The notes below the pieces were generated by a model that worked only from the letters and a program-made list of their open reading frames with translations, did no database searches and was not told where the DNA came from. Below are positions 1-64,000 of a stretch of 64,000 nucleotides of DNA, piece after piece. Every line of letters begins with the position of its first letter. Positions within the stretch are counted from its first letter, which is position 1. The DNA is from Deltaproteobacteria bacterium (GTDB lineage: Bacteria; Desulfobacterota; BSN033; UBA1163). A program made the translations under genes and the position numbers. Where the stretch lies: positions 21,823 through 85,822 of the forward strand of contig VGSS01000001.1 of the NCBI GenBank assembly GCA_016874935.1, in the 5' to 3' direction.

Positions 1-314
1 TAGATCAATTGGGTTCCAAAGAGGAATTTCCCAAAGTAGAAAGCAGGAGCGGCTATTTCAGATCCTGTAGAAAAGAGGATATCCGGTCTCTCTCTCAAAA
101 GGATCATAAATGTTTTTACGACCCCCTTTATAAAAGCCAACGGACCTCTGAAGATGTTTTCCACATAATAGGCGCCTTTCTGATCTTTCGTGGTCACCTC
201 TCGATAGGTCAATAAAAATTTCGGGTAGTCTTCAAAGGCGTCCCACAATTGAAGCATCTCCGTATAATGTCCTCCTGCTGAACAGATGAGTCCAATCTTT
301 TTACGTTTTTTCAT
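1..314 (-). CDS. Partial Alg14/PssD-like oligosaccharide-biosynthesis glycosyltransferase subunit (N-terminal part; gene runs off the window start)
   Basis: Reverse-strand translation from ATG at 312-314 gives MKKRKKIGLICSAGGHYTEMLQLW..., matching the GSGGH..EM N-terminal motif of Alg14/PssD-type proteins. The listed plus-strand ORF 9..215 is rejected as a shadow. Confidence 0.5.
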   Translation of the reverse strand, partial: MKKRKKIGLICSAGGHYTEMLQLWDAFEDYPKFLLTYREVTTKDQKGAYYVENIFRGPLAFIKGVVKTFMILLRERPDILFSTGSEIAAPAFYFGKFLFGTQLI

Positions 315-341
315 CTTCTTTTCGCTGGATGAAGCCACTTC

Positions 342-1364
342 TCAATCTCTTAAAGAAATCTCTTTTGCGCTGATGCCGAAACGTTTAAACCAGCTATAAA
401 TTTCTTCATTGGAAACTTTCCTCAATGCCTTTAACATTTTTCTTTTTTTCCACATCCTGGGAAGACCTTGCAATCCAGATCCGTAAGCTTTCAATAATAT
501 CCCGATCAAATGCCATGGAGAATAGATTTGGGTAAATTTTCCGGCTGCCCCCCTGTGGGTAAGCGCACCATAGGCCTGAAAGAAAAAACGCCAGACGGTA
601 AAAAAGGGGGTTAAGAGAAGAAGGGGCAAAGGGAAATATTTAATGGTAATCCAGAAACGATTTCTCTCAACATAAAAAGCCTTGAAGGGCGAATGCTGCC
701 CTCCGGTCCCGGAGTTTTTATGATAGAGGATGGCTTTAGGAACATAAAGACATTTCCAGCCTGCCAATCGAGCGCGGATTCCAATCTCAGCATCATCCGC
801 ATAGGCGAAAAAATCTTCGTCAAATAGCCCAATCTCATTAAATACCTTTCTTCGATACATGGCCCCGCAGCCCGGAGGAAAGAAGATCTCTTCCATCAGC
901 TCAAACTGACCCAGATCCTGTTCAAATTGACCCTTTGCCCGACTCAATCCATCCCAGTAAATAAGCTCCCCCACTGCCTCAATCTGGTCTCTTTTGTAAT
1001 AAGAATAGATTTTAGATCCCCACATTCCAACCCGGGGGTTCGCATCAATCGTTTTGACCAATTCTTCGAGCCAGAAAGGGCTGGTCCATGTGTCATTATT
1101 CAAAAGAACGATGTACTCTCCTCTCGCGGCTCGAATACCAACGTTATTGCCTCCTGTGAAGCCAAGATTGATCTCGTTTCGGATGATTTGAACGAATTCT
1201 CCGTATCGCTCCCGAACGAACTCTACTGACCCGTCTGTCGACCCATTATCCACCAGGATGGTTTCAAAATCGGAATAGGTCTGATCCTTCAGAGAATCGA
1301 GACATTCCTGAAGAAACCGCTTCCCATTCCAGTTGGGGATGATGACAGACAGCAGGGGCTTCAT
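342..1364 (-). CDS. Family 2 glycosyltransferase
   Basis: N-terminal VIIPNWNG...DNGSTDGS and DxD-type motifs typical of GT2 (GT-A fold). Confidence 0.85.
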   Translation of the reverse strand: MKPLLSVIIPNWNGKRFLQECLDSLKDQTYSDFETILVDNGSTDGSVEFVRERYGEFVQIIRNEINLGFTGGNNVGIRAARGEYIVLLNNDTWTSPFWLEELVKTIDANPRVGMWGSKIYSYYKRDQIEAVGELIYWDGLSRAKGQFEQDLGQFELMEEIFFPPGCGAMYRRKVFNEIGLFDEDFFAYADDAEIGIRARLAGWKCLYVPKAILYHKNSGTGGQHSPFKAFYVERNRFWITIKYFPLPLLLLTPFFTVWRFFFQAYGALTHRGAAGKFTQIYSPWHLIGILLKAYGSGLQGLPRMWKKRKMLKALRKVSNEEIYSWFKRFGISAKEISLRD

Positions 1365-1371
1365 CTTCTCC

Positions 1372-2211
1372 TCATCTCAAGCCAAGGATCTGATCCACCC
1401 TTGCAAACTTGAAATGGTTTAAAAGGAACTCCAATTTTTTCAGGGCGGAATGAATTCCATAATAGGAGATTAAACGATTGGTAAAAGAAAGCTTCAACCT
1501 CGGTGTCCCTTCATAACCTTCCCAGGGATGAAAATAGAAAAGAAAGGGTTGTTTTCGATTGATTCGTTTCAGTCCCCAATGAAGAAATGAAAGGGGAAAG
1601 ATTCTTAAATAGAACCCTCCGGCAATGGGGATTTTAAACTTCCATAACGTCAGCGGAGGCGTTGGAAATTCCATGAGGGGGCTGGATCGGTCCTCTTTCC
1701 TGACATCTTTCAAAGAGATCCGGTAGGGTTGCATCGGCGCTCCGCTCACCCCGTAGAGAGGATTTAATTTTACCGGAAAGATACTGGCGTCGTATTGATG
1801 ACCGAAATCCACAAGAACTCTGAGGGCCCACTTCGTCCGATTGTCGAGAGAGAAACAGGGGGCCCGAAACCCCTTGATCACCACCTTTTCAAGAATTCCC
1901 TCCATGACGGAATGGAAACGCCTCAACTCTTCCCTTAAGCTGTCTTCGTTTAGCCTCCATAAGGGCTGATGCGAAAATCCGTGACATCCTATTTCATGAC
2001 CTCTCTCAAAAATTGCACGAACCAGTTCGGGATGACGCTCGGCAACCTCCCCAACAATAAAAAAAGTTCCTTTTGTCTGATAACGATCTAACAGGTCAAG
2101 AACTTGTTGGGTGGCTTCGGGCGCCTGAAATATGGGAGGCCTTTGTCCCTCCAGCAATTCAGAGTGAAACCATTCTTCTAAATCAATCGACAATGCATTG
2201 ATTTTTTCCAT
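1372..2211 (-). CDS. Polysaccharide deacetylase (NodB/CE4 family)
   Basis: HGFSHQPL motif and overall NodB-homology pattern. Confidence 0.8.
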   Translation of the reverse strand: MEKINALSIDLEEWFHSELLEGQRPPIFQAPEATQQVLDLLDRYQTKGTFFIVGEVAERHPELVRAIFERGHEIGCHGFSHQPLWRLNEDSLREELRRFHSVMEGILEKVVIKGFRAPCFSLDNRTKWALRVLVDFGHQYDASIFPVKLNPLYGVSGAPMQPYRISLKDVRKEDRSSPLMEFPTPPLTLWKFKIPIAGGFYLRIFPLSFLHWGLKRINRKQPFLFYFHPWEGYEGTPRLKLSFTNRLISYYGIHSALKKLEFLLNHFKFARVDQILGLR

Positions 2212-2224
2212 CTGGAGATCTTAA

Positions 2225-2420
2225 TCGTTCCAACCATGGAAATTCCCTGAATTTTTTAGGTTAGGGCTACGGTTACGAAGCCCCTGCCTACCGGCAGGCA
2301 GGCGTTTCGGTTACCGGTCATGGTTACGTAAAAAAATTAAAAGACGACAACCGTAGCCTTTTATTACCGATCGGGCGTCTTTACCGTTACTTTTTCACCA
2401 TTACTTTTACGTAATCATAT
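2225..2420. repeat. Intergenic repeat family R4, copy a (ggttacg/cgtaacc-rich element), inverted relative to copies b and c
   Basis: Reverse complement aligns with elements at 42225-42400 and 59540-59695 (ggttacgaagccc...gtttcggttaccgg...ggttacgt...aaccgtagcc). Confidence 0.6.
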
Positions 2421-3485
2421 AACATCCGTATCTCCCCAATTAATATGCCACCTCTTCGGGTTCAATAGCTCCTTATCCTGTTCGTGGGGATAGAGCATGA
2501 ATCGAAATGTTTTTGGACTCCGAAGAAACCCATGCTTCCTCAATAGGCGATAATAGGGATGGGTTTCAGGGACCATGAAACCCAGCAGGTCAACCCCTTC
2601 CTTCTGGCTGTAAGCGATTCCTTTCTTCCCCAGAGCCGTTAAAGCATCCGCATCGATCGCTAACAAGTCCACGATCACAGCGCTATTAAATCCAAGGAGA
2701 TCCACCTTTCTGAGAATGATATAACCCCTCATCTCCCCCTTCTCCATGGCCCTATAAATGATGTAAGTTCGCGTCGGGTGATGAAGGTAACGCCATGTCA
2801 TATAACTCCGGCTCCGAATTCCCATGATGGGATAAAGGGAAATGGCTTTATCCCAAAAATGTTCAAACTGACTATCCAGTTCCCCAACTTTTTCGATTTC
2901 AATCCTTCCACTTTCTTTTTTTCTTCCCATGGCAAAAAGAAGGTTATATAAAATTCTTGCCAATCCACCGATGAGAAGGCTTAAGGGTAAAAAATGGAGG
3001 TAACGGTTTGCGATGCCGCTAAATCTTATCGGATAGACCAGAACCGGAAGGGGCACCACTTCCTTCCAACCAATTTTTTTGAATCCAGAAATGGTCTCCT
3101 TCCGGATGGGATAGGCAGTCATGAGGGAGTTTCCCTCCTCTTTAACACGCCGGATAGCATACCTCCCCATCTCCTCAAAAATCCCTTTTCTCCGATAATC
3201 AGGGGAAACCATCAGGTCAACAGAGAGGGTCCCACGGACAACTTTCCTATGAACAGAAAACTGCCTTGGAAGATCCGCAAAATGACCGATGATCTTATCG
3301 CCATCCTCCACGACATAAATCAGGGCTTTCCTGTCCGGCCCTCCCATGAATTCCCATTGCCAGAATCTTGGATCCAATTTGTCTTTTTCCATCTCGCCGA
3401 AGACAGTCCTTCTGAGAGATAAAACCCCCTTCAGGTCTTTCTCATCCCCCTCCCGAACTTTCCAGCGATGCATCTCATCCTTCAT
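2415..3485 (-). CDS. GNAT/FemAB-like acetyltransferase (about 350 aa)
   Basis: Acyl-CoA N-acyltransferase-like pattern; sits in a polysaccharide locus. Family assignment is approximate. Confidence 0.5.
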   Translation of the reverse strand: MKDEMHRWKVREGDEKDLKGVLSLRRTVFGEMEKDKLDPRFWQWEFMGGPDRKALIYVVEDGDKIIGHFADLPRQFSVHRKVVRGTLSVDLMVSPDYRRKGIFEEMGRYAIRRVKEEGNSLMTAYPIRKETISGFKKIGWKEVVPLPVLVYPIRFSGIANRYLHFLPLSLLIGGLARILYNLLFAMGRKKESGRIEIEKVGELDSQFEHFWDKAISLYPIMGIRSRSYMTWRYLHHPTRTYIIYRAMEKGEMRGYIILRKVDLLGFNSAVIVDLLAIDADALTALGKKGIAYSQKEGVDLLGFMVPETHPYYRLLRKHGFLRSPKTFRFMLYPHEQDKELLNPKRWHINWGDTDVI

Positions 3486-3516
3486 CTTGCTTTGCTTTCC
3501 CTTTGGATACGCCTTT

Positions 3517-4821
3517 TTAGAAAAGTGACCTGTCTCCTTTTCTCTTTTTCCCGCTATAAGGGCGATAAGCCAGGTAGAAATTTATTCCCAACAGGCAGAA
3601 AGCTATTACCCCAACGATAAAGAGGATTTGGATCATGGTCTCGTGGAATAAAGCAATGGCCCCGACTTGAATGATGGTCAGAAGGGATAGGGGATAAAGG
3701 AAGATGTTTTGACGGGTGGCAAGATGATAATAGAGCAAAATGAAAGTCAGGGAAAAGAATGTCATATTGATCGAAAAAAACCTGATCAAAGGACCGCATT
3801 CCGGATAGACCTTTCCGGTAAGCAACTGGGCGATCCGGTCAGTGAAAAGATGAGAGATAAGAATTCCCATGACACAGAAGCTGCCTGCCACCATTAAACT
3901 CCGGATCAAGACCGGAAAGGTCCCCTTATTTTGGGCATCCAGCAAGGAAACTTTCGGAAACATGACCATGACCACCGGAAGGGGAAGAAAGAGGATTATT
4001 TTGCCCACCATTTGAGCAATGGAATAATAACCGGCCTCAATAGGAGTGAAGAGATGTTTGACTAAAATCAAATCAATCTGTGTTAATATCATAAAGCATA
4101 AAAGAGTCATTCCCACGGGGAAAAAAAATCGATAAGCTTCCGAAAGGGACGAAGAGTCGTCCAAGATCAGGGGTGGCTGAGGATGGGCCTCCTCCCCTTC
4201 CTTTCTCATCGAAAACCCTATTAGGATAAGGGAAAGAAAGATCGTGACAAAATATGCGATAGCAATTGACCCCATGGCGCCCAGCACTCCCCATCCTCCG
4301 ACAACCAAAAGGATGCCCACGAACAGTTTAAGCCCTCCATTGAGAAGTAGGTTTACAGTCAATAGTCCAAATTTTTGCAGGCCCTGCAGTCCGCCCCATG
4401 GAATCGGTGCGATCATGGCAAAAAAAAGGATGACCCCCGTAAGGAGGATGACCCCCCGGGAAGAAATCTGGAGAAAGGAGGAAAGAAGGGAACTTCCCAG
4501 GGCTATCGCTAAAAAGAAAAAGAGGGCCACAGCCATCATCACCAAGAGGAAGTGCTTGAGGAAATCTCTTGTCTGCCGGTGTTGGGACTTGGCCTGAAAG
4601 ACAGAAACAAACTTGGTAATGGTGGTTTGAACGGTATTGGCCGGCACCGTGATGAGCATAAAAAGGGCCATCAGGGCATTGAGCTGCCCGTAGTCAACAG
4701 GGGCAAGGTGCCTGACCATAAAAAAATGATAGAGCAAGTTAAACAGGTTGAAGAGACCGATCCCGATGAACATCAGCCCTGTGTTTTTGAAAAACTCGTC
4801 TTTCCACTTCAATAATATCAA
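3517..4821 (-). CDS. Polysaccharide biosynthesis protein / Wzx-like oligosaccharide flippase
   Basis: 434 aa, polytopic membrane protein with 10 or more hydrophobic helices; 4-bp overlap with the neighbouring gene. Confidence 0.7.
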   Translation of the reverse strand: MILLKWKDEFFKNTGLMFIGIGLFNLFNLLYHFFMVRHLAPVDYGQLNALMALFMLITVPANTVQTTITKFVSVFQAKSQHRQTRDFLKHFLLVMMAVALFFFLAIALGSSLLSSFLQISSRGVILLTGVILFFAMIAPIPWGGLQGLQKFGLLTVNLLLNGGLKLFVGILLVVGGWGVLGAMGSIAIAYFVTIFLSLILIGFSMRKEGEEAHPQPPLILDDSSSLSEAYRFFFPVGMTLLCFMILTQIDLILVKHLFTPIEAGYYSIAQMVGKIILFLPLPVVMVMFPKVSLLDAQNKGTFPVLIRSLMVAGSFCVMGILISHLFTDRIAQLLTGKVYPECGPLIRFFSINMTFFSLTFILLYYHLATRQNIFLYPLSLLTIIQVGAIALFHETMIQILFIVGVIAFCLLGINFYLAYRPYSGKKRKGDRSLF

Positions 4822-6362
4822 TCTATCACCTCGTAAATGATCAACTCCTGATCCGCCTTTCTGAATACCTCCTTCAAATCTTTTGATTGAATTAAATCTT
4901 CTGATTGAATGGCCTCGATAAACCCTCGATTTATCTCCCGAGTATTTTTATTGACGAGGATATAGCGAACTCCCTTTGTTTTGGCAAAACGGATAACCTC
5001 GTAATAAGATTCGACAGGGCCTCCGGTTCCGGAAATTTCCTGTTGTAACATGATAAATTCCCGATCCGCATAAAATGTCTCCTGAGGGCTATTGCTCATA
5101 ATGATAGCATCGGGAGGGGTGTTCTGTTTTAACCATACCCCAACTTTTTTCTGAAATGCGCGATGCCCCCTCTCCGGTTTCAAACTCTGCGGCAATTGAA
5201 CTAAAATCACCAAAGCGATAATCAAGAAAATGGCATTTTCTGGGCTGACGATCTTGATTTTCTCCACATATCTTTTCATTTCCAGAATCCCTGCGCCAGC
5301 CCAGAAGAGAGAAAGAGGGATCACCGGAATTGAAAAACGGATGGTGGAGGGCAGAAAGGTCGATAAAGAAAGCAAATGGAAGAGCACCAGGGAGGTCAGG
5401 AATAACTCATAGGCGATACCTTCGCGCCTAATTCTTATTAGCCCGAAAAATAAAATAAGCCACAATGAAAAATGGTAGGCCCTCAGATAGTGGTAGGCCA
5501 CAGGAGGGAAATAGTGAACAATATTTCTGGTCATCCAAATAATTTTTGAATTCTCCTTTTCAGGGCTGCTCTGTTCAACCCCTTTAAAGGGGGTAATCTC
5601 CTCTACGCCCTTTTTAAATAGTTGAGATTGCGCTTCAACAGCCTTCTTGCTAATTAGCCACTGACCTGTTTCCTGGCGGACATAGATAACGTATGGAAGC
5701 CCGAAGATAAATAGGCTCGAAACTAAAACTCCAATGGAAACAAGTGGTTTAAACCACCTCTTTTTAAGAATACCATCGACGGCTATCCAAGCCAGGTAAA
5801 CTAAAATGTAGCCAATCGCTTCCGGTCTTGTGAGATAGGCCAGACCAAGGGAAAATCCTGATAAAACCATTCTCCATACTTTATCCCTTTTCAGTCCTGT
5901 CCAGAAAAAATAAACCGATAGGACCAACAATCCCCAATAAGTGGCCTCGGTGAGCATCATTCCCGAGTAAGTCACCAGGTAGGGATGAAATGTGTAAAAA
6001 AGTGCTGAAAAGATGGCTACTTTTCTACCAACGGCTTCTTTTACTAAATAAAAGAGGGGAATAATAATTATGGTTCCAAAAAAAAGAGAGAGCAATCTTC
6101 CGGACATTTCAACGTGTGTGGTGTCCATCGAAAACAGGGAAATCAAGAAAGGATAAAAAGGGGGGGCAGGTGAAGATAATCCTTTGGTAAAATGATCCTT
6201 TAAAAAATCCCTTGCCACAAAACCATAATGTGCCCCATCGTAGGGAATCCCCTGCGCCATCAGGACGGCATAGAACCTCAGGATAAAGGCCGTTCCAATG
6301 AGAAGGAAGAGGATCTGTCTCTCATTAAGGCTTTTAAAGAAACAAATAATTTTATTGACCAT
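4818..6362 (-). CDS. ArnT/GT39-like membrane glycosyltransferase (lipid-carrier dependent)
   Basis: 514 aa with a multi-TM N-terminal domain and a soluble C-terminal domain. Family assignment is approximate. Confidence 0.5.
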   Translation of the reverse strand: MVNKIICFFKSLNERQILFLLIGTAFILRFYAVLMAQGIPYDGAHYGFVARDFLKDHFTKGLSSPAPPFYPFLISLFSMDTTHVEMSGRLLSLFFGTIIIIPLFYLVKEAVGRKVAIFSALFYTFHPYLVTYSGMMLTEATYWGLLVLSVYFFWTGLKRDKVWRMVLSGFSLGLAYLTRPEAIGYILVYLAWIAVDGILKKRWFKPLVSIGVLVSSLFIFGLPYVIYVRQETGQWLISKKAVEAQSQLFKKGVEEITPFKGVEQSSPEKENSKIIWMTRNIVHYFPPVAYHYLRAYHFSLWLILFFGLIRIRREGIAYELFLTSLVLFHLLSLSTFLPSTIRFSIPVIPLSLFWAGAGILEMKRYVEKIKIVSPENAIFLIIALVILVQLPQSLKPERGHRAFQKKVGVWLKQNTPPDAIIMSNSPQETFYADREFIMLQQEISGTGGPVESYYEVIRFAKTKGVRYILVNKNTREINRGFIEAIQSEDLIQSKDLKEVFRKADQELIIYEVID

Positions 6363-7554
6363 CCATTGCAGCCCTTTTCACCTTCATAAAATGTTTGGTG
6401 ATGACATGAAGAATGATTTCTCCTGCTTTTCCATGCCCAAACAACTCCCTTTCACCTCTAAAGGATTTTCTACTTTCAATCAGTTTCAATCCATTTAAAA
6501 TCTTTCTGGTCCCTGCCCCAATCAATATATTCCATCCGCTTTTGACCGTTTCAACCCACTCAGTTTCATCCCTTAATGTTAAACAAGGAACCTTGAACCA
6601 GTAGGCCTCTTTCTGCACGCCTCCGGAGTCGGTCAGGATGGCCCTGGCATTTTTTTCCAGGGCGATCATATTGAGGTATGAAACGGGTTTAATTAGTTTA
6701 ACCCTATGGTCATCTGGGGAAAGATCGTAGGTTTTCATCATCTTCTTGGTTCTGGGATGAAGAGGAAGGATGATAGGAGCTTTTTTTCCGATCTCATTTA
6801 GGGCTTTCAGAATGGATTTTAGCCTCTTTGGATCATCAGTGTTTTCGGCGCGGTGGAGGGTGGCTAAATAATATTGCGGATTGCGGATTGTGGATTGTGG
6901 ATTGAAAAGATCTAAATCCTTAAGAATCGTTGGCTTCTTTTCAGCTATTTTGGAGTAGTACAGAATCGAATCGAACATTACATCGCCTACGTTTTTGACA
7001 ATCTTTCCTTTCCCATTCCTGACTCCCTCTTTCAATAGATTTTGAACAGCTTGAGTGGTGGGACAGAAGAGAAAGGTGGAGAGATGGTCGGTGAGAAGGC
7101 GGTTGATCTCCTCCGGCATCCTGCGGTTATAACTCCTTAATCCAGCTTCCACATGGGCTATCGGGATATCCAGTTTGGCAGCAGCTAATGCTCCGGCCAG
7201 GGTCGAGTTGGTATCGCCGTAAACAAGAACCGCTCCTGGTTTTTCCTTTTGAAGAACGGCCTCAATTCGTTCAAGCATGATTCCGGTCTGTTTCCCATGG
7301 GACCCCGATCCTACTCCCAGATGGTAATGCGGCTGAGGAAGATCAAGTTCTTCAAAAAAGACCTTATCCATCAGGTAGTCGTAGTGCTGACCGGTGTGGA
7401 CTAAGATTTCTTGAATCTTTTTCTTCTTGTTGGATATTTGAATGGCCCGGCTGACGACAGCGGCTTTAATAAATTGTGGTCTTGCACCAATAACGGTTAC
7501 AATCTTCAAAAAGGGGAAAAAGGGGGACAGGCTACTTTTTTTATTGCTTGCCAT
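6352..7554 (-). CDS. wecB: UDP-N-acetylglucosamine 2-epimerase (non-hydrolysing), WecB/WbpI-like
   Basis: KIVTVIGARPQFIK, HTGQHYDY and GDTNSTLAGALAA motifs. The canonical MKIVTV start would be a TTG at 7507-7509. The ATG at 7552-7554 lies inside a REP palindrome, so the N-terminal residues SSLSPFFPF are REP-encoded. Confidence 0.9.
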   Translation of the reverse strand: MASNKKSSLSPFFPFLKIVTVIGARPQFIKAAVVSRAIQISNKKKKIQEILVHTGQHYDYLMDKVFFEELDLPQPHYHLGVGSGSHGKQTGIMLERIEAVLQKEKPGAVLVYGDTNSTLAGALAAAKLDIPIAHVEAGLRSYNRRMPEEINRLLTDHLSTFLFCPTTQAVQNLLKEGVRNGKGKIVKNVGDVMFDSILYYSKIAEKKPTILKDLDLFNPQSTIRNPQYYLATLHRAENTDDPKRLKSILKALNEIGKKAPIILPLHPRTKKMMKTYDLSPDDHRVKLIKPVSYLNMIALEKNARAILTDSGGVQKEAYWFKVPCLTLRDETEWVETVKSGWNILIGAGTRKILNGLKLIESRKSFRGERELFGHGKAGEIILHVITKHFMKVKRAAMDGQ

Positions 7555-8245
7555 AAATTTTCCTTGGCCTTCCAATTGGCCTAATTGTAGATTCTAATCC
7601 TAAATCTTTGCTTAATTGTAACCTCCAAGACTCATTTCCATATGGAGCCTGTCGAATTACACTTTGTCGAATTCTCTCTAATTCTTTTGCTGTAACCGGC
7701 TCGTTTACATAATCTCCCCAATCTTTAGGTAATTCTAACGGAATGGTATCAATCAAAATACGACTTCTCATTCCCAATGATTCCTGGCTTGACGACCACA
7801 ACCAGTCCTTCGCTGAGTTAACCAACCCCGCTCGCTTTGGATTTCCTTCCACGTAACGCATCACCATCAATAAATGATTGTCCTTTTGAATAAGAAAGCT
7901 CTTATAGCGCCCCTGCCAAACGTGACCTCTTGTTTCATAATGCCGATGATATCGGCGCACATGACTTGTCATTAGCCATTGCATCCATTTGCTTAAATCT
8001 TCAGCGTAATTGGGCATCAAAATTATATGAAAATGGTTTGGCATAAGACAATAAGCAAAAATCTTAACTTCATAACGGGTCTTTGCCTCTTTCACTAATT
8101 CTATAAATGCCTCATAATCTTTGTCTTTATGAAATACTATTTGGCCACCATTTCCTCGATTGATGACATGATATACTGACTCATCAACTAACCCCCTTGA
8201 AATTCTTGGCATTCAAAAAACTCCTTCAAAAAGTAGCCTGTCCCC
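7522..8245 (-). mobile_element. REP-associated tyrosine transposase unit: RAYT gene flanked by inverted REP copies (7522-7540 and 8227-8245)
   Basis: gggggacaggctacttttt at 7522-7540 and its exact reverse complement aaaaagtagcctgtccccc at 8227-8245 bracket the transposase ORF. Confidence 0.75.
7541..8212 (-). CDS. IS200/IS605-family Y1 transposase, RAYT type (REP-associated tyrosine transposase)
   Basis: YHVINRGNGGQ...AYCLMPNHFHIIL motifs (HuH plus catalytic Tyr region) typical of TnpA_IS200/RAYT. Confidence 0.85.
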   Translation of the reverse strand: MPRISRGLVDESVYHVINRGNGGQIVFHKDKDYEAFIELVKEAKTRYEVKIFAYCLMPNHFHIILMPNYAEDLSKWMQWLMTSHVRRYHRHYETRGHVWQGRYKSFLIQKDNHLLMVMRYVEGNPKRAGLVNSAKDWLWSSSQESLGMRSRILIDTIPLELPKDWGDYVNEPVTAKELERIRQSVIRQAPYGNESWRLQLSKDLGLESTIRPIGRPRKIYGKQ

Positions 8246-8255
8246 CTTTTTTTTC

Positions 8256-8837
8256 TTAAATCAGTCTCACTCCAGTGGAATCTTTTTTGTATCGCTTGCC
8301 GCAGGCTTTGCATGTAGCTTTTCTGGATCGGAAGATAATTTCTTCAGCACACTGGCATACCCATCCCTTGACTTTACCCGGATTCCCATAGACCAGAGCA
8401 TAATCCGGAACATCCTTGGTCACCACGGAAGCGGCTCCGATAAAGGCATACTCTCCAATCGTATTACCGCAGACAATCGTTGCATTGGCTCCAATCGTAG
8501 CCCCTCTTTTTACAAGTGTTCGCCGGAATTCCTTCTTCCTCGATATAAAACTCCGGGGGTTAAAGACATTGGTAAAGACCATGGAGGGACCGCAGAAGAC
8601 ATCATCTTCCAGAACCACGCTATCGTAAAGGGAGACATTGTTTTGAATCTTGATGTTATTCCCCAGGATAGCGCCGGACGCAATAAACGCATTCTGCCCG
8701 ATGATGCAATTCTTCCCGATCTTCGCCCCGGACATGACATGAGAAAAATGCCAGACCTGGGTCCCTTCACCAATCTCAGCGGGATCATCTGCCACCGCTG
8801 TCGGATGAATGAAATATTTTATTTTCATTTTATTCAT
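8256..8837 (-). CDS. Hexapeptide-repeat sugar N-acetyltransferase, WbpD/WlbB-like
   Basis: VWHFSHV...[28 protein letters not shown] pattern typical of WbpD/WlbB. Probable ATG start at MNKMKIKY (8837) with a GGTGGGGG Shine-Dalgarno sequence. The C-terminal tail has a CxC..CxxC arrangement. Confidence 0.7.
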
Positions 8838-8930
8838 CTCGCCCCCACCCTTCCCCATCAGAGATTGCATTGCAGATCCATTCATCCCTCGAGAACCTCA
8901 GGACGAACGGTTTTTCCCAAAATGTATAGA

Positions 8931-9932
8931 TTATAGGCTTATCGGAACACCATTCTTTTTCAAAGACTCCTGAGCGGCAACGAGGATCTTCACCACTTCA
9001 AGCCCATCCTCTCCCCCGGTTTTCGGTTTCTCCCTCGATTCGATACATCGGATAAAATGTTCTGCTTCGGCCCGCAGGGGTTCCACCATCTTGATATTCG
9101 GGATAGTAATATCCCCAAACCTCAGACTTAAATATTCCCCATAAGAATCATAAGATAGACTACCTACCCCTTTATCATAAATCTTCAATTTCTCAGATGC
9201 CTCCATATCATCGAAGACGACCATCTTTTTCGACCCTACGATCGTGATCTTCCTCGCCTTGTGGGGGTCCAACCAGCTCAAATGGACATTGGCCATTTTC
9301 CCATCGGAGAAGTAAAGGCTGAGGAAGACCACATCTTCGATATTCTTCTGGATGTAGCTTTCTCCATGAGCTGAGACCACAGCCGGTTTTTCATTGAGGA
9401 GCTTGAGAATAACGGAGAGGTCATGAGGAGCAAATGACCAGAGGGCATTTTCGTCCTGACGAATGATGCCAAGATTGACCCGCTGTGTATAGACGTAGTG
9501 GATTCTTCCCAGTTCTTCGGAAACAATCATCTCCTTCAATCGATCAACGACCGGATGGTATATCAGGAGGTGGCCGACCATGAGAATACGGCTTTTCTCT
9601 TCGGCGATCCTCACCAATTCGTCCGCATCCCTCACATTAAGAGCCAATGGCTTTTCGACCAGCACATCCTTGCCTGCTACCAAAGCCTCCCTGGCTAATG
9701 GGAAATGGGAAATAGCAGAAGAAGTGATGACCATTCCTTTCACCTCCGAATCTCGAAGAATAGGGCCAATCTCTTCCACCATTGTTGACTGGGGATAGGA
9801 CTTTTGAAGAACAGACAACTTAGATGGGTCCGTATCACAGATATATTTTAGTCGGACTTTTGGAATTTCAGAAAATACCCGGATATGATTCTTTCCCCAC
9901 GCCCCGGCTCCCGCCACCGCAATGCCAACCAT
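8931..9932 (-). CDS. Gfo/Idh/MocA-family NAD-dependent sugar oxidoreductase (WbpB-like)
   Basis: N-terminal Rossmann motif GIAVAGAGAWGKNH. Probable start MVGIAVAG at 9932, preceded by a GGGGAGG ribosome-binding site. Confidence 0.8.
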   Translation of the reverse strand: MVGIAVAGAGAWGKNHIRVFSEIPKVRLKYICDTDPSKLSVLQKSYPQSTMVEEIGPILRDSEVKGMVITSSAISHFPLAREALVAGKDVLVEKPLALNVRDADELVRIAEEKSRILMVGHLLIYHPVVDRLKEMIVSEELGRIHYVYTQRVNLGIIRQDENALWSFAPHDLSVILKLLNEKPAVVSAHGESYIQKNIEDVVFLSLYFSDGKMANVHLSWLDPHKARKITIVGSKKMVVFDDMEASEKLKIYDKGVGSLSYDSYGEYLSLRFGDITIPNIKMVEPLRAEAEHFIRCIESREKPKTGGEDGLEVVKILVAAQESLKKNGVPISL

Positions 9933-9989
9933 AGAACCTCCCCTTAAAAACCATTGCAAAATGGACAATTAGCAATGATCAATTAGCAG

Positions 9990-10110
9990 TTAATTAGAGT
10001 CTGTTTATAAATGCACTTTTTATGTCATGCCAGACTTGATCCGGCATCCAGACGTCGTCCCGACGAAAGTCGGGAACCATCTTAAAAGAGCTGGATTCCG
10101 GCCTTCGCCG
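9990..10110. repeat. Intergenic palindromic repeat, family R6 (tgtcat..ccggcatccagacgtcgtcccgacgaaagtcggga..ccggaatgac)
   Basis: Shares the ccagacgtcgtccc core and attccggc/gccggaat arms with copies at 51795-51950 and 57715-57790. Confidence 0.55.
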
Positions 10111-10204
10111 GAATGACGACCTTTTGAAAAATCTTTAGTTTATGGACAGACTCTAATTAAAAACATTTTGCAATGCTAATTTTGCAATGACTATTTTTCA
10201 ACGA

Positions 10205-11143
10205 TTATTTTAAACCCATTCCTTCAGGACATCCTTTGAGGTGCCACCAAAGTAGATAAGCATAAGTTGCCAATTTAATTCTCCATTTTTTTACTGCAAA
10301 ACCTGTCAGGATGCAAGCAATAACCATAGAAAGAAATTCAAACCCCAATTTAATCAGCAGTCCGATCAGAAGAACAAACCATTGCCGGAACCCTCTATTC
10401 TTTTTAAAAAATTGGTAGCGGGAGTGGTAATACTCGACCTTTGCCCTCTTTTTATCCTTCTCGGCACTCTTCCCTTGAAAATGATAAACTTCAGCTTGAG
10501 GCACGTGATAGACCTTCCATCCTGCTTTCTTCATCCGATAACACCAATCCGTCTCTTCTAAAAAGAGGAAGTAATCCTCATCTAACAACCCCACCTGCTC
10601 CATGGCCGCCCGCCTGACCATCATACAGGCGCCAATGACCGAATCCACCTCAACAGGATCACGATAGTCCCTGCCCTTCCCCGGAAATGTTTTCGGGAAA
10701 AACCATCTTAAAAGGCTTTTATTGAGCAGTTCTGTAGCCATGGATGGGAAATTGGCAATCGAGTTCTGTTTCGATCCATCGGAGTTGAGAAGCTGAACGC
10801 CCGCTACGCTTGCTGTTGGATAGCTATCCATAAAAGCCATCAGGGTTTCAATGGACCCTTGCTTCAGCCGTGTATCCGGGTTCAGGAGGAGAAAATATCT
10901 TCCTCTCGATAGCTTCAGGGCCTGATTATTAGCCCTGGCATATCCGAGGTTCAACGAATTGTGGATAAGGATCGCTTCAGGAAATTCTGCCCTCACCGCT
11001 TCTTCGCTTCCATCAATCGATCCGTTATCAACGACCAAGATTTCCCATGAATGTTCTTCTCTTTTCTGGAAAAGGGATTCCATACAATTAAGAAGATCAT
11101 CTTTAGTATTCCAATTGACAATAATAATGGATAGAGATATCAC
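10205..11143 (-). CDS. Family 2 glycosyltransferase
   Basis: SIIIVNWNTKD...DNGSIDGS and DxD motifs; C-terminal TM helix. Confidence 0.8.
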   Translation of the reverse strand: MISLSIIIVNWNTKDDLLNCMESLFQKREEHSWEILVVDNGSIDGSEEAVRAEFPEAILIHNSLNLGYARANNQALKLSRGRYFLLLNPDTRLKQGSIETLMAFMDSYPTASVAGVQLLNSDGSKQNSIANFPSMATELLNKSLLRWFFPKTFPGKGRDYRDPVEVDSVIGACMMVRRAAMEQVGLLDEDYFLFLEETDWCYRMKKAGWKVYHVPQAEVYHFQGKSAEKDKKRAKVEYYHSRYQFFKKNRGFRQWFVLLIGLLIKLGFEFLSMVIACILTGFAVKKWRIKLATYAYLLWWHLKGCPEGMGLK

Positions 11144-11174
11144 AGCTTTAACAACTCTACATTTTAGATTTTTT

Positions 11175-11882
11175 CTACAAATGCTTTGCTATAAATATCA
11201 GAATCTGACCTTCCAAGATAGTGTCGGAGACGAAATAAGGGTCCATTGGAAATATCTTTTTTGTCTTTTTCCTAACAAGCCATTTGATGAATGGATAGAT
11301 ACTCTTCCACTTTTTAACCTTCTTATTTGTTTCGACCCTACATATTTTAAATCCACATTTTTCAAGAATTAATTTCATTTCCGCATAGAAGATAGGATTG
11401 ATATGCTGTTGATAATAAACTTCCGTTTTATTTCTCTCCTCCGGCAGAAGAGGATCATAATATTCGAAGAAATCAAGATAGCCATAAAATAAAAATTTTA
11501 ACCTCGATTTTATTGTCATCACATTGGGTGTCGTAATAACCAGATAACCATCTCGCCTGACAAGTCTTGCAAATTCTTTTATCAAATGATGAGGGTTCTC
11601 TATATGTTCGATCCCCTCGACACAAACCACATAATCGAATGTGCCGTCTTTAAAGGGAAAAGATTTATTCAAATCGAATTGAATACATCTCCCGTTCCTG
11701 TATAGAATGTTTTCTCTTTGAATATCTCCTAGAAATAATTTAAACCCAAGTGCTTCAATATCTTCTGATAACGCCCCTTGCCCTGAAGGTGCATCGAGAA
11801 TAGTCCCTCTCATGAATTCCTTCACGCATTCGGACACCTTCTCATGAACACCCTTCCCGGAATATCTCCTTAGGGATTCCAT
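11175..11882 (-). CDS. Class I SAM-dependent methyltransferase
   Basis: ILDAPSGQGALS (motif I) and FDYVVCVEGIEH pattern. Confidence 0.75.
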   Translation of the reverse strand: MESLRRYSGKGVHEKVSECVKEFMRGTILDAPSGQGALSEDIEALGFKLFLGDIQRENILYRNGRCIQFDLNKSFPFKDGTFDYVVCVEGIEHIENPHHLIKEFARLVRRDGYLVITTPNVMTIKSRLKFLFYGYLDFFEYYDPLLPEERNKTEVYYQQHINPIFYAEMKLILEKCGFKICRVETNKKVKKWKSIYPFIKWLVRKKTKKIFPMDPYFVSDTILEGQILIFIAKHL

Positions 11883-11966
11883 TCAAGGGACCCTTTCGCC
11901 GGACTTGAACTATCTGTTTTGCTCTTTCGAGCCATGACTATCTGCAAATCAAATGACCCTCTCTCT

Positions 11967-13598
11967 TCAAAACGACTCCTCCTTAACCACCCCATGGGGA
12001 GAGACATAGACGATTCCTCTTTCCCTGCTTTTCTGGAGGAGCCTTCGAAGAAAGGGTTTCCCCTTCTTCAACGGCGGCTTAAAATCACCATACTCGTTAA
12101 AAAATCTCATGCGATCGGTTCTTGTGATCGTTTTGGGAACAGAGGTGTTGAGTTGGAGAAGATTTTTCATTAATCGTTTCTCATCCACATTGACATCCAG
12201 CCGGGTATCTTCGAGGTCGAGAAGGTAAAACTCCCATCGGTCTCCGCTCTTCTGCACCAGGATATTGCAGGCCTTCATGTCCTGATGGTAGATCCCCTTC
12301 TGATGAAGAGAAGATAGCCAACGGGCAAACGCTTTGACAAATGCCCTTTTCTTCTCCCTCTTCTCTAAATCGCTTAAAATATACCGGTCCATCTCAAGCC
12401 CATCCCGAAGGGCCTCCATAAACAAAAAACTTTCCCTTCTCCCCGACCAGCCTCTTCTCTCCAAAAGGGCCAGGGGGGTAATCGAAGAAACCCCTCTAAC
12501 TTTTAATCCATTTCCTCCGACCCACGCCCGAATTCCCTTCGAAGGGAGAAGATATCGACTCCACCGCCCTCCGCCATAAGAATAGATGAACTGTTTGACA
12601 TAAATATCTTTGTCTCCGCGCTTTAAGTAAGAAACTCTGCTTTTTGTATCTTTTTTGATCAATTCGCATGGCTCTCGGCTGGAGATCCGGAGGTGTTCTT
12701 CTACCCCCTGGATTACCTCTTCGAGGTCAAATTCCCTTCGGCGGTAGACGATTCGATCATTCTTTTTAACGACGGAGAACTCTGTGCTCTCTTTCAGGCA
12801 TCGTTTCGTTCTGCTCCGCCACTGCCTCTTCTGGAGGCGATCCATTGAAGAGTGGATTTTCATAAGATATTTTTTTTTCTTTTGCGAGGAGATTGAAACT
12901 CCTCCAAAATATCGGTCGAGAAACCTCAAATGCTCTTTCTCCCCCCAGATGGACCTTAAGGAGTGAAAGAGGTGGGACAGGTTCCATAATCTCTGATTTA
13001 GGGAGAGAGAACGGAGGAGTCTGGCGCGATGCAAATCGACAAGAAAGAAGGATTCTCCATTCCACAAGAAGTTGCCTGCGTGGAGGTCCTGGTGAAGCAA
13101 TCCCGATGCATGCATTCTTATTATCGTTTTAACCAGTTCCGCCGAAACCTTTTCATCCTTCAGTAGATCGGCGATTTCTGTCAATGAAACTCCTGATTCA
13201 ACGGCCTCCGACAGATAATAACTTTCTTTTACTAGACCACGATGAATCCGCTCTATCCACCCAAGGGGTTTGGGGATATTAAGTTTTCGCTTCTTCAGTT
13301 GATAGGCAACAAACCATTCTTTCCTCCCTTTTGAGGGAAAAACCAGATATTTCAATAATGCCATCCATCCTTTGGTTCGATCCCTTTTTAAAAAAATGCT
13401 CTTTCCGTTGGAGAGGGGATGGATAGCCGCCCATCGAAGCATTGATTTCTTGACCACCTTTCCTTCCATCTTTTGAACGGAAGAAAGTGGATCCTTAAAA
13501 TAAGCGGCGGGGAGAAGATTCCATACTTCTTCTTCCAACCATCCTTTGATATCGCCTTGAACTATTTTTTTATAAGAGGATATGGTCGTCTCCTTCAT
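11967..13598 (-). CDS. Tandem-domain lipopolysaccharide kinase (Kdo/WaaP/InaA family), two kinase-like domains fused
   Basis: Two catalytic-loop signatures: HQDLHAGNFLW..LVDLHRAR in the N-terminal half and YHQDMKACNILV...LLDLEDTR in the C-terminal half. At 543 aa it is about twice the normal family size. Confidence 0.7.
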   Translation of the reverse strand: MKETTISSYKKIVQGDIKGWLEEEVWNLLPAAYFKDPLSSVQKMEGKVVKKSMLRWAAIHPLSNGKSIFLKRDRTKGWMALLKYLVFPSKGRKEWFVAYQLKKRKLNIPKPLGWIERIHRGLVKESYYLSEAVESGVSLTEIADLLKDEKVSAELVKTIIRMHASGLLHQDLHAGNFLWNGESFFLVDLHRARLLRSLSLNQRLWNLSHLFHSLRSIWGEKEHLRFLDRYFGGVSISSQKKKKYLMKIHSSMDRLQKRQWRSRTKRCLKESTEFSVVKKNDRIVYRRREFDLEEVIQGVEEHLRISSREPCELIKKDTKSRVSYLKRGDKDIYVKQFIYSYGGGRWSRYLLPSKGIRAWVGGNGLKVRGVSSITPLALLERRGWSGRRESFLFMEALRDGLEMDRYILSDLEKREKKRAFVKAFARWLSSLHQKGIYHQDMKACNILVQKSGDRWEFYLLDLEDTRLDVNVDEKRLMKNLLQLNTSVPKTITRTDRMRFFNEYGDFKPPLKKGKPFLRRLLQKSRERGIVYVSPHGVVKEESF

Positions 13599-13689
13599 AT
13601 TTCATTTTCAAGATTAAAAATGATGGGCACTTGCTCCATTTAATATGGCAACCTTCTTTGCACCCGTCTCAATTTGATCCCTTACAACC

Positions 13690-14706
13690 TCAAATTTTCT
13701 CTGTCGCCCCCATAAGGGTTGATAAAAGGCGGGGGGCATTGGCCTCAATAGAATAATTTCTTTCCACAATCTCCCTTCCCTTAAGTCCCATTTCTTTTCT
13801 CAGTTCCCTTTCATGAATCAATTTCAAAAGACGATCCTCCCATTGAGCCTCATTTTGGGCCCAAAAACCATTCACCCCATCCTTTACAATCTCTCTGTTG
13901 ACTCCAACCGGTGTGCAGACCGCTGGAATACCTACACTGTTGTACTGAAGAATTTTCAAACCGCATTTTCCTTTTGACCAGAGATCATCTGCGAGAGGCA
14001 TTACACCAATATCAAAACTTTTAAGATCTTCCACCTCTTCTGCCAAGGACCATTTTTTCTTAATGATAGGCACGTTGGCAGAATCTATAAATTCGCTACA
14101 CACTATTTTAAGTTGGATATTAATTTGTTTTTTAAAGATATTTTCAAAGATTGGAATGAGGTTCCTTAAAAATCCTAAACCACTCCTGCTCCCAAACCAA
14201 CCAATGGTAATTGGCTTTGAGTGGTCAAAATCTTTTTTTAAAGTATATTGAGACAGATCGATAGAGGTAGGGATGATTACAACATTTGAATTATATGGAA
14301 GAGCCTCTGATTTCAAAAACTGATTTCCCGCGATCACCCCATCCACCCGTCTCATCATCAAGGCGAACTTTATCCTCCTCGAAAAGGAGTAAGGATTTTT
14401 CGATCTGGGGCTCCGGTACATAATAGCATCGTCAAAATCATAGATTATTTTTTTTGCCTTCTGCCGAATATACAAAAACTCTATCGGCGAAAAAAGTTTT
14501 CTTTGGATAAAAATGATGTCATACCCCCCTACCGTATTACAAAAACTCCATTTATCCAGGAACTTGTGTTTAAATAAATGAGTCGAAACATCCATGCCCA
14601 TTCTTTTTAGATAAGGGATAAATTGAAGTACGCGGTAGCGACAGCTGGGAGCTTCCGGATCATGAATCAAAAAGGCAATCTTCGTCATCTCTCCTAAGTC
14701 CTTCAT
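13690..14706 (-). CDS. Glycosyltransferase (GT-B fold, GT4/GT1-like)
   Basis: C-terminal GT-B nucleotide-binding pattern (…GIPAVCTPVGVNREIV…). Confidence 0.65.
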   Translation of the reverse strand: MKDLGEMTKIAFLIHDPEAPSCRYRVLQFIPYLKRMGMDVSTHLFKHKFLDKWSFCNTVGGYDIIFIQRKLFSPIEFLYIRQKAKKIIYDFDDAIMYRSPRSKNPYSFSRRIKFALMMRRVDGVIAGNQFLKSEALPYNSNVVIIPTSIDLSQYTLKKDFDHSKPITIGWFGSRSGLGFLRNLIPIFENIFKKQINIQLKIVCSEFIDSANVPIIKKKWSLAEEVEDLKSFDIGVMPLADDLWSKGKCGLKILQYNSVGIPAVCTPVGVNREIVKDGVNGFWAQNEAQWEDRLLKLIHERELRKEMGLKGREIVERNYSIEANAPRLLSTLMGATEKI

Positions 14707-14788
14707 TAAAGCTTTCGAGCCGCCAATAAGATAGGTTTTGCAAAATCGATTGAAAAAAAACGAAAAAAGGGAGTACAGAGGTAAATTT

Positions 14789-14914
14789 TCATGACGTATG
14801 TATAGATGGATTGGTATCTTTATCTCCTTCCTTTTTAAAATAGATTATGTATCGAAGTATGCGATAATGAGAGCTGGGAGCCTCTGGACCATAAATCAAG
14901 AAAGGGACCTTCAT
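14789..14914 (-). pseudogene. Duplicated 5' fragment (about 41 codons) of a glycosyltransferase gene paralogous to 13690..14706
   Basis: Translates to MKVPFLIYGPEAPSSHYRILRYIIYFKKEGDKDTNPSIHTS, compared with MTKIAFLIHDPEAPSCRYRVLQFIPYLKRMGMDVSTHLF at the start of the upstream gene. It is too short for the ORF track. Confidence 0.45.
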
Positions 14915-14917
14915 TTG

Positions 14918-16021
14918 TCAAACCATTTCTCCCATAAATTTTAAAAGATGCTCTTTTGTTATCTTTAAGGTGTAATGTTTGGCTACCCCAAGACCATTTT
15001 TGATACAATTTTCTCTCAACCCTTTGTCCTCCATAAATGCCAGAATCCCCTCAACTATTTTATCAGGCCTATGGGTCGGGACAAAATAAGCAAAATCCAT
15101 CTTCTCATCGAAATTTTTATAACTCGATATTTCAGTAAGTATGGAAGGCGCCCCGGAAGCAAGCGCCTCCATCGCTGGTAAACCAAACCCTTCAACTTCA
15201 AGGGAAGAAGAGATAAAGATATCGGTGTTTCGATAAAGGTTTGCCATCTCTTTTTCGGATAGTGCTTCATAGAATCTATCAACAATCTTCCCCTCTAACT
15301 CTTTTCTGGAGGGGGGAATAGGGGATACTCTCGTCAGGTCTACTTTGACCCCTTTATCTTTCAGCAATTTTATCGCATGGAGAGTATCCTGTATACCTTT
15401 GAAACCTACCTGCATCGAACCTACCGATAAAATTTTAATATTCCCGTTTTCTCCCCAAACTCTTTTTTCGTCATGATAGAAAATCCTATGATCTATCCCA
15501 TTCTGTATTAAATGACATTTCTGCCTATATTTCTTTTCTATTAGTTCCACAAGATGTTTTGACACAGCAGCTTTAACTGTTGGGAGCGCATAAATAGATT
15601 CAACCCTCTTGATCTTCCTCTTCGATTTCAGGACATTTAAATATTGCCTAATGCTGGAGTGAATCCCTCCCTTTAAATACTTCTCTTGTATAAATTCTTT
15701 TTTAATTCTTGCCATATACTTTATGGGTTCGTAACCTTGGCAAAGGTGAACTACTTTTCTCCTCTTATGTTTAAAGAGATATTCCACGTCACGAATGGTG
15801 GTTCCAACGAATAGGTCACACTCTGGAACATCGTCCAGAGGGTCGCTCCTCGAAATCGTCAATGCCTCGGCCCATTCTCCATACACATCCAGTTTTCCTT
15901 CAATTTTTCTCGTTAGGAGCACTGCTTCATACCCCATCTCTCTTAAGAGGGTTAAATGTTGTAAAACAACCTTGATTCCACCTGAAGTGCCGATATGGCC
16001 CATAAAATACCCTATTTTCAT
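14918..16021 (-). CDS. Family 4 glycosyltransferase (GT-B)
   Basis: GT4-like C-terminal EGFGLPAMEALASG motif. Confidence 0.75.
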   Translation of the reverse strand: MKIGYFMGHIGTSGGIKVVLQHLTLLREMGYEAVLLTRKIEGKLDVYGEWAEALTISRSDPLDDVPECDLFVGTTIRDVEYLFKHKRRKVVHLCQGYEPIKYMARIKKEFIQEKYLKGGIHSSIRQYLNVLKSKRKIKRVESIYALPTVKAAVSKHLVELIEKKYRQKCHLIQNGIDHRIFYHDEKRVWGENGNIKILSVGSMQVGFKGIQDTLHAIKLLKDKGVKVDLTRVSPIPPSRKELEGKIVDRFYEALSEKEMANLYRNTDIFISSSLEVEGFGLPAMEALASGAPSILTEISSYKNFDEKMDFAYFVPTHRPDKIVEGILAFMEDKGLRENCIKNGLGVAKHYTLKITKEHLLKFMGEMV

Positions 16022-16037
16022 TCGAAACGCCTTGCCT

Positions 16038-17240
16038 TTACTTCGACCGCCGCGACCATTGGCCCTGTTGGGCCACGGGCGTATTGAGAAACTCTTTTAG
16101 AACTCTATCCATCCCAATAAAATTTATTTTATTTGAATGCATCTCTGCTTTCATCCTTCCCGAATGTGAAGCCTCATGCCTCATGTCCTCTTTAAAAAAA
16201 TATCTGATGGCCATTTTCAATTCTTCCAAATCTTTTATTGTTTTTATGATCAAACCATCTTTTCCATGATTCAGAATCCCACTCGCACCAGTGGAAGAGG
16301 TGGTAATCACCGGCAGTCCGCTGGCGAGGGCTTCGAGCACGGTGAGTGAAAATGCATCATAAAAAGCAGGGTGGATAAAAAGGTCTGCGGCGCCATAATA
16401 TTTCTCGGGTTCCTTCGTTGAACCCGCAAAAATGATCTCCGAAGAAATTCCCGTCTTCTTTATCAAACGAAGGTAAGGGCCTTTTCGATCTCTACCTAAA
16501 ATGAGAAGTTTGAAGGGAGGGTGATCTTCTTTCTTAATGTCCGCTAACGCCTTGAGGAGGTGCTCCAGCCCTTTCATCCTGAAATTGTTGGAGACAAAAA
16601 GCATCACAAAATCGTCCCCGATTCCGAATCGTTCTCTGATGTCTTCTCGATATTGGCGGTTCCGGGGATGAAAGCGTTCAATATCGACCCCATTGTAAAG
16701 GACCTCAATCTTATTCTCTGGAATGTCATACCAGCGAATGATGTCCTGTTTCACCATGTCGGAGATAGCTACGATCTTATGGAATCTCTTCTTTTTGTAA
16801 GGAGCATTTTCGATCCAGCCACTCACCCACTGTTTAGGGCTAAGCACTCTTCCCAGTAGTTTTATCGTCCATAGAATCGGGTTGTCATAAGCCTTGAGGC
16901 TTCGCCAGAACCATGCCCAATGGACCCCACCGTGGGGTTGAATCACGTCGGCCTCCAGGGTATTTCCAACCCCCAGTGTGACATCGTAATCTCCTCTTTT
17001 CATCTCTCTCGTTGCCTTAATGGCAAAAGAGAGAAGACGGAGACTCTTGGGGAATGGAAGCGTCTTTACTCGATGGAGATGGATTCCCTGGGCCTCTTCG
17101 TCCCAATGCTCCGCATAGACATGGACTTCGTGGCCTTCCTTAGCCATCCAGATGCAGAGGTCAACGATATACCTTTCGGCTCCCCCCTTTCTTCTGGAAA
17201 AACTTGGAATGGCCGTTGCGAACTTCATTATTTCTTCCAC
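16038..17240 (-). CDS. Family 4 glycosyltransferase (GT-B)
   Basis: FSLTVLEALASGLPVITT motif. Confidence 0.8.
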   Translation of the reverse strand: MEEIMKFATAIPSFSRRKGGAERYIVDLCIWMAKEGHEVHVYAEHWDEEAQGIHLHRVKTLPFPKSLRLLSFAIKATREMKRGDYDVTLGVGNTLEADVIQPHGGVHWAWFWRSLKAYDNPILWTIKLLGRVLSPKQWVSGWIENAPYKKKRFHKIVAISDMVKQDIIRWYDIPENKIEVLYNGVDIERFHPRNRQYREDIRERFGIGDDFVMLFVSNNFRMKGLEHLLKALADIKKEDHPPFKLLILGRDRKGPYLRLIKKTGISSEIIFAGSTKEPEKYYGAADLFIHPAFYDAFSLTVLEALASGLPVITTSSTGASGILNHGKDGLIIKTIKDLEELKMAIRYFFKEDMRHEASHSGRMKAEMHSNKINFIGMDRVLKEFLNTPVAQQGQWSRRSK

Positions 17241-18394
17241 CTGCCAAGCTTGATCATGGCCTCATAAAATTTCTCAACCTCATCCGCTTGGCGGTCCAAT
17301 CGAAACCCCTGGTGGGCCTTCTCGTAGGCGGCTTCACCCATCTTTCTTCTCAACGTCGGATCTCTTAGGAGTTGAAGGGCAGCCTCAGCTAGGCCTTCAG
17401 AAGTATCCTCCACCACAAAACCCGAAACCCCATCTTCGACCAGTTCAGGCAAGATCCCTCGATCGGCCACAATGGTAGGTTTTCCCATGGCCATGGCCTC
17501 CCTCAGGGCTCTCGCTGTTCCATCCGAACCCGCCATCAGGAAAACAAATATATCCATACAGGCCAATGTATCAAGATAGTCTCCCGTCTGATATCCTCCG
17601 AGAACCACCCACGGCTCGATACTTAACCTTTTCATCGGTTCTACGACGCTCTCATTCATCTGGCTCGAACGGCCCACCAGAAGCACCTTGATCCTCGGAA
17701 ATTCTTTAACGATCCTTTTGACTGCCTCTAAAAAGACCTCTGTCCTCCGATATTTCTGGAACCGTGCCACCATTCCGATGACGATCTCATCCTTTCCAAT
17801 CCCGAACATGGACCTCATGTCCTTGAATTCTCTCTCAGGACGGTATCGGTCCAGATCTAAAGCAGGGTTAACCTTGCCGACTCTATCAAGTGGAAGTCCG
17901 AAATGTTCCGCATTTTCCCTTCTCGCCCTTTCGGAGAAGGTGATCATTCCGTCGGTCAGTTTCGAAATGAGAAGACGATTCCCGGGGTGGGGGCTTATCG
18001 AATCCCGTTTATGATCCGTCCGTATTACAACGACAGAAGTATTTGACCTTCTGGCGGCAACTCCCCCCAGGATATGGTCGTGAGATTGGTGGACATTGAG
18101 CACATCCACCTTTTCCGCGCGAAGGTAATTGGTCAGGTTCAAAATATCAGAGAGATTATCCCTGATCGAGGAGGGGGAATAAAATTTCAGGGGGCGATTT
18201 AAGCGAAACCGGTCTGTTGCACAAACACTTCTTTCCAGAACCCTTTTTTCTAAACTATCCTCGACAGGAAGCGGAGACTTTCGGTAAGCGAGCGTTACAT
18301 CATGGCCTCTTCTCTCCAATTCTTTACATAAACTTACAATCGGTTCTGAGGGCCCTGTCCATTTCCAGTCACTGAAGAGGTGGAGGATCTTCAA
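17228..18394 (-). CDS. Family 4 glycosyltransferase (GT-B)
   Basis: GT4 architecture with ALREAMAMGKPTIV motif. Confidence 0.8.
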   Translation of the reverse strand: MKILHLFSDWKWTGPSEPIVSLCKELERRGHDVTLAYRKSPLPVEDSLEKRVLERSVCATDRFRLNRPLKFYSPSSIRDNLSDILNLTNYLRAEKVDVLNVHQSHDHILGGVAARRSNTSVVVIRTDHKRDSISPHPGNRLLISKLTDGMITFSERARRENAEHFGLPLDRVGKVNPALDLDRYRPEREFKDMRSMFGIGKDEIVIGMVARFQKYRRTEVFLEAVKRIVKEFPRIKVLLVGRSSQMNESVVEPMKRLSIEPWVVLGGYQTGDYLDTLACMDIFVFLMAGSDGTARALREAMAMGKPTIVADRGILPELVEDGVSGFVVEDTSEGLAEAALQLLRDPTLRRKMGEAAYEKAHQGFRLDRQADEVEKFYEAMIKLGRWKK

Positions 18395-19554
18395 TAAAAC
18401 CTCCTCTTCCCTCTATTCGTCCGTCGGTCGGATAAATCATTAAAAAGGCGGATCGCCCCTGCCACTTCATCCATTTCTGATTCGGTAAGTTCGGGGAAGA
18501 GCGGGAGCGAAAGCACCTGTCCAGAAAATCGTTCCGTTATGCGGAAATTCCCTCTTTGACATCCTAAATCTCTGTATGCTTTCTGGAGATGGATCGGGAT
18601 AGGATAGTGGATGAGGGTATCAATCCCCCTTTTTTTTAAAGAGGCATGAAGACCATTTCTTTTCTTTGATCGAATAACGAAGAGATGATAAACATGGCGG
18701 CTTCCTTCCTTCTCGGCCGGACAAACCACCCCTGTTCCTTCAAGCTCCTTCTTGTAGCGATGGGCTTTCGCCCTTCTCTGCTCATTCCATTGATCGAGAT
18801 ACCTCAATTTGACCCGCAGGAGTGCGGCCTGGATTTCATCCAGACGGCTATTCCCCCCCTGAAGGATATGCTCATATTTCTTCTTCTCTCCATAACAACG
18901 AAGAAGCCGGAGTTTCTTATAAAGTTTTTTATCATCCGTGATCACCATCCCGCCGTCTCCGAACCCGCCCAGGTTCTTCGTCGGATAGAAGCTAAAACAG
19001 CCCATTGCTCCGAACGAACCCGCCTTCTTGTTGTTAAACTCCGCGCCGTGGGCCTGGCAGGCATCCTCAATGATATGGAGATTGTATCGATCGGCAATTT
19101 CCATAATCGCTCCCATCTCTGCCGGATGGCCATAGAGATGGACAGGAAGAATCGCTTTGATCCTCTGCCTTTTGCCTGTTGCCCTTCGCCTCTTAAGAAG
19201 GGCCTCAAGGGCATCAGGATCCAGATTGTAAGTCTCCGGTTCAATATCGACAAAGATGGGTTTTGCTCCTGTGAAAGAAATGGCTAAAGCTGAGGCAATA
19301 AATGAATTGGCAACCGTCACAACCTCATCGCCTTCTCCGACACCCGCTGCCTTTAAGGCCAAATAGATCGCATCCGTTCCGGAATTCACCCCAACGCCAT
19401 ATCGAACCCCGCAATAACGGGCAAATTCCTCCTCAAATGTGGAAACCTCTTCGCCGAGAATGAACCGACCTTTTTCAAAGACCCGCCTCGTGGCAGAGAG
19501 GATCTCCTCTTCAATTTCTTTGTATTGCCTTGTCAAATCGATGAAGGGAACCAT
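18391..19554 (-). CDS. DegT/DnrJ/EryC1/StrS-family PLP-dependent sugar aminotransferase (WbpE-like)
   Basis: Full-length match to the sugar aminotransferase pattern (…NSGTDAIYLAL…, FYPTKNLG lysine region). Confidence 0.9.
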   Translation of the reverse strand: MVPFIDLTRQYKEIEEEILSATRRVFEKGRFILGEEVSTFEEEFARYCGVRYGVGVNSGTDAIYLALKAAGVGEGDEVVTVANSFIASALAISFTGAKPIFVDIEPETYNLDPDALEALLKRRRATGKRQRIKAILPVHLYGHPAEMGAIMEIADRYNLHIIEDACQAHGAEFNNKKAGSFGAMGCFSFYPTKNLGGFGDGGMVITDDKKLYKKLRLLRCYGEKKKYEHILQGGNSRLDEIQAALLRVKLRYLDQWNEQRRAKAHRYKKELEGTGVVCPAEKEGSRHVYHLFVIRSKKRNGLHASLKKRGIDTLIHYPIPIHLQKAYRDLGCQRGNFRITERFSGQVLSLPLFPELTESEMDEVAGAIRLFNDLSDRRTNRGKRRFY

Positions 19555-19656
19555 CTTCTAAACCCCATTCCCCGCTTGTCATGCTGAACTTGTTTCAGCA
19601 TCTCATGAGACCCTGAACCGAGTTCAGGGTGACAACTTTTTAATCTTTTTGATGTC

Positions 19657-20655
19657 TTACCCCCAGTACTCCCTCTTATACTTCCTGTAAAACTCGACCG
19701 TCTTTCGAAGGCCTTCTTCAAGAGAGATCTTGGGCGTCCATCCCACGACTTTTCTGGCTTTGGAAATGTCCGCATAATAATCTCCTGGTTCAACCTCTTT
19801 CCGCTCTTTTGTAAATTCGGTGAAGGCCGCCTTCCCCGAGCCGGCGACTTCCACAATCTTCTTGGCCAGATCGATGAAGCTGATGGGAACGCCTGTCCCT
19901 ACATTAAAGACCTCTCCAAAAGCTGTCGGACAAGCAGCTACTTGAAGAAAACAGCCAACAAGATCATCCACATAAAGAAAATCTCTTAAAATATGACCAT
20001 CACCAAAAACGGGAATCAACTCATCATCGATCGCCTTCCGAATAAACCAGTTGAGCACACCATACTCATCGTGGGCCATCTGGTGCCGGGGTCCATAGGT
20101 GTTTGTAATCCTGAGACAGGTCCCGGAGATCTTGTGGACATCGTCGTAGACCAGAACCATCTTTTCCGCAGAGAGATTGGTCACTGCATAGATGCCTTTG
20201 GGATTGGTAGGATGGTCTTCAGCCACGGGAAGTTTTACACTGGCTCCGTATTCCCCTCTTGTCCCAGAAAAGATGACCTTCACCTCCCGGTTATGTTTTC
20301 GACAGGATTCGAGAAGGACGAGCGTTCCCCGGCAGTTGATGTCCAGATCCTGGATGGGGTTCCGGATGCTATCCACATGGTTCACCTGACCGGCCAGATG
20401 AAAGATGAAATCCTGATCTTTCACCAGATAGTCCATCGAATGTTCATCCCGGACATCGCTGAAGTTGATCTGAATGTGATCCATGATCTCCTTCACATTG
20501 AAAAGGTTCCCTCCCAAACGCGGCATCATATTATCGACAATCGTCACCCGTGCTCCCAACTCCACCAACCGCATGGAGAGATTCGATCCGATGAAACCCA
20601 ACCCCCCTGTCACCAGTACCCTCTTTCCTTGAAAGGCTTCCTCATAAGGAGTCAT
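19657..20655 (-). CDS. NAD-dependent epimerase/dehydratase family protein (nucleotide-sugar SDR)
   Basis: VLVTGGLGFIGSNL Rossmann motif and YxxxK. Start chosen at MTPYEE to minimise overlap with the upstream GT2. Confidence 0.85.
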   Translation of the reverse strand: MTPYEEAFQGKRVLVTGGLGFIGSNLSMRLVELGARVTIVDNMMPRLGGNLFNVKEIMDHIQINFSDVRDEHSMDYLVKDQDFIFHLAGQVNHVDSIRNPIQDLDINCRGTLVLLESCRKHNREVKVIFSGTRGEYGASVKLPVAEDHPTNPKGIYAVTNLSAEKMVLVYDDVHKISGTCLRITNTYGPRHQMAHDEYGVLNWFIRKAIDDELIPVFGDGHILRDFLYVDDLVGCFLQVAACPTAFGEVFNVGTGVPISFIDLAKKIVEVAGSGKAAFTEFTKERKEVEPGDYYADISKARKVVGWTPKISLEEGLRKTVEFYRKYKREYWG

Positions 20656-21484
20656 CTTCTCTCTCCTTTTCCGAAATACTGATCTCCCGGAGCTTGGCAT
20701 ATTTGATAAAGACATAAAACATCGTCGAAACGATGATGATCAATCCGGGCAACCCATCCCGGAAACCTGACTTTAAAAGGTATTCCTTGATAAAACGAAA
20801 AGGAGGGTGAAAGAGGAGTTTGAAAAAGCTGAATTTCTCTCCCCTCTGAGCCATATCTTCAGCTGCAATCCGGGAGTATTTATCGATCGTCTGAATCTGA
20901 TCGGAGATATCCCGATAAGTATAATGGAGATACTTGTTCTTTAATACGGAAACTTTCCCACCAACCAAAATCTTGGCATGAAGCCCACCTTCCCACCTCC
21001 CTTTATCCCTTCGATAGAGGCGGATTTCACCGTCCGGATACCATCCCCCATACCGAATCCACTTTCCAAGATAGTAGGTCCGGCGATAGACAAAAAAACC
21101 ATCCACGCCCTCAGCGCTGTCCTTTAACATCCTTCCAATCTCTTCAACCAACTCCAGAGGGACCTCTTCATCGGCGTCAACGAACATGACCCATTCTCTC
21201 GTCGTCAGGTCGGCCGCATACTGATACTGATCGCGATGGCCCTGAAACTCTTTCCGATAGAGTTTGTCCGTATAGCGCTGGCAGACTTCATAAGTTCCGT
21301 CCGTGCTCCCGGAATCAACGACCACCAACTCCTCTGCCCAATCAAGACTCTTAAGACACTGCTCAATGGTGCGACGATTGTTAAAGGTCAGAACGTAGAC
21401 AGAAATGGGAAGTTTACCCCCCGTCCTTCGTCCCTCGTCCCTCGCTCTTCGCCCCCCATTGATCGTCCTTAGTTCATCGTTCAT
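20642..21484 (-). CDS. Family 2 glycosyltransferase (LPS core-type, short form)
   Basis: ISVYVLTFNN...VVVDSGSTDGT and DADE motifs. Confidence 0.75.
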   Translation of the reverse strand: MNDELRTINGGRRARDEGRRTGGKLPISVYVLTFNNRRTIEQCLKSLDWAEELVVVDSGSTDGTYEVCQRYTDKLYRKEFQGHRDQYQYAADLTTREWVMFVDADEEVPLELVEEIGRMLKDSAEGVDGFFVYRRTYYLGKWIRYGGWYPDGEIRLYRRDKGRWEGGLHAKILVGGKVSVLKNKYLHYTYRDISDQIQTIDKYSRIAAEDMAQRGEKFSFFKLLFHPPFRFIKEYLLKSGFRDGLPGLIIIVSTMFYVFIKYAKLREISISEKEREDDSL

Positions 21485-21489
21485 CGTTC

Positions 21490-22557
21490 CTATTGACGCC
21501 CCTCCAATTTCTTACTGACGACCTCTTCCACCTCATCCACGGAAATCAGTTCCATGCACCGGTGGTCAGTAGGGCAGACTCTTTTTAAGCACGGGCTACA
21601 TGGAACGTCTCTTTTCACGACCACATGGCCATCTCCCCAGGGTCCTGTGGCAACTGGATCCGTTGAGCCGAAGATGGCCACAACCGGAGTCCCCACTGCC
21701 GAAGCCATATGCATCGTTCCGGTATCATTTGTCACCAAAAGGCAGCACCGTTCCAGAAGAGCGGCCAGTTGAAGGAGACGGGTCTTTCCCGTAAAATCGA
21801 CTCCTCCGCCCCCTAAATTCTTCAAGATTCGTTCAGCCATGCCCCGCTCTTCCTCTCTCCCGAAAATAAGTGCAGTCGCTTTCCATTTATTGGAAAGCCT
21901 TTCCCCCAGTTCGGCAAATCGATCGGGGGGCCAGCATTTGGCCAACCCGTATGCGGCTCCCGGATTAATGCCAATGATAGGCCTCCCATCCAGAAGACCC
22001 AATTCATCAAGTTTCTTTTTAGCCCACTCTCGCTCCTCCTCGCCAAGAAAGAGTCGGGGGGAAGGAATGCTTCCCAAATGCCCCAAAGGCTCCATCAGCC
22101 TTCGATAATAATGGACACGATGAAGACGAAGAACCTCTCCCTTCCGCTCAATTTCATGCGTGAGAAAGGGGGACCGCCCCTCATCCTGATAACCAATCCG
22201 AATCGGAATCCCGGCCAGATAGATCTGAAATGCTGAACGGAAAGACCTGGGGAAAATAATGGCCAGATCGAACTTCCTCTTCTTCATAGAGCGGCTGACC
22301 TGCACATCTTCCCAGATGGATCCAATCCCACTCTTCTTTTTAAAAGGAATTATTTCATCCACACAGGGAAATGTCTTCCATAGATCAACGAGATGATTTG
22401 GAACAAGGACGGTCAGGCGAGAGTGAGGAAACAATTCTTTTACCCCCTGGACCGAGGGAAAGGTGAGGATTGTGTCCCCCACCCAGTTCACCCCTCGCAC
22501 TAAGATCCGGTTTATTTTGCTAAATTCTGGATCCAGAGTTTTATCTCTTATAAACAT
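21490..22557 (-). CDS. ADP-heptose:LPS heptosyltransferase (GT9; WaaF/WaaC-like)
   Basis: RILVRGVNWVGDTIL N-terminus and C-terminal GTMHMASAVGTPVVAIFG. Confidence 0.8.
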   Translation of the reverse strand: MFIRDKTLDPEFSKINRILVRGVNWVGDTILTFPSVQGVKELFPHSRLTVLVPNHLVDLWKTFPCVDEIIPFKKKSGIGSIWEDVQVSRSMKKRKFDLAIIFPRSFRSAFQIYLAGIPIRIGYQDEGRSPFLTHEIERKGEVLRLHRVHYYRRLMEPLGHLGSIPSPRLFLGEEEREWAKKKLDELGLLDGRPIIGINPGAAYGLAKCWPPDRFAELGERLSNKWKATALIFGREEERGMAERILKNLGGGGVDFTGKTRLLQLAALLERCCLLVTNDTGTMHMASAVGTPVVAIFGSTDPVATGPWGDGHVVVKRDVPCSPCLKRVCPTDHRCMELISVDEVEEVVSKKLEGRQ

Positions 22558-22615
22558 AAAAAACTATTAAATTCACCCATCGAAGTCAATACCACCAACT
22601 AAAAAAGGGGAAAAA

Positions 22616-22684
22616 GGGGACAGGCTACTTTTTGATTTTTTCTTTTGCAATTTTTCTTCACATTTAAAAAGTAGCCTGTCCCCT
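22616..22684. repeat. REP doublet (inverted pair of the same REP as at the RAYT gene)
   Basis: ggggacaggctactttt ... aaaagtagcctgtcccc. The right arm encodes the last residues KRGQATF and the stop codon of the downstream GT9 gene. Confidence 0.7.
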
Positions 22685-23740
22685 TTTTTCTGCTAAAACC
22701 TCTCTTGTTGCCTTAAAAACGTCGTCAACTGCGATTTCCTTCAGGCACTTGAGCTCTTTGCAGGAGCGGTCACGGCACGGATTACATCCTACATTTTTAA
22801 TGACTTTTTTATGAGGTCCAAATGGCCCATTGATTACTGGATCGGTCGGACCATAAATGACCACTACGGGAATTCCCATCAAGGAGGCGACATGCATTGG
22901 ACCCGTATCTCCCCCAATATAGAGATCGCAGCGCCTGTATACCTCCCCCAATTGTGTGAGGGAGATGGTGTGGGGGCCGAGCACGGAAGATTCTTTCATC
23001 CTCCTCTGAATCATCTTTACCCATTCCAGTTCACCCGGACCCCAGGTGAAGAGCACCGTTGCCTTCAGTTCATGAACAAGCTGGTCTGCCAGTTGAGCGT
23101 ATTTATCGGGCAGCCACCTTTTATAGAGTGTCTTCGGGCTGGTTCCGGGATGGATCGCAATGGAAGGGCTCTTAAGCGGAGGGAAGAGTTGATTAAAAAA
23201 AGAATTCACATACCCCCGGTCCTCAGCCGGGATAAAGAGTGGATAATCCTCAGGCTGAACCTCTAAACCCATTCCCTTCAGGAGATAAAAATTTCTCTCA
23301 AATCGACTGATCCTCTCTTTCGGAAGCTTCACTTTCTTATTCGAAAACAGGAAATTTCCTTCCTTGCTCGACCTTCGATCATATCCGATCCGTTGAGGAG
23401 AACCGGAGAGAAAAGAGAGGAGGCCGCTCTTCAGAATACCGTGAAAATCGAGGACCAGATCAAATTTCTTCCTCCGGAGGGATTGAATAAATGTTCGAAC
23501 CTCTCCGATCGTCCTCCACCCTTTAAGAGCCCTGATTCCTTCGGACCACCTTTGTCTTGGAAAGAGGATAACCTCTTCAACTTCCGGCTGGCTTTCTACA
23601 AGGGCTTTCGAGGTTTCTTCAACAATCCAGGTGATGGAGGCGGATGGGAAGTTTTTCTTTATAGCCTTTACCGCAGGAAGCGTTCGGATCACATCCCCCA
23701 CGGCGCTTAGCCTCAAAACTAAAATTTTCTGATTATCCAT
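22664..23740 (-). CDS. ADP-heptose:LPS heptosyltransferase (GT9; WaaC/WaaF-like)
   Basis: KILVLRLSAVGDVIRTLPA and GDTGPMHVASLMGIPVVVIYG motifs. Probable start at MDNQKIL. Confidence 0.8.
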   Translation of the reverse strand: MDNQKILVLRLSAVGDVIRTLPAVKAIKKNFPSASITWIVEETSKALVESQPEVEEVILFPRQRWSEGIRALKGWRTIGEVRTFIQSLRRKKFDLVLDFHGILKSGLLSFLSGSPQRIGYDRRSSKEGNFLFSNKKVKLPKERISRFERNFYLLKGMGLEVQPEDYPLFIPAEDRGYVNSFFNQLFPPLKSPSIAIHPGTSPKTLYKRWLPDKYAQLADQLVHELKATVLFTWGPGELEWVKMIQRRMKESSVLGPHTISLTQLGEVYRRCDLYIGGDTGPMHVASLMGIPVVVIYGPTDPVINGPFGPHKKVIKNVGCNPCRDRSCKELKCLKEIAVDDVFKATREVLAEKRGQATF

Positions 23741-23910
23741 TACGAAAACATTATCCCATTCCCGTTTAATTTTCAATAGGAAAAACAATGAGATGCCCTA
23801 TCCCCTCGCCCCCTTTTTGCTGAAGCCCTGCTAATAGGCAGGTAGGTTGGAGGGGATTTAAAGAAGTTATTTTTTATGTAACACAGAAATAGATGTTGTT
23901 TAGAATTGAG

Positions 23911-24318
23911 TCATAACTTTCCGGCGAGACAATTCAAATACTTCTCGGGAAGGCTTTTCGTTTTCCCATTAGAATCGACACATATATGCTGGGACTCTCC
24001 CTCAGCGATCACTTCCTCCCTGTCTTCACGGAGGACCTGGTACCCGAAAGTGATCATCCGTTTATTCAAGCGCTTTAGCCGGGTCCGGATGACAATGGTT
24101 TCGTCATATTTAGCGGAATTTCGGTATCTGCAATGGACATCGGAGACAACCAGTCGATACCCCAATGCCTCCAGGTCCGCATACCGGAATCCTTTTTTCC
24201 GACAAAACTCTGACCTTCCAACCTCAAACCAGACCAGGTAATTGGCATAATAGGCCACTCCCATCTGGTCCGTCTCGGCATATCTTACCCGAATCTCAAC
24301 ATCCACAACATCCTTCAT
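23911..24318 (-). CDS. YbgC/4HBT-family acyl-CoA thioesterase (hotdog fold)
   Basis: VRYAETDQMGVAYYANYLVWFEVGR motif. Probable start at MKDVVDVEI. Confidence 0.7.
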   Translation of the reverse strand: MKDVVDVEIRVRYAETDQMGVAYYANYLVWFEVGRSEFCRKKGFRYADLEALGYRLVVSDVHCRYRNSAKYDETIVIRTRLKRLNKRMITFGYQVLREDREEVIAEGESQHICVDSNGKTKSLPEKYLNCLAGKL

Positions 24319-24365
24319 CACAATATCTCTTTCGAATAGTCCTAATGACATTATATTTGAATGAT

Positions 24366-24392
24366 TTATAAACTGATTACTGATCACTGATT
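24366..24392. repeat. Heptanucleotide tandem repeat ACTGATY, about 3.5 copies
   Basis: actgatt actgatc actgatt actg, upstream of the thioesterase start. The same unit recurs at 51989-52035. Confidence 0.6.
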
Positions 24393-24448
24393 ACTGTCTC
24401 TTCTTTATAGTTTCCCTATCTCCCCATTACCCCATCTCCCCATACTTC

Positions 24449-25324
24449 CTATAGAGCTCTCAAATACTCAGGTCTCAGCAAGGCCGGATCCTTCTTCTTG
24501 AGGACTTCCCGGATCCGTCTTAAGGCCTCTTCTTTTTCCTCCGGGAGCTGGATGCGGAGGGGAAGGTAGTTTGAAGCGTGATTGGATGCAAAAAAGCAAC
24601 GGGTCATATGACTATTCTCTATCATTGTCTCAAGTTCCTGGATTAACCCAAAGGGCGTGGGCAGGATCAATTCCCCCGTCTCGATCTCGTGAGCAATCGG
24701 AGTCCCGGGAACAATCATCAGTGAAAGCGCTCCTACATAGTCGGGGTCCATCTCGGAAAGGACCTTTGCCGTATCTTTCGCATGAACCTGACTATGCTCC
24801 ACTCCTCCGATGCCCAGAATGACTGTGACGGAGAGGAGGATTCCGGATTCCTTTACTCTTTTCCCGGCACGAATCAGTTGTTCAATGGTGGCATTCTTCT
24901 TAATTCGTTTCAATACTTCTGGGTTCCCGGATTCCAACCCCAGATAGATGATTCCTAAACCTAATTCTTTAAGGGCTTCCAGTTCCTCTACACCCTTTCT
25001 AAGAATATCTTTTGCATTGGCGTAGATCCCAACTCTTTCGAGCCCTCTCCATTTTTCTTTTAGATAGGATAATACCCGGATGAGTTCTTTCTGGGGAATG
25101 ATCAGGGCATCTCCATCGGCCAGAAAGACCCTTTTGACCCGAGGAGAATAGGAACTGATTTCATCAATATCCTCCTTGATCTCCTCAAATCTTTTGATTC
25201 GGAAGGTCTTCTCCCGATAGGCTCCACAAAAGGTGCATCGGTTATAAGAACAGCCCACGGTCACCTGGAGGATCAGGCTCTCCGCCTCACTGGGTGGCCG
25301 GAAGATCATCCCTTCATATTTCAT
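24449..25324 (-). CDS. Radical SAM domain protein, function unknown
   Basis: CSYNRCTFCG (CxxxCxxC) cluster near the N-terminus, and glycine-rich SAM-binding motifs. Confidence 0.75.
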   Translation of the reverse strand: MKYEGMIFRPPSEAESLILQVTVGCSYNRCTFCGAYREKTFRIKRFEEIKEDIDEISSYSPRVKRVFLADGDALIIPQKELIRVLSYLKEKWRGLERVGIYANAKDILRKGVEELEALKELGLGIIYLGLESGNPEVLKRIKKNATIEQLIRAGKRVKESGILLSVTVILGIGGVEHSQVHAKDTAKVLSEMDPDYVGALSLMIVPGTPIAHEIETGELILPTPFGLIQELETMIENSHMTRCFFASNHASNYLPLRIQLPEEKEEALRRIREVLKKKDPALLRPEYLRAL

Positions 25325-25428
25325 TTCGAATACCTCTCGTATTCACGAATGACTCGAATGTAAACGAATGTCACGAGCTGAACAATCTCCATTTATGGTA
25401 ATATTAGTGTAATTCGTTATCATTTGTC

Positions 25429-25734
25429 TTATTCCTTTTTATCCTCCGGGAGATCGAACTGATAAATGATCTCTCCCTCTTTGACCATTCCAAGCTCCTT
25501 CCGGGCAATCTCCTCGATGTAGCGTTTTTCATATTGAAGCCGTCTCACCTCTTCCTTCAGCCTTTGGTTCTCCTCCTCCATTTTTATATTCATCTCTTTA
25601 ATCCTCGCCAATTCCTTCTGCAACCGGAGGAGGTGAAGGATTCCCTTATCTCCAAAGAAGGTAAAGAACCCGAAAATAAGGAGGAGGCAGAGGAGCAAAA
25701 GAAAGAGATGCTTCTTGCGCACGTTGATGGCCAT
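25429..25734 (-). CDS. ftsB: Septum formation initiator FtsB/DivIC-family protein
   Basis: Single N-terminal TM helix followed by a coiled coil (LRLQKELARIKEMNIKMEEENQRLKEEVRRLQ). Start taken at MAINVRKK. Confidence 0.65.
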   Translation of the reverse strand: MAINVRKKHLFLLLLCLLLIFGFFTFFGDKGILHLLRLQKELARIKEMNIKMEEENQRLKEEVRRLQYEKRYIEEIARKELGMVKEGEIIYQFDLPEDKKE

Positions 25735-25739
25735 GGGTC

Positions 25740-26573
25740 CTACTGAAGTTTGAATTTGATGGGGATCGTCCCCCACTGTTCCGATTGGGCCTGATCCCTT
25801 GGGAGAGGAGCAAATCGCCACTGTTTCAGGTACTGTCCCGCAATCCGTTCCAGCTCCGTCTCCCCTTTAAGGGCAGGGATGACCCGGTCCACCATCCCAT
25901 TCGGTAAAACCCAGATCGTCATCTCAATTTCCGCTTCCACCTTCACCTTGACTTGGGGAGGCGACGGCCTTTCTAAAATTTTTCGTGACACCAGGGGGCC
26001 CTTGATCCCCAGTTGAAGGTTCTCATCCAGAACTTTCTCTGGCAAGGGCTTCTCTTTGGCAACAAGGAGCATTCTCTCGGCAATCTTCTCGGCGGCTCTG
26101 TCTCTCATCTTCTCTATTTTAGAAGCCTCTTTGATCGATGGGACAGGAGGTTCCGGAAGCAACTGGTCCTCTTTCTTTCCTAAATATTCTTTTAATTCTC
26201 TTTCCAGTTCCTTAAACTCCGGAGTATTCCTGATAGCCTTCATCCTCTCTTCATCTGTGGCGGCTTCTATCTTTTTCGGTCTGGGATATTCAGGGGCAAG
26301 AGACCTCCAGTCCTGTTGCGCGCTCGCTTCCTCCATCTTCTTCAGGATCACTTCCTCCCGGATTCTCTTCTCTTCCAGGGGAACCTCATCCCTTCTTTTC
26401 AATCCCAGAGTCCTTCCGGCCTCTTTGGTCAGGGATCGCCATCCCTGTTCGAGAGTAAATTGCACCGAAGGGATAAAAAGGAACGCCCATACAAAAATCC
26501 CCACTGCAATGATCAGGAGGCCGATCAGCAAGAGGAGTCTTTTTTTTCGGACTCGCTTCATCTCTTTTTTCAT
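25740..26573 (-). CDS. TonB-family protein (TM anchor, Pro/Glu/Lys-rich linker, TonB C-terminal domain)
   Basis: C-terminal ...TIWVLPNGMVDRV.IPA.KGETELERIAGQYLKQWRFAP...IPIKF resembles the TonB C-terminal fold. Start taken at MKKEMKRV, abutting the TPR gene stop. Confidence 0.55.
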   Translation of the reverse strand: MKKEMKRVRKKRLLLLIGLLIIAVGIFVWAFLFIPSVQFTLEQGWRSLTKEAGRTLGLKRRDEVPLEEKRIREEVILKKMEEASAQQDWRSLAPEYPRPKKIEAATDEERMKAIRNTPEFKELERELKEYLGKKEDQLLPEPPVPSIKEASKIEKMRDRAAEKIAERMLLVAKEKPLPEKVLDENLQLGIKGPLVSRKILERPSPPQVKVKVEAEIEMTIWVLPNGMVDRVIPALKGETELERIAGQYLKQWRFAPLPRDQAQSEQWGTIPIKFKLQ

Positions 26574-29500
26574 TGACGGGTTGTTCCCTCCCGAATCTGA
26601 TCGAGCATCCTCCTGGCCAGCCGGCGTTTTTCTTCCCGGCTCGCCATCCCAAGGAGTTTCTGATAGACCTGCCTCGCCTCCGCCCATCTCTTCTCCTCCA
26701 TATAGAGCGCTCCCAATTTCAGCAGAGCTTCCTCCACCAGCTCCGAAAGATGAGGGTAGAGGTAGAGGATCTTTGAAAATTGGAGGATGGCTGCTTCCCT
26801 GTTTCCCGCCTCTGCATAAGCCTCTCCCAACTTGAACTGGGCCTGGCTGGAAATTCTTTCTTCGGGACTTCGCAAGGCGGTCGAGAAAGAGGTAATGGCA
26901 TCCTGAAATCTCTTAAGGGTGAGATGGATAAATCCCGCTCTCAAATAGGCTTCAAACCGGGCCTCATCGTGAGGAAATTTTTCGATAAACTCCTTCAAAA
27001 TCTTTTCCGCTTCGTCAACCTTTCCCAGATTCCGATAGGCCTCCTCCATCCCCAGGGCGCTTCTCTTCGCTGGCGGCATTTGAGGGTGGTTCTTCATCAC
27101 CCATTCGAATCGTTCCAGTGCCTTGGGGTAGGCCTTGAGAAGAAGATGGAGCTCCCCCGCTTCGAGATGGGCCTCGATCAGGAGATGGCTTTTCGGATGG
27201 TTTTTAATGAATCTCTCCATCTCGTCCGAAGCCTCCATCCATCGTTTCTCTGACTTCAAAAGGAGGGCGAGGCGAAATTGCGCCTCCCCTGCCCATTCGC
27301 TCTGAGGGTAGAGTCGAACCGCTTCCTGATAAGTTCTTAAAGCCCTCTCCGTCATCCGGGATTGTTGGTAATATTCTCCCAATTGCATCAGCGCCTGACC
27401 CGTTAGGGGATGTTGGGGATAGCGCTTCAGAAAAGCTTCCGCCCGGGAGATGAAGGGTTCATACCTCTTCTCCTGAAAAAGGGAGAGGAGGATTCCATAA
27501 TCAGCTTCCGGCGCCTCCTTTGATTTGCCATGCTCCCTGATCAGCTGTTGATAGGCCTGAATGGCATTCCCGTACTGTTTGAGATTATAGAAACCATCGC
27601 CTATTTTTAACAGCGAGGAGACGACGAAAGGGCTTTCGGGGTATTGCCGGATGAGCCGCTGGAACTCTTCGATGGCCTTTTGAAAATCCTTTTTCCGGAA
27701 GTGGGACCAACCCGTCCAGTATTGAGCTTCGTCACGATAGGAACTCGAGGGGAAAGCCTCCCTCAACCCTTGAAAATGATTCAATGCCTCATCGAACCGC
27801 TCCTCCCTGTAAGCGATCCATCCCAGAAGATAATAACCCTTCTCCTTCCCCTCTTCTTCAGGCGAGTGAATCAGGCTCATCAAATGGGTTTTTGCCTGAT
27901 CATAATTGTTCTGGTTTAAATAACACTGGCCGATCAAAAGGGAGATGGGAGGGGTGGATCGATGATGGGGAAATTCGGCCGCAATTTTGAGAAAGTAATG
28001 ATTGGCCTCCTTCCACTCCTTTCTCTGAAAATGGTGCCACCCCAGATTGGTCAATCCCATGGGGTAGAGGGCAGGATCTCCTTTTAATTGATCCACATAT
28101 CTGACGCCATTTCGGTAATCCTCTTTCAGCAGGTGGCTCTCCGCCAGCCAGTACAAGACCTCGTTCTTCTCCGGGTGGTCGGGAAATTCCCTGAGAAGCC
28201 TTTCCCAGTATCCGATGGCTTCACCGTAATTTTTCAATAAGAAATGACCATATCCCAGCCTCGAATAGACCCGTTCTTCAAAATGCGCTCTCCTCTTCGA
28301 CCACAACACCTGCCGATAGGCGCCGATGGCGCCGGCATAATCCTTCTGATTGAAAAGGGATTCCCCTAACATAAAGTAGGCCCATTCCTGAAGGTCATTC
28401 TCAGGAAACGTCCTCAGGAACTGTTGGAAGGTGACAACGGCGTGGAGATATTCTTTTTTCTTAAAGTGGTATCGCCCGATATCGAAGAGGCTCTGCTCGG
28501 TCCAGGGCGAGGGAAGAAACTGGGAGAGGAATCTCTGATAGAATTGAATCGCCTTTTCTATCTCATCACTCCCCAGGTAACTCCTCAAAATTCCCCAGAA
28601 GATGGGATCAGACAGTTTTGTGCGGGGGAAGTTCAAAAGGATCTCTTCGAACGTCTTCCTTCCCCCGGTATAATCTCCAAGAGAGACCTGGCTCCAGGCC
28701 AGGGCATATCGGCCGCTCTCCTCTAACGGATGTCTGGGGTAGCGCCTTAAAAAGTTTCTGAAAAGTGTAACGGCCTCTTCATACTTCTGGAGCCTGAAGG
28801 TGTTGACGCCCATCAGATACTCTGCCTCCGGTCGCCATATCCCTTCAGGATGTTTCTTGAGATGAGTGTCAATCTCCTTGATCGACTCTGAATATCGCCC
28901 CAGGTGGTAAAGGCAGTATCCCGACCAGAAGAGAGAGGACTGGGCAATGGAGAGAACGGGATTCTTTTCGTAAGCCAGACGGAAGAATCGACTTCCCTCC
29001 TCATAGACTCCCTTCATCAGTTGAATCCATCCGCAGGAATAGAGGGCATAAGGGGTGAATTCACTGTCGGGATATTCTTCGACCACTTTCTTAAATAAGG
29101 AGAAAGCTTCTTCTGCCTTTTCCTGATGAAACTTTGCCTCTCCCATCCAGTAGATCGCAGAGCCTTTCAATAAGCTCTCCGGGTGTTCATCGACCAACCG
29201 CCGAAAAAGTTGTAAGGCATCCTCATAATTCCCCTGGAGATAGTGATGTCTTCCCCTTTCGTAAAAGGCCCTATCTCCGCTGGTCATCCCTCTCGTGAGC
29301 CTGCTCGTGTAAGCACAGCCGGGTTGGGTGGTGGATGGGCTCATCTTCTTCATCGGCCCGATCTGGTCTTCTCTCAGATCGAACGAGCCTGCGGAGGGCT
29401 CCTCTTTAATCCCCTGGGCCGAAATGATGGGAAGAGAAACTTCTCTCTCTTCCGTCCATTTCGTCTCCTCTTTGCCTAAAAAAATAATTTCAGGCGCTCG

Positions 29501-29602
29501 AATCCGACCCCGGCTCTGATCCTGACCTTTGAGGATAGAGAAAGAGAAGGTTAGGGAGAGGAGAAGAAGGAGGCTGAGAATCTTCGCTAACTTATTGAAC
29601 AT
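26570..29602 (-). CDS. Large secreted tetratricopeptide-repeat protein (1010 aa)
   Basis: N-terminal signal peptide, then many TPR-like A/Y/W-rich 34-residue repeats (…AYxxxGxxYxxxxxYxxA…). Confidence 0.8.
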   Translation of the reverse strand: MFNKLAKILSLLLLLSLTFSFSILKGQDQSRGRIRAPEIIFLGKEETKWTEEREVSLPIISAQGIKEEPSAGSFDLREDQIGPMKKMSPSTTQPGCAYTSRLTRGMTSGDRAFYERGRHHYLQGNYEDALQLFRRLVDEHPESLLKGSAIYWMGEAKFHQEKAEEAFSLFKKVVEEYPDSEFTPYALYSCGWIQLMKGVYEEGSRFFRLAYEKNPVLSIAQSSLFWSGYCLYHLGRYSESIKEIDTHLKKHPEGIWRPEAEYLMGVNTFRLQKYEEAVTLFRNFLRRYPRHPLEESGRYALAWSQVSLGDYTGGRKTFEEILLNFPRTKLSDPIFWGILRSYLGSDEIEKAIQFYQRFLSQFLPSPWTEQSLFDIGRYHFKKKEYLHAVVTFQQFLRTFPENDLQEWAYFMLGESLFNQKDYAGAIGAYRQVLWSKRRAHFEERVYSRLGYGHFLLKNYGEAIGYWERLLREFPDHPEKNEVLYWLAESHLLKEDYRNGVRYVDQLKGDPALYPMGLTNLGWHHFQRKEWKEANHYFLKIAAEFPHHRSTPPISLLIGQCYLNQNNYDQAKTHLMSLIHSPEEEGKEKGYYLLGWIAYREERFDEALNHFQGLREAFPSSSYRDEAQYWTGWSHFRKKDFQKAIEEFQRLIRQYPESPFVVSSLLKIGDGFYNLKQYGNAIQAYQQLIREHGKSKEAPEADYGILLSLFQEKRYEPFISRAEAFLKRYPQHPLTGQALMQLGEYYQQSRMTERALRTYQEAVRLYPQSEWAGEAQFRLALLLKSEKRWMEASDEMERFIKNHPKSHLLIEAHLEAGELHLLLKAYPKALERFEWVMKNHPQMPPAKRSALGMEEAYRNLGKVDEAEKILKEFIEKFPHDEARFEAYLRAGFIHLTLKRFQDAITSFSTALRSPEERISSQAQFKLGEAYAEAGNREAAILQFSKILYLYPHLSELVEEALLKLGALYMEEKRWAEARQVYQKLLGMASREEKRRLARRMLDQIREGTTRQ

Positions 29603-29814
29603 GGCATCACTCTATTTTTTAACCTATCAGAAAGATTGAAGGATTGTCAACCCTTCGGTTCCTGTCGGCCAAAGATCGGAAGGCTTACTCAGGGTTGACC
29701 CTGAGCGCAATTTCATCTCTCTCACCTTCGTCTTTCCTATGTTGAGCAGGATTTCGATTTTGTCGAAGGGGCAAGAATTGACAAGCATTTTATGAATATG
29801 ATAACCTTTTTTTA

Positions 29815-30555
29815 ATGAAGACAAAAGCCTATTTTATATTCGTATGGATCATACTTTTCGCTTTTTCTGCCGGATGTGGGGGGGACAGGAGGAGTTCAAC
29901 ATCGGACTCCAGGAGGGATTTCAAAACCATGCGTGAAAAGATGGTTGAAACACAGATTAAAAGCCGTGGGGTGAAGGATGAAAGAGTGCTCTCTGCCATG
30001 CTCAAGGTAGAACGTCATTGTTTCGTCCCGAAAGAATATGAATCCCAAGCCTATGCGGATCAACCCCTGCCCATCGGAGAGGGGCAGACTATCTCCCAGC
30101 CCTACATCGTTGCCTTGATGACGGAGTTGTTGGGTCTTAAGGGAGAAGAAAAGGTTCTGGAGGTCGGAACAGGATCAGGGTACCAGGCTGCCATTTTAGC
30201 GGAATTGGCCAAGGAGGTTTATACGATCGAGATTGTTGAGACCCTTGCTTCCTCTGCAAAGAATCTGCTCTTCGAACAGGGGTATCGGAACATCCAGGTG
30301 AAGGCAGGGGATGGCTATTTGGGGTGGCCTGAGGCTGCTCCTTTTGATGCGATCATCGTCACCTGTGCGCCTGACCACATCCCGAAACCTCTCCTGGATC
30401 AATTAAAGGAAGGCGGACGAATGGTCGTCCCTGTGGGAGCTCATTCTCAGGAATTAAAAAGGATCGTCAAAAGATCCGGAAAGATAGAGACGACGGATAT
30501 CACCCCCGTCCTCTTCGTCCCCATGACCGGCGAAGGCGTGAAGCAGAAGAAGTGA
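29815..30555 (+). CDS. pcm: Protein-L-isoaspartate O-methyltransferase with an N-terminal signal/lipoprotein-like extension
   Basis: TISQPYIVALMTELL...VLEVGTGSGYQAAILAEL motifs. The canonical core begins at MREKMVETQ (29929). The upstream 38 aa contain a hydrophobic helix plus FSAGC. Confidence 0.85.
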   Translation: MKTKAYFIFVWIILFAFSAGCGGDRRSSTSDSRRDFKTMREKMVETQIKSRGVKDERVLSAMLKVERHCFVPKEYESQAYADQPLPIGEGQTISQPYIVALMTELLGLKGEEKVLEVGTGSGYQAAILAELAKEVYTIEIVETLASSAKNLLFEQGYRNIQVKAGDGYLGWPEAAPFDAIIVTCAPDHIPKPLLDQLKEGGRMVVPVGAHSQELKRIVKRSGKIETTDITPVLFVPMTGEGVKQKK

Positions 30556-31200
30556 ACTACCACCAGCTACAAGATGGTGGATTCTCTACCGGCTGAAGTC
30601 GGCTAAAGAAAAACAGACCAGCACAGAAATTCTCGCGAGGGAAAACCTGAAAAACCTGCACACAGTGTGCATACTAAGGTCTTCGCCTAAAGGTGAGGGT
30701 TTTCCTCCCCGAGTGAGACAATAACTTTTATTTATAAATAAGGGATTGTATTTAGTTCTTCCTGAAACATGCAAGATTGCACTCTGTCCCGAATTTGAAG
30801 ACTTCAAACAGATACCTTCAGTCTCATCAAAGTGAAGATATTGGCAAGATATGCTCAGGTTTTTTAGTTTGATGCTACACCGGGGTTAAATCATTGCTTA
30901 CCCAACCATTACTGAAGAGTAAGTTTATCACCTTGGGGCAAGGCAATCCTGAATCACCAATCCCTTAAGTTTCCCAAAGAGAATCCACTTTTCCTTTTGA
31001 AATCAATCTTTAAACCCTATCTTGTTTGCCTCAATTTTACACAAATCTGAGTGACTTTTTTACCAAAAACCACAATTATTGTACGTTTTTCTAAAAAAGA
31101 AGGCTGGATGAATCAGACAGGGCAGGGACGATCTCAAGCTACAGCCACCGCAGACGATTCAGGATCTAAGAAATATAGGAGATGACTGGATATCATCTTT

Positions 31201-31236
31201 ACCCCATTAGAAAGTTTTCAACTTTCTAATGGGGTT
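31201..31236. promoter_or_regulatory. Perfect 15-bp stem hairpin (accccattagaaagtt tcaa aactttctaatggggt) in an ORF-free AT-rich region
   Basis: Inverted repeat read directly from the sequence; the RNA or regulatory role is unknown. Confidence 0.3.
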
Positions 31237-31651
31237 TGCGGAAACCCAGGGGAAAATGTCGGGGGGCTATGCACAACATAAACATATTGCTCCCTCCATA
31301 TCTCTGCTTAGAAGCGGGAATTGAAGAGGTATGAGGTATGTTAGGGGTAAAACCTGCTGTTTTTGGTCAGATTTGGACCAGGACCATTGATGTTAATATA
31401 AAATTACTCTTTAATTTGTAATTTAAATATTAAGTAGTTACGCATATGCGCTATGCTCTCTGCGCCATGCTTTTATTGTGGCACAGGAAATGCTAAAAAG
31501 ATTGCCATAATTTTCTTTTTTTGATATATTGGGTCAAATTCCAGTGGGGGGGGAGATCTCATGGATATTCTCAACAGAAGTCTATTCTTAAAAAGGAATG
31601 GTTTTTTGTTTTTGCGCTATGCACTTTGCGCTATGCGGGAGGTTGGTAGTC

Positions 31652-31834
31652 ATGCCAGCGATTGCACCGATCGAAGATTTAAAAGCTGCTCAAAAAGAAC
31701 TCTTAGAAACGTCGGATATTAATGATTTGAAAAAAGTTTTTAAGAAATATCGGCGTATTGGATGGAAAAATATCTGCAAGCTTTGGCTCGAAGAAGCTAC
31801 ACCAGAAAAATTGAAAGGCGAGGTAGGTGGATGA
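31652..31834 (+). CDS. Small hypothetical protein (60 aa), translationally coupled to the downstream ORF6N gene
   Basis: GGGAGG ribosome-binding site 9 nt upstream of the ATG. Its stop overlaps the ORF6N start (ATGA). No recognisable family. Confidence 0.4.
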   Translation: MPAIAPIEDLKAAQKELLETSDINDLKKVFKKYRRIGWKNICKLWLEEATPEKLKGEVGG

Positions 31835-32562
31835 ACGATAAAACATCCCAAGACGGATCTCTAATTCCGGCTGAACGTATCGAACGATCAATACTACTGA
31901 TTCGTCGGCAGAAGGTGATGCTTGATCGTGACCTGGCACAATTATACGGTGTCGAAACACGTGCCTTAAACCAAGCAGTCCGCAGGAATATAGAGCGGTT
32001 TCCCGAGGATTTTATGTTTCGTTTAACCCGCGAAGAGATATTTAGGATATCACAATTTGTGACATCCTCGGCCCACCTTGGGATCGAGACACTGAAATTT
32101 TCAAAGAATGTAAGGCTATTTACAGAGCATGGAGTTGCAATGCTATCCAGTGTTTTGAATAGTCCCAGAGCTGTTCAAGTCAATATTCAGATCATGCGGA
32201 CATTTGCAAAACTACGAGAGATTATATCTCTGAATAAAGATTTAGCCAGGAGATTGGATGAACTCGAAAAGAAATATGATGCCCAGTTTAAAATTGTTTT
32301 CGATGCCATCCGTCAGCTAATGGCATCCCCGGAGCCTGGATCAGCACCACCCAAGAGGCGAATTGGATTCCTTGTTGAGGAACCTAAAGTTCCTTATATC
32401 ACGAGAACGAAAAAGAAATCACATGACTGGCTTAGGGGTCAGGTCTCAACATTCAACATTCATCATGATGCCAACATTTGCACAATTCCATTTTGTCAAA
32501 TGTTGAGATCTGACCCTTTTTCTTTTCTTTTTCTTTTACAGGCGTGCCATATTGGGACGTAG
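31833..32562 (+). CDS. ORF6N-domain (KilA-N-like DNA-binding) protein
   Basis: LIRRQKVMLDRDLAQLYGVETRALNQAVRRNIERFPEDFMFRLTREE matches the ORF6N domain consensus. Confidence 0.7.
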
Positions 32563-32645
32563 TCGATTTGATAGAGTTCCCGGGCGAACCAGAGCCACTA
32601 TGGATCAGAAGCGGCGAAGGCCCCTTAGATTGGATTCCGAAGCCA

Positions 32646-33020
32646 TTAGTCAATTTTACCAATAAATTCCTTGGTGGCTCTCATATAGGCTTTAACAGCT
32701 TCTACGTCATAAATAAGCCCTCTATAATATCCAGCAATATGCAAAGCGTCATAGAGCTTCTCAAACTCCCTTAAAACCTTGCCATCGCGGACTACTAAAT
32801 ACTTCTGCAATGCCTTTCTATATGCATCTACTGACTTAGGAAGCTCTTTCTTCATTAACCCTTTTTTGATCAAATATTCATTAATAGCTTCTAAAATCGC
32901 AAGGTAAGCCGTTGCAAACGCTTCCCGCACAGGCTTAATATCTGTGTAGGTATTATCTTCTACGGGAACAGATTTTAATATCTCTTTTGCATTATTTAAA
33001 TATCGCAAGGCTTCTCTCAT
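32646..33020 (-). CDS. DUF5618-like small helical protein
   Basis: About 124 aa with the pattern EALRYLNNAKEILK...AYLAILEAINEYL...VDAYRKAL...LHIAGYYRG. Family assignment is from memory and should be confirmed by a profile search. Confidence 0.45.
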   Translation of the reverse strand: MREALRYLNNAKEILKSVPVEDNTYTDIKPVREAFATAYLAILEAINEYLIKKGLMKKELPKSVDAYRKALQKYLVVRDGKVLREFEKLYDALHIAGYYRGLIYDVEAVKAYMRATKEFIGKID

Positions 33021-33138
33021 TTGTAATTCCCCTCTCTATATCTATGGGAGATTTGCTTGTTCCTCCCATTCCCAATTTAAATCTAATCAAAAAAGGCATG
33101 GCTGTCAAATTTAAAACCGTTTTGGACATGAACCTCAA

Positions 33139-34488
33139 CTACTTTCCTTTTTCCATTTTCTTTTTTCTCCAGGCTTCGAGCCTCTCCTTGATCTCCTTCT
33201 CGAAACCTTGGTCGGTTGGGTGGTAGTAAATCTTTCCTTTCAGATTCTCAGGAAGGTATTCCTCTTCGATGAAATGATCCGGATAATCATGGGGATATTT
33301 ATAGTCCTTTCCATAACCCAGGGCCTCCATCAGAGAGGTGGGAGCATTCCGGATATGGAGCGGAACAGGCATGTTCTCAAGCTCCCGGACATCCTTCTGC
33401 ACTCCCTGAAATGCCGCATAAAGGGAATTTGATTTAGGAGCGGTTGCTAGATAGACAGCCGCCTGGGCAAGGGCCAGATTCCCCTCAGGTTGGCCGATGA
33501 AGTGAAAGGCTTGCATTGCAGAAACCGCCACTTGTAAAGCCTGGGGGTCTGCATTTCCTACATCTTCTGAAGCGAACCGGATCATCCGCCTCGCAATATA
33601 GAGGGGATCCTCTCCAGCCTCTAACATCCTTCCCAGCCAGTAGAGGGCCGCATCCGGATCACTCCCTCTCAGGCTCTTGTGGAAAGCGGAGATCAGATTA
33701 TAATGCTCCTCCCCAGACTTGTCATAAAGAAAGGTCTTTCTCTGGAGGACTTCCTCAAGATTTCTCGTGGTGATTTTACGGATCCCGTTTGGATCGGGCG
33801 GAGTGGTGATCACAATCATTTCCAGGGTGTTCAGACCGACTCGTGCATCGCCGTTGACCATTCGTGAGATCCTTTTAATTACCTCATCCTCAACCTCGGT
33901 TAGATACTGACCTAATCCCCTCTCCTGATCGCTCAATGCCCGGTTTAAAATGACCTCGATCTCTTCTTCGGTCAAAGCGCGGAGGGTAAAAACCTTAGCC
34001 CTGGAAAGCAGCGGTGAAATCACTTCAAAGGATGGGTTTTCCGTAGTTGCACCGATGAGGATGATTGTTCCTTTCTCGACATGGGGCAGGAAAGCGTCCT
34101 GTTGGGCCTTGTTGAACCGGTGGATTTCATCGACAAAGAGGATCGTCCTTCTCTTCCGGTACTTCCACTCCTCCCCCGCTTCGTGGACGACTTCCCTAAT
34201 CTCTTTCACACCGGAGAGCACGGCGCTGAAGGCGGTGAAATGACCGCTTGTGACGGACGCTATGAGCATTGCCAGGGTCGTCTTCCCTGACCCAGGCGGA
34301 CCCCAGAGAATCATGGAAGGAATGTGATCCGATTCAATGGCCTGACGAAGGACTTTGCCGGGCCCCAGAAGATGATCCTGGCCCACGAACTCTTCCAGCT
34401 TTTTCGGCCTCAACCGATCAGCCAGGGGAGCCTCTCTCTTGGAAAATTCCTTTCCTTTTCTCTCAAAAAGATCGGTCTGTTTTTTCAT
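33139..34488 (-). CDS. rarA: Replication-associated recombination protein A (RarA/MgsA AAA+ ATPase)
   Basis: Walker A GPPGSGKTT, Walker B VDEIHRFNKAQQDA, sensor motifs, and a C-terminal MgsA domain. Confidence 0.9.
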   Translation of the reverse strand: MKKQTDLFERKGKEFSKREAPLADRLRPKKLEEFVGQDHLLGPGKVLRQAIESDHIPSMILWGPPGSGKTTLAMLIASVTSGHFTAFSAVLSGVKEIREVVHEAGEEWKYRKRRTILFVDEIHRFNKAQQDAFLPHVEKGTIILIGATTENPSFEVISPLLSRAKVFTLRALTEEEIEVILNRALSDQERGLGQYLTEVEDEVIKRISRMVNGDARVGLNTLEMIVITTPPDPNGIRKITTRNLEEVLQRKTFLYDKSGEEHYNLISAFHKSLRGSDPDAALYWLGRMLEAGEDPLYIARRMIRFASEDVGNADPQALQVAVSAMQAFHFIGQPEGNLALAQAAVYLATAPKSNSLYAAFQGVQKDVRELENMPVPLHIRNAPTSLMEALGYGKDYKYPHDYPDHFIEEEYLPENLKGKIYYHPTDQGFEKEIKERLEAWRKKKMEKGK

Positions 34489-34511
34489 AGGATTTCGCTA
34501 TGCGCTCTGCG

Positions 34512-35324
34512 CTATGCGTTATTTGTCTCGCGTATCGCTTGAAGCATCTGCTCGTGGATCAGCCCATTGGATGCGACCAGAAGTCCTCCAGAATAGATAT
34601 CGAAAGGCCCCCCCTTTGGATCGGTCACCTTCCCCCCGGCCTCAATGACGATGAGGTTCGCTGCGGCCACATCCCAGGGTTGTAGCCTTAACTCCCAGAA
34701 GCCATCAAATCGCCCTGCTCCCACATAGCAGAGGTCGATGGCCGTAGAACCAGGTCTGCGAATGGCAAAGGTTTGTCTGATGAATTGATGAAAATAGCGA
34801 AGATAGTATTCTGGACGCTCCTGAACATCGTAAGGGAAACCGGTAGCAAGAAAACTCCTCTTCAATTGACTGGTTTGAGAGACAGAGATTCTCTTTTCAT
34901 TCAGAAACGCTCCTTCTCCTTTTTGGGCGACGAAGAGCTCTTCGAAGAGGGGGATGTATACCACTCCCAGGATCACTTCTCCGTCTTTCTCCAGGCCAAT
35001 GGAGACGGAAAAAAAAGGAAAACCCCGGTAATAGTTTGTCGTCCCGTCGAGTGGATCGATGATCCATCTCCAGGGAGACCCCTTCTCCTTAAAAGGACTC
35101 TCCTCTGTCAGGATGTCGTGGTCAGGGAAGGCATGATGAATCGCCTTCTGGATGGCCTGATCACAGAGCCGGTCCACTTCGGTTACCGGATTAAATTCTC
35201 CCTTAAAGGTGATGGACTGGGGCTGACCAAAGCGAGCCCTCTGGATCTTACCCGCCTCTTTGGCCGCTGTGATAGCCACCTCGAAATAGTGTTTATTCTC
35301 TTTCATCATTCTCCCCTTGATCAC
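34512..35324 (-). CDS. suhB: Inositol monophosphatase family protein (SuhB-like)
   Basis: DPLDGTTNY and WDVAAANLIV.EAGG motifs. Confidence 0.85.
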   Translation of the reverse strand: MIKGRMMKENKHYFEVAITAAKEAGKIQRARFGQPQSITFKGEFNPVTEVDRLCDQAIQKAIHHAFPDHDILTEESPFKEKGSPWRWIIDPLDGTTNYYRGFPFFSVSIGLEKDGEVILGVVYIPLFEELFVAQKGEGAFLNEKRISVSQTSQLKRSFLATGFPYDVQERPEYYLRYFHQFIRQTFAIRRPGSTAIDLCYVGAGRFDGFWELRLQPWDVAAANLIVIEAGGKVTDPKGGPFDIYSGGLLVASNGLIHEQMLQAIRETNNA

Positions 35325-35394
35325 CCTGATTTGACAACCTCATGGTTCAGACTATATGATACAAAGAAAATCAAGTCAATCATAAGCCCAATCC

Positions 35395-35548
35395 TCCCCT
35401 GCGGTGGAAACTGTGTCGTAATAGGGGAAACTAAAAAAATGTCATGCCGAACTTGTTTCGGCATCTAATCATTCCAAGAACTTACGAGACCCTGAAACAA
35501 GTTCAGGGTGACAAATTAGTAATTACGACACAGTCTCGTGGGGAGAGG
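35395..35548. repeat. MITE-like palindromic element, family R2, copy a
   Basis: Terminal inverted repeats ggaaactgtgtcgtaatagggg / agtaattacgacacagtctcgtgggg. Internal hairpins tgtcatgccgaacttgtttcggcatc and gaccctgaaacaagttcagggtgaca. Confidence 0.7.
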
Positions 35549-35569
35549 GAGGACGATGAGGAACGCCAG

Positions 35570-35971
35570 ATGAAATTCGTATCCGATGGAGGCTGTTTTG
35601 TGTGCGGCGAAAAGAATCCGCACGGATTAAAAATTAAGTTTCAGGTCGACCGGGATAAACAGAACATCCACACCACCTTCACTGTTGAGCCAACCTATCA
35701 GGGCTGGGATGGAATCGTTCACGGAGGAATCATCTGCACCCTCTTAGATGAGGCTATGGCCAATCTGGTTTATGAATTGGGCATGAATGCAATTGCGGCG
35801 TCCCTGGAGGTCAGATTCAAAAAACCGGCTCCAACCCTTCAACCTCTTATGGTCTATGGAGAAATCACGGAGGTGCATAAGAAATTGGTTAAGGCAAAGG
35901 CAAGCGTCACGAGGGAGGATGGAACGGTATTGGCCACGGGAATCTCCACCTTTGTCAGGCAGAGTCCGTAA
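35570..35971 (+). CDS. PaaI/4HBT-family hotdog thioesterase
   Basis: GIVHGGIICTLLDEAMA motif. True start at MKFVSDGG. The ORF-track N-terminal extension is read through repeat R2-a. Confidence 0.75.
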   Translation: MKFVSDGGCFVCGEKNPHGLKIKFQVDRDKQNIHTTFTVEPTYQGWDGIVHGGIICTLLDEAMANLVYELGMNAIAASLEVRFKKPAPTLQPLMVYGEITEVHKKLVKAKASVTREDGTVLATGISTFVRQSP

Positions 35972-35976
35972 AAACT

Positions 35977-36819
35977 TTATCCTGGTTGAAGAACCTTCAA
36001 AAAATTCAATCCTAAAATTTTTTTGCGATCCTCAATGGAAAGACCTGATTCCTCCAGTTCCTGAAAATATCTCGGAGGCCGAACCAGTGGAAAGTCCGAT
36101 CCGAAAATAATCTTCTCCGCGCCCACGATCTCGCTCACAATTCGATAGATCCTCTTCGAGTAAAGGAAGGGAGAGGCGGCTGTATCGTAATAGACATTCG
36201 CCATTGCCTTCTTCACCTCAGGCATTAACTCATAGAAGGGGAGCCCTCCTCCCCAGTGAGCCAGTAGAATCGGAAGAGATGGAAAGGTGAGGGCGAACTG
36301 GTAGAAAACCTCCAGAGGAGTTCCTCCTTTGCCGGGATAGGAATGACCGAGATGCTCATTGGCATGGAGAAGGATGGGAATCTTCTGATTCTCCATCTCT
36401 TGAAAAATCGGCCTCATCGATTCAATATCCTGAGCGGTCATCTCTCGATCGTAGAAAGCGATCTCTCCCACTCCCTTTGCTCCATTCTTTATCCTTCGAT
36501 CCAGTTCCATGGCAGACCATTCCGGATCTGAAAAGAGAAGAAGAATGAAAACGATCAACCGATGGGGATAGCGCGAGGCAGAATCAATCAGGTATTGATT
36601 ATGAAGAGCGCAGAGCTCTTTTTCTTCCCAGGGAAAACCGCAGATCACGGACTGCTCGATCCCGGCCTCATCCATTGAGGCAATCAACTCCTCTGCTCCG
36701 ACGAGCCTGGCTTTGGGATTTTTATAAACGGAAGAAAACCCTCTGTCCCTTAAACAGAAGGCCTCCCTATTCTTTTTCACCTCGTCAGGAAAGATATGGG
36801 TATGACAGTCGACGATCAT
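35977..36819 (-). CDS. Amidohydrolase-family (TIM-barrel metal-dependent hydrolase) protein
   Basis: N-terminal IVDCHTHIF metal-binding motif. Confidence 0.7.
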   Translation of the reverse strand: MIVDCHTHIFPDEVKKNREAFCLRDRGFSSVYKNPKARLVGAEELIASMDEAGIEQSVICGFPWEEKELCALHNQYLIDSASRYPHRLIVFILLLFSDPEWSAMELDRRIKNGAKGVGEIAFYDREMTAQDIESMRPIFQEMENQKIPILLHANEHLGHSYPGKGGTPLEVFYQFALTFPSLPILLAHWGGGLPFYELMPEVKKAMANVYYDTAASPFLYSKRIYRIVSEIVGAEKIIFGSDFPLVRPPRYFQELEESGLSIEDRKKILGLNFLKVLQPG

Positions 36820-36899
36820 GGCCTGCCCTTCCTCACTTTAGTCCCTTATGAATGAAATTGTGCGCGAAATGGTAACAAAGTTATTTTAGATTGAGCGGA

Positions 36900-37065
36900 T
36901 TTTAAATCCGAAGCACGAAATCCGAAATTCGAAACAATCTCAAATGACCAAATTTCAAATGTTCAAAATAGATAAAAGTTTAAGAAATTTGAATTTTGAA
37001 AATTCGAATTTGTTTCGGATTTCGATATTCGGATTTCGAATTTTATCAACCCCCAAAGCCTGTTT
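36900..37065. repeat. AT-rich palindromic element, family R3, copy 1 (cgaaatccgaaa ... ttcggatttcg arms)
   Basis: Arms cacgaaatccgaaattcgaaac and gtttcggatttcgatattcggatttcg flank an AT-rich spacer. A near-identical element is at 58285-58415. Confidence 0.65.
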
Positions 37066-37083
37066 GGTTCCGGCTATGCCGGG

Positions 37084-37653
37084 TTAGGGTTTCCCTTTGG
37101 TAAAACCATAATGGCCGAGGGGTTTCCCGAGGTTCCAGTATTCCCGCGCCCCCGGGCAGTAGGCCAGTGGAAGGGCTTTCAGGATATCGATCCGGCCCCT
37201 TTCCTTCTGCACTTCCTCTTTCACATGGAGGGCAACGATCTCGCCGAGAAAAAAATCGTGGCTTCCGAGAGAGATGATCTGTTTGACTTCACACTCCATT
37301 TGAACCGGACATTCGTCGATCAATGGGGCCTTCACCTTCTCCGCTGGAACAGCTTTCCATCCCGTCAGATCAAATTTATTCGTCTCTCTTCCTGAGACCA
37401 CCCCGCAGGCATCAACCCCTCTGACCATCTCCTCCGAGGGAAGATTAACCACAAATTCCCCAATCCCTTTGATGCATTGATGCGAATATCGTTCCGGCCT
37501 GATTGAAATGCCGATCATGGGAGGTTCGGAATTGACCACTCCTGCCCAGGCCAGCGTGATGATATTGGGTTTTTCTTTTCCATCCACGCAGGTGACCAAG
37601 ACGACCGGTGTTGGAAAGAGTAAGGTCGTAGGTGGAAGGCTCTTTCGTCCCAT
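37084..37653 (-). CDS. Flavin reductase-like (FMN-binding split-barrel) protein
   Basis: LLFPTPVVLVTCVDG...NIITLAWAGVV...PPMIGISIRP pattern. Confidence 0.75.
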   Translation of the reverse strand: MGRKSLPPTTLLFPTPVVLVTCVDGKEKPNIITLAWAGVVNSEPPMIGISIRPERYSHQCIKGIGEFVVNLPSEEMVRGVDACGVVSGRETNKFDLTGWKAVPAEKVKAPLIDECPVQMECEVKQIISLGSHDFFLGEIVALHVKEEVQKERGRIDILKALPLAYCPGAREYWNLGKPLGHYGFTKGKP

Positions 37654-37681
37654 TCCTCTCCTCCCTCAGGGTACCCGCCTT

Positions 37682-38290
37682 CTATAGAAAAAGGCTCACA
37701 TCCCCCTTCCCTTTTCTGATGACTTTGGGGAATTCATCGGTGAGATCAATGATGCTCGAATGCTCCGCAACGATCGCTCCGCCGTCGATGACGAGATCGA
37801 GCTGCTTGACAAAGTGTTCTTCAATTTCAGAGGGATCGTTGTAAAGGCTTTCGTCAGGCTTATAGACGCTAGTGCTGATGATCGGATGCCCCAATTCCCG
37901 TACAAGGCTGAGACAGATTTTATTGTCGGGGATGCGAATGCCGACTGTATTTTGCTTCGTCATGGCAATCTTGGGGACAAATTTGGTTGCGGTCAAAACA
38001 AAGGTATAGGGCCCTGGAAGCAGCCTTTTCATCATCTTGTAGGCATAATTGGAAACATGGGCATAGCGGCTGATGTCCTTTAGGTCGGAGCAGATGAAAC
38101 TGAGCGGTTTCTTCGCCTCCATCTTCTTCAATCGATGAATCTTCCGGATTGCTTCCTGGTTGAAGAGATCACAACCCAAACCATAGACCGTGTCGGTGGG
38201 ATACCCGATGATTCCTCCCTGTTCCAGTGCTTCAATCACCTTCCGGACCAGCCTCAACTGCGGATTTTTAGGATTGATGGCAAGGATCAT
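37682..38290 (-). CDS. tsaC: L-threonylcarbamoyladenylate synthase (TsaC/YrdC family)
   Basis: GGIIGYPTDTVYGLGCD motif. Start at MILAINPK. Confidence 0.8.
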   Translation of the reverse strand: MILAINPKNPQLRLVRKVIEALEQGGIIGYPTDTVYGLGCDLFNQEAIRKIHRLKKMEAKKPLSFICSDLKDISRYAHVSNYAYKMMKRLLPGPYTFVLTATKFVPKIAMTKQNTVGIRIPDNKICLSLVRELGHPIISTSVYKPDESLYNDPSEIEEHFVKQLDLVIDGGAIVAEHSSIIDLTDEFPKVIRKGKGDVSLFL

Positions 38291-38294
38291 AATC

Positions 38295-39212
38295 TCAACT
38301 CTCCCTCTCCAGTTCGATGATGCGCACCCCATTGATGAACCGCTGGTTAAAATAAGGGGTGTCCAGACGGTCCACCCTCACTTCTTTGCCTCGGTAGGAG
38401 GCGTGGACGAATTCATTGTTGCCGATATAGATTCCCACATGCGAACCATTCGCCCGGCGTGTCTTGAAGAAGACGATATCGCCCTCCTCCAACTCTTCTC
38501 TCCCAACTTTTTTACCGATGTGCAACTGCTCCCGGGCGGTTCTGGGGAGCTGAACATTAAAAATTCCAAAGATCTTTTTCACGAAGGCGGAACAATCCAG
38601 TCCCTTGAGTGTGGAACCGCCCAGCCGGTAAGGAACTCCTAAAAAGGTTTTAACCACTCTTACGAAGAGACTCCTCTCATCGGGGTCTCTCCATTTTCCC
38701 AGAGGCTCCGGGATCGTTTGATTCTCGCCCTGGGCTTGCTGGTTCTCTTTAACCTCCTCCGCATCACCGGGCTCCTCTACCTCTTCTGTTCTCGTGTCCC
38801 CCTGTTTCAGCAGGATGAGTCGTTGGCCTGTCTTGAGGCCGTCCGTCCGGAGCTGGTTTAACCTCTTGATCTCCTCAACTGAAAGGCCCGCCCTTTTCGA
38901 AATCGTATAGAGACTGTCTCCCTGTTTCACAATGTAGGGTTCCGTTTCGGACGAAACTTTCTGGGCTGTCTTCCCGGCCGGTCTCTTTTTCGGATTCGGG
39001 ATGAGGAGAACCTGTTTCGGTTTGAGATGACTTCCGTCCAGCCCGTTCGCCTTTTTTAAAGCTTCAACAGAGATACCATACGATCTCGAAATCATGTAAA
39101 GAGAATCACCGGATTTGACTGTGTAATGCTCTTCGGTCGATCCATTGTGAGGGCAGGCCAACACGAACAGGACGACCAGCATCACCCCCGAAAAGCCTAA
39201 CCGTCCCACCAT
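38295..39212 (-). CDS. Secreted LysM-LysM-NlpC/P60 (C40) peptidoglycan peptidase
   Basis: Two LysM modules (YTVKSGDSLYMIS.., YIVKQGDSLYTIS..) and a C-terminal NlpC/P60 domain with the catalytic Cys in GLDCSAFV. Confidence 0.85.
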   Translation of the reverse strand: MVGRLGFSGVMLVVLFVLACPHNGSTEEHYTVKSGDSLYMISRSYGISVEALKKANGLDGSHLKPKQVLLIPNPKKRPAGKTAQKVSSETEPYIVKQGDSLYTISKRAGLSVEEIKRLNQLRTDGLKTGQRLILLKQGDTRTEEVEEPGDAEEVKENQQAQGENQTIPEPLGKWRDPDERSLFVRVVKTFLGVPYRLGGSTLKGLDCSAFVKKIFGIFNVQLPRTAREQLHIGKKVGREELEEGDIVFFKTRRANGSHVGIYIGNNEFVHASYRGKEVRVDRLDTPYFNQRFINGVRIIELERES

Positions 39213-39262
39213 AAATCCCCCCCTTTCCTGTTGATAGACATCACTTCCCTGTTGAAGATATG

Positions 39263-39347
39263 GGAATTCACCCCGTTAGAAATAATGCCCCGCTCGGCTT
39301 CGAGTCCCGCTATAGCGGGACTGGAATTTCTAACGGGGTAAATCGAA
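39263..39347. promoter_or_regulatory. Nested palindrome: outer 13-bp inverted repeat ccccgttagaaat/atttctaacgggg enclosing a perfect 18-bp palindrome gtcccgctatagcgggac
   Basis: Read directly from the sequence. It lies between the anti-sigma 3' end and the NlpC/P60 5' end. Candidate terminator or operator. Confidence 0.4.
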
Positions 39348-39417
39348 AAGGATCAGATTGGATGAGTAGATAATGCTATTTTATACAAGGATTGTTTCGA
39401 TAAGTCAACCAGATTGA

Positions 39418-40374
39418 TCACTCCAGGACGAGGCGAATGCGGATGAAAAGCGTACCTTCTTTAAGGCCCGCTGATTTCGAAGGTTCTTTTCCCTTCTCTT
39501 CAACCTCCTTGCTCTTTGCTCCCGCGACAAGGTTTAAATCATCCTTCATCTCTTTTTGAACGGTGGCTCTGGGGGCCCAAGGAGGGAACCTGACCTGGGC
39601 CAATTCTTTTTCAAACTCCGCATAGGAAGAGGTAGGCAAAGAGGTCAGGAGGACATCTCCATCTTCTCTGACCACTTCTCCTCCCAATTGTTTTGCCAAC
39701 TCCTGAAGCCGGGAGACAGCTTTCTTCCGATCACTGATTTTCAGGGTAATTTCCCTGTCTGGCTTTTTAGCAAGAGACATCATGGCTGTTCCAGCCTTCT
39801 CGCTCTCTCTCCTCTTCTCTTCCACGGGAGGGGCTTCTGCTTTTGCCATCTCTTCTTTGAGCGAAGGAGCAGGCGGATGGATCTTCTTCTCATCGGCCAC
39901 AGAAGATTTTGTCTCTGCCCTATATTTCTCAGGATAGATAGCGAGAGGAGGCGGAGAAATGGACTCTACCTCTTTCTTTTGGACCTCTGATTGCGGAACC
40001 TCAGGTTTTTCAACAGCCCTCTTCTGAAGCATCTCAAAGGGCGTCATTTTCGTAAGATAAAGGGCTAAAAAAACGATCATCACCATGGCCGCAGCCTGGA
40101 TAGGGATCTTCATGGAACGGAAGAACCGTTCCCCTCCCCGCCTTCCTTTCCCCTTTCGTTCCTCCCGTTTCTTCTGTATCTCTGAGACAAATCCTTTGGG
40201 CACATCCTCTTCTTCGATTGTGTGAAGCCAGTGGATCATCCGGTTGAACTGTTCCCACTCTTTTTGACAATCCTGGCAGGAACCAAGATGTTCTCTGAGC
40301 CTCTCCTCTTCCGACGGCTTCAATCCCCCTTCAAGGAAGGAGGAGAATTGGTCGCGCACCTTATCGCAATCCAT
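39418..40374 (-). CDS. Anti-sigma factor (N-terminal zf-HC2 zinc-finger, TM helix, Pro/Glu/Lys-rich periplasmic region)
   Basis: MDCDKVRDQFSSFLEGGL...HLGSCQDCQKEW zinc-binding motif. GAAGGAG ribosome-binding site 7 nt before the ATG at 40374. It is directly downstream of the ECF sigma gene. Confidence 0.75.
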   Translation of the reverse strand: MDCDKVRDQFSSFLEGGLKPSEEERLREHLGSCQDCQKEWEQFNRMIHWLHTIEEEDVPKGFVSEIQKKREERKGKGRRGGERFFRSMKIPIQAAAMVMIVFLALYLTKMTPFEMLQKRAVEKPEVPQSEVQKKEVESISPPPLAIYPEKYRAETKSSVADEKKIHPPAPSLKEEMAKAEAPPVEEKRRESEKAGTAMMSLAKKPDREITLKISDRKKAVSRLQELAKQLGGEVVREDGDVLLTSLPTSSYAEFEKELAQVRFPPWAPRATVQKEMKDDLNLVAGAKSKEVEEKGKEPSKSAGLKEGTLFIRIRLVLE

Positions 40375-40391
40375 CGACTTTGCTCCTTCAA

Positions 40392-40982
40392 TCAATGAAC
40401 GGATCTCTCCAAAATCCCTTTCAGGTCCATTCTGGCCCTGTGAAGTCTTGACTTGATCGTCCCTTCAGGAAGAGAAAGCAGCTTCCCTATCTCTTCATAT
40501 GAGTACCCCTGGAGGTCCCTTAATACGATCATCTCTCTCTGATCCTCCTTCAATTTTAACAGCCCCTTCTGGACAAACTCCCGGATCATCTTTTTTTCGA
40601 AGAGGGTTTCCGGATTACCGGAAGGATCATAGACCGGCCTTTCCATCTCTCCATCCTCTGTTCCGATGGGATCGTTCAACGAGTCCGTTTTGAAATAGTG
40701 TCTTCGCTTCAAATATTTCCAGCGGTTTCGGCAATGGTTCAAGGTCATCTGCGTCAGCCAGGGCTCAAATTTGACCTCTTCCCTCAAATCCTTAATCGAC
40801 TCCAGGACGGAGAGAAAGACCTCCTGGGACAACTCCTTCGCCTCCTCCCTGTTCCCCAACATCCGAAAGGCGATATTAAAAACCTTCTTCTGGTAAGCGA
40901 GGACGATCTCCGCAAAAGCGCTCTCGTCTCCTGCCTTACAATTCTCAATCACCTCTTTCTGAACCTTCGGAGAACGCTCCAT
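40392..40982 (-). CDS. ECF-subfamily RNA polymerase sigma-70 factor
   Basis: Region 2 (…FEPWLTQMTLNHCRNRWKYLKRR…) and region 4 (…SYEEIGKLLSLPEGTIKSRLHRAR…). Confidence 0.85.
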   Translation of the reverse strand: MERSPKVQKEVIENCKAGDESAFAEIVLAYQKKVFNIAFRMLGNREEAKELSQEVFLSVLESIKDLREEVKFEPWLTQMTLNHCRNRWKYLKRRHYFKTDSLNDPIGTEDGEMERPVYDPSGNPETLFEKKMIREFVQKGLLKLKEDQREMIVLRDLQGYSYEEIGKLLSLPEGTIKSRLHRARMDLKGILERSVH

Positions 40983-41077
40983 TAAAAATCCGTATGTCCC
41001 CTTTTATATAGACAACGAAAGGATGGATAAAGTTCCGGGAAAATTCCCCAAGAAAATATATTCGACTAATTATTTCC

Positions 41078-41262
41078 TCCCCCCTTGAGACTGTGTCGTA
41101 AAGGGAAAAACAGAGAAAAATGTCACGCTGAACCTTGTGCTGAACTTAATTCAGTATTGTTTCAGCATCTAATAGAATCCAATACTTACGAGACCCTGAA
41201 ATAAATTCAGGGTGACCAAATAATAATTACGACACAGTCCCCTTGTGGGGGGGATTAAGGTG
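41078..41262. repeat. MITE-like palindromic element, family R2, copy b (with an extra nested hairpin module)
   Basis: Terminal inverted repeats cccccttgagactgtgtcgtaa / attacgacacagtccccttgtggggg. Internal gctgaac/gttcagc and gaccctgaaataaattcagggtgac hairpins. Confidence 0.7.
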
Positions 41263-41272
41263 GGGGGATGAA

Positions 41273-42220
41273 TCAGAACCTTTCCTCTTTTAAAAATTTT
41301 AGCAGTTTGATCAACTTCTGGTCCCGCTCTTTCAAAACATCTGCAATATTCTTCGAGGTATAGTCATAAAACCCTCTTCCTGACTTGACTCCGAAATATC
41401 CTTTCTTCACCAACTGGCTCAGGGTTTTAGGACTTCTCTCTTTTGAGACCAGATGGATGGACGGGTTTCTCTCAAAGGCGAGGGCCAGATCCAGCCCGGT
41501 ATAGTCATAGCGTTGAACCACTCCAACGACAGGGATTCTGATTCCGAGACTGCCCTTCACTGCCCTGTCGATCTCCTCCGCTGTGGCATATCCTCCATCC
41601 AGGAGGAAGAAGATCTCCCTTGCCATGGCCCTCTGAAGGCGATTGACAATATATCCAGGAATGAACTTCTTCATCACGACCGGCGTCTTACCCAATTTCA
41701 GGAAGATTTCTTTCACTCTTTTGATTGTCACCTCGGATGTCTTAGGCCCCCTGACCAGATCGACCAGAGGGATGAGGTGGGGCGGAGCATACCAGTGGCA
41801 GATCAACATCTTTTCGGGACGGATTTTTTTTGTCAGCCGAAAGATATTGAGATAGGAAGTATTGCTGGTGAAGATCGTCCGCTCAGGGCAGAGGCGATTC
41901 AGGGTCTGAAAAAGTTCTTTCTTCGCTTTCGGATTTTCGGATATTGCCTCAACAACCAGGTCAGCCTTCTGCGCCACATCGAGGGAAGTGGAGGGATGGA
42001 TTCGACCCAAAATCTTTGGAATCGATCTCGCCTCGATCATCTTCGCATTTTTCAGAGTCCGAAGATTGGCTTGAATCAGCTTGAGACTTTTTCCGAGAAT
42101 GTCGTCATGAACATCCACCAGATCGACTTCATACCCGCCCTGTGCAAAAACCAGTCCAATCGAGTGGCCCATGGTCCCCGCACCGACAACCAACACCCTT
42201 CTGATCCGATCAATAGTCAT
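41273..42220 (-). CDS. 3-hydroxyacyl-CoA / 3-hydroxybutyryl-CoA dehydrogenase family protein
   Basis: VLVVGAGTMGHSIGLVFAQGGYEV NAD-binding motif and the C-terminal 3HCDH domain pattern. Confidence 0.8.
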   Translation of the reverse strand: MTIDRIRRVLVVGAGTMGHSIGLVFAQGGYEVDLVDVHDDILGKSLKLIQANLRTLKNAKMIEARSIPKILGRIHPSTSLDVAQKADLVVEAISENPKAKKELFQTLNRLCPERTIFTSNTSYLNIFRLTKKIRPEKMLICHWYAPPHLIPLVDLVRGPKTSEVTIKRVKEIFLKLGKTPVVMKKFIPGYIVNRLQRAMAREIFFLLDGGYATAEEIDRAVKGSLGIRIPVVGVVQRYDYTGLDLALAFERNPSIHLVSKERSPKTLSQLVKKGYFGVKSGRGFYDYTSKNIADVLKERDQKLIKLLKFLKEERF

Positions 42221-42224
42221 TACT

Positions 42225-42400
42225 TAGAAAATAAAAGTCTAACGGTAAAGGTAACGATACCCGTTTCGTTAATAAAAGGCTACGTTTATCGTAATTTAAT
42301 TCTTTACACGTAACCGTAACCGGAAGTCGATGCGGGCCTCCTAACCCTAACCGTGACCTACGGACCATTTTCATGGTTCGTGAGTGGCCTAACGGCCATG
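42225..42400. repeat. Intergenic repeat family R4, copy b; begins immediately upstream of the 3-HADH start codon
   Basis: aaaataaaagtctaacggtaaaggtaacgatacccgtttcgttaataaaaggctacgtttatcgtaat..cgtaaccgtaaccgg; near-identical to 59540-59695. Confidence 0.65.
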
Positions 42401-42543
42401 TGCAATTACTTTCCCCATTATGTTTCTCTCAAATACTAACCAAAGATATCTGAAATATCCCCTCACCCCCTCCTTCTCCCCTGGAGGGCATATGCGCTAA
42501 CTTTGCTCTCCCCCCTCTTTCAAGGGAAGGAACTTACTTAACT

Positions 42544-42698
42544 CCTCCCCCTTCAGAGACTGTGTCGTAATAAGGGAATTGATAAAAATGTCATCCTGAA
42601 CTTGTTTCAGGATCTAATTAATTCAACCAATTGCGAGACCCTGAAATAAATTCAGGGTGACAAAATAGTAATTACGACACAGCCTCTCAAGGGGGAGG
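42544..42698. repeat. MITE-like palindromic element, family R2, copy c
   Basis: Terminal inverted repeats ccccttcagagactgtgtcgtaata / tagtaattacgacacagcctctcaaggggg. Hairpins tgtcatcctgaacttgtttcaggatc and gaccctgaaataaattcagggtgaca. Confidence 0.75.
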
Positions 42699-42750
42699 TT
42701 GGGAGGGGGATGGGATTGCAGCTCCTGAACTACCAACCAAATCTTCTCCC

Positions 42751-43086
42751 TTACCGATTCCATCTCCTGCAAAATTTCGTTGTTCCAGAATCGGAGAACG
42801 CGAAAACCAGCCGCCTGTAGTTTTTGTGTACGATTCTCATCATATACTGCCCGCTGTCCATGTTGCCCCCATCCACCTCAATGACCATTCTGTTTTCCAG
42901 GCAGACAAAATCGAGGATGTAATCACCAAATGGATGCTGACGGCGAAATTTCAAACCGGAAATCTGACGACCTCGCAGAAGATGCCACAAAACCTTTTCC
43001 GCGTCAGACATGTTGCTACGTAACACCCGCTGTAGTTTGCCCGAAGGTATCTTCTTGTTTGTCTGGCCGATCACAATCTCCCCCAT
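42751..43086 (-). pseudogene. DUF559 (Vsr/PD-(D/E)xK-like endonuclease-domain) gene, with an apparent -1 frameshift in a homopolymer
   Basis: N-terminal part ...AEKVLWHLLRGRQISGLKFRRQHPFGDYILDFVCLENRMVIEVDGG is in frame. The conserved continuation QHGQRAVYDENRTQKLQAAGFRVLRFWNNEILQEMESV is in the adjacent frame. The switch is at the C5 run at 42866-42870 (G5 on the coding strand; G6 would restore the frame). Confidence 0.65.
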
Positions 43087-43099
43087 CCCCTCCCCACTC

Positions 43100-43275
43100 C
43101 TCCCCTTGAAGAGACTGTGTCGTGATTACTATTTTGTCATCCTGAACTTGGTTCAGGATCTCGTAACTATTTAATTCTATTAGATGCCGAAACAATACTG
43201 AATTAAGTTCAGCACAAGGTTCGGCATGACAATTTTTATAATTTCCCCTATTACGACACAGCCTTGAAGGGGAGG
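43100..43275. repeat. MITE-like palindromic element, family R2, copy d
   Basis: Terminal inverted repeats ccccttgaagagactgtgtcgt / acgacacagccttgaagggg. Internal tgtcatcctgaacttggttcaggatc plus gccgaa/ttcggc hairpins. Confidence 0.7.
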
Positions 43276-43285
43276 GAATATTAAG

Positions 43286-43852
43286 TTAGCGCTTAAGCCC
43301 CAGTGGGGAGAGGGGGCCAAAGATCTTTAAATACTTCTTCGCCTTCTCATAAGCCTCAACCCACTGTTCTCTGGACCGCCTCATCGCCTCCTCGTCCAGT
43401 TGCTTGACAACCTTGCCCGGAATCCCGAGAACGAGCGACCCTTCGGGAACCTTCATCCCAGGAGGCACAACACTTCCGCTCCCGATGACCGAATTCTTCC
43501 CCACCTCTGCTCCGTCCAGCACAATGGCTCCGATTCCAACAACCGCCCCTTCCCTGACAATACATCCGTGGAGGATGACCCCGTGACTGATCAATACGTC
43601 CCGCTCAATGATGACTGGCCGGCCCGTCGGAGACTCGATCAAAACTTTATCGAGAATGACTGAACGCTCTCCCACAACGATTCGATCGCTATCCGCCCTC
43701 AAAAGCGCAAAGGGCCAGATGCTCACCTCTTTCTTTAGGATGATCTCTCCGATCAGCCTCGCCGAGGGATCGATGAATACGGTTTCATCAAATTGGGGAG
43801 ATTTTCCTTCAAAAGGAGTGATTGGATCAAAGTTGATTAAATGGGATGACAT
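43286..43852 (-). CDS. Gamma-carbonic-anhydrase-family / hexapeptide-repeat protein (PaaY/YrdA-like)
   Basis: Left-handed beta-helix hexapeptide repeats with the His ligand pattern (…VLISHGVILHGCIV…). Confidence 0.75.
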   Translation of the reverse strand: MSSHLINFDPITPFEGKSPQFDETVFIDPSARLIGEIILKKEVSIWPFALLRADSDRIVVGERSVILDKVLIESPTGRPVIIERDVLISHGVILHGCIVREGAVVGIGAIVLDGAEVGKNSVIGSGSVVPPGMKVPEGSLVLGIPGKVVKQLDEEAMRRSREQWVEAYEKAKKYLKIFGPLSPLGLKR

Positions 43853-43888
43853 TGGCTTGCTCCTTCGAGTGAGAAATCGTTCGCTATT

Positions 43889-45079
43889 TTATTCCCGTTC
43901 AAAGATGGCTGCAATGCCCAGTCCGCCGCCGCCGCAGATCGATTCGAGGCCGAATCGACTGCCCCGCCGTTTCATCTCATGAAGGAGGGTAACCAGCACC
44001 CTCGTTCCAGTGCAGGCAATGGGATGGCCAAGTGAGATGCCGGAGCCGTTTACATTGATCCTGAGATAGTCCCTCCCGGAAAGGTTCAACAGCTTCAGAT
44101 CTGCCAGAACCTGTGCGGCGAAAGCCTCCTGAATTTCGATTAAATCCATCTGATCGATCTTCAACCCTGTCCTCTCCAGGACTTTCTTGACAGCGAGGTC
44201 CACTGCCCGATAGGTGTATCGTGGGTCCACACCCGCAACGGCAAACTCCCTGATTGAGGCCAGAGGCTTCAACCCCAATGCCTCAGATTTCTCTTCAGTC
44301 GTGATGACGCAGACTGCAGCACCATCGTTTTCGGAGGAGGAATTCCCTGCCGTGCAGACCCCTCCTAAGACGGGTTGAAGTCTCGATAGCTGCTCAAAGG
44401 TCGTATCCTGCCTTGGCGTCTCATCCCGGTCAAATAACATCACATCTTTTTTCTCTTGAGGGATGGGAACAGCCACGATCTCCTCCTTAAACCTGCTTGA
44501 TTCCATGGCATCGCATGCCTTCCGGTGGCTCTCTAAAGCCCAGCGGTCGCAATCCTCCCTTGAAATCCCCTCCTCCTTTGCCGCTGTTTCTGCCCAGGAC
44601 ATCATCGTTGGCAGGACTCCATATCTCTCTTCAGGCTGGGACATCACCCTTGCCCGTTGAATCCGGTCATAGAGTGGAATGCCCCACCGGGAAAGGTCCC
44701 CATGACCTTTCGGCATTCCCTTTTTGCCGCCGATCCCCCATTTGATTTCACCCGGAAGGTAGAACTCCGCACTGCTCATGCTCTCCACGCCGCCTGCCAC
44801 CACAATCTCCGCATGGCCCGACTGGACAGCCATGGCTGCAGAGCAGATCACATCCAGTCCGGTGCAACAGCGCCGGTCCAGTGTGATTCCGGGAATCGAT
44901 TCCGGCCATCCTGCTTTGAGAAGCGACATCCGGGCGATATTCACATACTCTCCATTCTGGTAGGCCTGACCCAGGATGACCTCGTCAACCTGACCCGGAT
45001 CCAATCCGGCTCTTCTGACAACTTCATTCAGGACCAGGGCTCCCAGATCATAAGCAGGAATGTCTTTCAACATTCCCAT
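43889..45079 (-). CDS. Acetyl-CoA C-acyltransferase (thiolase)
   Basis: Thiolase N- and C-terminal domain motifs (…RRCCTGLDVICSAAMAV…, …NVNGSGISLGHPIACTGTR…, CGGGGLG). Confidence 0.9.
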   Translation of the reverse strand: MGMLKDIPAYDLGALVLNEVVRRAGLDPGQVDEVILGQAYQNGEYVNIARMSLLKAGWPESIPGITLDRRCCTGLDVICSAAMAVQSGHAEIVVAGGVESMSSAEFYLPGEIKWGIGGKKGMPKGHGDLSRWGIPLYDRIQRARVMSQPEERYGVLPTMMSWAETAAKEEGISREDCDRWALESHRKACDAMESSRFKEEIVAVPIPQEKKDVMLFDRDETPRQDTTFEQLSRLQPVLGGVCTAGNSSSENDGAAVCVITTEEKSEALGLKPLASIREFAVAGVDPRYTYRAVDLAVKKVLERTGLKIDQMDLIEIQEAFAAQVLADLKLLNLSGRDYLRINVNGSGISLGHPIACTGTRVLVTLLHEMKRRGSRFGLESICGGGGLGIAAIFERE

Positions 45080-45148
45080 ATACCTTCCGATCGGGGTGCG
45101 AACCGCACTGACGATGACTGCTTTTTTCAGAGGATCCTCCTTTAGAGT

Positions 45149-47008
45149 TTATTCTGAACGATGCCAGAACTTCTGAAGAAGAATGACCGCGGTCAGAAGT
45201 CCAAGACCGACCAGATCGGTCCATAGTCCTGGGTTAATGAGGCAGATGGCTCCGGCGACGAGCATCGCCCTTTCCAACAAGGTTGCTTCTTTCAATAACC
45301 ATCCCATCAATCCGGCGGAGAGAAGCACCACACCGATCGATGCGGAAACGATGGTCGTTACAATGCTGGTGGGAGAGCCGATGAGCAACAGGGAAGGACC
45401 GTAGACGAACATGAAGGGAACGATGAACCCCGTTGCGCCCGCTTTCATTGCGGCCAGACCTGTCTTCCAGATATTCGACCCGCTGATGCCTGCGGCCGCA
45501 TAGACTGCCATGGCAACCGGTGGCGTAATCGCGGAGATGATGGCGAAATAGAAGACAAAGAGATGGGCCGCAATCACCGGCACACCCAATTTGATCAAGG
45601 CAGGAATGAGCAGGGCCGCCTGAACAATATAGGCCGCTGTCGTGGGAAGTCCCATACCGAGAATAATCCCCGCAATCATCGTAAAGATGAGAGCAGGAGC
45701 AAGGGAGTCGCCAGCGATGAAAAGGATCAGGCTGGTAAATTTAAGTCCCAACCCTGTCAGGTTAATCACACCCACTACAATCCCTGCGCAGGCGCAGGCA
45801 GCGGCAACAGGAAGCATATTCCTTGCCCCAAGCTCAAGGGCTTCCAGGATCTTCCTCAACCCCATGCGGGTCTCTGTCCTCAGGAGAGAAACAACCAGTG
45901 TAGCAACGATGGCATAGATGCAGGCATACATCGGCGTATACCCTGCCAGCATGAAGAAGATAATTACAATCAGGGGAACGAAGAGATGGCCTTTCGTGAC
46001 AATGACCCAGTTCAGGACCGGTCTCTCCGACTTGGGGATGCCCAGTAATCCCGTTTTGCTTGCTTCAAAATGGATGGCCATAAAAAGGGCAAGATAATAA
46101 AGAAGAGCCGGGATCAAAGCATGTTTACATATTTGGAGGTAAGAAATCCCCGTATATTCAGCGATGACAAATGCGGCCGCGCCCATGACCGGTGGCATGA
46201 TCTGCCCTCCGGTAGAAGCTGTTGCTTCTACGGCAGCGGCAAAATCATGTTTGAACCCCGTTCTTTTCATCAGGGGAATGGTCAACCAGCCATCGACCAT
46301 CACATTGGCCACCGCACTTCCGGAGATCGTTCCGAAGAGAGAGCTCGATACCACAGAGATCTTCCCCGGCCCTCCCTTTGCGCCGCCTACCAGAGAGGTG
46401 GCAAAGTCCATAAAAAATTTCCCTGTGCCTGACTGCTCTAAAAAAGCGCCGAAGATGACAAAAAGGATCACATAGGTGGCAGAAACTCCGAGCGGGATGC
46501 CAAAAATCCCCTCCGTGGTTAAATAGAGCTGGTCAATCAGGGTCTCAATCGTAAAACCCGTATGGCGCATCAATCCCGGCAGGTAATTTCCGAAAAGGGC
46601 ATAAAGGAGAAATACCGATGCGGTAATGGGCAGGGCCAGCCCGATCGTCCTTCTCGCCGCCTCAAGCAGGATCAAAGTCAAAACTATACCCATGGTGAGA
46701 TCCCATGCGCTGACAGGATGGACATATGGATAGCGTGTTACGATATATTCATAATTGAGAAAGATGTAGCCCAGAGACAAGAGGATCAGAAGAATGAGGA
46801 TGAGGTTGCAAAATATCTTTCCATTCTTCTGTTTTTCTCCGCTGGTGATGCCCGCCAGAACGATCAGAACAAGGGTGAAGAGGAGATGGATGGAACGGTG
46901 CATCATTGCCTCCGGGGCGCCAAAGGCTCCTGCATAGAGATGGTAGGCTGACATGAGAACAGCGATTACCCACGTCACCTTTTTCACAATGCGAATAAAA
47001 TGTTCCAT
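45149..47008 (-). CDS. TRAP transporter fused permease (TAXI-type 4TM/12TM fusion)
   Basis: 619-aa polytopic membrane protein. Strong similarity to its paralogue at 49428..51290. Confidence 0.85.
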   Translation of the reverse strand: MEHFIRIVKKVTWVIAVLMSAYHLYAGAFGAPEAMMHRSIHLLFTLVLIVLAGITSGEKQKNGKIFCNLILILLILLSLGYIFLNYEYIVTRYPYVHPVSAWDLTMGIVLTLILLEAARRTIGLALPITASVFLLYALFGNYLPGLMRHTGFTIETLIDQLYLTTEGIFGIPLGVSATYVILFVIFGAFLEQSGTGKFFMDFATSLVGGAKGGPGKISVVSSSLFGTISGSAVANVMVDGWLTIPLMKRTGFKHDFAAAVEATASTGGQIMPPVMGAAAFVIAEYTGISYLQICKHALIPALLYYLALFMAIHFEASKTGLLGIPKSERPVLNWVIVTKGHLFVPLIVIIFFMLAGYTPMYACIYAIVATLVVSLLRTETRMGLRKILEALELGARNMLPVAAACACAGIVVGVINLTGLGLKFTSLILFIAGDSLAPALIFTMIAGIILGMGLPTTAAYIVQAALLIPALIKLGVPVIAAHLFVFYFAIISAITPPVAMAVYAAAGISGSNIWKTGLAAMKAGATGFIVPFMFVYGPSLLLIGSPTSIVTTIVSASIGVVLLSAGLMGWLLKEATLLERAMLVAGAICLINPGLWTDLVGLGLLTAVILLQKFWHRSE

Positions 47009-47097
47009 GTTTTTCCCCTATAGAAAAGGCGGGAATGGCCCCATTCCCGCCTCATACGGTTTTGATACAACGCAGTGGAAAAATGACCGGAGGCCCC

Positions 47098-48057
47098 TTA
47101 TTTAATGACCCCTTTTTCTTTATAATATTTTAGGGCACCGGGATGAAAAGGAACGCCAATGTCAAGGGCAAGGTCTTTGACGGTTACCCCTTTCATGTCT
47201 TTGACGACATCGGCCAATCGTTCTACATTCTCAGAAAGGACCTTCGTGATATTATAAACCAGTGGCTCTGGCAATTTTGCGCTGACCACCAGGTGGGTGA
47301 AGTATCCTACGGTGATCGTATCGTAATTGACACCCGGGTAAGTTCCTGAAGGGATGATCCGTTTCAGGTAGCCCACATTCATCTTCTGGAGTTCCCTGAT
47401 CTTATCCTCAGGAAGGGAGAGAAGCCTGATCTTCTTGGTGGTTGCCAGATCCAATATGGAAGAAGCAGGAATAGTTGTTCCCAGGAGATACCCCTGTGCA
47501 TGGCCGTCCTTCATCAGGGAGACGGCATCCGCATAACTTACATGGTTCACCTTTGTCATGTCCTTGTAGGAGAGGCCATGAATCTGGAGAACCTGTTGAG
47601 CCAGCAGTTCCCCTGTATGGCCTTTGGGTCCCGGACAGATTCCTTTTCCCTTAAGGTCTGCAGGCGATTTGATCCCCGAGTCTTCGAGGACGACCATCTG
47701 AAAATATTGAGGGTAAAGGTTGGCTAATTGCATAACATTCTTAGTGGGTGCCTTGAACGGTTCTCTTCCTGCAACCCCATCCACGCTGGAGGACGAATTT
47801 CCAAAACCGATATCCGCCTTGCCCTCCTGGACACCAACCACATTGGCCATGCCCCCACCCGGTGAAACGGAAACCGTTGTTCCCGGAATATTCTTCTGGA
47901 TCAACTCCGCAATGGCGCCACCCAGTGGAACCCACGATCCTCCCATTGGTCCGGTCATCATCTTCAAATCAACCTTCTCCTGGCCAATGGCCAAAAAGGG
48001 AGACATCAAAAAGACAATCATTCCAAACCCTAAACAAACTATTCTCTTCATCTTCAT
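47098..48057 (-). CDS. TAXI-family TRAP transporter solute-binding protein
   Basis: Signal peptide; TAXI/Imp family pattern (…GGGMANVVGVQEGKADIGFGNSSS…). Confidence 0.8.
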   Translation of the reverse strand: MKMKRIVCLGFGMIVFLMSPFLAIGQEKVDLKMMTGPMGGSWVPLGGAIAELIQKNIPGTTVSVSPGGGMANVVGVQEGKADIGFGNSSSSVDGVAGREPFKAPTKNVMQLANLYPQYFQMVVLEDSGIKSPADLKGKGICPGPKGHTGELLAQQVLQIHGLSYKDMTKVNHVSYADAVSLMKDGHAQGYLLGTTIPASSILDLATTKKIRLLSLPEDKIRELQKMNVGYLKRIIPSGTYPGVNYDTITVGYFTHLVVSAKLPEPLVYNITKVLSENVERLADVVKDMKGVTVKDLALDIGVPFHPGALKYYKEKGVIK

Positions 48058-48282
48058 TGCCAGCCTCCTTTATCTTGGATTGGATGTCCATCCAATAACA
48101 ATAAATTGCCCTTCATGTCAAGAAGTTTCAAAGAGATTTCTAAAAAGAAGAAATCTCTGATTACACCGATTAGAATTCGATTGCACAGATTAGAAATGCA
48201 TGGATGACAATCTTGTAAAAAGTCCCAATCTGTCACCCTGAACTTGTTTCAGGGTCTCTGTTTTATATAGCTCTCTCAATGT

Positions 48283-49377
48283 TTAAGGAACGATCACTAC
48301 TTTTATGGGGTCTTCTCCTTCGATCTCTCCTCCTGCTACTCTGATTGCTTTTTCAGCTTCTTCGAGAGGAAACCGGTGGGTTACCATCTTCTCAAGAGGA
48401 TATTTCCTTGATTCGGCCAGGCGGATCGCCGGGAGGACCGACTGAAAATCATGGCTGAAGGCGCCCTGCACTCTCACCTCCTTGTAAACGATCTTATCGA
48501 GGACTAAAGGAATTTCTCGATCCATACCATAAAGTCCGGGGAGGATGACTGTCCCTTTCTTCTTCACCAGATCGATGGCTGTGATCGCTCCTTTCGGGCT
48601 TCCAGTCACATCCATGACAAGGTCAGCCATCCTTCCTTCTGCGATCTCTCTCACCCTTTCGACCGGATCACCCTTCTCGATATCGATCATCTCATCCGCT
48701 CCAAAGGTCTTTGCCAGTTCGAATCGAATCCTATCCTTTGTCATTCCAGTCACGATCACTTTCTCTGCGCCCGCCTCCCTGGCTATGATCACGCCTGCAA
48801 GCCCCTGCTGTCCCGGCCCCTCAATCACAATGATACCCCCTTGCCTTAGTCCCCCGATCACCTGAACCCACCGAATCGCATTCCCAAGGACCGCACAGAC
48901 CAGAATTCCGACTTCAGGTAGAAGGTCCTGTGAGACCTTATGAACCATCGCCCTTGGAGGAAGATAGAGATATTCGCTATAAGCGCCCCAGAGGTGCGGC
49001 GGATCTTTACAGGAGATCATCGACCCGTAGGTGAACATCTTCTCACAGTGGATATAATCTCCCTGCTTGCAATGGAAACATTCTCCGCATCCAAAGGCAT
49101 ACTCAACGATCGCCCGGTCCCCCTCTTTCAGGTTCCATCTTTGAGATGCCTCCTTCCCGACCTCGACGACCGTCCCGAAAATCTCATGGCCCATAATAAT
49201 GGGATAGGGTCGAGGAGCACGTGTGGCCTTTCCCCTGTACATGCCCACATCCGAACCACAGACTCCAACCATCTCCACCTTGAGGAGTCCCTCTTCCGTT
49301 CCGATCGAAGGAAGTGGAAACTCCCTCAATACCATTCTTCCGGGTGCTTCGAGAACCATTGCTCTGGAGGTCTTCAT
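48283..49377 (-). CDS. Zinc-dependent alcohol/polyol dehydrogenase (MDR family)
   Basis: GVCGSDVGMYRG, GHEIFG and C..C..C structural-zinc motifs; GxGxxG in the Rossmann region. Confidence 0.8.
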   Translation of the reverse strand: MKTSRAMVLEAPGRMVLREFPLPSIGTEEGLLKVEMVGVCGSDVGMYRGKATRAPRPYPIIMGHEIFGTVVEVGKEASQRWNLKEGDRAIVEYAFGCGECFHCKQGDYIHCEKMFTYGSMISCKDPPHLWGAYSEYLYLPPRAMVHKVSQDLLPEVGILVCAVLGNAIRWVQVIGGLRQGGIIVIEGPGQQGLAGVIIAREAGAEKVIVTGMTKDRIRFELAKTFGADEMIDIEKGDPVERVREIAEGRMADLVMDVTGSPKGAITAIDLVKKKGTVILPGLYGMDREIPLVLDKIVYKEVRVQGAFSHDFQSVLPAIRLAESRKYPLEKMVTHRFPLEEAEKAIRVAGGEIEGEDPIKVVIVP

Positions 49378-49427
49378 CGCTTCTCGTCCATTAAAATTTT
49401 TTCTTAACTGCTAATTCGAAAAATGTT

Positions 49428-51290
49428 TCATCCTTTCTTGTTTCTCATCCTTTGCAGGAGAAAGATGGCAACGAGAATACCCCCTCCGAGAATATCTGAG
49501 ACAATGCCCGGTTTGATCAGGGTAAAAGCCGCAATGAAGAGCAGTAGCCTTGAGACCCAGTTCAATTTGCTGATCATATGGCCCTGAATGGCTGAGCCAA
49601 GAGCCAGGCATCCGATGATGGCTGTCAGGAATGCGGAGAGAATATGAAGCAGGTCTCCTTTCCAGATGAGAACAGGATAATAGACGAAGAGAAAGGGAAT
49701 GAAATAGGCAATGGCCGCAAGTCTCATGGCTAAAAATGCGGTGGCAAAGGGAGGAGATCCGGCGATTCCTGCTCCGGCATAGGCGGTCAGGGCCTCCGGA
49801 GGTGTGATGGTCGAGAGGCAGGCATAATAAAAAACGAACAGGTGAGCGGCTAAAGGATCAACGCCCAACTTGATCAGAACCGGTCCTCCTAAGATCACCG
49901 TGAGGATGTAGGCGGCAGAAGTGGTCAAACCAAGGCCCATGATCATTGAGGTGAACATAACGGCGATCAACGCTAAGATGAGTTCTCCCTTACATGCTTC
50001 GATCACAAGGGTGGAGAACTTCAATCCAAGGCCAGTCTGCGTAACCACGCCGATGATGATTCCAGCGCAGGCGCAGGCTAAAGCCACCTCCCTCGATATC
50101 ATCGCCCCTTGTTTAAGGGCTGAAATAAATTTTTTAAAACCGATCCTTGTCTCCCTCCTGAAAAAACTGATTCCCATGACCGCCCAGATCGACCAGAACC
50201 CTGCCTTCATAGGCGAATACCCGATGACAAGGAGGTAAACGAGAAGAAAAGCAGGCAGGACGAGATGTCCCTTCTGGAAAATCACCTTTTTCAGCCTGGG
50301 CAACTGCTCCTTCGGGATTCCTTTTAGGTCCAGTTTTAATGCCTCGAGATGAACCATATAAAAGAGGGCGAAGTAGTAGAGGATTGCAGGGATCATGGCC
50401 CCAAGACAGACCCGGATATAGGGAATTCCAAGCATATCCGCCATGATAAAAGCCGCGGCTCCCATCACCGGCGGCATGAACTGGCCTCCGGTCGATGCCA
50501 CCGCCTCCACAGCCCCTGCAAACTTAGGCTCATATCCGATCTTCTTCATCAGAGGGATCGTGAAGGAGCCCGTGCTCACCACATTCGCCACCGAACTTCC
50601 TGAGATCGTCCCGAAGAAACCGCTGCTGACAATCGCCATTTTGGCAGGGCCTCCCCTCCAGTTTCCGGTGAGGGCATTAGCAAAATCGATGAAAAACTCC
50701 CCTGTCCCGGAAGCAACGAGAAAGGCTGCAAAGAGGACGAAGATGAAGATGAAACTTGCGGAGACGCCGAGTGGAACGGTGAAGAGCCCCTCTGTAGTGA
50801 CAAACTGATAGGCTATAAAACTTTCCAGATCCACGCCCTTATGCCCCCACAATCCCGGGATTCGATCCCCAAGAAGGGCATAAAGGATCCCCACAAGGGC
50901 GATGATGGGAAGCGACCACCCCAGAGACCTTCTCGTTGCTTCGAGGACGAGAAGGATGAGGATCCCGCCCATGATCAGATCGTATGTTGTCGTGGCACCC
51001 CCTCTCATGACGATTTCTCTGAATTGCAAAACGAGATAGACAACGCTTGCCAGACTGAGGAAGAATAGAAAAAAATCCCACAGGGTGGAGAGTTTCGACT
51101 GGGCGACCTTCTCCGGGTCCTTTCCTCCCATCGTCGGAAAAGTCAGAAAGATGAGGAGGAGGGCGAAGAGGAGATGGATGGAACGCTGGACAATGGCGGA
51201 GAAGAGTCCGAATTGGGCCGTATAGAGATGGAAGATTGACATCCCAATGGCGGTTAGGGTGATGAGGTGACTTTTTCGAATAAGTCCCAT
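49428..51290 (-). CDS. TRAP transporter fused permease (TAXI-type), paralogue 2
   Basis: 620-aa polytopic protein with conserved blocks shared with 45149..47008. Confidence 0.85.
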   Translation of the reverse strand: MGLIRKSHLITLTAIGMSIFHLYTAQFGLFSAIVQRSIHLLFALLLIFLTFPTMGGKDPEKVAQSKLSTLWDFFLFFLSLASVVYLVLQFREIVMRGGATTTYDLIMGGILILLVLEATRRSLGWSLPIIALVGILYALLGDRIPGLWGHKGVDLESFIAYQFVTTEGLFTVPLGVSASFIFIFVLFAAFLVASGTGEFFIDFANALTGNWRGGPAKMAIVSSGFFGTISGSSVANVVSTGSFTIPLMKKIGYEPKFAGAVEAVASTGGQFMPPVMGAAAFIMADMLGIPYIRVCLGAMIPAILYYFALFYMVHLEALKLDLKGIPKEQLPRLKKVIFQKGHLVLPAFLLVYLLVIGYSPMKAGFWSIWAVMGISFFRRETRIGFKKFISALKQGAMISREVALACACAGIIIGVVTQTGLGLKFSTLVIEACKGELILALIAVMFTSMIMGLGLTTSAAYILTVILGGPVLIKLGVDPLAAHLFVFYYACLSTITPPEALTAYAGAGIAGSPPFATAFLAMRLAAIAYFIPFLFVYYPVLIWKGDLLHILSAFLTAIIGCLALGSAIQGHMISKLNWVSRLLLFIAAFTLIKPGIVSDILGGGILVAIFLLQRMRNKKG

Positions 51291-51787
51291 AGAACCATCC
51301 TCTTCTTCAGTTTGATCTCTACGATCTCGAACGGTTCGATCCCATCCGAGAGATGAAAGGTTTCACCTTTGAAGATGAGCTTATGATTGGCCAGATCTCT
51401 CGACCCCATCATGAACTGAATCTTCTTCCTCGCCTCATTGATATCCCTTAACTCTCCCACACCATCCGCTCGGAGATGGAAATTGGGATAGGCAAATCCT
51501 CCGCCATTGAGATGGGATTGAAAGGTCATATCCCTCAGAACAATTTTCGCTCTGTGTTCGATCTCATAATTCTCCTGGAGAAAGGCCCGGTCATAGGAGT
51601 GTAAAAACCGGATGCTGAACCTGTCCCCTGAAGAGACCGGCAGTGAGAGAAAGGCGTCGGGCCTGCCCTCGCTTGAAACCTCCAACCGATAGGCAGGCCA
51701 CAACGCCCAGAATAGGAGTCCGATCAGGCTCACAACGACCGCAATCTTAGAAATAACTGGTGTAGTGAATCTCACGCTTCTTTCCAT
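51254..51787 (-). CDS. DUF1850-like small membrane-anchored protein commonly co-encoded with TAXI-TRAP permeases
   Basis: N-terminal TM helix, about 175 aa, immediately upstream of the TRAP permease. Family call is from memory. Confidence 0.5.
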   Translation of the reverse strand: MERSVRFTTPVISKIAVVVSLIGLLFWALWPAYRLEVSSEGRPDAFLSLPVSSGDRFSIRFLHSYDRAFLQENYEIEHRAKIVLRDMTFQSHLNGGGFAYPNFHLRADGVGELRDINEARKKIQFMMGSRDLANHKLIFKGETFHLSDGIEPFEIVEIKLKKRMVLWDLFEKVTSSP

Positions 51788-51794
51788 TGAATTT

Positions 51795-51950
51795 GAGTAT
51801 TGTCATTCCCGCCCCGATTTCCATCGGGTAAACTCCAGCGGGAATCCAGACGTCGTCCCTGCGGAAGCAGGGATCTATGACAAAGAAACTGGGTTCCTGT
51901 TTGCACAGGAAACCCTGGATTCCGGATCAAGTCCGGAATGACAAACCGGT
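51795..51950. repeat. Intergenic palindromic repeat, family R6
   Basis: tgtcattcccgc...gcgggaatccagacgtcgtccctgcggaagcagggatc ... ggattccggatcaagtccggaatgaca. Confidence 0.6.
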
Positions 51951-51988
51951 TAAGATTTATGTCGTTATGTATAGGTACGTTATGGTTG

Positions 51989-52035
51989 TGACAAATTACT
52001 GATCACTGATTACTGACTACTGATCACTGATTATT
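51989..52035. repeat. Heptanucleotide tandem repeat ACTGAYY, 5 copies
   Basis: actgatc actgatt actgact actgatc actgatt; lies between the TAXI-2 stop and the DUF1850 start. Confidence 0.65.
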
Positions 52036-52987
52036 TGATAACGCCTCTTTCCTTAAAAAACCGAATCGCGCCCGGGTGAAGCGGAATCGACATCCCTTTG
52101 GTGGCATTGGCCAATGTGATCTCCTTAAACATGGCATGGATGGCATCCAGTTCCGCCTTATGATCGAAGACCGCCTTTACCATCTCATAAGCAAGGTCTC
52201 CGGTGCAATCCTTATGGACGATGAAGAAACCCATCCAGCCCAGAGTATTATGCTCCTTCGCCATTCCCGGATAGGTCCCTGTAGGGATCACCCTTGGAAA
52301 GTAAGCAGGAAATTTCTTATTGATCCTTCCCCCTACTTCAGGCTCAATATCGAGAAACCTGATCTTCTTATAACGGGTCAATTCGACCAGGGTGGGCGCG
52401 GGCGTCCCAAGGGTGACAATTCCCACCTCAATATTTCCATCCTTCATGGCGGCCGTGGCCTCGGTATGGGAGAGGAACTGCTCCTGGATATCGTCATACG
52501 TGATCCCATACTCCTTCAAGACATACCTTGCCATCACCTCTGTCCCGCTCCCGGGGGGTCCCACCGCCACCTTGGGGTTTTTCCCTTTGATGTCGGAAAT
52601 GGTCTTGATCGGAGATTTCTCTTCCACATAGATCTGGATGTCGATGGGGTAGGTTGAAAAGAGCCCCCGGATCTCCTCCACTTTGCCGTCTTTGAACATC
52701 TCCTGCCCATTGAAGGCATAGAAGGCGATGTCCGGCATGGTGAGAGCCAGATCCTGTTTATTCTTCGAAATCGCCCTGATGTTTTCAATCGAGGCTCCGG
52801 AAGGAATGGCCGTAGATGTCACCCCCTTGATATGTTTATTGATAATTCCCGAAACTCCTCCTCCTAAAAGATACCATGTCCCTCCGGTGCTTGCCGTACC
52901 GATGACCAACCGCTTCTCCTGGGCCTGAACAGCGCTCATCGTCACGGTCAATAAAAATACCGCTATTAAAAAAATTGATCGTTTCAT
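52031..52987 (-). CDS. TAXI-family TRAP transporter solute-binding protein, paralogue 2
   Basis: Signal peptide; similar to 47098..48057. Confidence 0.8.
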   Translation of the reverse strand: MKRSIFLIAVFLLTVTMSAVQAQEKRLVIGTASTGGTWYLLGGGVSGIINKHIKGVTSTAIPSGASIENIRAISKNKQDLALTMPDIAFYAFNGQEMFKDGKVEEIRGLFSTYPIDIQIYVEEKSPIKTISDIKGKNPKVAVGPPGSGTEVMARYVLKEYGITYDDIQEQFLSHTEATAAMKDGNIEVGIVTLGTPAPTLVELTRYKKIRFLDIEPEVGGRINKKFPAYFPRVIPTGTYPGMAKEHNTLGWMGFFIVHKDCTGDLAYEMVKAVFDHKAELDAIHAMFKEITLANATKGMSIPLHPGAIRFFKERGVIK

Positions 52988-54519
52988 CGTCCCACTCCTT
53001 TCTTTAAATACCTCTCCCTCAATACGGTTTTAAGAACCTTCCCCGAAGGATTTCTCGGAAGGCTCTCCACAAACGCCACAGACTTAGGCTTCTTGTAACT
53101 GGCAAGATGACTTTTACAGTATTCGATCACCTCCTCCTCTGTCATCGTCTCCCCTCTCTTCAAAACGATGACCGCCCTGACCGATTCTCCCCAGAGGGGA
53201 TCGGGGACTCCGACGACGGCCGCATCCTCAATCTTAGGGTGGCTGTAAAGGATCTCTTCGATCTCACGGGGATAGATATTCTCTCCGCCGCTGACGATCA
53301 TATCCTTCTTCCGGTCAACGATATAGATGAATCCCTCCTCATCCATCCGGGCCAGATCCCCCGTGTGAAGCCATCCGCCCCGGAGGGTCTCCCGTGTGGC
53401 CTCTTTATCTTTATAGTATCCCTTCATCACATTGGGACCACGGCAGATCAACTCCCCGACTTCCTCCACTGGGAGATCCCGATCCTGATCATCCACGATT
53501 CTCACTTCCAGAAAGGGAACAGCCGGCCCCACACATTCCCTTTTCTTCAGAGAGTCCTTCGCCTTGAGGATGGCAATCGAGGGCGTGGCTTCGGTGCACC
53601 CATAGACATCATAAATACCGGAGAGATTGGGAAAGAGTTTCCCCAGCCTCTCTTTTGTTTCATTCGGAAGGATGGAGGCCCCTGTGGTGCATTTGGTGAT
53701 TGAACGGGTGTCATATTTCCCCTCAGGAAGGGAGAGCATCAAATGGTAGGCCGAAGGGGCGCCTGAGATGACCGTCCCCTTCTCCTTTTCAATGATCTCC
53801 ATCACCCTTTCCGGATCAAAATGCCTGATGAGGACGCTGGTCCCGGCCAGCGCCACACGGGTTAGGAAATGGTTATTGAGAGCCGCCGTATGATAGAGGG
53901 GGCCGATGACAATTGAAGTTTCACCCTCCTTCTCCTCCCTTCCCAGAATGGTATTGAAAAGATTCCAGAGGAGATTCTCATGGGTGAGAAGAGCCCCTTT
54001 CGGTTTTCCTGTGGTGCCGGAGGTATACATCAACTGGCATTCCTCCTTTTCAGAGAGGGGGACATCCGGCTCCTGAGAAAGGGAGTCTTTTAAAAAAGTT
54101 TCGTAGTTCAAAATGGAAGAAGAAGCGGACTCCCCGATGGAAAAATAGAACTCCACTTTTTTAAGCCTGGGCCGGATCTTCTCAACAAGCTCTGAAAACT
54201 CCTCTCCATAGATAAAAAAACGGGCGTCGGAATGGTCGAGGATATAGAAAACCTCCTCGGCGGTAAACCGGAAATTGATCGGCGTGAAGACGCCGCCTGA
54301 CTTGGCCGAGGCAAAGAGAATCTCGACAAGGGGGATCGAATTAAAGAGAAGGACAGCGATTTTTTCACCCTTCTCCAGGCCGAGACGGAGCAATCCATTG
54401 GCCAGTTGATTGACGCGACGATTAAACTCCTGATACATCATCCGCTCCCCTTCACAGATGAGCGCGATCCTTTGAGGGAACTTACGGGCAGTAAAAGTAA
54501 GGATTTGTCCGACATCCAT
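52984..54519 (-). CDS. AMP-dependent acyl-CoA synthetase/ligase
   Basis: AMP-binding motif YTSGTTGKPKG, the TGD motif and a C-terminal domain. Confidence 0.85.
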   Translation of the reverse strand: MDVGQILTFTARKFPQRIALICEGERMMYQEFNRRVNQLANGLLRLGLEKGEKIAVLLFNSIPLVEILFASAKSGGVFTPINFRFTAEEVFYILDHSDARFFIYGEEFSELVEKIRPRLKKVEFYFSIGESASSSILNYETFLKDSLSQEPDVPLSEKEECQLMYTSGTTGKPKGALLTHENLLWNLFNTILGREEKEGETSIVIGPLYHTAALNNHFLTRVALAGTSVLIRHFDPERVMEIIEKEKGTVISGAPSAYHLMLSLPEGKYDTRSITKCTTGASILPNETKERLGKLFPNLSGIYDVYGCTEATPSIAILKAKDSLKKRECVGPAVPFLEVRIVDDQDRDLPVEEVGELICRGPNVMKGYYKDKEATRETLRGGWLHTGDLARMDEEGFIYIVDRKKDMIVSGGENIYPREIEEILYSHPKIEDAAVVGVPDPLWGESVRAVIVLKRGETMTEEEVIEYCKSHLASYKKPKSVAFVESLPRNPSGKVLKTVLRERYLKKGVGR

Positions 54520-54840
54520 GGGAATCTTCCTCTAACCCATGCGACTCTACAAAAAATAACTTCATTCGTCAAGCAAGAAAAGATTTAAAAAGTAATGCGT
54601 CAGTTATGGAAGGTTACATAATCCCTGAAAAAATTTATTACCCCCGATAGGCGGGACATTCCTGTCCCGCCTATGTTGGAAGCGGGGTTAGAAAACCCCG
54701 CCTATCCATTCCACCTATTAATAAAATGAAATTACCTCCATGACTGAGGGATTACTTTAAAAACGATTTGATTTTTTGTGGAAAGAGGCTTATAATGGTG
54801 AATAAAAATAAGAAACCTTGGAAAAGGAGGTGATCGGTAG

Positions 54841-55131
54841 ATGAAGAGGGCCATATCTTTGATGTTTTCGTTATTCCTGATCGGCATGCTCATTTCAGCC
54901 CTGACCGGATGTGGAGCGGACATCAAGGCGGAGAATGAGAAGTTGAAAGCGGAGAACACGAGCCTTAAGTCAGACAGCGATAAGCTAAAGCTTGAGGTTC
55001 AGAAGTTGAAAGAAGATATCCAGAAGGGCGCTGAGAAAGAGGCGACCATCACTTCTCTCACCGCAGAGAATGAAGCCTTGAAAAAGCAGGTCGAAGATCT
55101 GAAGTCGCAACTGGCAAAGAAGAAGAAATAG
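54841..55131 (+). CDS. Small coiled-coil lipoprotein (Lpp-like), C-terminal KKKK
   Basis: Lipobox LTGC after a signal helix, then an uninterrupted heptad-like coiled coil, ending ...LAKKKK. AAGGAGG ribosome-binding site. Confidence 0.6.
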   Translation: MKRAISLMFSLFLIGMLISALTGCGADIKAENEKLKAENTSLKSDSDKLKLEVQKLKEDIQKGAEKEATITSLTAENEALKKQVEDLKSQLAKKKK

Positions 55132-55204
55132 CCATCCATCCGTCACAAAAAAGGGAAAACTCAGCAGGTTATGGGTTTTCCCTTTTTTTCCCCCTGTACT
55201 CCTT

Positions 55205-57685
55205 ATGGATAAGAAGAGACGAAGAGCGAAACATCCAAGAAAAAGAAAAGGTAAAAAGGGAGTTGCCTTCTATGTCATCCTCGCCTTTCTCTCCTCCGCC
55301 TTTCTGCTCCTCCTCTCCGGAGGCCTCCTCTTTTTCTATTTCTCCCGACAGCTTCCTGACTTTGCCTCCCTGAAGGAACGAAACCTCAACGCCTACTCCA
55401 TCGTCTATTCGGAAGACGATGAGGTTGTGGGAAAATTCTTGTTGGACAATCGAATCCCGATCACTTACGAGAAAATTCCTAAGCCTCTTATCCAGGCTTT
55501 CCTTGCCGCAGAGGATGCCGAGTTTTTTCAGCACAGGGGAGTCGACTATAAAGGAATCGCTCGCGCCATGTTTAAAAACCTCATCGCCGGGAAGATCGTC
55601 CAGGGGGGCAGCACCATCACCCAGCAGGTGACCAAGACCTTCTTCCTCACCCCCAAGAGAAGTTTCCTCCGAAAATTGAAAGAGGTCGCCTATGCCTTCG
55701 CTCTCGAACGGAATCTGACCAAAGAGGACATCCTTTCTCTCTATCTCAATCATATCTATCTGGGAAACGGCGCCTACGGAATAGAGGCCGCCGCGGAGAG
55801 CTATTTTAATAAACGGGTGGAACAGCTCAATCTTTCAGAGACAGCCCTGCTCGCAGGCCTGGTCAAGGCCCCCAGCCGCTACTCGCCTGTCAATAATCTG
55901 ACCCGTGCAAAAGAGCGGCAGAATTACGTTCTTACCCGGATGGTGGAAGTGGGGTTCATCTCCCAGGAACAGAAAGAGAAAGCCCTCCGGACGCCCCTGA
56001 AGATCCAGTCGAGGGTGAGCGCCTTCTTCAGCAAGGCCCCTTACTTTACGGAGGTCATCCGTCATCAGGTCGAAAGAAAATATGGGAAGGAGAAACTCTA
56101 TAAAGAAGGATTGAGAATCTATACCACTCTCGATCTCAACCTTCAGAAAGCCGCACAGAGATCCATTGAGATGGGCTTGAGGGAGCTGGATAAGAGACAA
56201 GGGTTCAGAGGACCCATTCAGACGCTCACTTCCGATGAGCTGAGGAACCTCACCCAAAGGAAGAGAAGGATACTCCAGCCCCTTTCACCCAATGAAATCT
56301 TCGAGGGAGTGATCCTCTCCAGGGATGACTCTAAAAAACTCTTTACGATCTGGGTGGAGGACCGGAAGGGAACGCTTCCTTATGCTGAGATGACCTGGGC
56401 CCTCCAGATCAAACCCACAGCCCATTTCAGGCCCGGCCAGGTGAAGGCGCTTGGGGATCTGCTTAAAACCGGAGATGTCGTCCAGGTGAGGGTAAAGGAA
56501 CCGGCCAGGAAAGATCAGCCTCTCACCCTCGGATTGGAACAGGAACCTCTTGTCCAGGGAGCCCTGATCTGCACGGATCCGCAAACCGGATATGTGAAAG
56601 CCATGGTGGGCGGGCGTGATTTCAGCGAAAGTCAGTTCAACCGTGCCGTCAATTCTCGCAGGCAGCCGGGTTCTGCCTTTAAGCCCTTTATCTATGCGGC
56701 CGCGATTGAGAAAGGGTATAACCCTTCCACCCTTCTCATGGACTCGCCTGTGGAATATTCGGATTATGACGGAGGACATTACTGGGCTCCGAAAAATTAC
56801 GACAAGAACTTTATGGGCCCCATCACCTTCAGAAACGCCCTCGCCCATTCCAGAAATGTCGTAACGGTCAAAATCCTTGAAGACATCGGCATGGGGTATG
56901 CCCTCAAATTCATTAAAAAGATGGGAATCGAATCTCCGGTCAAACGGGACCTCTCCGTTGCCCTCGGAACCTCTGGAACCTCCATGTTGGAGCTGACCTC
57001 CTCTTTTGCGGTCTTTGCCAACGGGGGAGAGCGCATCAAACCCATCTTCATTAAAAAGATTGTCACCATGAAAGGCGAGGTCCTTGAAGAAAATACCCCT
57101 TATGTCGAATTGGAGGAGCCGGAGGAGGAAGAGGAAGGAGAAGAAAGCATTCCCGCCGCTCCATCTCCTCCTCCCATCAGGAAGGAACGGGTCATCTCTC
57201 CGCAGAATGCTTTTATCATCACCCATCTTCTCGAAGGCGTGGTCCAGCACGGGACTGGTCAGAGGGCAAAGGTTCTCGGGAGGCCCGTAGCCGGAAAGAC
57301 CGGGACTTCCAGCGATTATGCGGATGCCTGGTTTATCGGATATACCCCTTCTCTCCTTGCCGGAGTCTGGGTAGGCTTCGACGACAAGACCTCTCTCGGA
57401 AAGAATGAGACCGGATCGAGAGCCGCCCTTCCCATCTGGATCTCTTTCATGGATCAGGCATTGAGGGATGGACCCGCGGAACCCTTCGGGGTTCCTGAAA
57501 AGATCGTCCTGCTCAGGGTGAATCTCGAAACAGGAACCCCTGCCGATGGAAGTTCTCCGCAGACCATTCTGGAGGCATTTATTGAAGGAACCTTTCCGAA
57601 AGGGAAAGAAGAGCCGGCCTCAGGGGCTCCGATAAGTGGGCGGTCCCTTACAGATCCTTCGCGACCCATCACAACTGGTCCTTAA
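55205..57685 (+). CDS. mrcA: Class A penicillin-binding protein 1A (bifunctional glycosyltransferase/transpeptidase)
   Basis: GT51 motifs EDAEFFQHRGVDYKGIARA and RKLKE; transpeptidase motifs SAFKPFIYAAAIE, SRN and KTGTS. Confidence 0.9.
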   Translation: MDKKRRRAKHPRKRKGKKGVAFYVILAFLSSAFLLLLSGGLLFFYFSRQLPDFASLKERNLNAYSIVYSEDDEVVGKFLLDNRIPITYEKIPKPLIQAFLAAEDAEFFQHRGVDYKGIARAMFKNLIAGKIVQGGSTITQQVTKTFFLTPKRSFLRKLKEVAYAFALERNLTKEDILSLYLNHIYLGNGAYGIEAAAESYFNKRVEQLNLSETALLAGLVKAPSRYSPVNNLTRAKERQNYVLTRMVEVGFISQEQKEKALRTPLKIQSRVSAFFSKAPYFTEVIRHQVERKYGKEKLYKEGLRIYTTLDLNLQKAAQRSIEMGLRELDKRQGFRGPIQTLTSDELRNLTQRKRRILQPLSPNEIFEGVILSRDDSKKLFTIWVEDRKGTLPYAEMTWALQIKPTAHFRPGQVKALGDLLKTGDVVQVRVKEPARKDQPLTLGLEQEPLVQGALICTDPQTGYVKAMVGGRDFSESQFNRAVNSRRQPGSAFKPFIYAAAIEKGYNPSTLLMDSPVEYSDYDGGHYWAPKNYDKNFMGPITFRNALAHSRNVVTVKILEDIGMGYALKFIKKMGIESPVKRDLSVALGTSGTSMLELTSSFAVFANGGERIKPIFIKKIVTMKGEVLEENTPYVELEEPEEEEEGEESIPAAPSPPPIRKERVISPQNAFIITHLLEGVVQHGTGQRAKVLGRPVAGKTGTSSDYADAWFIGYTPSLLAGVWVGFDDKTSLGKNETGSRAALPIWISFMDQALRDGPAEPFGVPEKIVLLRVNLETGTPADGSSPQTILEAFIEGTFPKGKEEPASGAPISGRSLTDPSRPITTGP

Positions 57686-57714
57686 ACTTAAGGGAACCTC
57701 TAATAATTCCCAAT

Positions 57715-57790
57715 TCGTCGCTCCCGCGAAGGCGGGAGTCCAGTAATTTCAAAAGCTTATGGATTCCTGCTTTCGCAGGAATGACATTTT
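57715..57790. repeat. Intergenic palindromic repeat, family R6 (short copy)
   Basis: cgctcccgcgaaggcgggagtccag ... ggattcctgctttcgcaggaatgacat. Confidence 0.55.
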
Positions 57791-57867
57791 TAGAGGTTGC
57801 CTTAAAGGGAACAGGTAAAAGGTTAAAAGGTTCAAGGCAGAAGATTTTTCTTCTCCGAGGAGGATCA

Positions 57868-58278
57868 ATGAAAGACGAAGAACTAAAAGAGATGTTAAAG
57901 AATGGTGAGACAATAGCGGTCGTGGGAATTTCACCCAAAGAGGACAGGCCCAGCTTCAGGGTGGCCGCCTATCTCCAATCGAAGAGCTACCGCATCATAC
58001 CGGTCCGGCCTGACGGCGATACGATCCTCGGTGAAAAAGTCTACCGAAATCTGATGGATATCCCCGAAGGGATGGAAGTTGATGTGGTCGATATCTTCCG
58101 GAAATCGGAGGAGGTTCCTCCCATTGTGGAAGAGGCGATTCGGCGGGGAGCAAAGATCATCTGGATGCAGGAAGGAGTGATCCATCAGAAGGCAGGAGAA
58201 GAGGCCGAGAAGGCTGGCCTGAAAGTGGTGATGGATCGGTGTATGAAGAAAGAACATCAACGACTTTTTGAAACATAA
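57868..58278 (+). CDS. CoA-binding domain protein (YccU-like)
   Basis: IAVVGISPKEDRPSFRV...IIPVRP...VDIFRKSEEVPPIVEEAI pattern. AGGAGG ribosome-binding site before MKDEEL. The ORF-track N-terminal extension runs through an R6 repeat. Confidence 0.75.
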   Translation: MKDEELKEMLKNGETIAVVGISPKEDRPSFRVAAYLQSKSYRIIPVRPDGDTILGEKVYRNLMDIPEGMEVDVVDIFRKSEEVPPIVEEAIRRGAKIIWMQEGVIHQKAGEEAEKAGLKVVMDRCMKKEHQRLFET

Positions 58279-58284
58279 ATTCTA

Positions 58285-58415
58285 ATTTCGAAGCACGAAA
58301 TCCGAAACAAGCACGAATATTCAAAATACCAATTTCCAAACAGATTAAAGTTTAGAATTTTGAAATTCGAATTTCGGATTTGTTTCGAATTTCGATATTC
58401 GGATTTCGGATTTTT
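58285..58415. repeat. AT-rich palindromic element, family R3, copy 2 (between convergent genes)
   Basis: tcgaagcacgaaatccgaaac ... gaaattcgaatttcggatttgtttcgaatttcgatattcggatttcggatttttt; homologous to 36900-37065. Confidence 0.65.
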
Positions 58416-58417
58416 TC

Positions 58418-59527
58418 TTAATACCCCAGGATCGTTCTCCTCCCATTATATCGCTCGATATCGTATTGGGTATTGATATCGACGACATTCAATTTCCCCA
58501 CGGCCTCCTCCAGAGAAACAGCTGTGATCCGGCCATTGCGCAGGCTGACCATCTTTCCGAAATCCTCTTTGGCAATCAGATCCATGGCCGCAATCCCGAA
58601 ATATCTTCCCATCCTGCGGTCATAGGCGCACGGAGCGCCTCCTCTCTGAAGATGGCTCAGGATGATGCTTCGTGTCTCGATCTTTGTGGATTCTGTGATC
58701 TGATCTGCCAGGAATTCTCCGACCCCACCCAGGGCTTTGTGCCCAAAACTATCCACGCCATTCTCTTTTATAATTTCAGAGCCTCCGGCAGGTTTTGCCC
58801 CTTCGGCCGCAACGATGATCTCATACCGGGTCCCTTTTCGATGGCCTTCCATGAGCAACTCGTTCACCCTGTTCACATCGAAATCGTATTCAGGGATGAG
58901 GATGATATAGGCGCCGCTCGACTCTCCTCCTTCCAACGCCAACCAGCCCGCATGCCTTCCCATCGTCTCCACCACGAAAATCCTCCGGTGAGAACCGGCT
59001 GTTGTTCGAAGGCGATCGATCTCTTCGGTGATGACATTGAGGGCGGTCTCAAACCCCAGCGTATAATCGGTTCCTGAGAGGTCTTTATCAATCGTCTTTG
59101 GAATGCCGACGACCTTCACCCCTTCGCGATGGAGTTTATTGGCCACTCCAAGGGTATCCTCGCCGCCGATGGCGATCAAATAATCGATCCGGAACCGTCC
59201 CAGGTTTTCAAGAACGGTTTTTGAGCGATCTTTCTTGGCGTCATAGGGATTCGTTCTCGAAGTGCCGAGATTCGTCCCTCCATAACGATCCCATGTCCTC
59301 ACCATCTCTTCGGTCAGCGTGAACATCCTCGAAACGGGAGGATCCCCATCTCCCTCCGGCTGAACCAACCCCTTCCAGCCATCACGGATTCCAACCACCT
59401 CATGCTGAACCTTCCTCACCCGCTGTAGCCTGTCATCGAGCGCTGTCTTGACCACCCATTTGATCGCTGGATTCAATCCCGCGCAGTCCCCTCCCCCAGT
59501 TAGAACACCAATTCTTTTCTTTTCCAT
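58418..59527 (-). CDS. pfp: 6-phosphofructokinase, signature residues suggest the pyrophosphate-dependent type
   Basis: GVLTGGGDCAGLN, GGEDT (Asp at the position of E. coli Gly104) and PKTIDKD (Lys at the position of Gly124). Confidence 0.8.
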   Translation of the reverse strand: MEKKRIGVLTGGGDCAGLNPAIKWVVKTALDDRLQRVRKVQHEVVGIRDGWKGLVQPEGDGDPPVSRMFTLTEEMVRTWDRYGGTNLGTSRTNPYDAKKDRSKTVLENLGRFRIDYLIAIGGEDTLGVANKLHREGVKVVGIPKTIDKDLSGTDYTLGFETALNVITEEIDRLRTTAGSHRRIFVVETMGRHAGWLALEGGESSGAYIILIPEYDFDVNRVNELLMEGHRKGTRYEIIVAAEGAKPAGGSEIIKENGVDSFGHKALGGVGEFLADQITESTKIETRSIILSHLQRGGAPCAYDRRMGRYFGIAAMDLIAKEDFGKMVSLRNGRITAVSLEEAVGKLNVVDINTQYDIERYNGRRTILGY

Positions 59528-59539
59528 AGCTCCTCCTAC

Positions 59540-59695
59540 CCCAGAAAATAAAAGTCTAATGGTAAGGGTAACGAGGCCCGTATCGTTAATAGAAGGTTAC
59601 GTTTATCGTCTCTTAATTCTTTATACGTTGCCGTAACCGGTAACCGAAACGGGCTTCGTAACCGTAACCCATTTTCTAACCATTTAACCTTTCCT
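59540..59695. repeat. Intergenic repeat family R4, copy c; begins immediately upstream of the PFK start codon
   Basis: aaaataaaagtctaatggtaagggtaacgaggcccgtatcgttaatagaaggttacgtttatcgtc...ccgtaaccggtaaccg. Confidence 0.65.
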
Positions 59696-59700
59696 TTTCT

Positions 59701-60177
59701 TCACGAAATTCTTTTACAATAAGTGATCCGGTCGTTCCCCTCCCAGTAATAATCGGCAATTCTTGCCGCTTCCTGAAATCCTTTTCTTAAATAAAACCCC
59801 TGGGCCTTCTCATAGGAGGGAATGGAAGATGTATCGGCAAGAATCATTCTCCCTTTCAATCCCCTTACTTCCTCCTCCAGATAATCTAAAAGTTCTGATC
59901 CGATCTTCCGTCCCTGAACGCCTGGGTCAATGACAATCCAGTAAAGGTCGAAAGTCCCCTGGGTCATCGGGACAGGACCATAACAGATATACCCCAGCGG
60001 TTGCTCCTGATCGTCCACCGCACAAGCGATTCTGTAATCCTTTTGGCTTTCATTTCCGAGCACAATGTCGATCAACTCTATCGCGACTCCGACCTCTTCG
60101 TCGGTGAAAACGCCCGTCTCGATCACCATCCTCCGGAGCCTCTCCCTGTCCTTTGAAATCAGCGGCCGAATCTTCAT
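59701..60177 (-). CDS. GNAT-family N-acetyltransferase
   Basis: Acetyl-CoA-binding motif Q/R-x-x-G-x-G/A (…VQGRKIGSELL…). Confidence 0.75.
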   Translation of the reverse strand: MKIRPLISKDRERLRRMVIETGVFTDEEVGVAIELIDIVLGNESQKDYRIACAVDDQEQPLGYICYGPVPMTQGTFDLYWIVIDPGVQGRKIGSELLDYLEEEVRGLKGRMILADTSSIPSYEKAQGFYLRKGFQEAARIADYYWEGNDRITYCKRIS

Positions 60178-61631
60178 CGCCCCTTCTCCACCACTTTGAT
60201 CAAACTGTTTGCTGGGACCATCTGGCCAGGAACTCCGCCGTTCAACAAAACCATCTCCTTCATTTTCTCCTTTGGAACCCCAAAAGAACGAAGAGTATTC
60301 TCAAGAGTATCGGAAGTGGTTATGGTTCGGATTCTTATCCGGTCAGGTCTCACATTAATCTTTCTATAATCGGTCAGTTCCCTAAACCGATGCATGGTAT
60401 TTTCGAAGAGACCTCTATGGCCTTGAAATAGCCCAATAGAGGTCAAACCATGAAAGAGATAAATCTTCCTGTCCTTTTCAATGAAATAGGACATCACCCG
60501 CAATACCCCTTTCTGGGTTTGAATATCGGAAATCAGGCGATGAGACGGAAGACCGTTCACCAGAATGGCTTCAGACCTAACCACGAGGGCGCCGGTTTTA
60601 GAGAGGAATGTCCTCGCCGCCTCTCTGGATGAGGGAGCGGTGGTCAAGGAAAAGAGTATGATCGCATCCTCTTTTTCGCTTATCATCTGAACCTGCGAAG
60701 GCCGGTTTTGGATCTTCCATCTGACAGGCACAGGAAATTGAAAACGGAGAACAGGGTGATAAAATATATCATCTTCCACATATCCTTGGAGCGGATCGTC
60801 TCCATATACGAGACCGTCTATCTCTCTTAAATATTCTTCTCGATTCACTTTCGGGTCTTTCAGTTCGTGCCGCTTCTGCCACTCTTTTGCTCTTGACCGC
60901 ACAATCTGAACACGATCTTCCGGACTGGGGTGAGTCGAAAACCAGCCTGGCAGTCCACTCCGATCTGATCCCGGGTTTATCCTTTCCAGTGTTTCAAAAA
61001 AACTAGCCAACTGCGCCGCATCATAGCCCGCCTTGCTCGAATACTCCACCCCTAAATCATCCGCTTCCCTCTCATTATCCCTGCTGAACCTTAGAAAAAG
61101 CATCCCCACACCTAACTGAGCCAGGCTTGTCACAATAGGCGAATCGATAAAGATTGATCCCACTCCTAACCCCAGTTGGGCAAGCTGGGCTTTACTATAC
61201 TGCTGGGCGGAATGGCGCGCCGCTACGTGGCCGATCTCGTGTCCCATCACAGCAGCCAGTTCAGCCTCGCTGTTGAGAACAGCTAAAATCCCCCGGGGAA
61301 AGTAAACATAGCCCCCTGGCACGGCAAAGGCATTGATGACCGAAGCATCGAGGATCTTACAATCGTAGGCCAGTTGTGACCGATGAGAAGCCCTGCCCAG
61401 TTGACGACATATGTTTTTGAGATAGGCGGTTAGTCTCGGATCTTCATAGATGCCGTATTGTTTTACGATCTCAACATCTGTTTCCCTGCCCAAATTGATT
61501 TCATCGCGCTCACTCAAAAGCATCAGTTCCTGTTTGCCGGTGACAGGATTGACCGCGCATGAAGGAATCAAAAAGAGAAAACATAGAAGGCAGAATGAGA
61601 TCTTCATCCATCTCATATTTTTTTCCTCCAT
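60174..61631 (-). CDS. M48-family zinc metallopeptidase with signal peptide and a long C-terminal domain
   Basis: HEIGHVAARH (HExxH) motif with a downstream Glu. Probable start MEEKNMRWMKISF (signal peptide). Confidence 0.8.
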   Translation of the reverse strand: MEEKNMRWMKISFCLLCFLFLIPSCAVNPVTGKQELMLLSERDEINLGRETDVEIVKQYGIYEDPRLTAYLKNICRQLGRASHRSQLAYDCKILDASVINAFAVPGGYVYFPRGILAVLNSEAELAAVMGHEIGHVAARHSAQQYSKAQLAQLGLGVGSIFIDSPIVTSLAQLGVGMLFLRFSRDNEREADDLGVEYSSKAGYDAAQLASFFETLERINPGSDRSGLPGWFSTHPSPEDRVQIVRSRAKEWQKRHELKDPKVNREEYLREIDGLVYGDDPLQGYVEDDIFYHPVLRFQFPVPVRWKIQNRPSQVQMISEKEDAIILFSLTTAPSSREAARTFLSKTGALVVRSEAILVNGLPSHRLISDIQTQKGVLRVMSYFIEKDRKIYLFHGLTSIGLFQGHRGLFENTMHRFRELTDYRKINVRPDRIRIRTITTSDTLENTLRSFGVPKEKMKEMVLLNGGVPGQMVPANSLIKVVEKGR

Positions 61632-61830
61632 GGTCTTTTTTTTCTGATGAAAGTTATTATACACCATATGGGCTATCTGGTAAACTCCTTTGAGTTCGGA
61701 TATAATTACAACGAATATCGCGAATGACATCGAATTTGACAAATGTTATTTAATACTATCAGAATAAACATGCTCTCCATTTTCTTTTATTCGTGATATT
61801 CGATACCATTGGTTTCATTCGATTCTCTTT

Positions 61831-63342
61831 ATGTATCAGAGAGCCAGCGGCATCCTTCTTCACATCACTTCACTCCCCTCGCCTTTTGGAATCGGCGATC
61901 TGGGGCCCTCCGCATATCAATTTGCCGACTTCCTAACTCAAACAAAACAGAGTTACTGGCAGGTCTTACCCCTCAACCCCACGGACGAGGCTTGTGGAAA
62001 TTCTCCTTACGGCAGTCCCTCCGCTTTTGCAGGAAATCCGCTCCTCATCAGCCCAGAGCTTCTCAGGGAGTTCGGTTTTCTCAAAAAGAGGGATATAGAA
62101 GAGATTCCTCCATTTCCGGAAGGGCGCTGTGACTACGCATCTGTCATCTCCTATAAATCAGACTTGCTTTGCCGTGCCTATGACTCTTTTAAAACGGCTG
62201 GAAAACAGAGGGCTGCCTTTGAAACATTCTGCAAGGAGAATGAAGAGTGGCTCGAAGATTTTGCCCTGTTCTTTGTGATTAAAAAACATTTTAAAGGAAA
62301 AGCATGGGGAGAATGGGAAAAGGATCTGAGGAACAGAAATTCCGAATATCTTGAAAGGGTCGGGAATAATCTTCGGGATGAGATCGAGCAGGAGAAGTTT
62401 TATCAGTATCTCTTCTTCAAGCAGTGGCTCTCCCTTAAGGCTTACTGCAATCAAAAGGGTATTCGATTGATCGGAGATATTCCCATCTATGTCAATTATG
62501 ATAGCTCTGATGTATGGACGAATTCCGAGATCTTCAATCTAAATAAGGAGAAGAAACCATTAGGGGTTGCAGGCGTCCCGCCTGACTACTTCAGCAAGAC
62601 CGGCCAGTTCTGGGGAAATCCGACTTTTCGCTGGGATCGTCTCCAAAAGACGGATTACCAATGGTGGTTCCATCGCATTTCCCATAACCTCCGCCTTTTT
62701 GATATTTTGCGTCTTGATCATTTCAGGGGTTTGATCGCCTACTGGGAAATTCCTTCCACGGAGACAACCGCTATGAACGGCAAATGGGTGGAGGCTCCTG
62801 CGGATGATTTTTTGACGGCTCTCCTGAAAAGATTCCCCGTTGACTCTTTCATTGCAGAGGATCTTGGAATCATAACGCCTGATGTGAAAGAAGTGATGGA
62901 TCGGTTCGGCTTTCCGGGCATGCGGGTCCTTCAATTTGCCTTCGGTGAAGACTCACCCAACCATCCCTATCTTCCTCACAACTTTATCTCCAACACCGTT
63001 GTCTATACCGGCACCCATGACAATAATACGATCAGGGGATGGTTCGAAAACGAGATTCATCCGGAGGACAAAAAGAGGGTGTTTCGCTACCTGGGGAGAG
63101 AGGTTTTCTCCGAAGACTTGCCGGCCGAACTCATCCGTCTTGGAATGATGTCCGTGGCCAATATGGTCATCACTCCTTTGCAGGATGTCTTAGGGCTGGG
63201 AGAAGAGACAAGGATGAACCGTCCTTCCACCCTATCGGGGAATTGGGAATGGCGGCTTCTGCCGGACCAGCTCACCTCTTCCTATGCGGAAATGCTTCTT
63301 GAATTGACTAAAATTTATGGGCGATCATGGGAATATCGATAA
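61831..63342 (+). CDS. malQ: 4-alpha-glucanotransferase (amylomaltase, GH77)
   Basis: N-terminal SGILLHITSLPSPFGIGDLG and GH77 catalytic-region motifs (…IGDIPIYV…, …LRLDHFRG…). Confidence 0.9.
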   Translation: MYQRASGILLHITSLPSPFGIGDLGPSAYQFADFLTQTKQSYWQVLPLNPTDEACGNSPYGSPSAFAGNPLLISPELLREFGFLKKRDIEEIPPFPEGRCDYASVISYKSDLLCRAYDSFKTAGKQRAAFETFCKENEEWLEDFALFFVIKKHFKGKAWGEWEKDLRNRNSEYLERVGNNLRDEIEQEKFYQYLFFKQWLSLKAYCNQKGIRLIGDIPIYVNYDSSDVWTNSEIFNLNKEKKPLGVAGVPPDYFSKTGQFWGNPTFRWDRLQKTDYQWWFHRISHNLRLFDILRLDHFRGLIAYWEIPSTETTAMNGKWVEAPADDFLTALLKRFPVDSFIAEDLGIITPDVKEVMDRFGFPGMRVLQFAFGEDSPNHPYLPHNFISNTVVYTGTHDNNTIRGWFENEIHPEDKKRVFRYLGREVFSEDLPAELIRLGMMSVANMVITPLQDVLGLGEETRMNRPSTLSGNWEWRLLPDQLTSSYAEMLLELTKIYGRSWEYR

Positions 63343-63392
63343 TCCTTGATTCCTCCGGCTCAAGAATATAGGGGGTAGGTAAATTGCCTGCT

Positions 63393-63440
63393 GGAGCCGG
63401 CGCGGGGATTTGAACCCCGGACCTACTGATTACGAAAATA
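63393..63440 (-). tRNA. Truncated tRNA gene, 3' portion only (T-arm, acceptor 3' strand and CCA)
   Basis: Reverse complement reads ...aggtccggggttcaaatccccgcgccggctcca. The T-stem cgggg/ccccg, a TTCAAAT loop, the acceptor strand, a discriminator and CCA are present. No complementary 5' acceptor strand or D-arm lies upstream. Confidence 0.4.
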
Positions 63441-63498
63441 TCGCCCACCTTCAATCATTTCAATAAGTTACCGAATTTCCTTAAACAATTTTGAAATC

Positions 63499-63759
63499 AT
63501 GTTACTACAATCTACCCCTGTTTTTCAAGTGGAGGTGGGAAAATCCATCGAAGAAATCGCAGAAGAGCATCGATCACCCGAATCATTGAGTTGCGTAATC
63601 GGGCTTGTGGTCTGCCGGAATGGAGAGTTCTTTGAGAGTTTCGCTGTAGAGTTTCCTCAAGACATCTCGCCCGATGGGATAATGGCTATTCTGCAAGATA
63701 CCGGAATCCAGCTAAAGACCTCATTGAAGTTGTTTGATGAAGAGAAAAAAGGAGAGTGA
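63499..63759 (+). CDS. Hypothetical small protein (86 aa), no recognisable family
   Basis: ORF only; sits right after the tRNA fragment. Confidence 0.2.
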   Translation: MLLQSTPVFQVEVGKSIEEIAEEHRSPESLSCVIGLVVCRNGEFFESFAVEFPQDISPDGIMAILQDTGIQLKTSLKLFDEEKKGE

Positions 63760-64000
63760 CATTAAATGTAGTGTCTTCAGATTGAGAGGGAAATATTTCC
63801 AAGAGGACCGTTATAAACCAGAATGCAACGTGCCAAAATATTCCTCCCGATTAGGGCGACGATATTCTGGTTCCTCAATTCACTTCCTAATACCGCATTC
63901 AAACTTAGGATAATCGTAGTTCCAGGAAAGGCCAATTTTATGGGGAAAAGTTCTTGGGCCGCTTGCCCTTGAGGTGTAAACACGGTCGATACTCCAACCG

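Follow-up and report, generated by a model that had tools for sequence, protein, structure and literature searches.

The window analysed here, a stretch of 64,000 nucleotides (64 kb) from a Deltaproteobacteria bacterium, harbors four full copies of a small repeat called R2 within 8 kb, as the original prediction had it, although their limits, taken from terminal inverted repeat (TIR) to TIR, are corrected to 35407-35537, 41087-41241, 42556-42686 and 43111-43265. Aligned over their whole length, with copy 4 reverse-complemented, the copies show a mean column identity of 77%, and all four are bordered by a perfect 3-bp target-site duplication (TSD). Only spurious ORFs read through them, and R2 is without coding capacity. 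Copy 1 (131 bp, + strand; sequence read directly, alignment and folding) is placed between the divergent genes of an inositol monophosphatase and a 4HBT thioesterase; its left TIR (GAAACTGTGTCGTAAT, 35407-35422) and right TIR (ATTACGACACAGTCTC, 35522-35537) are flanked by the TSD GTG (35404-35406 and 35538-35540). The spurious N-terminal extension proposed for this 4HBT/PaaI-like thioesterase is indeed supplied by copy 1, the public call being 175 aa long with the Pfam domain in its last 133 aa. Copy 2 (155 bp, + strand; alignment and folding) is a long form, in which the loop of module A holds an additional nested hairpin of 23 nt; its TSD is CTT (41084-41086 and 41242-41244) and the stems of its host hairpin are TCCCCC (41078-41083) and GGGGGA (41249-41254).

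Copies 3 and 4 occupy the two terminal hairpins of a cassette built around a DUF559 gene (42716-43086, - strand, Vsr-fold nuclease, Pfam DUF559 E = 6.4e-40). Copy 3 (131 bp, + strand; alignment and folding) has the TSD TCA (42553-42555 and 42687-42689) and lies in the loop of the hairpin CCTCCCCCT (42544-42552) / AGGGGGAGG (42690-42698) on the 3' side of the gene, whereas copy 4 (155 bp, long form, - strand, inverted with respect to copies 1-3) has the TSD GAA (43108-43110 and 43266-43268) and lies in the loop of CCTCCCC (43099-43105) / GGGGAGG (43269-43275) on the 5' side. The gene is further bracketed by a G-box (TGGGAGGGGGATGGG) and a C-box (CCCATCCCCTCCCCA), and it is frameshifted near 42866, where one base is missing with respect to orthologues. 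An N-terminal extension by read-through of R2 had also been attributed to DUF559; the frameshifted gene does not bear this out, and its frame would exit through copy 3, on the C-terminal side. The whole cassette is bounded by a second TIR family called R3, with a left arm (GGGCATATGCGCTAACTT, 42486-42503, + strand) and a right arm (AAGTTAGCGCTTAAGCCC, 43283-43300, + strand), likewise in the loci L042, L122, L126 and L133.

Elsewhere in the window, two of three sites formerly listed as isolated R2-type modules stand, namely a doublet lacking TIRs (19577-19634, + strand; TGTCATGCTGAACTTGTTTCAGCATC, tcat, GAGACCCTGAACCGAGTTCAGGGTGACA) and a single hairpin module (48231-48258, + strand; TGTCACCCTGAACTTGTTTCAGGGTCTC), whereas 29680-29710 is an unrelated small hairpin. 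A RAYT-like Y1 transposase gene is located at 7544-8212 (Pfam Y1_Tnp E = 1e-16; 77.8 bits against NCBIfam REP_Tyr_transpos, for which the cut-off is 80).

Hairpin modules and folding of the R2 interior

The R2 interior is variable and comprises two REP-like hairpin modules (A and B), which are inverted copies and are kept as local hairpins. Their stems are Watson-Crick at 98/98 and 97/98 positions with compensated variants, and the conserved structure is this pair of local hairpins instead of the one long palindrome formerly ascribed to each copy. Between subfamilies the interior is replaced wholesale and the TIR alone is retained. Enterobacterial BIMEs and pneumococcal BOX elements are mosaic, modular repeats, and R2 resembles them as an assembly of hairpin units of variable number; unlike them, a fixed TIR encloses its modules and the whole unit carries transposition footprints. 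The small dispersed repeats (SDR) of Nostoc, reportedly nested in one another, are also very small hairpin repeats inside other repeats, although they differ in taxa and in sequence; they are not known to have a conserved TIR plus TSD.

The perfect local hairpins, their compensated stem variants and the inverted doublet of REP-like units recall REPINs, and R2 might be an element of that type moved as single-stranded DNA by a RAYT, for example the Y1 transposase of the window, which is single-copy and flanked by repeats. This reading is very improbable: the gene is flanked by another inverted repeat of 24 nt (AAAAAGGGGGACAGGCTACTTTTT) and not by R2 or GTCAT modules, the part conserved across phyla is the TIR and not the hairpins, R2 is without the GTAG-type 5' tetranucleotide, and it has TIRs and a 3-bp TSD, whereas Y1/HUH transposition is not known to leave a target duplication.

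R2 folds strongly (z-scores of -3.9 to -12.5 with respect to shuffled sequence), as would a selected RNA or DNA structure (terminator, attenuator, sRNA or protein-binding cruciform) that is not mobile. A terminator-like score was found where module A is followed by a T-run, on one strand and in copies 1 and 3 only, and copy 2 directly follows a gene in that orientation; what speaks for a terminator is a hairpin plus T-run on one strand of one subfamily. On the other hand, copy 1 lies between divergent gene starts, terminator-like sites are no commoner in the region than in its shuffles, and the would-be structured interior is the very part that is swapped between subfamilies. No Rfam family was matched at gathering thresholds (the best sub-threshold matches, to generic long-hairpin miRNA models, reached 28 bits versus the 230 needed), and nothing supports the dedicated structured-RNA role once suggested. 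Insertion is shown by the TSDs, by the empty sites and by the identical copies found at loci unrelated to each other (see below), and together with this evidence these results make a purely structural, immobile R2 very hard to credit; the structure may nonetheless have acquired a secondary, exapted role.

The 23-nt hairpin nested in module A of copies 2 and 4 resembles a partial self-duplication of a module arm, and nested palindromes of this kind might have arisen where they stand, through replication slippage or template switching at hairpins and with no transposition. That may yet be true of the small nested hairpins. For the whole element it is contradicted, and extremely unlikely, for such growth can neither place one 16-bp TIR in hairpins that are unrelated and come from eight phyla nor yield 3-bp duplications that are site-specific and differ in sequence.

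Ends, target-site duplications and host hairpins of R2

The terminal inverted repeats stood up to closer analysis. The R2 TIR is 16 bp long (GAGACTGTGTCGTAAT / ATTACGACACAGYCTC), and the 14-mer GACTGTGTCGTAAT has nine matches in the window at ≤2 mismatches (0.07 expected), eight of which are the eight R2 arms with at most one mismatch each. Just outside the 12-nt core used for searching, four further positions are 80-96% conserved among 113 copies (G98, A109, G109 and A90, the right side mirroring this profile), and in diverged copies both arms have changed together (e.g., GAGACTGTGTCACAAT with ATTGTGACACA). The outer C-run (left) and G-run (right), formerly read as the ends of the element, are the stems of a host hairpin and are separated from the TIR by the 3-bp TSD.

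An exact 3-bp direct repeat flanks 72 of 112 copies, compared to 3.6 on average in permutations (at most 12); inverted 3-bp matches (4/112) are not enriched, and direct repeats of 2, 4 or 5 bp show enrichment nowhere near that of 3 bp. The other 40 copies are without an exact TSD, which may reflect decay or small variations of the ends, and the TSD sequences show a weak T-N-R bias only. Perfect host stems (≥5 bp, no more than 4 nt from the TSD) were found in 72/112 copies versus 3.65% of random positions, with the TSD centred in the loop (27 of 47 exactly symmetric, (1,1) and (0,0) being commonest). The same hairpins are found empty: sister contigs are without copy 2, one of them (L001) carrying no more than CCCCCC-tttgctaaa-GGGGGG there, the hairpin of copy 3 has the empty orthologues CCTCCCCC-TTGAA-GGGGGAGG (L122, L123, L124 and L126), and that of copy 4 is TCCCTCCCC-TTCAA-GGGGAGGG in orthologous DUF559 cassettes. 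R2 inserts at the dyad of pre-existing palindromes, that is, at hairpin centres.

The hosts are C-run/G-run hairpins in 44/112 copies, a type also present at the ends of DUF559 cassettes, and the commonest host type is a G/C-rich "triplex motif" (TMECO); GTCAT-type and other hairpins also serve. TMECO was described as a G/C-rich intrastrand triplex motif (Holder et al., 2015; PMC4666352) and has also been read as a G-quadruplex-hairpin motif (bioRxiv 10.1101/032615), and neither source mentions DUF559 or loop insertions. Its form, CCCTCTCCC-loop-GGGAGAGGG-TTA-GGGTGAGGG, is close to that of the hairpin which hosts many R2 copies and flanks the DUF559 gene of the window, with the difference that TMECO is the target and not the element.

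Spread of R2 and its proposed mobilising enzyme

Confinement of R2 to the window had been named as the observation that would count against the original prediction; at least 114 further loci were found in a genome scan, so this objection falls. The roughly 46 assemblies that hold them bear the labels of eight phyla (Thermodesulfobacteriota, including records titled Deltaproteobacteria, Planctomycetota, Nitrospinota, Ignavibacteriota (isolate), Bacteroidota, Gammaproteobacteria, Bdellovibrionota and Binatia), these assignments being MAG labels except for a Rosettibacter isolate. The scan demanded an interior of 95-125 nt between the TIRs, and any cargo-bearing copies would therefore have escaped it by design; it captured copies of 129-156 bp from TIR to TIR, and five extra copies of 141, 165, 204, 220 and 317 bp were found in the fetched loci. 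A single MAG supplies at least about 15 loci. One Syntrophaceae MAG holds, at different loci, six copies that are 100% identical and have different TSDs (TGG, TCA, CGA, TAA, AAA and CAA), and four identical copies are found in two Planctomycetota MAGs, one of Ca. Scalindua sediminis and the other a Planctomycetota bin recovered at the same site. R2 has spread recently in multiple copies, and it occurs across phyla.

No DDE transposase is present among the gene calls covering approximately 2-61 kb of the window, no transposase lies beside any R2 copy, and no protein family recurs next to R2. TIR pairs more than 320 bp apart were absent from about 1 Mb of fetched loci, and no autonomous element with R2 TIRs was detected in the window, the 114 R2 loci, 80 DUF559 loci or viral contigs. 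Since no such transposase was found in this part of the window or around the copies, R2 appears to be non-autonomous and mobilised in trans. The TIR, the excess of TSDs, the identical copies and the empty sites lead to the same reading, of which the core, a non-autonomous MITE-like element mobilised in trans, was already put forward in the original prediction: R2 elements are, with good confidence, non-coding MITE-like DNA transposons mobilised in trans, inserting at palindrome dyads with a 3-nt stagger, and they apparently form an undescribed family of miniature transposable elements.

In the proposed mechanism, an enzyme encoded elsewhere in the genome would move R2 units (mostly about 130-155 bp, occasionally longer) by recognizing the 16-bp TIR. 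For integration, the two strands would be cut 3 nt apart at the dyad axis, where a potential hairpin has its loop; once the stagger is repaired, the 3-bp direct duplication would remain, and the palindrome arms (C-run on the left, G-run on the right) would be left flanking the element. The preferred hosts are triplex-motif hairpins of the form CCCTCTCCC-loop-GGGAGAGGG(-GGGTGAGGG), and GTCAT-type hairpins are also used. The interior modules are drawn from several interchangeable families, each a perfect local hairpin, sometimes with smaller hairpins nested in the loops.

We infer that the enzyme is a DDE-type transposase acting as a symmetric dimer. R2 shows GAG termini and a 3-bp duplication (profiled over 113 and 112 copies, respectively), and the IS1031 group of the IS5 family, which has the same duplication length and terminal trinucleotide, would fit. 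The duplications known for the IS1031 group are TNA, unlike those of R2, and among the loci analysed no IS of this group carried R2 TIRs. Insertion itself may have a mechanistic precedent, by analogy, in the loop-specific IS1397 and ISKpn1 (IS3 family), which reportedly enter palindromic units (REP/BIME) at their loops and duplicate 3-4 bp there. R2 likewise enters repeated extragenic hairpins at the loop and leaves a short duplication; it differs in accepting several unrelated hairpin families and in being geneless with GAGA...TCTC ends, whereas IS1397 and ISKpn1 are full-length IS with their own transposase and TG...CA ends.

Similar to bacterial MITEs (Correia/NEMIS of Neisseria, ERIC, Nezha and MITEAba12), R2 is small, non-coding, multi-copy and intergenic, with terminal inverted repeats, a target-site duplication and mobilisation in trans. 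Unlike them, it targets a palindrome dyad instead of a short sequence, its TIR is common to several phyla, its interior is exchanged among hairpin-module families, and it has no known parent IS. Of 1.4 million MITEs that a census grouped at 95% identity, 97-98% were restricted to one genus (PMC11602168); the comparison is loose because the census measures the clustering of whole elements and not TIR sharing.

DUF559 cassettes and the significance of R2

Hairpins of the TMECO type bracket DUF559 genes as inverted repeats in 55/76 loci versus 0/491 controls, and the R3 pair encloses DUF559 in seven loci and also exists as a geneless 209-nt form. These observations, the C-run/G-run hosts of R2 and the position of copies 3 and 4 could be accommodated if R2 hitch-hiked on DUF559: a homodimer would cut palindrome dyads with a 3-nt stagger, first of all in the hairpins on either side of its own gene, and R2 or R3 DNA would be captured at the breaks. 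A homing endonuclease is known within the Vsr/DUF559 clade. This explanation is nevertheless unlikely, since DUF559 is found within 8 kb of R2 in only 2/114 loci and never between R2 TIRs, GTCAT-type and other hairpins are also hosts, a nuclease alone explains neither end recognition nor joining, DUF559 has no known biochemical activity (its closest solved structure, 3HRL, carries no annotation), and the copy in the window is frameshifted.

On a broader and rather doubtful reading, TMECO hairpins and DUF559 genes would form a pair similar to REP/RAYT. The cassette of about 420-620 bp (hairpin and G-box, DUF559, C-box and hairpin) would be the gene-bearing form from which geneless inverted doublets and solo hairpins derive, and a DUF559 dimer would cut hairpin dyads with a 3-nt stagger, the cuts being used by R2 and R3 as nested parasites. 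If true, a guild of palindrome-in-palindrome elements would be driven by a Vsr-fold nuclease and not by a classical transposase.

The analysis of R2 led to recognising the enigmatic "triplex/G-quadruplex" repeats, abundant in E. coli and in numerous other bacteria, as the inverted ends of DUF559 nuclease cassettes, and what DUF559 does and where these repeats come from become one testable question. R2 also accounts for spurious ORF extensions that public protein sets already contain, among them the 175-aa thioesterase and the "VITTQSL..." peptides. Returning to the trans-mobilised transposon, a dyad-specific 3-nt cut might find use in genome engineering if the mobilising enzyme were found. R2 is a clear case of a bacterial miniature element that targets the shape or symmetry of DNA, the centre of a palindrome, and not a short sequence, and its 16-bp end has persisted, through exchange of the hairpin cargo, in genomes that bear the labels of eight phyla.

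Anatomy of the R2 copies in the window

The four copies of the repeat family R2 that the original prediction had recognized were found by direct reading of the sequence at 35407-35537, 41087-41241, 42556-42686 and 43111-43265 (copies 1 to 4). Their alignment, with copy 4 turned to its reverse complement, covers the full length at a mean column identity of 77%. The 14-mer GACTGTGTCGTAAT, common to the copies, has nine matches in the window at up to two mismatches compared to 0.07 expected, and eight of these are the eight R2 arms, each with at most one mismatch. An assembly artefact can be dismissed for copy 1, which recurs unchanged in four independent JGI assemblies of the uncultured "Deltaproteobacteria bacterium" MAG population to which the window belongs.

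R2 is polar and consists of a left terminal inverted repeat (TIR-L), an A-rich leader, a first hairpin unit (module A, TGTCATSCYGAAC-TTG-TTTCRGSATC), a spacer, a second unit of the same type in inverted orientation (module B, GAGACCCTGAAAYAARTTCAGGGTGACA), a short linker and TIR-R. In copies 2 and 4 the loop of module A contains a further hairpin of 23 nt (41133-41155, and the equivalent position of 43111-43265); it looks like a part-duplicated module arm with TTG on either side and may have originated by mini-insertion or template switching. Each copy folds far better than its dinucleotide shuffles (z-scores of -4.9 and -3.9 as DNA, -10.3 and -12.5 as RNA). The single long palindrome initially described was replaced by a different structure: in 14 distinct R2 copies whose two sides both bear a GTCA-NNNYGAW-type module, Watson-Crick pairs fill 98/98 and 97/98 positions of the local stems, with four compensated stem variants, and the arms of modules A and B are never identical to each other (70/98), which indicates that two local hairpins are maintained.

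Across the family only the TIR is constant. The interiors fall into at least five classes, each an inverted pair of hairpin modules (GTCAYCCTGAAC...; GTCATTCTGAACGAAGTGAAGAATC...; TTCCGTTCATGGTTCGAG...CACGAACGGA with GCCGTTCGTCCTGAGC...GAAGGGCGAATGGC; GTCATTGCGAG...; GTCATTCCG...GGAATCCAG), and some module loops hold nested extra hairpins of about 20 nt. The claim of isolated modules stood in part, with R2-type modules devoid of TIR at 19577-19634 and 48231-48258. A related hairpin type is present as REPIN-like inverted doublets, also TIR-less, at 10023-10120 and 51915-51943 (GTCATGCCAGACTTGATCCGGCATCCAG ... CTGGATTCCGGCCTTCGCCGGAATGAC). In Sphingomonadaceae plasmids the inner hairpins GTCATCCTGAACTTGTTTCAGGATC and GACCCTGAAACAAGTTCAGGGTGAC form an inverted doublet with 96% identity (Sphingomonas koreensis plasmid NZ_CP018821.1, locus L202 1500-1632), and Treponema and Sulfurovum have the module singly. 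BLAST against plasmids matched the inner modules, in Sphingomonadaceae and other plasmids, and did not match the R2 TIR. The inner hairpins are a separate and very widespread REP-like class that is carried by R2 and whose range extends far beyond the R2 hosts.

Identity among the R2 copies of the window is only 70-87%, whereas copies of a Syntrophorhabdus MAG match copy 1 at 95% identity and copies of the Deltaproteobacteria MAG VGRY01 (isolate K_DeepCast_100m_mx_276) match copy 3 at 93.5%. The contigs of the latter MAG bear JGI identifiers (Ga0194127) adjoining those of the window-bearing assemblies, and both sets of samples presumably come from Lake Tanganyika. Low identity inside the window and high identity outside it suggest that the window copies are old members of several subfamilies and not the product of a recent burst.

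The possibility that R2 acts as a structured RNA or a terminator was also considered. No Rfam family matched R2 at gathering thresholds, and below them the hits were confined to miRNA models of the generic long-hairpin kind (28 bits vs 230). On one strand of copies 1 and 3, module A and the T-run after it resemble a terminator; the terminator-like sites of the region are no more numerous than in its shuffles, however, and divergent genes start on either side of copy 1. At most, R2 may have taken on an exapted role. Regarding annotation, the suspected spurious extension of the thioesterase was borne out by a public call of 175 aa (35444-35971) that begins inside copy 1; the 4HBT thioesterase ORF that holds the domain has its probable start at 35570. 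Protein databases are thus contaminated by peptides derived from R2.

Other repeats were observed in the window. One of about 125 nt lies at 42226-42352 and 59543-59669 (direct, 83% identity) and, inverted, at 2303-2370; it has no match in Rfam and its copies are just upstream of minus-strand genes for 3-hydroxyacyl-CoA dehydrogenase, phosphofructokinase and polysaccharide deacetylase. AT-rich repeats of GAATTTCGAATTTCGGATTT-like units form inverted pairs at 36899-37047 and 58279-58417, and recA of a Syntrophorhabdus MAG lies between the arms of a similar inverted repeat (L037 2125-3305). Short ATTACTGATCACTGATTACTG repeats are present at 24376-24399 and 51995-52032, the second being two overlapping copies with a 14-nt offset.

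Termini, target sites and movement

A scan of one genome per species with the pattern CTGTGTCGTRAW-N(95-125)-ATYACGACACAG, whose interior length places cargo-bearing copies outside its reach, returned at least 114 R2 loci, in about 46 assemblies among the matches listed; R2 is therefore not confined to the window. Conservation extends four bases beyond the searched core (G in 98, A in 109, G in 109 and A in 90 of 113) and is mirrored on the right side, so that the TIR comprises 16 bp (GAGACTGTGTCGTAAT / ATTACGACACAGYCTC). An exact 3-bp direct repeat immediately outside the TIR was found in 72 of 112 non-redundant copies (permutation mean 3.6, maximum 12). Repeats of 2, 4 or 5 bp showed no comparable enrichment, and a reverse-complement relation between the flanking triplets was not enriched (4/112). 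All four window copies possess a perfect 3-bp target-site duplication (TSD; GTG, CTT, TCA and GAA), whose sequence is variable across R2 with a weak T-N-R bias.

Outside the TSD, the left flank is C-rich, the right flank is G-rich and the two pair with each other; 72 of 112 copies are enclosed by a perfectly paired stem (>=5 bp, no more than 4 nt from the TSD) compared to 3.65% of random positions. The duplicated triplet is central in the host loop, as judged in the 47 copies with both exact TSD and stem, where the unpaired bases to the left and right of the TSD include (1,1) in 14 copies, (0,0) in six, (3,3) in four, (2,2) in two and (4,4) in one. The commonest host hairpin is CCCTCTCCCC-loop-GGGGAGAGGG, frequently with outer CCCTCACCCC / GGGGTGAGGG boxes; other hosts are GTCAT-type hairpins and, in Scalindua, GCCCGCC...GGCGGGC. 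Since the flanks beyond the TSD pair and the TSD is central in the loop, the GGGG...CCCC ends originally attributed to R2 are the arms of the host hairpin, split by the insertion.

Uninterrupted hairpins were found at four loci (L122, L123, L124 and L126) that hold cassettes of the nuclease gene DUF559 80-85% identical to the one hosting copies 3 and 4 in the window. Their empty sites read TCCCTCCCC-TTCAA-GGGGAGGG at the place of copy 4 and CCTCCCCC-TTGAA-GGGGGAGG at that of copy 3. The filled site of copy 3 reads, on the gene strand, CCCCC-T[TGA]-R2-[TGA]A-GGGGG, i.e., of the five loop nucleotides the middle three are duplicated. At the place of copy 2, the sister contig L001 has only CCCCCC-tttgctaaa-GGGGGG.

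The sister contigs L001 and L207 bear a bare module doublet in place of the DUF559 cassette and were usable only in part as clean cassette empty sites, 41045-43397 (2.35 kb) being a divergent and not a same-haplotype segment: identity to the window is 98.5-99.9% on both sides and about 87% across it. In these two loci the segment is without R2 copy 2, the repeat D3 and the entire cassette. It looks like a recombination import with its left boundary about 30 nt from the host hairpin of copy 2.

One Syntrophaceae MAG holds six copies of 100% identity at six loci, and every copy has a perfect TSD of its own. Other sets of two to four identical copies lie mostly inside single MAGs, with more sets in several Thermodesulfobacteriota MAGs; one set of four is common to two Planctomycetota MAGs that come from one site, Ca. 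Scalindua sediminis and a Planctomycetota bin. There are signs of recent activity of R2 in some genomes.

Candidates for the mobilizing enzyme

R2 has no coding capacity. Among the gene calls checked (about 2-61 kb of the window) there is no DDE transposase, and the sole transposase-like gene is a Y1 protein resembling REP-associated tyrosine transposases (RAYT) at 7544-8212 on the minus strand (223 aa; Pfam Y1_Tnp E = 1e-16; NCBIfam REP-associated tyrosine transposase 77.8 bits, cut-off 80). It resides inside a polysaccharide-biosynthesis cluster, within a perfect 24-nt inverted repeat (AAAAAGGGGGACAGGCTACTTTTT, 7517-8251) that differs from R2. HUH/Y1 transposition leaves no target duplication, which argues against RAYT as the mobilizer of an element with a 3-bp TSD. 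A geneless pair of the same AAAAAGGGGGACAGGCTACTTTTT arms lies at 22611-22690.

No protein family recurs within 1.5 kb of R2 across the at least 114 loci, the top cluster being spurious ORFs through R2 itself. Long TIR pairs were absent from about 1 Mb of fetched DNA (longest element 317 bp), and the 'solo' TIR arms inspected as a sign of an autonomous copy turned out to be diverged short pairs. A de novo search of all loci for IS-like ORFs with flanking inverted repeats found nothing with R2 ends; it retrieved the RAYT-like gene, an unrelated DDE IS and recA between AT-rich repeats. Viral contigs gave three matches, each a solitary arm in apparent coding sequence with no second arm.

A stagger fixed at 3 bp and centered on the dyad is consistent with an enzyme that acts as a symmetric dimer. 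In the IS5 family, the IS1031 group generates a 3-bp duplication and has GAG... termini, and R2 is alike in both features. The IS3-family elements IS1397 and ISKpn1 insert specifically in loops with 3-4-bp duplications, and R2 resembles them in loop insertion with a short duplication.

The DUF559 cassette and the breadth of R2

Copies 3 and 4 occupy the loops of the two hairpins of the DUF559 cassette, whose motif is CCCTCTCCC-loop-GGGAGAGGG-TTA-GGGTGAGGG. The same motif was published as a G/C-rich intrastrand "triplex motif" called TMECO, with 23 copies in E. coli K-12, presence in >260 genomes and a link to genome instability (PMC4666352); a second paper reads it alternatively as a G-quadruplex-hairpin motif, and DUF559 is absent from both. 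In the window the DUF559 gene is frameshifted (Pfam E = 6.4e-40) and bracketed as [hairpin]-G-box ... C-box-[hairpin]. Of 581 confirmed DUF559 matches from metagenome contigs 80 loci were kept, and inverted TMECO-type repeats (score >=15) tightly bracket 55 of 76 DUF559 genes of these metagenomic loci compared to 0 of 491 control pseudo-genes positioned within those loci. The outermost boundary is a second TIR family, R3 (GGGCATATGCGCTAACTT / AAGTTAGCGCTTAAGCCC, 42486-42503 and 43283-43300; GGGCATAKGCGCTAACTT in the clade of the window), which encloses DUF559 in L042, L122, L126 and L133, with its right arm in L130 and L131; a geneless R3 form of 209 nt was found in L005 (7495-7703).

In E. 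coli K-12 (1351100-1351860, L204), a hairpin abuts the stop codon of the DUF559 gene ycjD, and TMECO no. 9 lies 170 nt 3' of ycjD with a duplicated ycjD 3' fragment between. Presence or absence of ycjD was rejected as a clean empty site, a different gene following fabI in Nissle 1917 (one strain). Five inverted doublets without a gene, with spacers of 16-59 nt, are listed in the published TMECO table (PMC4666352), and such doublets are the cassette arrangement minus its gene. The association of TMECO and DUF559 resembles the REP-RAYT system. The Vsr/DUF559 clade contains a known homing endonuclease, and the closest solved structure (3HRL) is annotated without function. As a general R2 transposase DUF559 was rejected: it is found within 8 kb of R2 in 2 of 114 listed loci and never inside R2, so the bracketing does not establish it as the mover of R2.

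Most of the R2 assemblies listed are Thermodesulfobacteriota (Syntrophaceae, Smithella, Syntrophorhabdus and Desulfobacteraceae); the others are labelled as Planctomycetota (Ca. Scalindua, Pirellulales), Nitrospinota, Ignavibacteriota (isolate Rosettibacter primus) and Ca. Binatia, with one MAG each labelled as Flavobacteria, Gammaproteobacteria and Bdellovibrio-like. Occurrence in genomes labelled as eight phyla is an unusual breadth; published clusters of bacterial MITEs, in which whole elements were grouped at 95% identity, are nearly all genus-specific (PMC11602168).

The TIR, the TSD, the insertion at dyads, the empty sites and the copies elsewhere uphold the initial reading of a MITE-like, non-autonomous element. 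R2 is a real MITE-like family with a 16-bp TIR, a 3-bp TSD, insertion at palindrome dyads and interchangeable hairpin cargo; it is apparently undescribed, no paper carrying its TIR sequence having been found in the literature search, in which the papers on DUF559 proved not to be relevant. Among the by-products, the one of greatest interest is how tightly DUF559 genes are bracketed by the triplex-motif hairpins parasitized by R2.

Follow-up and report, generated by a model that had tools for sequence, protein, structure and literature searches.

This locus raises two linked questions: what a gene of the DUF1850 family is doing between the binding protein and the permease of a TAXI-TRAP transporter, and whether the CoA enzymes encoded around it belong with that transporter. 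TAXI is the least understood branch of the TRAP transporters, "the neglected group" of a 2018 review (PMC5812351), and structural and mechanistic work on it assumes a binding protein and one fused permease. TAXI papers and that review describe only these two components and no third gene (PMC11574862, PMC13040137, PMC5812351). Searches for "DUF1850" and "PF08905" in a full-text collection of about 8 million papers, which mostly leaves out subscription journals, returned zero matches, in agreement with the preliminary description of this DNA, which calls the part played by DUF1850 in TAXI systems undescribed.

The stretch analysed (64,000 nucleotides, hereafter the window) comes from an uncultured member of the Thermodesulfobacteriota, related to the Syntrophaceae, from a freshwater lake. 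Positions 43889-54519 contain eight genes, each on the minus strand, as are all features described below unless stated otherwise. In the direction of transcription, they encode an acyl-CoA synthetase, TAXI binding protein 2, the DUF1850 protein, permease 2, a Zn-alcohol dehydrogenase, binding protein 1, permease 1 and a thiolase. The genes and coordinates of the preliminary description were recovered, the latter matching the ends of the open reading frames, whereas a recent duplication, a PaaI thioesterase and a complete β-oxidation set were not. A sigma-70-like promoter candidate, by consensus match only, precedes the synthetase start by 25 nt (54544..54572; TTGACG, 17 nt, TAGAGT). Scanning the cluster for promoter and terminator consensus sequences gave counts no higher than those in shuffled sequence, and no known RNA family scored near its gathering cut-off in the intergenic regions. 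There are long gaps of 243 nt, 225 nt and, with an insertion, 1.07 kb inside the cluster, which may separate transcripts. Tandem TAXI pairs and TAXI genes beside CoA enzymes are common, and the locus is otherwise ordinary.

The first five genes form the conserved core module. The AMP-forming acyl-CoA synthetase (52984..54519) matches PF00501 (E 7e-85), PF13193 and the NCBIfam model PRK06187 (528 bits, cut-off 476), and its gene runs 4 nt into that of binding protein 2. Binding protein 2 (52031..52987) matches TIGR02122 with 294 bits (cut-off 84) and PF16868 with E 1e-77; among solved structures it is closest to 1US4, a TAXI protein of Thermus (E 7e-46), and the solved structures most like the two binding proteins of the cluster are all TAXI proteins. 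Both carry predicted N-terminal signal peptides, read by eye from the sequence as MKRSIFLIAVFLLTVTMSAVQA/QE and MKMKRIVCLGFGMIVFLMSPFLAIG/QE. The spacer that follows (51788..52030), made of stacked hairpins resembling REP/MITE repeats, has an RNA fold of -79 kcal/mol (z -3.96 against shuffles) and is 243 nt long, in contrast to the 2-19 nt found at this place in most relatives. Next come the DUF1850 gene (51254..51787), which shares its final 37 nt with the beginning of the permease gene, and permease 2 (49428..51290; 620 aa), a fused Q-M protein of the 4TM/12TM type that matches TIGR02123 with 706 bits (cut-off 321) and DctM with E 1e-97. Only positions 4-50 of the 181 in the DUF3394 model are matched by permease 2, which therefore lacks the "claw" domain. 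The Zn-dependent medium-chain dehydrogenase (48283..49377) has the ADH_N and ADH_zinc_N domains, with Zn-ligand motifs visible in the sequence, and its nearest structure is Thermotoga TM0436 (1VJ0).

The association of these enzymes with the transporter was examined in 27 genome loci retrieved through DUF1850, which represent three families of Thermodesulfobacteriota. An orthologous synthetase immediately precedes binding protein 2 in about 20 of the 27, and permease 2 is followed by the Zn-dehydrogenase in about 16, the module from synthetase through binding protein 2, DUF1850 and permease 2 to dehydrogenase being kept in Syntrophaceae, Desulfarculaceae and Desulfatitalea genomes. Given this synteny, the linkage of enzymes and transporter goes beyond mere proximity, and it fits the uptake of an organic acid followed by its CoA activation. 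For syntrophic and sulfate-reducing Deltaproteobacteria, the recurring module also offers a handle on a new TAXI substrate.

Set 1 has a different arrangement. Binding protein 1 (47098..48057; TIGR02122 253 bits, cut-off 84; PF16868 E 1e-69) is preceded by the 225-nt gap, which contains a repeat hairpin and a TTGACA hexamer. Between it and the fused permease 1 (45149..47008; 619 aa; TIGR02123 692 bits, cut-off 321) there are 89 nt and no DUF1850 gene, so that DUF1850 accompanies the second set alone, as had been noted. Identity between the two sets is 30% for the binding proteins and 47% for the permeases, the latter falling into separate clades in a rough tree. These values rule out a recent tandem duplication and make the earlier term "duplicated" an overstatement; judged by their sequences, the two sets are old, anciently diverged paralogues. 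A second TAXI pair, again devoid of DUF1850, occurs in three of the 27 genome loci (L006, L007 and L011), where the core module is followed by set 1.

The thiolase (43889..45130; TIGR01930 374 bits, cut-off 241) retains the catalytic Cys, His and Cys. Translation probably begins at the CTG at 45130 rather than the ATG at 45079; the in-frame sequence upstream of the ATG encodes KKAVIVSAVRTPIGRY, a GGAGG is found 5 nt before the CTG, and the profile match begins at model position 16-19. Beyond it are a hexapeptide-repeat protein (43286..43852; Hexapep domain) resembling γ-carbonic anhydrase, PaaY and CaiE (149, 113 and 105 bits, all below the cut-offs), and a 3-hydroxyacyl-CoA dehydrogenase (41273..42220; 3HCDH_N and 3HCDH domains). 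Domain matches bear out both genes, which had been listed before. The 3-hydroxyacyl-CoA dehydrogenase is set off from the cluster by the 1.07-kb gap, which holds a repeat-flanked insertion; two metagenome contigs of the same population, L001 and L002, have only about 200 nt between this dehydrogenase gene and the γ-CA-like one. The PaaI thioesterase reported before the cluster is absent, the sole open reading frame between the flanking genes (42751-43086) being a DUF559 fragment inside the insertion. The nearest 4HBT/PaaI-like thioesterase (35444-35971, plus strand) is 5.3 kb beyond, with seven unrelated genes between, among them an ECF sigma/anti-sigma pair and genes for a LysM-NlpC/P60 protein, Sua5, a flavin reductase and an amidohydrolase. 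The thiolase, the γ-CA-like gene and the 3-hydroxyacyl-CoA dehydrogenase would go with set 1, and the contigs of relatives end before them.

Could the cluster instead be two unrelated TAXI transporters plus several enzymes on a common strand, and would set 1, the thiolase and the 3-hydroxyacyl-CoA dehydrogenase then act on another substrate or in another pathway? The low identity and distinct clades of the two sets would agree with this, as would the gap with hairpin and hexamer before binding protein 1, the rarity of the second set among related loci and the mobile insertion that parts the 3-hydroxyacyl-CoA dehydrogenase from the remaining genes. However, the order of core module and then set 1 recurs in the three loci named above, the strand is the same throughout, no convincing terminator lies between the genes, and related TAXI/DUF1850 modules (L030, L033) also have thiolases nearby. 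We regard such a division as a serious possibility, though clearly the less probable one.

The cluster is best read as a catabolic uptake island, with a hydroxy or oxo carboxylic acid as its probable substrate. Residues Q93 and E125 bind glutamate in GluP, the TAXI protein of Vibrio cholerae (PMC11574862). Binding protein 2 has M84 and I115 at the equivalent positions and binding protein 1 has N/Q, which speaks against glutamate as the substrate. In the pathway that we propose, a single carboxylic acid or a related pair, most probably of the hydroxy or oxo type, would be captured in the periplasm, imported by ion-gradient-driven TAXI-TRAP transport and converted to CoA thioesters; oxidation of the hydroxyl group and thiolytic cleavage would follow. 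Among the open reading frames scanned, which cover 16-64 kb of the window, there is neither an acyl-CoA dehydrogenase nor an enoyl-CoA hydratase, and this counts against the proposed pathway. The β-oxidation-like set described earlier is thus incomplete, comprising in the same scan only the synthetase, the 3-hydroxyacyl-CoA dehydrogenase and the thiolase. The earlier proposal of uptake with CoA-dependent catabolism is partly supported, the synteny of synthetase and dehydrogenase fitting uptake and CoA activation. No enzyme of the cluster reached an equivalog-level assignment in NCBIfam, every equivalog model for the Zn-dehydrogenase, the synthetase and the 3-hydroxyacyl-CoA dehydrogenase scoring below its cut-off.

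The DUF1850 protein itself has 177 residues, with a predicted membrane anchor and an all-β domain. Its assignment, made at first by reading the sequence, was upheld by the profile search: PF08905 is matched over positions 1-87 of 87 with 32.4 bits (gathering score 27; E 1.2e-7). It is a divergent member, the best E among 30 aligned relatives being 8e-25, and all 31 diverse members compared match PF08905. The family residues H63, S64, E72, G95 and H135, conserved in 96, 99, 80, 89 and 82% of 138 representatives, respectively, are all present. A hydrophobic 19-mer is found near the N-terminus in 88% of these representatives, flanked by a mean net charge of +3.4 towards the N-terminus and of -0.3 towards the C-terminus; the positive-inside rule is followed by 93%. 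DUF1850 is thus predicted to be a single-pass, N-in anchored protein with its β domain on the periplasmic side. The AlphaFold model, which is of good confidence (pLDDT 84), contains a helix at residues 11-28 followed by 12 strands, and structure searches found no solved relative of this domain. The best 150 of the 291 representative clusters are stand-alone proteins of 44-211 aa, with no fusion to a permease or a binding protein.

The census of DUF1850 and TAXI co-occurrence that the preliminary description had suggested reveals a close association. DUF1850 adjoins a TAXI permease in all 27 genome loci, in 4/4 distant metagenome loci and in 3/4 plasmid loci, and the order binding protein-DUF1850-permease is kept in the 27 genome loci wherever the contig permits. 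The four distant metagenome members, only about 20% identical to the DUF1850 of the window, occupy the same position, as do the plasmid members of the haloarchaea Natribaculum and Halobaculum and of the alphaproteobacterial Pseudosulfitobacter, where RefSeq annotates a 4-nt overlap of the DUF1850 and permease genes. The plasmids were queried with more typical DUF1850 members because a tblastn search with that of the window gave no match. Conversely, among 80 metagenome loci picked by permease similarity alone, 38 contain DUF1850, in the canonical order in 33 of these; in a few others it precedes the binding-protein gene or is found on the opposite strand. One orphan gene with no adjoining TAXI genes was found, on an Ilyobacter plasmid whose tandem TAXI pairs lack DUF1850. 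TAXI pairs without DUF1850 also include set 1, loci of Paracoccus and Pseudosulfitobacter, and the V. cholerae system VcGluPQM (PMC11574862). DUF1850-linked permeases do not make one clade in a rough tree. The neighbouring genes vary as well: CoA ligases and a dehydrogenase here, histidine-utilisation genes in Pseudosulfitobacter, a γ-glutamyltransferase in Natribaculum and acyl-CoA dehydrogenases in L033.

Taken as a whole, the data are best explained by a catabolic uptake island in which DUF1850 is an optional third subunit of the TAXI-TRAP transporter, a reading that we hold to be rather probable. The proposed role derives from gene order, predicted topology and predicted fold. As judged from its anatomy and distribution, DUF1850 would be synthesized in step with the permease, by means of overlapping or abutting reading frames, and would probably reside on the periplasmic face of the permease, where it may help the binding protein to dock or the complex to assemble or remain stable. 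An action on one particular substrate is unlikely, because the neighbouring enzymes differ so widely among DUF1850 loci, and since many TAXI pairs work without it, DUF1850 cannot be core to the transport mechanism.

Two other roles appear unlikely, to a similar degree. DUF1850 might be a periplasmic enzyme, or a secondary ligand- or metal-binding protein, that modifies, releases or pre-binds the substrate ahead of the TAXI binding protein. The H63-S64, E72, G95 and H135 positions, conserved in 80-99% of the representatives, are compatible with a small active or metal site instead of an interface, and the predicted orientation places the domain in the periplasm. Alternatively, DUF1850 might help to assemble or insert the permease, or regulate it, acting transiently or conditionally, being absent from the working complex and able to serve permeases elsewhere, including that of set 1. 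Its optional occurrence among closely related permeases, the Ilyobacter orphan and the few loci with a displaced or inverted gene would agree with such a function; however, DUF1850 lies directly before the permease in 33/38 metagenome and 27/27 genome loci, and a stoichiometric partner therefore fits this constant position better than a trans-acting factor. The optional-subunit reading can be extended, more speculatively and with odds that we place on the unfavourable side. DUF1850 would then mark a separate three-component class of TAXI transporters, ancient, widespread and common to Bacteria and Archaea, as a true stoichiometric permease subunit with an unsolved β-sandwich fold that is required for productive docking and is perhaps the functional counterpart, encoded by its own gene, of the DUF3394 "claw". 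Its His-Ser/Glu/His cluster would be a contact or cation site, and in genomes such as this one a single DUF1850 might serve a second TAXI permease that has no copy next to it. If about half of the permeases in this branch have a conserved, anchored periplasmic partner, reconstitutions, structures and heterologous expression without DUF1850 may miss part of the machine.

Both sets of the window score above the TIGR02122 and TIGR02123 cut-offs, with their genes side by side on the same strand. The known TAXI-TRAP systems (Thermus TTHA1157/1US4, V. cholerae GluP-GluQM and the o-phthalate TAXI of denitrifiers) likewise have adjoining TIGR02122 and fused TIGR02123 genes beside catabolic genes (PMC11574862, PMC13040137). 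The described systems are of two components, whereas set 2 has a third gene, DUF1850, in between. VcGluQM carries the DUF3394 "claw", unlike the permeases found here, and the glutamate-binding residues of VcGluP are not kept; the globular part of DUF3394 is absent from the DUF1850-linked permeases that were compared. The "claw" resembles DUF1850 in being a β-rich periplasmic domain on the TAXI membrane component, but it belongs to the permease chain, within the last periplasmic loop, whereas DUF1850 is a separate protein (PMC11574862). Homology between the two is unsupported, none of the 31 DUF1850 members matching DUF3394 at E <= 1. Short CoA-dependent catabolic modules for hydroxy or oxo acids contain a CoA ligase, a 3-hydroxyacyl-CoA dehydrogenase and a thiolase; all three enzyme types are present in this cluster too, which has in addition the Zn-dehydrogenase and the PaaY-like protein. 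An extra protein is also found in another TRAP transporter, where TatT is said to partner a DctP-type binding protein. As a TRAP-family transporter whose operon encodes an additional extracytoplasmic accessory protein, TPAT of Treponema pallidum (PMC5812351) provides a precedent; TatT is a TPR protein, whereas DUF1850 is predicted to be a membrane-anchored β-sandwich, unrelated in sequence and linked to TAXI.

All ten genes of the cluster (41273-54519) were identified with Pfam and NCBIfam models on the minus strand, and the ORF ends agree exactly with the coordinates given in the preliminary description. The cluster contains an AMP-forming acyl-CoA synthetase (52984-54519; PRK06187, 528 bits, cut-off 476), TAXI binding protein 2 (52031-52987; TIGR02122, 294 bits), the DUF1850 protein (51254-51787), the fused TRAP permease 2 (49428-51290; TIGR02123, 706 bits), a Zn-dependent dehydrogenase that reached no equivalog (48283-49377), TAXI binding protein 1 (47098-48057; TIGR02122, 253 bits), the fused TRAP permease 1 (45149-47008; TIGR02123, 692 bits), a thiolase (listed at 43889-45079; TIGR01930, 374 bits), a gamma-CA/PaaY-like hexapeptide protein for which every model stayed below cut-off (43286-43852) and, beyond a 1.07-kb gap, a 3-hydroxyacyl-CoA dehydrogenase (41273-42220). 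Read from the ATG at 45079, the thiolase ORF is missing ~17 residues at the beginning of the fold. Immediately beyond the permease 1 TAA stop (45079-45151, minus strand), this frame reads CTG-KKAVIVSAVRTPIGRY, with GGAGG 5 nt before the CTG at 45130; judging from the sequence, this rare codon is probably the start. The genes on either side, an ECF sigma/anti-sigma pair, a LysM-NlpC/P60 protein and Sua5 at one flank and PBP1A, a CoA-binding protein and phosphofructokinase at the other, are unrelated to the cluster. So is a polysaccharide/LPS biosynthesis block at 16038-23788 (GT4, GT2 and GT9 glycosyltransferases, a DegT aminotransferase and an epimerase/dehydratase), which is followed by a 1010-aa TPR protein. 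The DUF1850 protein, recorded at NCBI under a "Deltaproteobacteria bacterium" MAG, has exact matches on contigs in the JGI metagenome samples 3300020074 to 3300020603 (Lake Tanganyika, as we interpret them); the closest genomes are Thermodesulfobacteriota and Syntrophaceae MAGs.

The CoA enzymes had been described as a beta-oxidation-like set flanked by a PaaI thioesterase. The synthetase, the 3-hydroxyacyl-CoA dehydrogenase and the thiolase are present, and neither an acyl-CoA dehydrogenase nor an enoyl-CoA hydratase was found among the ORFs scanned at 16-64 kb of the window. No PaaI thioesterase adjoins the cluster: the ORF at 42751-43086 is a DUF559 (Vsr-like endonuclease) gene fragment enclosed by inverted copies of a 190-nt repeat, and the 4HBT thioesterase at 35444-35971 lies on the opposite strand, with seven unrelated genes between it and the cluster. 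The DUF559 fragment is an insertion polymorphism, since contigs of the same population (L001 and L002) lack the insertion (42220-43286) and have ~200 nt between the gamma-CA-like gene and the 3-hydroxyacyl-CoA dehydrogenase (15078-15281 in L001). The ~190-nt repeat, with copies at 41074-41265, 42536-42709 and 43087-43278, includes a 26-nt palindrome, GTCAYCCTGAAYTTGKTTCAGGRTCT, which occurs 8 times in the window (0 expected by chance), at 19578-19633, 35487-35512, 41191-41216, 42590-42661, 43136-43161 and 48232-48257. The repeats bearing it look like REP/MITE-like intergenic elements. Because one palindrome copy falls within the annotated ORF start of the 4HBT thioesterase, this gene probably starts further downstream.

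Their divergence marks the two TAXI sets as old paralogues instead of the duplicated modules first proposed: the binding proteins share 30% identity and the permeases 47%, and in a rough neighbour-joining tree each permease groups with its own orthologues from other genomes, in a clade separate from that of the other permease. A second TAXI pair also follows the core module in three related loci (L006, L007 and L011), where DUF1850 is absent from it each time and the gap between binding protein and permease is just 58-103 nt.

The core module was traced by pattern-scanning 185,579 species genomes with the DUF1850 alignment, which gave 27 loci whose ORFs were called and scored against the window's proteins. 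All 27 come from Thermodesulfobacteriota (Syntrophaceae, Desulfarculaceae and Desulfatitalea), the Desulfarculaceae including the isolates Desulfocarbo indianensis and Dethiosulfatarculus sandiegensis. Wherever the contig permits, binding protein 2 comes first, followed by DUF1850 and then permease 2; an orthologous synthetase lies immediately upstream in ~20 of the 27, and the Zn-dehydrogenase downstream in ~16. Both enzymes therefore belong with set 2, and this conservation is the strongest support for the earlier proposal of uptake coupled to CoA activation. In the Desulfarculaceae (L015-L026), a second, divergent AMP-binding CoA ligase is inserted between permease and Zn-dehydrogenase (e.g. 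L019, 8283-9866), and the two ligases per module may serve two related substrates or a dicarboxylate. Upstream, L019 also carries a DVU_1553-family ligase and an IclR regulator.

Regarding the substrate, VcGluP of Vibrio cholerae holds its amino acid with a Gln and a Glu (PMC11574862). At these sites binding protein 2 has M84 and I115 instead, and binding protein 1 has N and Q, so glutamate is an unlikely substrate for either. Without an acyl-CoA dehydrogenase or hydratase, the synthetase, 3-hydroxyacyl-CoA dehydrogenase and thiolase would suffice for a 3-hydroxy or 3-oxo acid. The Zn-dehydrogenase could oxidize a hydroxyl of either the free acid or its CoA ester. The acidic residue normally found in the cofactor loop is missing from that of this enzyme (VIVTGMTKDR), a hint that it uses NADP.

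A candidate sigma-70-like promoter is found immediately upstream of the synthetase, and no convincing terminator was seen between cluster genes. With its three long gaps, the cluster could be divided into up to three transcription units. Binding protein 2 and DUF1850 are separated by 243 nt (51788-52030) containing four stacked hairpins (z -3.96) and a tandem tcagtRatcagta motif; in most relatives this spacer is 2-19 nt. The 225-nt gap before binding protein 1 contains a hairpin and a TTGACA hexamer, and the 1.07-kb gap before the 3-hydroxyacyl-CoA dehydrogenase holds the insertion. Rfam gave no family match in any of the three. REP elements in the E. coli malEFG operon raise expression of the binding protein over that of the membrane subunits and, by analogy, the structured 243-nt spacer could favour binding protein 2 in the same way. 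Upstream of the candidate synthetase promoter, the divergent intergenic region contains a 61-nt double-hairpin palindrome (54646-54706; GATAGGCGGG...CCCGCCTATC), which could be an operator or another repeat. The window's cluster has no regulator gene; relatives have IclR or GntR genes, varying by locus (IclR in L019, GntR in L009).

The DUF1850 assignment, made initially from the sequence alone, is borne out by the PF08905 HMM (32.4 bits, gathering score 27). A confident AlphaFold model from a 19-sequence alignment (pLDDT 84, pTM 0.74) predicts one helix (residues 11-28) and, after it, twelve beta strands. An exhaustive HMMER search yielded 291 clusters at E <= 1e-3, all of short stand-alone proteins, and 138 representatives were analysed. 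An N-terminal hydrophobic 19-mer is present in 88% of them, with a mean net charge of +3.4 before and -0.3 after it; as 93% obey the positive-inside rule, the predicted domain should face the periplasm. The LWPA-YR junction is atypical as a signal-peptidase site, and the helix is accordingly read as an anchor. Conserved residues across the family are H63 (96%), S64 (99%), E72 (80%), G95 (89%) and H135 (82%). The final 37 nt of the gene overlap the start of permease 2, which has GAGGA 8 nt upstream. Among relatives, the overlap ranges from 4 to 37 nt, or else a gap of 8-18 nt separates the two genes, and RefSeq annotation gives 4-nt overlaps in haloarchaea and Pseudosulfitobacter.

The association with TAXI was counted in both directions. 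DUF1850 is TAXI-linked in 27 of 27 genome loci and in four distant metagenome members (L033, L034, L035 and one further contig; ~20% identical to the window's protein), whose TAXI neighbours were confirmed by phmmer. Three of four annotated plasmid loci are also linked (Natribaculum luteum, Halobaculum roseum and Pseudosulfitobacter pseudonitzschiae), the exception being an orphan DUF1850 in Ilyobacter polytropus. On that plasmid (NC_014633.1), the orphan (L040, 4435-4944) adjoins IclR and KDG-aldolase/kinase genes with no TAXI adjacent, and two tandem TAXI pairs without DUF1850 are found elsewhere (L036), an arrangement that may hint at action in trans. For the reverse count, 80 metagenome loci were picked by TAXI permease similarity alone and searched with the DUF1850 HMM; they were the top 80 among at least 582 matches and share 40-68% identity with permease 2. 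DUF1850 was present in 38: in 33 between binding protein and permease, in 3 before the binding protein and in 2 nearby on the opposite strand. Where upstream sequence sufficed, DUF1850 directly precedes the permease in ~31 of 69 loci (45%), a fraction that holds for this TAXI permease branch, not for all. Among plasmids, a TAXI permease occurs in 451 records and a recognisable DUF1850 in at least 50, a low-sensitivity lower bound; several TAXI pairs inspected have no DUF1850. The DUF1850-linked haloarchaeal permeases (L041, 4911-7646; L043, 4911-7649) are ~911 aa long; ~230 residues precede the DctM region, the match to which is split, and their extra sequence matched no Pfam family.

The enzymes beside DUF1850 loci comprise CoA ligases with a dehydrogenase, histidine-utilisation genes, gamma-glutamyltransferase, acyl-CoA dehydrogenases and a ROK kinase, and this diversity makes a substrate-specific enzyme unlikely. 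DUF1850 constantly precedes the permease, in overlapping frames, and has a predicted membrane anchor and periplasmic domain; these features suggest that it is most likely an optional third subunit of the TAXI transporter, or an accessory to it. Genome annotation pipelines already give the label "DUF1850 domain-containing protein", and its role had been called undescribed; consistently, neither "DUF1850" nor "PF08905" is mentioned in 8 million searchable full texts, a collection outside which most subscription-journal papers fall. As a TAXI catabolic cluster, the window's locus is ordinary. The possible novelty is a three-gene form of TAXI system, common and ancient, in which the third protein has no described role and a fold not yet solved.

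Recent TAXI papers and a 2018 review (PMC5812351) describe these systems as a binding protein plus a fused permease only. The V. cholerae permease VcGluQM has a globular DUF3394 "claw" (PMC11574862), whereas the DUF1850-linked permeases examined have none, and permease 1 of the window has neither claw nor DUF1850; DUF1850 could conceivably be a separately encoded counterpart of the claw. A precedent for an additional extracytoplasmic component in TRAP-family transporters is provided by the Treponema TPAT systems (PMC5812351).

Follow-up and report, generated by a model that had tools for sequence, protein, structure and literature searches.

A 45-nt piece of a tRNA-Thr(CGU) gene lies beside malQ, near one end of the 64,000-nt stretch of DNA analysed here (the window), which comes from an uncultured deltaproteobacterium. 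We are nearly certain that this fragment is the scar of an integration event. It is most probably the attR of a decaying, integrase-less 2.9-kb remnant of an element that once integrated into a tRNA-Thr(CGU) gene convergent to malQ. The sequences directly show the repeat structure of the locus, the foreign DNA that the repeats enclose, the absence of an integrase, the decay of the enclosed genes and the relations of the insert to a family of similar elements. tRNA-linked islands with a duplicated tRNA 3' part are textbook knowledge, integrase-less remnants included, and the thrW anticodon-loop site is among the oldest examples. The scar itself is therefore of a routine and known kind; what is new is the locus and the rare element family, carried by uncultured bacteria, to which it leads.

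A tRNA-Thr(CGU) 3' fragment beside malQ

The coding region of MalQ spans 61831-63342, and the tRNA fragment follows on the opposite strand (Table 1). Its minus-strand sequence is TTCGTAATCAGTAGGTCCGGGGTTCAAATCCCCGCGCCGGCTCCA. Read 5' to 3', it begins with a 7-nt anticodon loop carrying CGT (Thr), which is followed by TCAGT, the 3' strand of the anticodon stem. Then come a 5-nt variable loop, a T arm (CGGGG/TTCAAAT/CCCCG), the acceptor 3' strand CGCCGGC, the discriminator T and CCA. The bases on the 5' side of the loop (gcgatatt; ...ggtgggcgatatt) contain no pairing anticodon-stem strand, no D arm and no 5' acceptor strand. A first-pass annotation of the window had already reported a truncated tRNA 3' end on the minus strand downstream of malQ, at 63393-63440; we confirm it, with boundaries that differ by 1 to 4 nt.

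ARAGORN called zero tRNAs in the whole 64-kb window, and Rfam at the gathering threshold gave no match at the fragment. The same annotation had held that no complete tRNA gene stands here; neither program called one, whether uninterrupted or intron containing. Neither recognized the complete cloverleaf that would be expected of a functional tRNA gene, split and intron-containing types included. A permissive Rfam search of 63300-63600 returned sub-threshold tRNA-like matches only (mascRNA, 20 bits; 3' part of tmRNA, 11 bits). The 25-nt 3' end of the fragment is present once in the window, compared with 0 copies in 100 dinucleotide shuffles. We conclude that the fragment is not a complete tRNA, and it accounts for a tRNA-like sequence that gene finders have rightly passed over.

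Table 1. Features of the integration locus in window coordinates; positions above 64000 are window equivalents on the extension contig L001
Feature	Position	Strand	Remark
B' flank, 49-nt chromosomal spacer from malQ stop to fragment CCA	63343-63391		Ancestral site of the tRNA-Thr 3' end
tRNA-Thr(CGU) 3' part, 45 nt, anticodon loop to CCA	63392-63436	minus	Probable attR copy of the att core
Anticodon loop TTCGTAA	63430-63436	minus	Left edge of the identity block; presumed 7-nt overlap (strand exchange)
Insert, 2,895 bp	63437-66331		L001 2558-5452; about 0.56 kb (63437-64000) within the window
P-arm spacer, 12 nt, aatatcgCCCAC	63437-63448	plus	From core to inverted-repeat arm
Inverted-repeat arm, 22 nt, CTTCAATCATTTCAATAAGTTA	63449-63470	plus	P-arm partner of the copy abutting the intact-tRNA CCA
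IHF-consensus-like 13-mer TTTCAATAAGTTA	63458-63470	plus	12/13 match to WATCAANNNNTTR
86-aa ORF	63499-63759	plus	No family match
GGTGGGAAAA motif	63534-63543	plus	Candidate arm-type recombinase site, or ribosome-binding region of the 86-aa ORF
Retropepsin-like (clan AA aspartic protease) gene, 158 aa, 3' part in window	63777-64000	minus	Full ORF L001 2898-3374
Intact tRNA-Thr(cgt)	66332-66406	minus	2.3 kb beyond the window end
Reconstructed attB junction			tRNA 5' half + 45 nt + gcaggcaatttacc
Reconstructed attP junction			...taacttattgaaatgattgaaggtgggcgatatt + 45 nt + atcatttcaataagttaaaaaaacgg

The fragment repeats the 3' part of an intact tRNA gene 2.9 kb away

Beyond the window the locus was followed on several JGI and Logan metagenome contigs that carry MalQ together with the 86-aa ORF. 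One of these, Ga0194119_10008141 (L001; window coordinate = L001 coordinate + 60,879), shares 2,170 bases with the window without a single difference, and four more contigs from other samples are identical to L001 throughout the insert region. The sole tRNA that ARAGORN called on the extension contigs is a tRNA-Thr(cgt) at L001 5453-5527, on the minus strand. A repeat search joined it to the fragment through a direct repeat (D1) of 45 nt, 100% identical, with a spacing of 2,940 bp and both copies in the same orientation. The identity begins at loop position 32, the first base of the anticodon loop, and ends with CCA; the flanking sequences differ. No more diverged extra copies of the tRNA were found in the locus. 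The suggestion that the fragment is an integration scar, an att site whose intact tRNA with the identical 3' 45 nt should be sought elsewhere, was thereby borne out, and the partner tRNA proved to lie just outside the window.

The native arrangement can be read from relatives. We fetched MalQ relatives of 86-72% identity from deltaproteobacterial and Syntrophorhabdus-like MAGs. In nine of them a tRNA-Thr(cgt) gene is convergent to malQ, across a gap of 2 to 2,354 nt that is shortest in L015 (2 nt), L014 (17 nt) and L019 (139 nt), and in none of these nine is there a tRNA fragment. The 5' flank of the tRNA, attcttatttatcattttttagaatgcccgtcaatc, is common to L001 and seven relatives, L013 being the exception. 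Because this flank is conserved, the intact tRNA of L001 has its native upstream region. The fragment, in turn, stands 49 nt from the malQ stop, where the relatives place the 3' end of their tRNA. With a native 5' flank at the intact copy and a fragment at the native 3' position, we assign the fragment as attR and place attL in the intact tRNA. The resulting order is the one expected after integration: a tRNA with a native 5' half and an element-derived 3' half, the insert, the displaced native 3' half and malQ.

The ancestral and circular forms were sought as well. The exact 62-nt pattern of an empty site (tRNA plus B' flank) had 0 matches in JGI metagenome contigs, and the attP junction was not found in viral contigs. 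In IMG/VR, the attL and attR junctions, the 19-mer described below and the P'-arm pattern had 0 matches each. Those relatives in which malQ adjoins the tRNA share at most 86% MalQ identity with our locus, and their intergenic DNA is not alignable to it.

Perhaps the fragment is instead half of a functional split, permuted or intron-containing tRNA whose 5' half lies elsewhere? Its T arm, acceptor strand and CCA are intact, and in the alignment to the mascRNA model seven bases of the P-arm spacer (GUGGGCG) could pair with the acceptor 3' strand with one mismatch. However, neither ARAGORN nor Rfam makes a call at the fragment, a normal tRNA-Thr(cgt) with its own conserved upstream flank is present 2.9 kb off, and the spacer pairing, which would form a tRNA-like minihelix, is not conserved in the tRNA-Lys members of the element family described below. 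We regard an unconventional tRNA as exceedingly improbable and hold to an integration scar.

The insert is foreign, decaying and without an integrase

The GC content of the insert is 41.8%, compared with 47.4% for the window. By tblastn, its eight ORFs have no match in the syntenic loci of the relatives or anywhere else in the window or L001. The insert between the repeats is foreign DNA, and the fragment marks the boundary between the core chromosome, represented by malQ, and this foreign and decaying segment. The first-pass annotation had suggested that the 86-aa ORF and the lower-GC DNA after it might belong to an element extending beyond the window. That suggestion proved right, but the size envisaged did not: the element occupies 2.9 kb, not tens of kilobases.

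Apart from the 86-aa ORF, several small genes are found in the insert. The 158-aa retropepsin-like protein matches Pfam Asp_protease_2 (E 4e-4), and a DUF5678 gene that is paired with it outside the window was recognized at E 9e-5; both matches fall just under the gathering score. There are also an 83-aa ORF and a 58-70-aa ORF. Three further features show decay, which is the least number of such marks in the insert. A proteasome-family gene is split at an a/t run, where its N-terminal 113 codons give way to C-terminal ~110 codons in another frame. An RNase HI gene is 5' truncated: its 99 aa cover only positions 50-132 of the 143-position NCBIfam model. Finally, ~100 nt at L001 ~4745-4835 are homologous to the 3' end of the 144-aa gene of a related element (L269) and contain an in-frame stop (KPKANL*LQGLLGLAAFVLG... 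vs L269 KPKANWELQGLLGLAIFVVG...).

In tyrosine-integrase elements an integrase gene is present inside the element, usually beside attL, and the first-pass annotation had advised looking for one in the DNA that follows. No insert ORF matched an integrase in Pfam (Phage_integrase) or PHROG, and searches with phmmer and with a profile built from ten metagenomic integrases found no match among the ORFs of at least 100 aa of the window and L001. A tblastn search for an integrase remnant produced one weak match (E 6e-4), to the non-catalytic C-terminal tail of a single query, which we judged spurious. The insert, the 64-kb window and the 7 kb past the tRNA thus yielded neither an integrase nor a credible remnant of one.

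Since the integrase is absent and pseudogene features are present, we conclude that the insert is a decayed derivative and not an intact island or prophage; the three pseudogene features likewise favor a dead remnant. One observation sits awkwardly here: two 45-nt copies that are still identical fit poorly with a long decay, unless the decay proceeded mainly by deletion. The locus otherwise resembles the degenerate islands and islets linked to tRNA genes, which share with it a direct repeat of the tRNA 3' end, a foreign composition and an interval between malQ and the tRNA that varies among genomes (here from 2 to 2,354 nt). There is no difference of substance, and the locus is that category minus the integrase.

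Attachment-site arms and IHF-like sites

The repeat search also returned an inverted repeat (I1) of 22 nt, 95% complementary, one arm of which is in the P arm while its partner ends in the CCA of the intact tRNA. In the reconstructed attP the 45-nt core stands between the two arms: 12 nt separate the anticodon loop from the upstream arm, and the other arm directly adjoins CCA. Each of them contains a 13-mer that agrees at 12 of 13 positions with WATCAANNNNTTR, the IHF consensus as cited in PMC7581858. Relative to the core, these putative IHF sites fall at -34(-) and +49(+); in SfV/P22-type attP the IHF-like sites fall at -31(-) and +50(+). IHF-consensus sites on both arms are what a lambda/P22-type attP would be expected to carry. 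Sites with at most one mismatch to the consensus occur about once per kb in the window, so it is placement and conservation, and not the match by itself, that carry the argument.

The exact 19-mer CAATCATTTCAATAAGTTA has 72 occurrences in metagenome contigs, at least 28 of which are flush after the CCA of a tRNA or a tRNA 3' fragment. The preceding tRNAs are those for Met, Leu, Lys, Arg, Val, Pro, Cys, Ala and Gln. The integrases adjoining these sites are only 22-30% identical and are found in both orientations, which argues against a protein site specific to one element. A scan of IMG/VR with the right half of the motif fixed gave more than 120 matches, mostly enterobacterial thrW followed by TTTAAATCAATAAGTTA, in some cases with an intact tRNA (attL) and in others with P arm plus core (attP). 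Phage SfV itself was recovered among them (L127, SfV attP). With the left half fixed (CCA+ATCATTTCA), 8 of 13 distinct tRNA ends continue as A-NNNN-TTA, in which the N4 is variable and the A and TTR are kept; none of the four non-tRNA matches does so, and the chance rate is 1/128 per site. To judge from sequence conservation, this combination of a variable N4 and a kept TTR is that of an IHF consensus at a fixed offset from the tRNA end.

That many unrelated elements integrating into tRNA genes have an IHF-type site flush with CCA is in essence probably no new finding, although the literature searched contained no statement of it. Searches for the motif string turned up no paper, and the E. 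coli genomes searched contained no match. A 23-nt match in Proteus is intergenic, AT rich and not accompanied by a tRNA, and we discounted it as a chance match. Terminal inverted repeats of the transposon type, or some universal end of elements, were also considered as an identity for the arms. We rejected both because no target-site duplication is present, the distances of the arms from the 45-nt repeat are 0 and 12 nt, the adjoining integrases are divergent and the half-anchored searches reveal the IHF pattern.

Among the closest known systems are the thrW phages. SfI, SfII, SfV, SfX and P22 share a 46-nt att core in thrW, ATTCGTAATGCG...GGCACCA (PMC3636060). There, as here, the target is a tRNA-Thr with anticodon CGU and the core extends from the anticodon loop to CCA, over 46 nt in the phages and 45 nt in our locus, the core of SfI/SfV/P22 beginning one base earlier. 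Both also have an IHF-consensus site that starts 4-5 nt after CCA and an inverted IHF-like site ~31-34 nt upstream of the core, and the 11-mer TCAATAAGTTA stands at the same offset after CCA. The thrW phages differ in having enterobacterial hosts, whereas ours is an uncultured deltaproteobacterium with another tRNA sequence; moreover, the insert here is only 2.9 kb long, has no integrase, xis or phage genes, and its junctions have no match in IMG/VR. Apart from the integrase, the locus nonetheless has what defines an anticodon-loop site of the P22/thrW type: a direct repeat of the tRNA 3' end, a block of identity from loop to CCA, native flanks and a foreign insert. It offers a compact att design of that type in an uncultured deltaproteobacterium, in which the anticodon loop is the likely place of crossover and the IHF-type sites are inverted, one of them directly adjoining CCA.

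We propose that a circular element, whose attP core duplicated the final 45 nt of the tRNA, recombined inside the 7-nt anticodon loop of the tRNA gene. The enzyme would have been a tyrosine integrase acting in a lambda/P22-type reaction, with the arms of the anticodon stem as core sites and strand exchange in the loop, the presumed site of crossover. One product, attL, would be the intact tRNA on the side of the insert away from malQ, in which a chromosomal 5' half is joined to a 3' half supplied by the element; in the other, attR, the original 3' half would have been displaced and stranded next to malQ. The inverted IHF-consensus-like sites (-34, +49) would then be the remains of a lambda/P22-type attP and would have bent the arms onto the core. 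The integrase module would later have been lost by deletion, to leave the present insert as a dead remnant. A 2002 survey by Williams of integration sublocations within tRNA and tmRNA genes reportedly includes an anticodon-loop class, and in 1994 Smith-Mungo, Chan and Landy are said to have located two IHF sites, H and H', one to each side of the P22 core.

A partial tRNA could also arise with no site-specific integration at all, by local duplication or slippage, or as a 5'-truncated second tRNA-Thr pseudogene, the DNA between the copies then being unrelated. The absence of an integrase and the failure to recover an empty site are in keeping with such an origin. However, the boundaries of the repeat fall exactly at the anticodon loop and at CCA, the inverted IHF-like sites match the attP geometry of SfV/P22, the same arms and ORF recur at a tRNA-Lys gene in other genomes, and the intervening DNA is missing from the relatives. 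We consider a non-integrative origin very unlikely.

Further short sequences in the arms may be recombinase sites. Copies resembling the GGTGGGAAAA motif occur two or three times in tandem in the related elements L268-L271, as GGTGGGAAGA / GGTGGGAAAAAGGTGGAAAG in the P' arms and as an inverted copy in the spacer. Candidate GGTGGGAA repeats are visible in both arms.

The 86-aa ORF marks a family of elements at two tRNA genes

The 86-aa ORF has few homologues. Among 5.8 billion proteins, a single-sequence query found 6 clusters at E <=1e-27 and a profile found 11. The conserved part of the protein starts from about residue 14-15, and the true start may be a GTG at about 63535. No match was obtained in Pfam, PHROG, NCBIfam or PADLOC. 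An AlphaFold model (pLDDT 76) predicts an alpha-beta-beta-alpha fold, for which Foldseek found no match at E <=0.001 in PDB or BFVD. In six of the seven members looked up, the ORF adjoins a P arm or a tRNA 3' fragment; L273, the remaining one, has it near an integrase, with no tRNA. The 86-aa ORF is a conserved marker gene of a rare element family, located beside the P arm.

Five contigs (L268-L272) carry homologues of 75-83% identity, each behind a P arm as in L001. The shared P arm has the form aatttgaCCCACCTTCAATCATT(C/T)CAATAAGTTA and is followed by a homologous leader of ~40 nt. In these contigs the adjoining 45-nt fragment belongs to tRNA-Lys(CTT). The CCCACC of the P-arm spacer is kept in the tRNA-Lys members, and in the alignment L268-L271 have aat(a/t)t(c/g)(g/a)CCCACCTT. 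In place of the IHF-like 13-mer the tRNA-Lys members have TTCCAATAAGTTA; this departs from the IHF consensus at two positions, so another protein may bind at the arms. The tRNA-Thr(CGU) and tRNA-Lys(CUU) targets share GGTAGAGCAACTGA-[loop]-TCAGTAGGT, with loops that differ at 2 of 7 positions, and because the stems are shared the presumed core-binding sequences are the same.

One tRNA-Lys member, L268, is complete. A perfect 45-nt repeat lies at 9846-9890 and 11714-11758, 1,868 bp apart, with the second copy inside an intact tRNA-Lys. There ATCATTCCAATAAGTT is flush with CCA, and ~75 nt of the P' arm are homologous to that of L001, TTGATAATCAAG included. The genes between the repeats are ORF82, an 88-aa ORF and a dCTP-deaminase-like gene, with no integrase. 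L271 represents the chromosomal site of L268 in a related genome, where the cargo is instead a 144-aa gene together with an intact proteasome-family gene of 261 aa. In L270 the cargo includes PDC-M11A/B, a candidate system in PADLOC (E 4e-206 and 2e-43), and L269 carries Dcm, Vsr, a HATPase_c_3 protein and a methyltransferase. The sequences show a family that has the 86-aa ORF and both arms, P and P', in common, uses tRNA-Lys(CUU) as well as tRNA-Thr(CGU), and has variable cargo, much of it of defence type. The fragment beside malQ is a pointer to this rare family, with the same arms on two different tRNAs. We do not claim a proteasome cargo common to L001 and L271: the split gene of the former and the 261-aa gene of the latter both match Pfam Proteasome, but there is no tblastn similarity between them at 1e-3.

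Might these elements still move? The insert could be a non-autonomous cassette, mobilizable in cis through functional attL and attR arms, with the integrase provided in trans by a related element. This would resemble CIMEs, which are reportedly integrase-less derivatives of ICEs such as ICESt1 and ICESt3 of Streptococcus thermophilus and are said to have been treated by Pavlovic et al. in 2004 and Bellanger et al. in 2011. CIMEs, like the insert, are short segments that lie between an attL and an attR at a conserved gene's 3' end; they lack recombination and transfer genes, keep their att arms, and vary in cargo between copies. The L001 insert indeed has such bounds and neither an integrase nor transfer genes, and L268 is a second instance. 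Neither the 2.9-kb insert at tRNA-Thr nor the 1.87-kb one at tRNA-Lys has an integrase, yet in each the 45-nt repeats are perfect and the two IHF-like sites are kept, and their P and P' arms are homologous. L268 and L271 have different cargo at the same tRNA-Lys site behind the same P arm and ORF, and defence-type cargo recurs elsewhere in the family (PDC-M11A/B, Dcm with Vsr, the dCTP-deaminase-like gene).

However, the L001 copy is visibly decaying, with three pseudogene features, and in this it differs from CIMEs. No helper, that is, no cognate element with the same arms and an integrase, was found in the searches of metagenome contigs and IMG/VR, nor was an empty site or a circular junction, and there are just two complete instances. 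We therefore think it rather unlikely that the insert is a CIME-like cassette. It is similarly doubtful that the ORF86 elements are integrase-less mini-islands that are still moved in trans and swap defence-type cargo, as cassette-like vehicles for defence genes at tRNA genes; their P22-like attP scaffold would comprise a pair of inverted IHF-type sites, the conserved P and P' arms and a single small conserved gene. The corollary, a retargeting of such mini-islands between tRNA-Thr(CGU) and tRNA-Lys(CUU) for which only the 7-nt overlap and the downstream tRNA copy would have to change, we likewise rate as improbable. If the family were mobilizable without an integrase of its own, it would be of interest for the shuffling of defence genes. 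Integron gene cassettes offer an analogy only. They too are small integrase-less units with a recombination site and a variable, often defence-type cargo, but our locus lacks an attC-type folded site, an array and a platform integrase, and its att site is of the lambda type, on a tRNA gene.

A dead remnant of a once complete element remains the better account of the insert, and distant homologues of the 86-aa ORF bear on what that element was. In L276, the 3' end of an integrase gene abuts a reversed tRNA-Gln(CTG) fragment, which is followed by the ORF; this arrangement forms a junction of attP-like or tandem type. L273 has a phage-like setting, in which ~700 nt separate the ORF from a 265-aa integrase downstream of it. 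The presence of distant ORF86 homologues beside integrases suggests that complete ancestors of the family are autonomous.

An IHF-like site follows the CCA end of many tRNAs

The 19-mer CAATCATTTCAATAAGTTA, which resembles the IHF consensus and belongs to the inverted-repeat arms flanking the 45-nt att core, is found directly after at least 28 CCA ends of tRNAs or tRNA fragments. In the metagenome loci (L043-L114) and the IMG/VR loci (L116-L267), numerous tRNA genes and 3' fragments, of different identities, are followed by an IHF-consensus-like site of the form …TTCAA/ATCAA-N4-TTA, which begins 4-5 nt past their CCA. The integrases adjoining these tRNAs are mutually unrelated, sharing 22-30% identity. 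The pattern suggests that att sites of the anticodon-loop type have converged on a common placement rule, in which the bend made by the host factor would take the first free position past the tRNA.

Four of the metagenome loci (L055, L081, L085 and L105) form an unrelated second set with another tRNA-Thr(CGT) variant and the layout seen in the window: the 45-nt fragment, a 15-nt spacer (taggaaaggaggccc) and, after it, the 19-mer. In L081, the CCA side of the fragment is 14 nt away from the end of a 415-aa integrase, an arrangement that is an attP-like or tandem junction.

The motif was also seen in other surroundings. In L058 (287-3550), two neighbouring tyrosine recombinases of 354 and 336 aa, 34% identical and followed by a 401-aa gene, lie beside tRNA-Val(TAC) and the motif, arranged in a Tn554-like or recombinase-trio-like way. 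The matching tRNA-Val fragment is found in L059, followed by the motif and a terminator hairpin, and forms an attP-type junction. Finally, the 2,269-nt locus L071 holds a 378-aa integrase gene with a decayed tRNA 3' end and the motif on either side (…GTTCACCA followed by ATCATTTCAATAAGTTA, and an imperfect inverse of the same), the two copies being inverted and 1.5 kb apart. L071 looks like a minimal integrase-only unit.

Could the window's own fragment fold with its flank? The P-arm spacer GUGGGCG (window 63437-63450) could form six of seven pairs with the fragment's acceptor 3' strand (63392-63402, minus strand), and the Rfam mascRNA model scores the resulting tRNA-like minihelix at 20 bits. 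This pairing is not kept in the tRNA-Lys members of the element family. Hence, the minihelix is probably a chance match.

Gene content of the insert and its surroundings

Metagenome contig L001 carries the insert past the window end. The retropepsin-like protease, which has a weak PADLOC match (PDC-M08B, E 0.006), and the DUF5678 protein may constitute a two-gene module. The split proteasome-family gene has the same sequence in five contigs from different samples, which excludes an assembly error confined to one sample as the cause of the split.

Genes on L001 at and past the window end
Feature	L001	Window equivalent	Remark
Retropepsin-like aspartic protease	2898-3374	63777-64253	overlaps DUF5678 partner gene
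DUF5678 protein	3361-3618	64240-64497	overlaps protease gene
Proteasome-family (Ntn-hydrolase)	3874-4579		outside window; split by single frameshift at a/t homopolymer run
HicB-like (UPF0150)/HicA toxin-antitoxin pair	9775-10233		outside window; ~4 kb past intact tRNA-Thr

Next to the toxin-antitoxin pair, on its far side, are genes for an FG-GAP repeat protein and for a DUF4926 protein. Variability may thus extend to the region past tRNA-Thr.

Among relatives, malQ and tRNA-Thr are separated by 2 to 2,354 nt. In several of the relatives L008-L013, this interval contains two ORFs, a small Cys-rich lipoprotein-like one (…CPKCGDFFKSKQGAE…) and one on the opposite strand, and no tRNA fragment. 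Even where att scars are missing, the stretch between malQ and tRNA-Thr is a variable spot.

In two family members (L274 and L277), an inserted small Cys-rich, HNH-like ORF (MKQCWRCRTTKEQTSIHHINGKSND…) separates the conserved P-arm leader from the homologue of ORF86, the family's 86-aa marker ORF.
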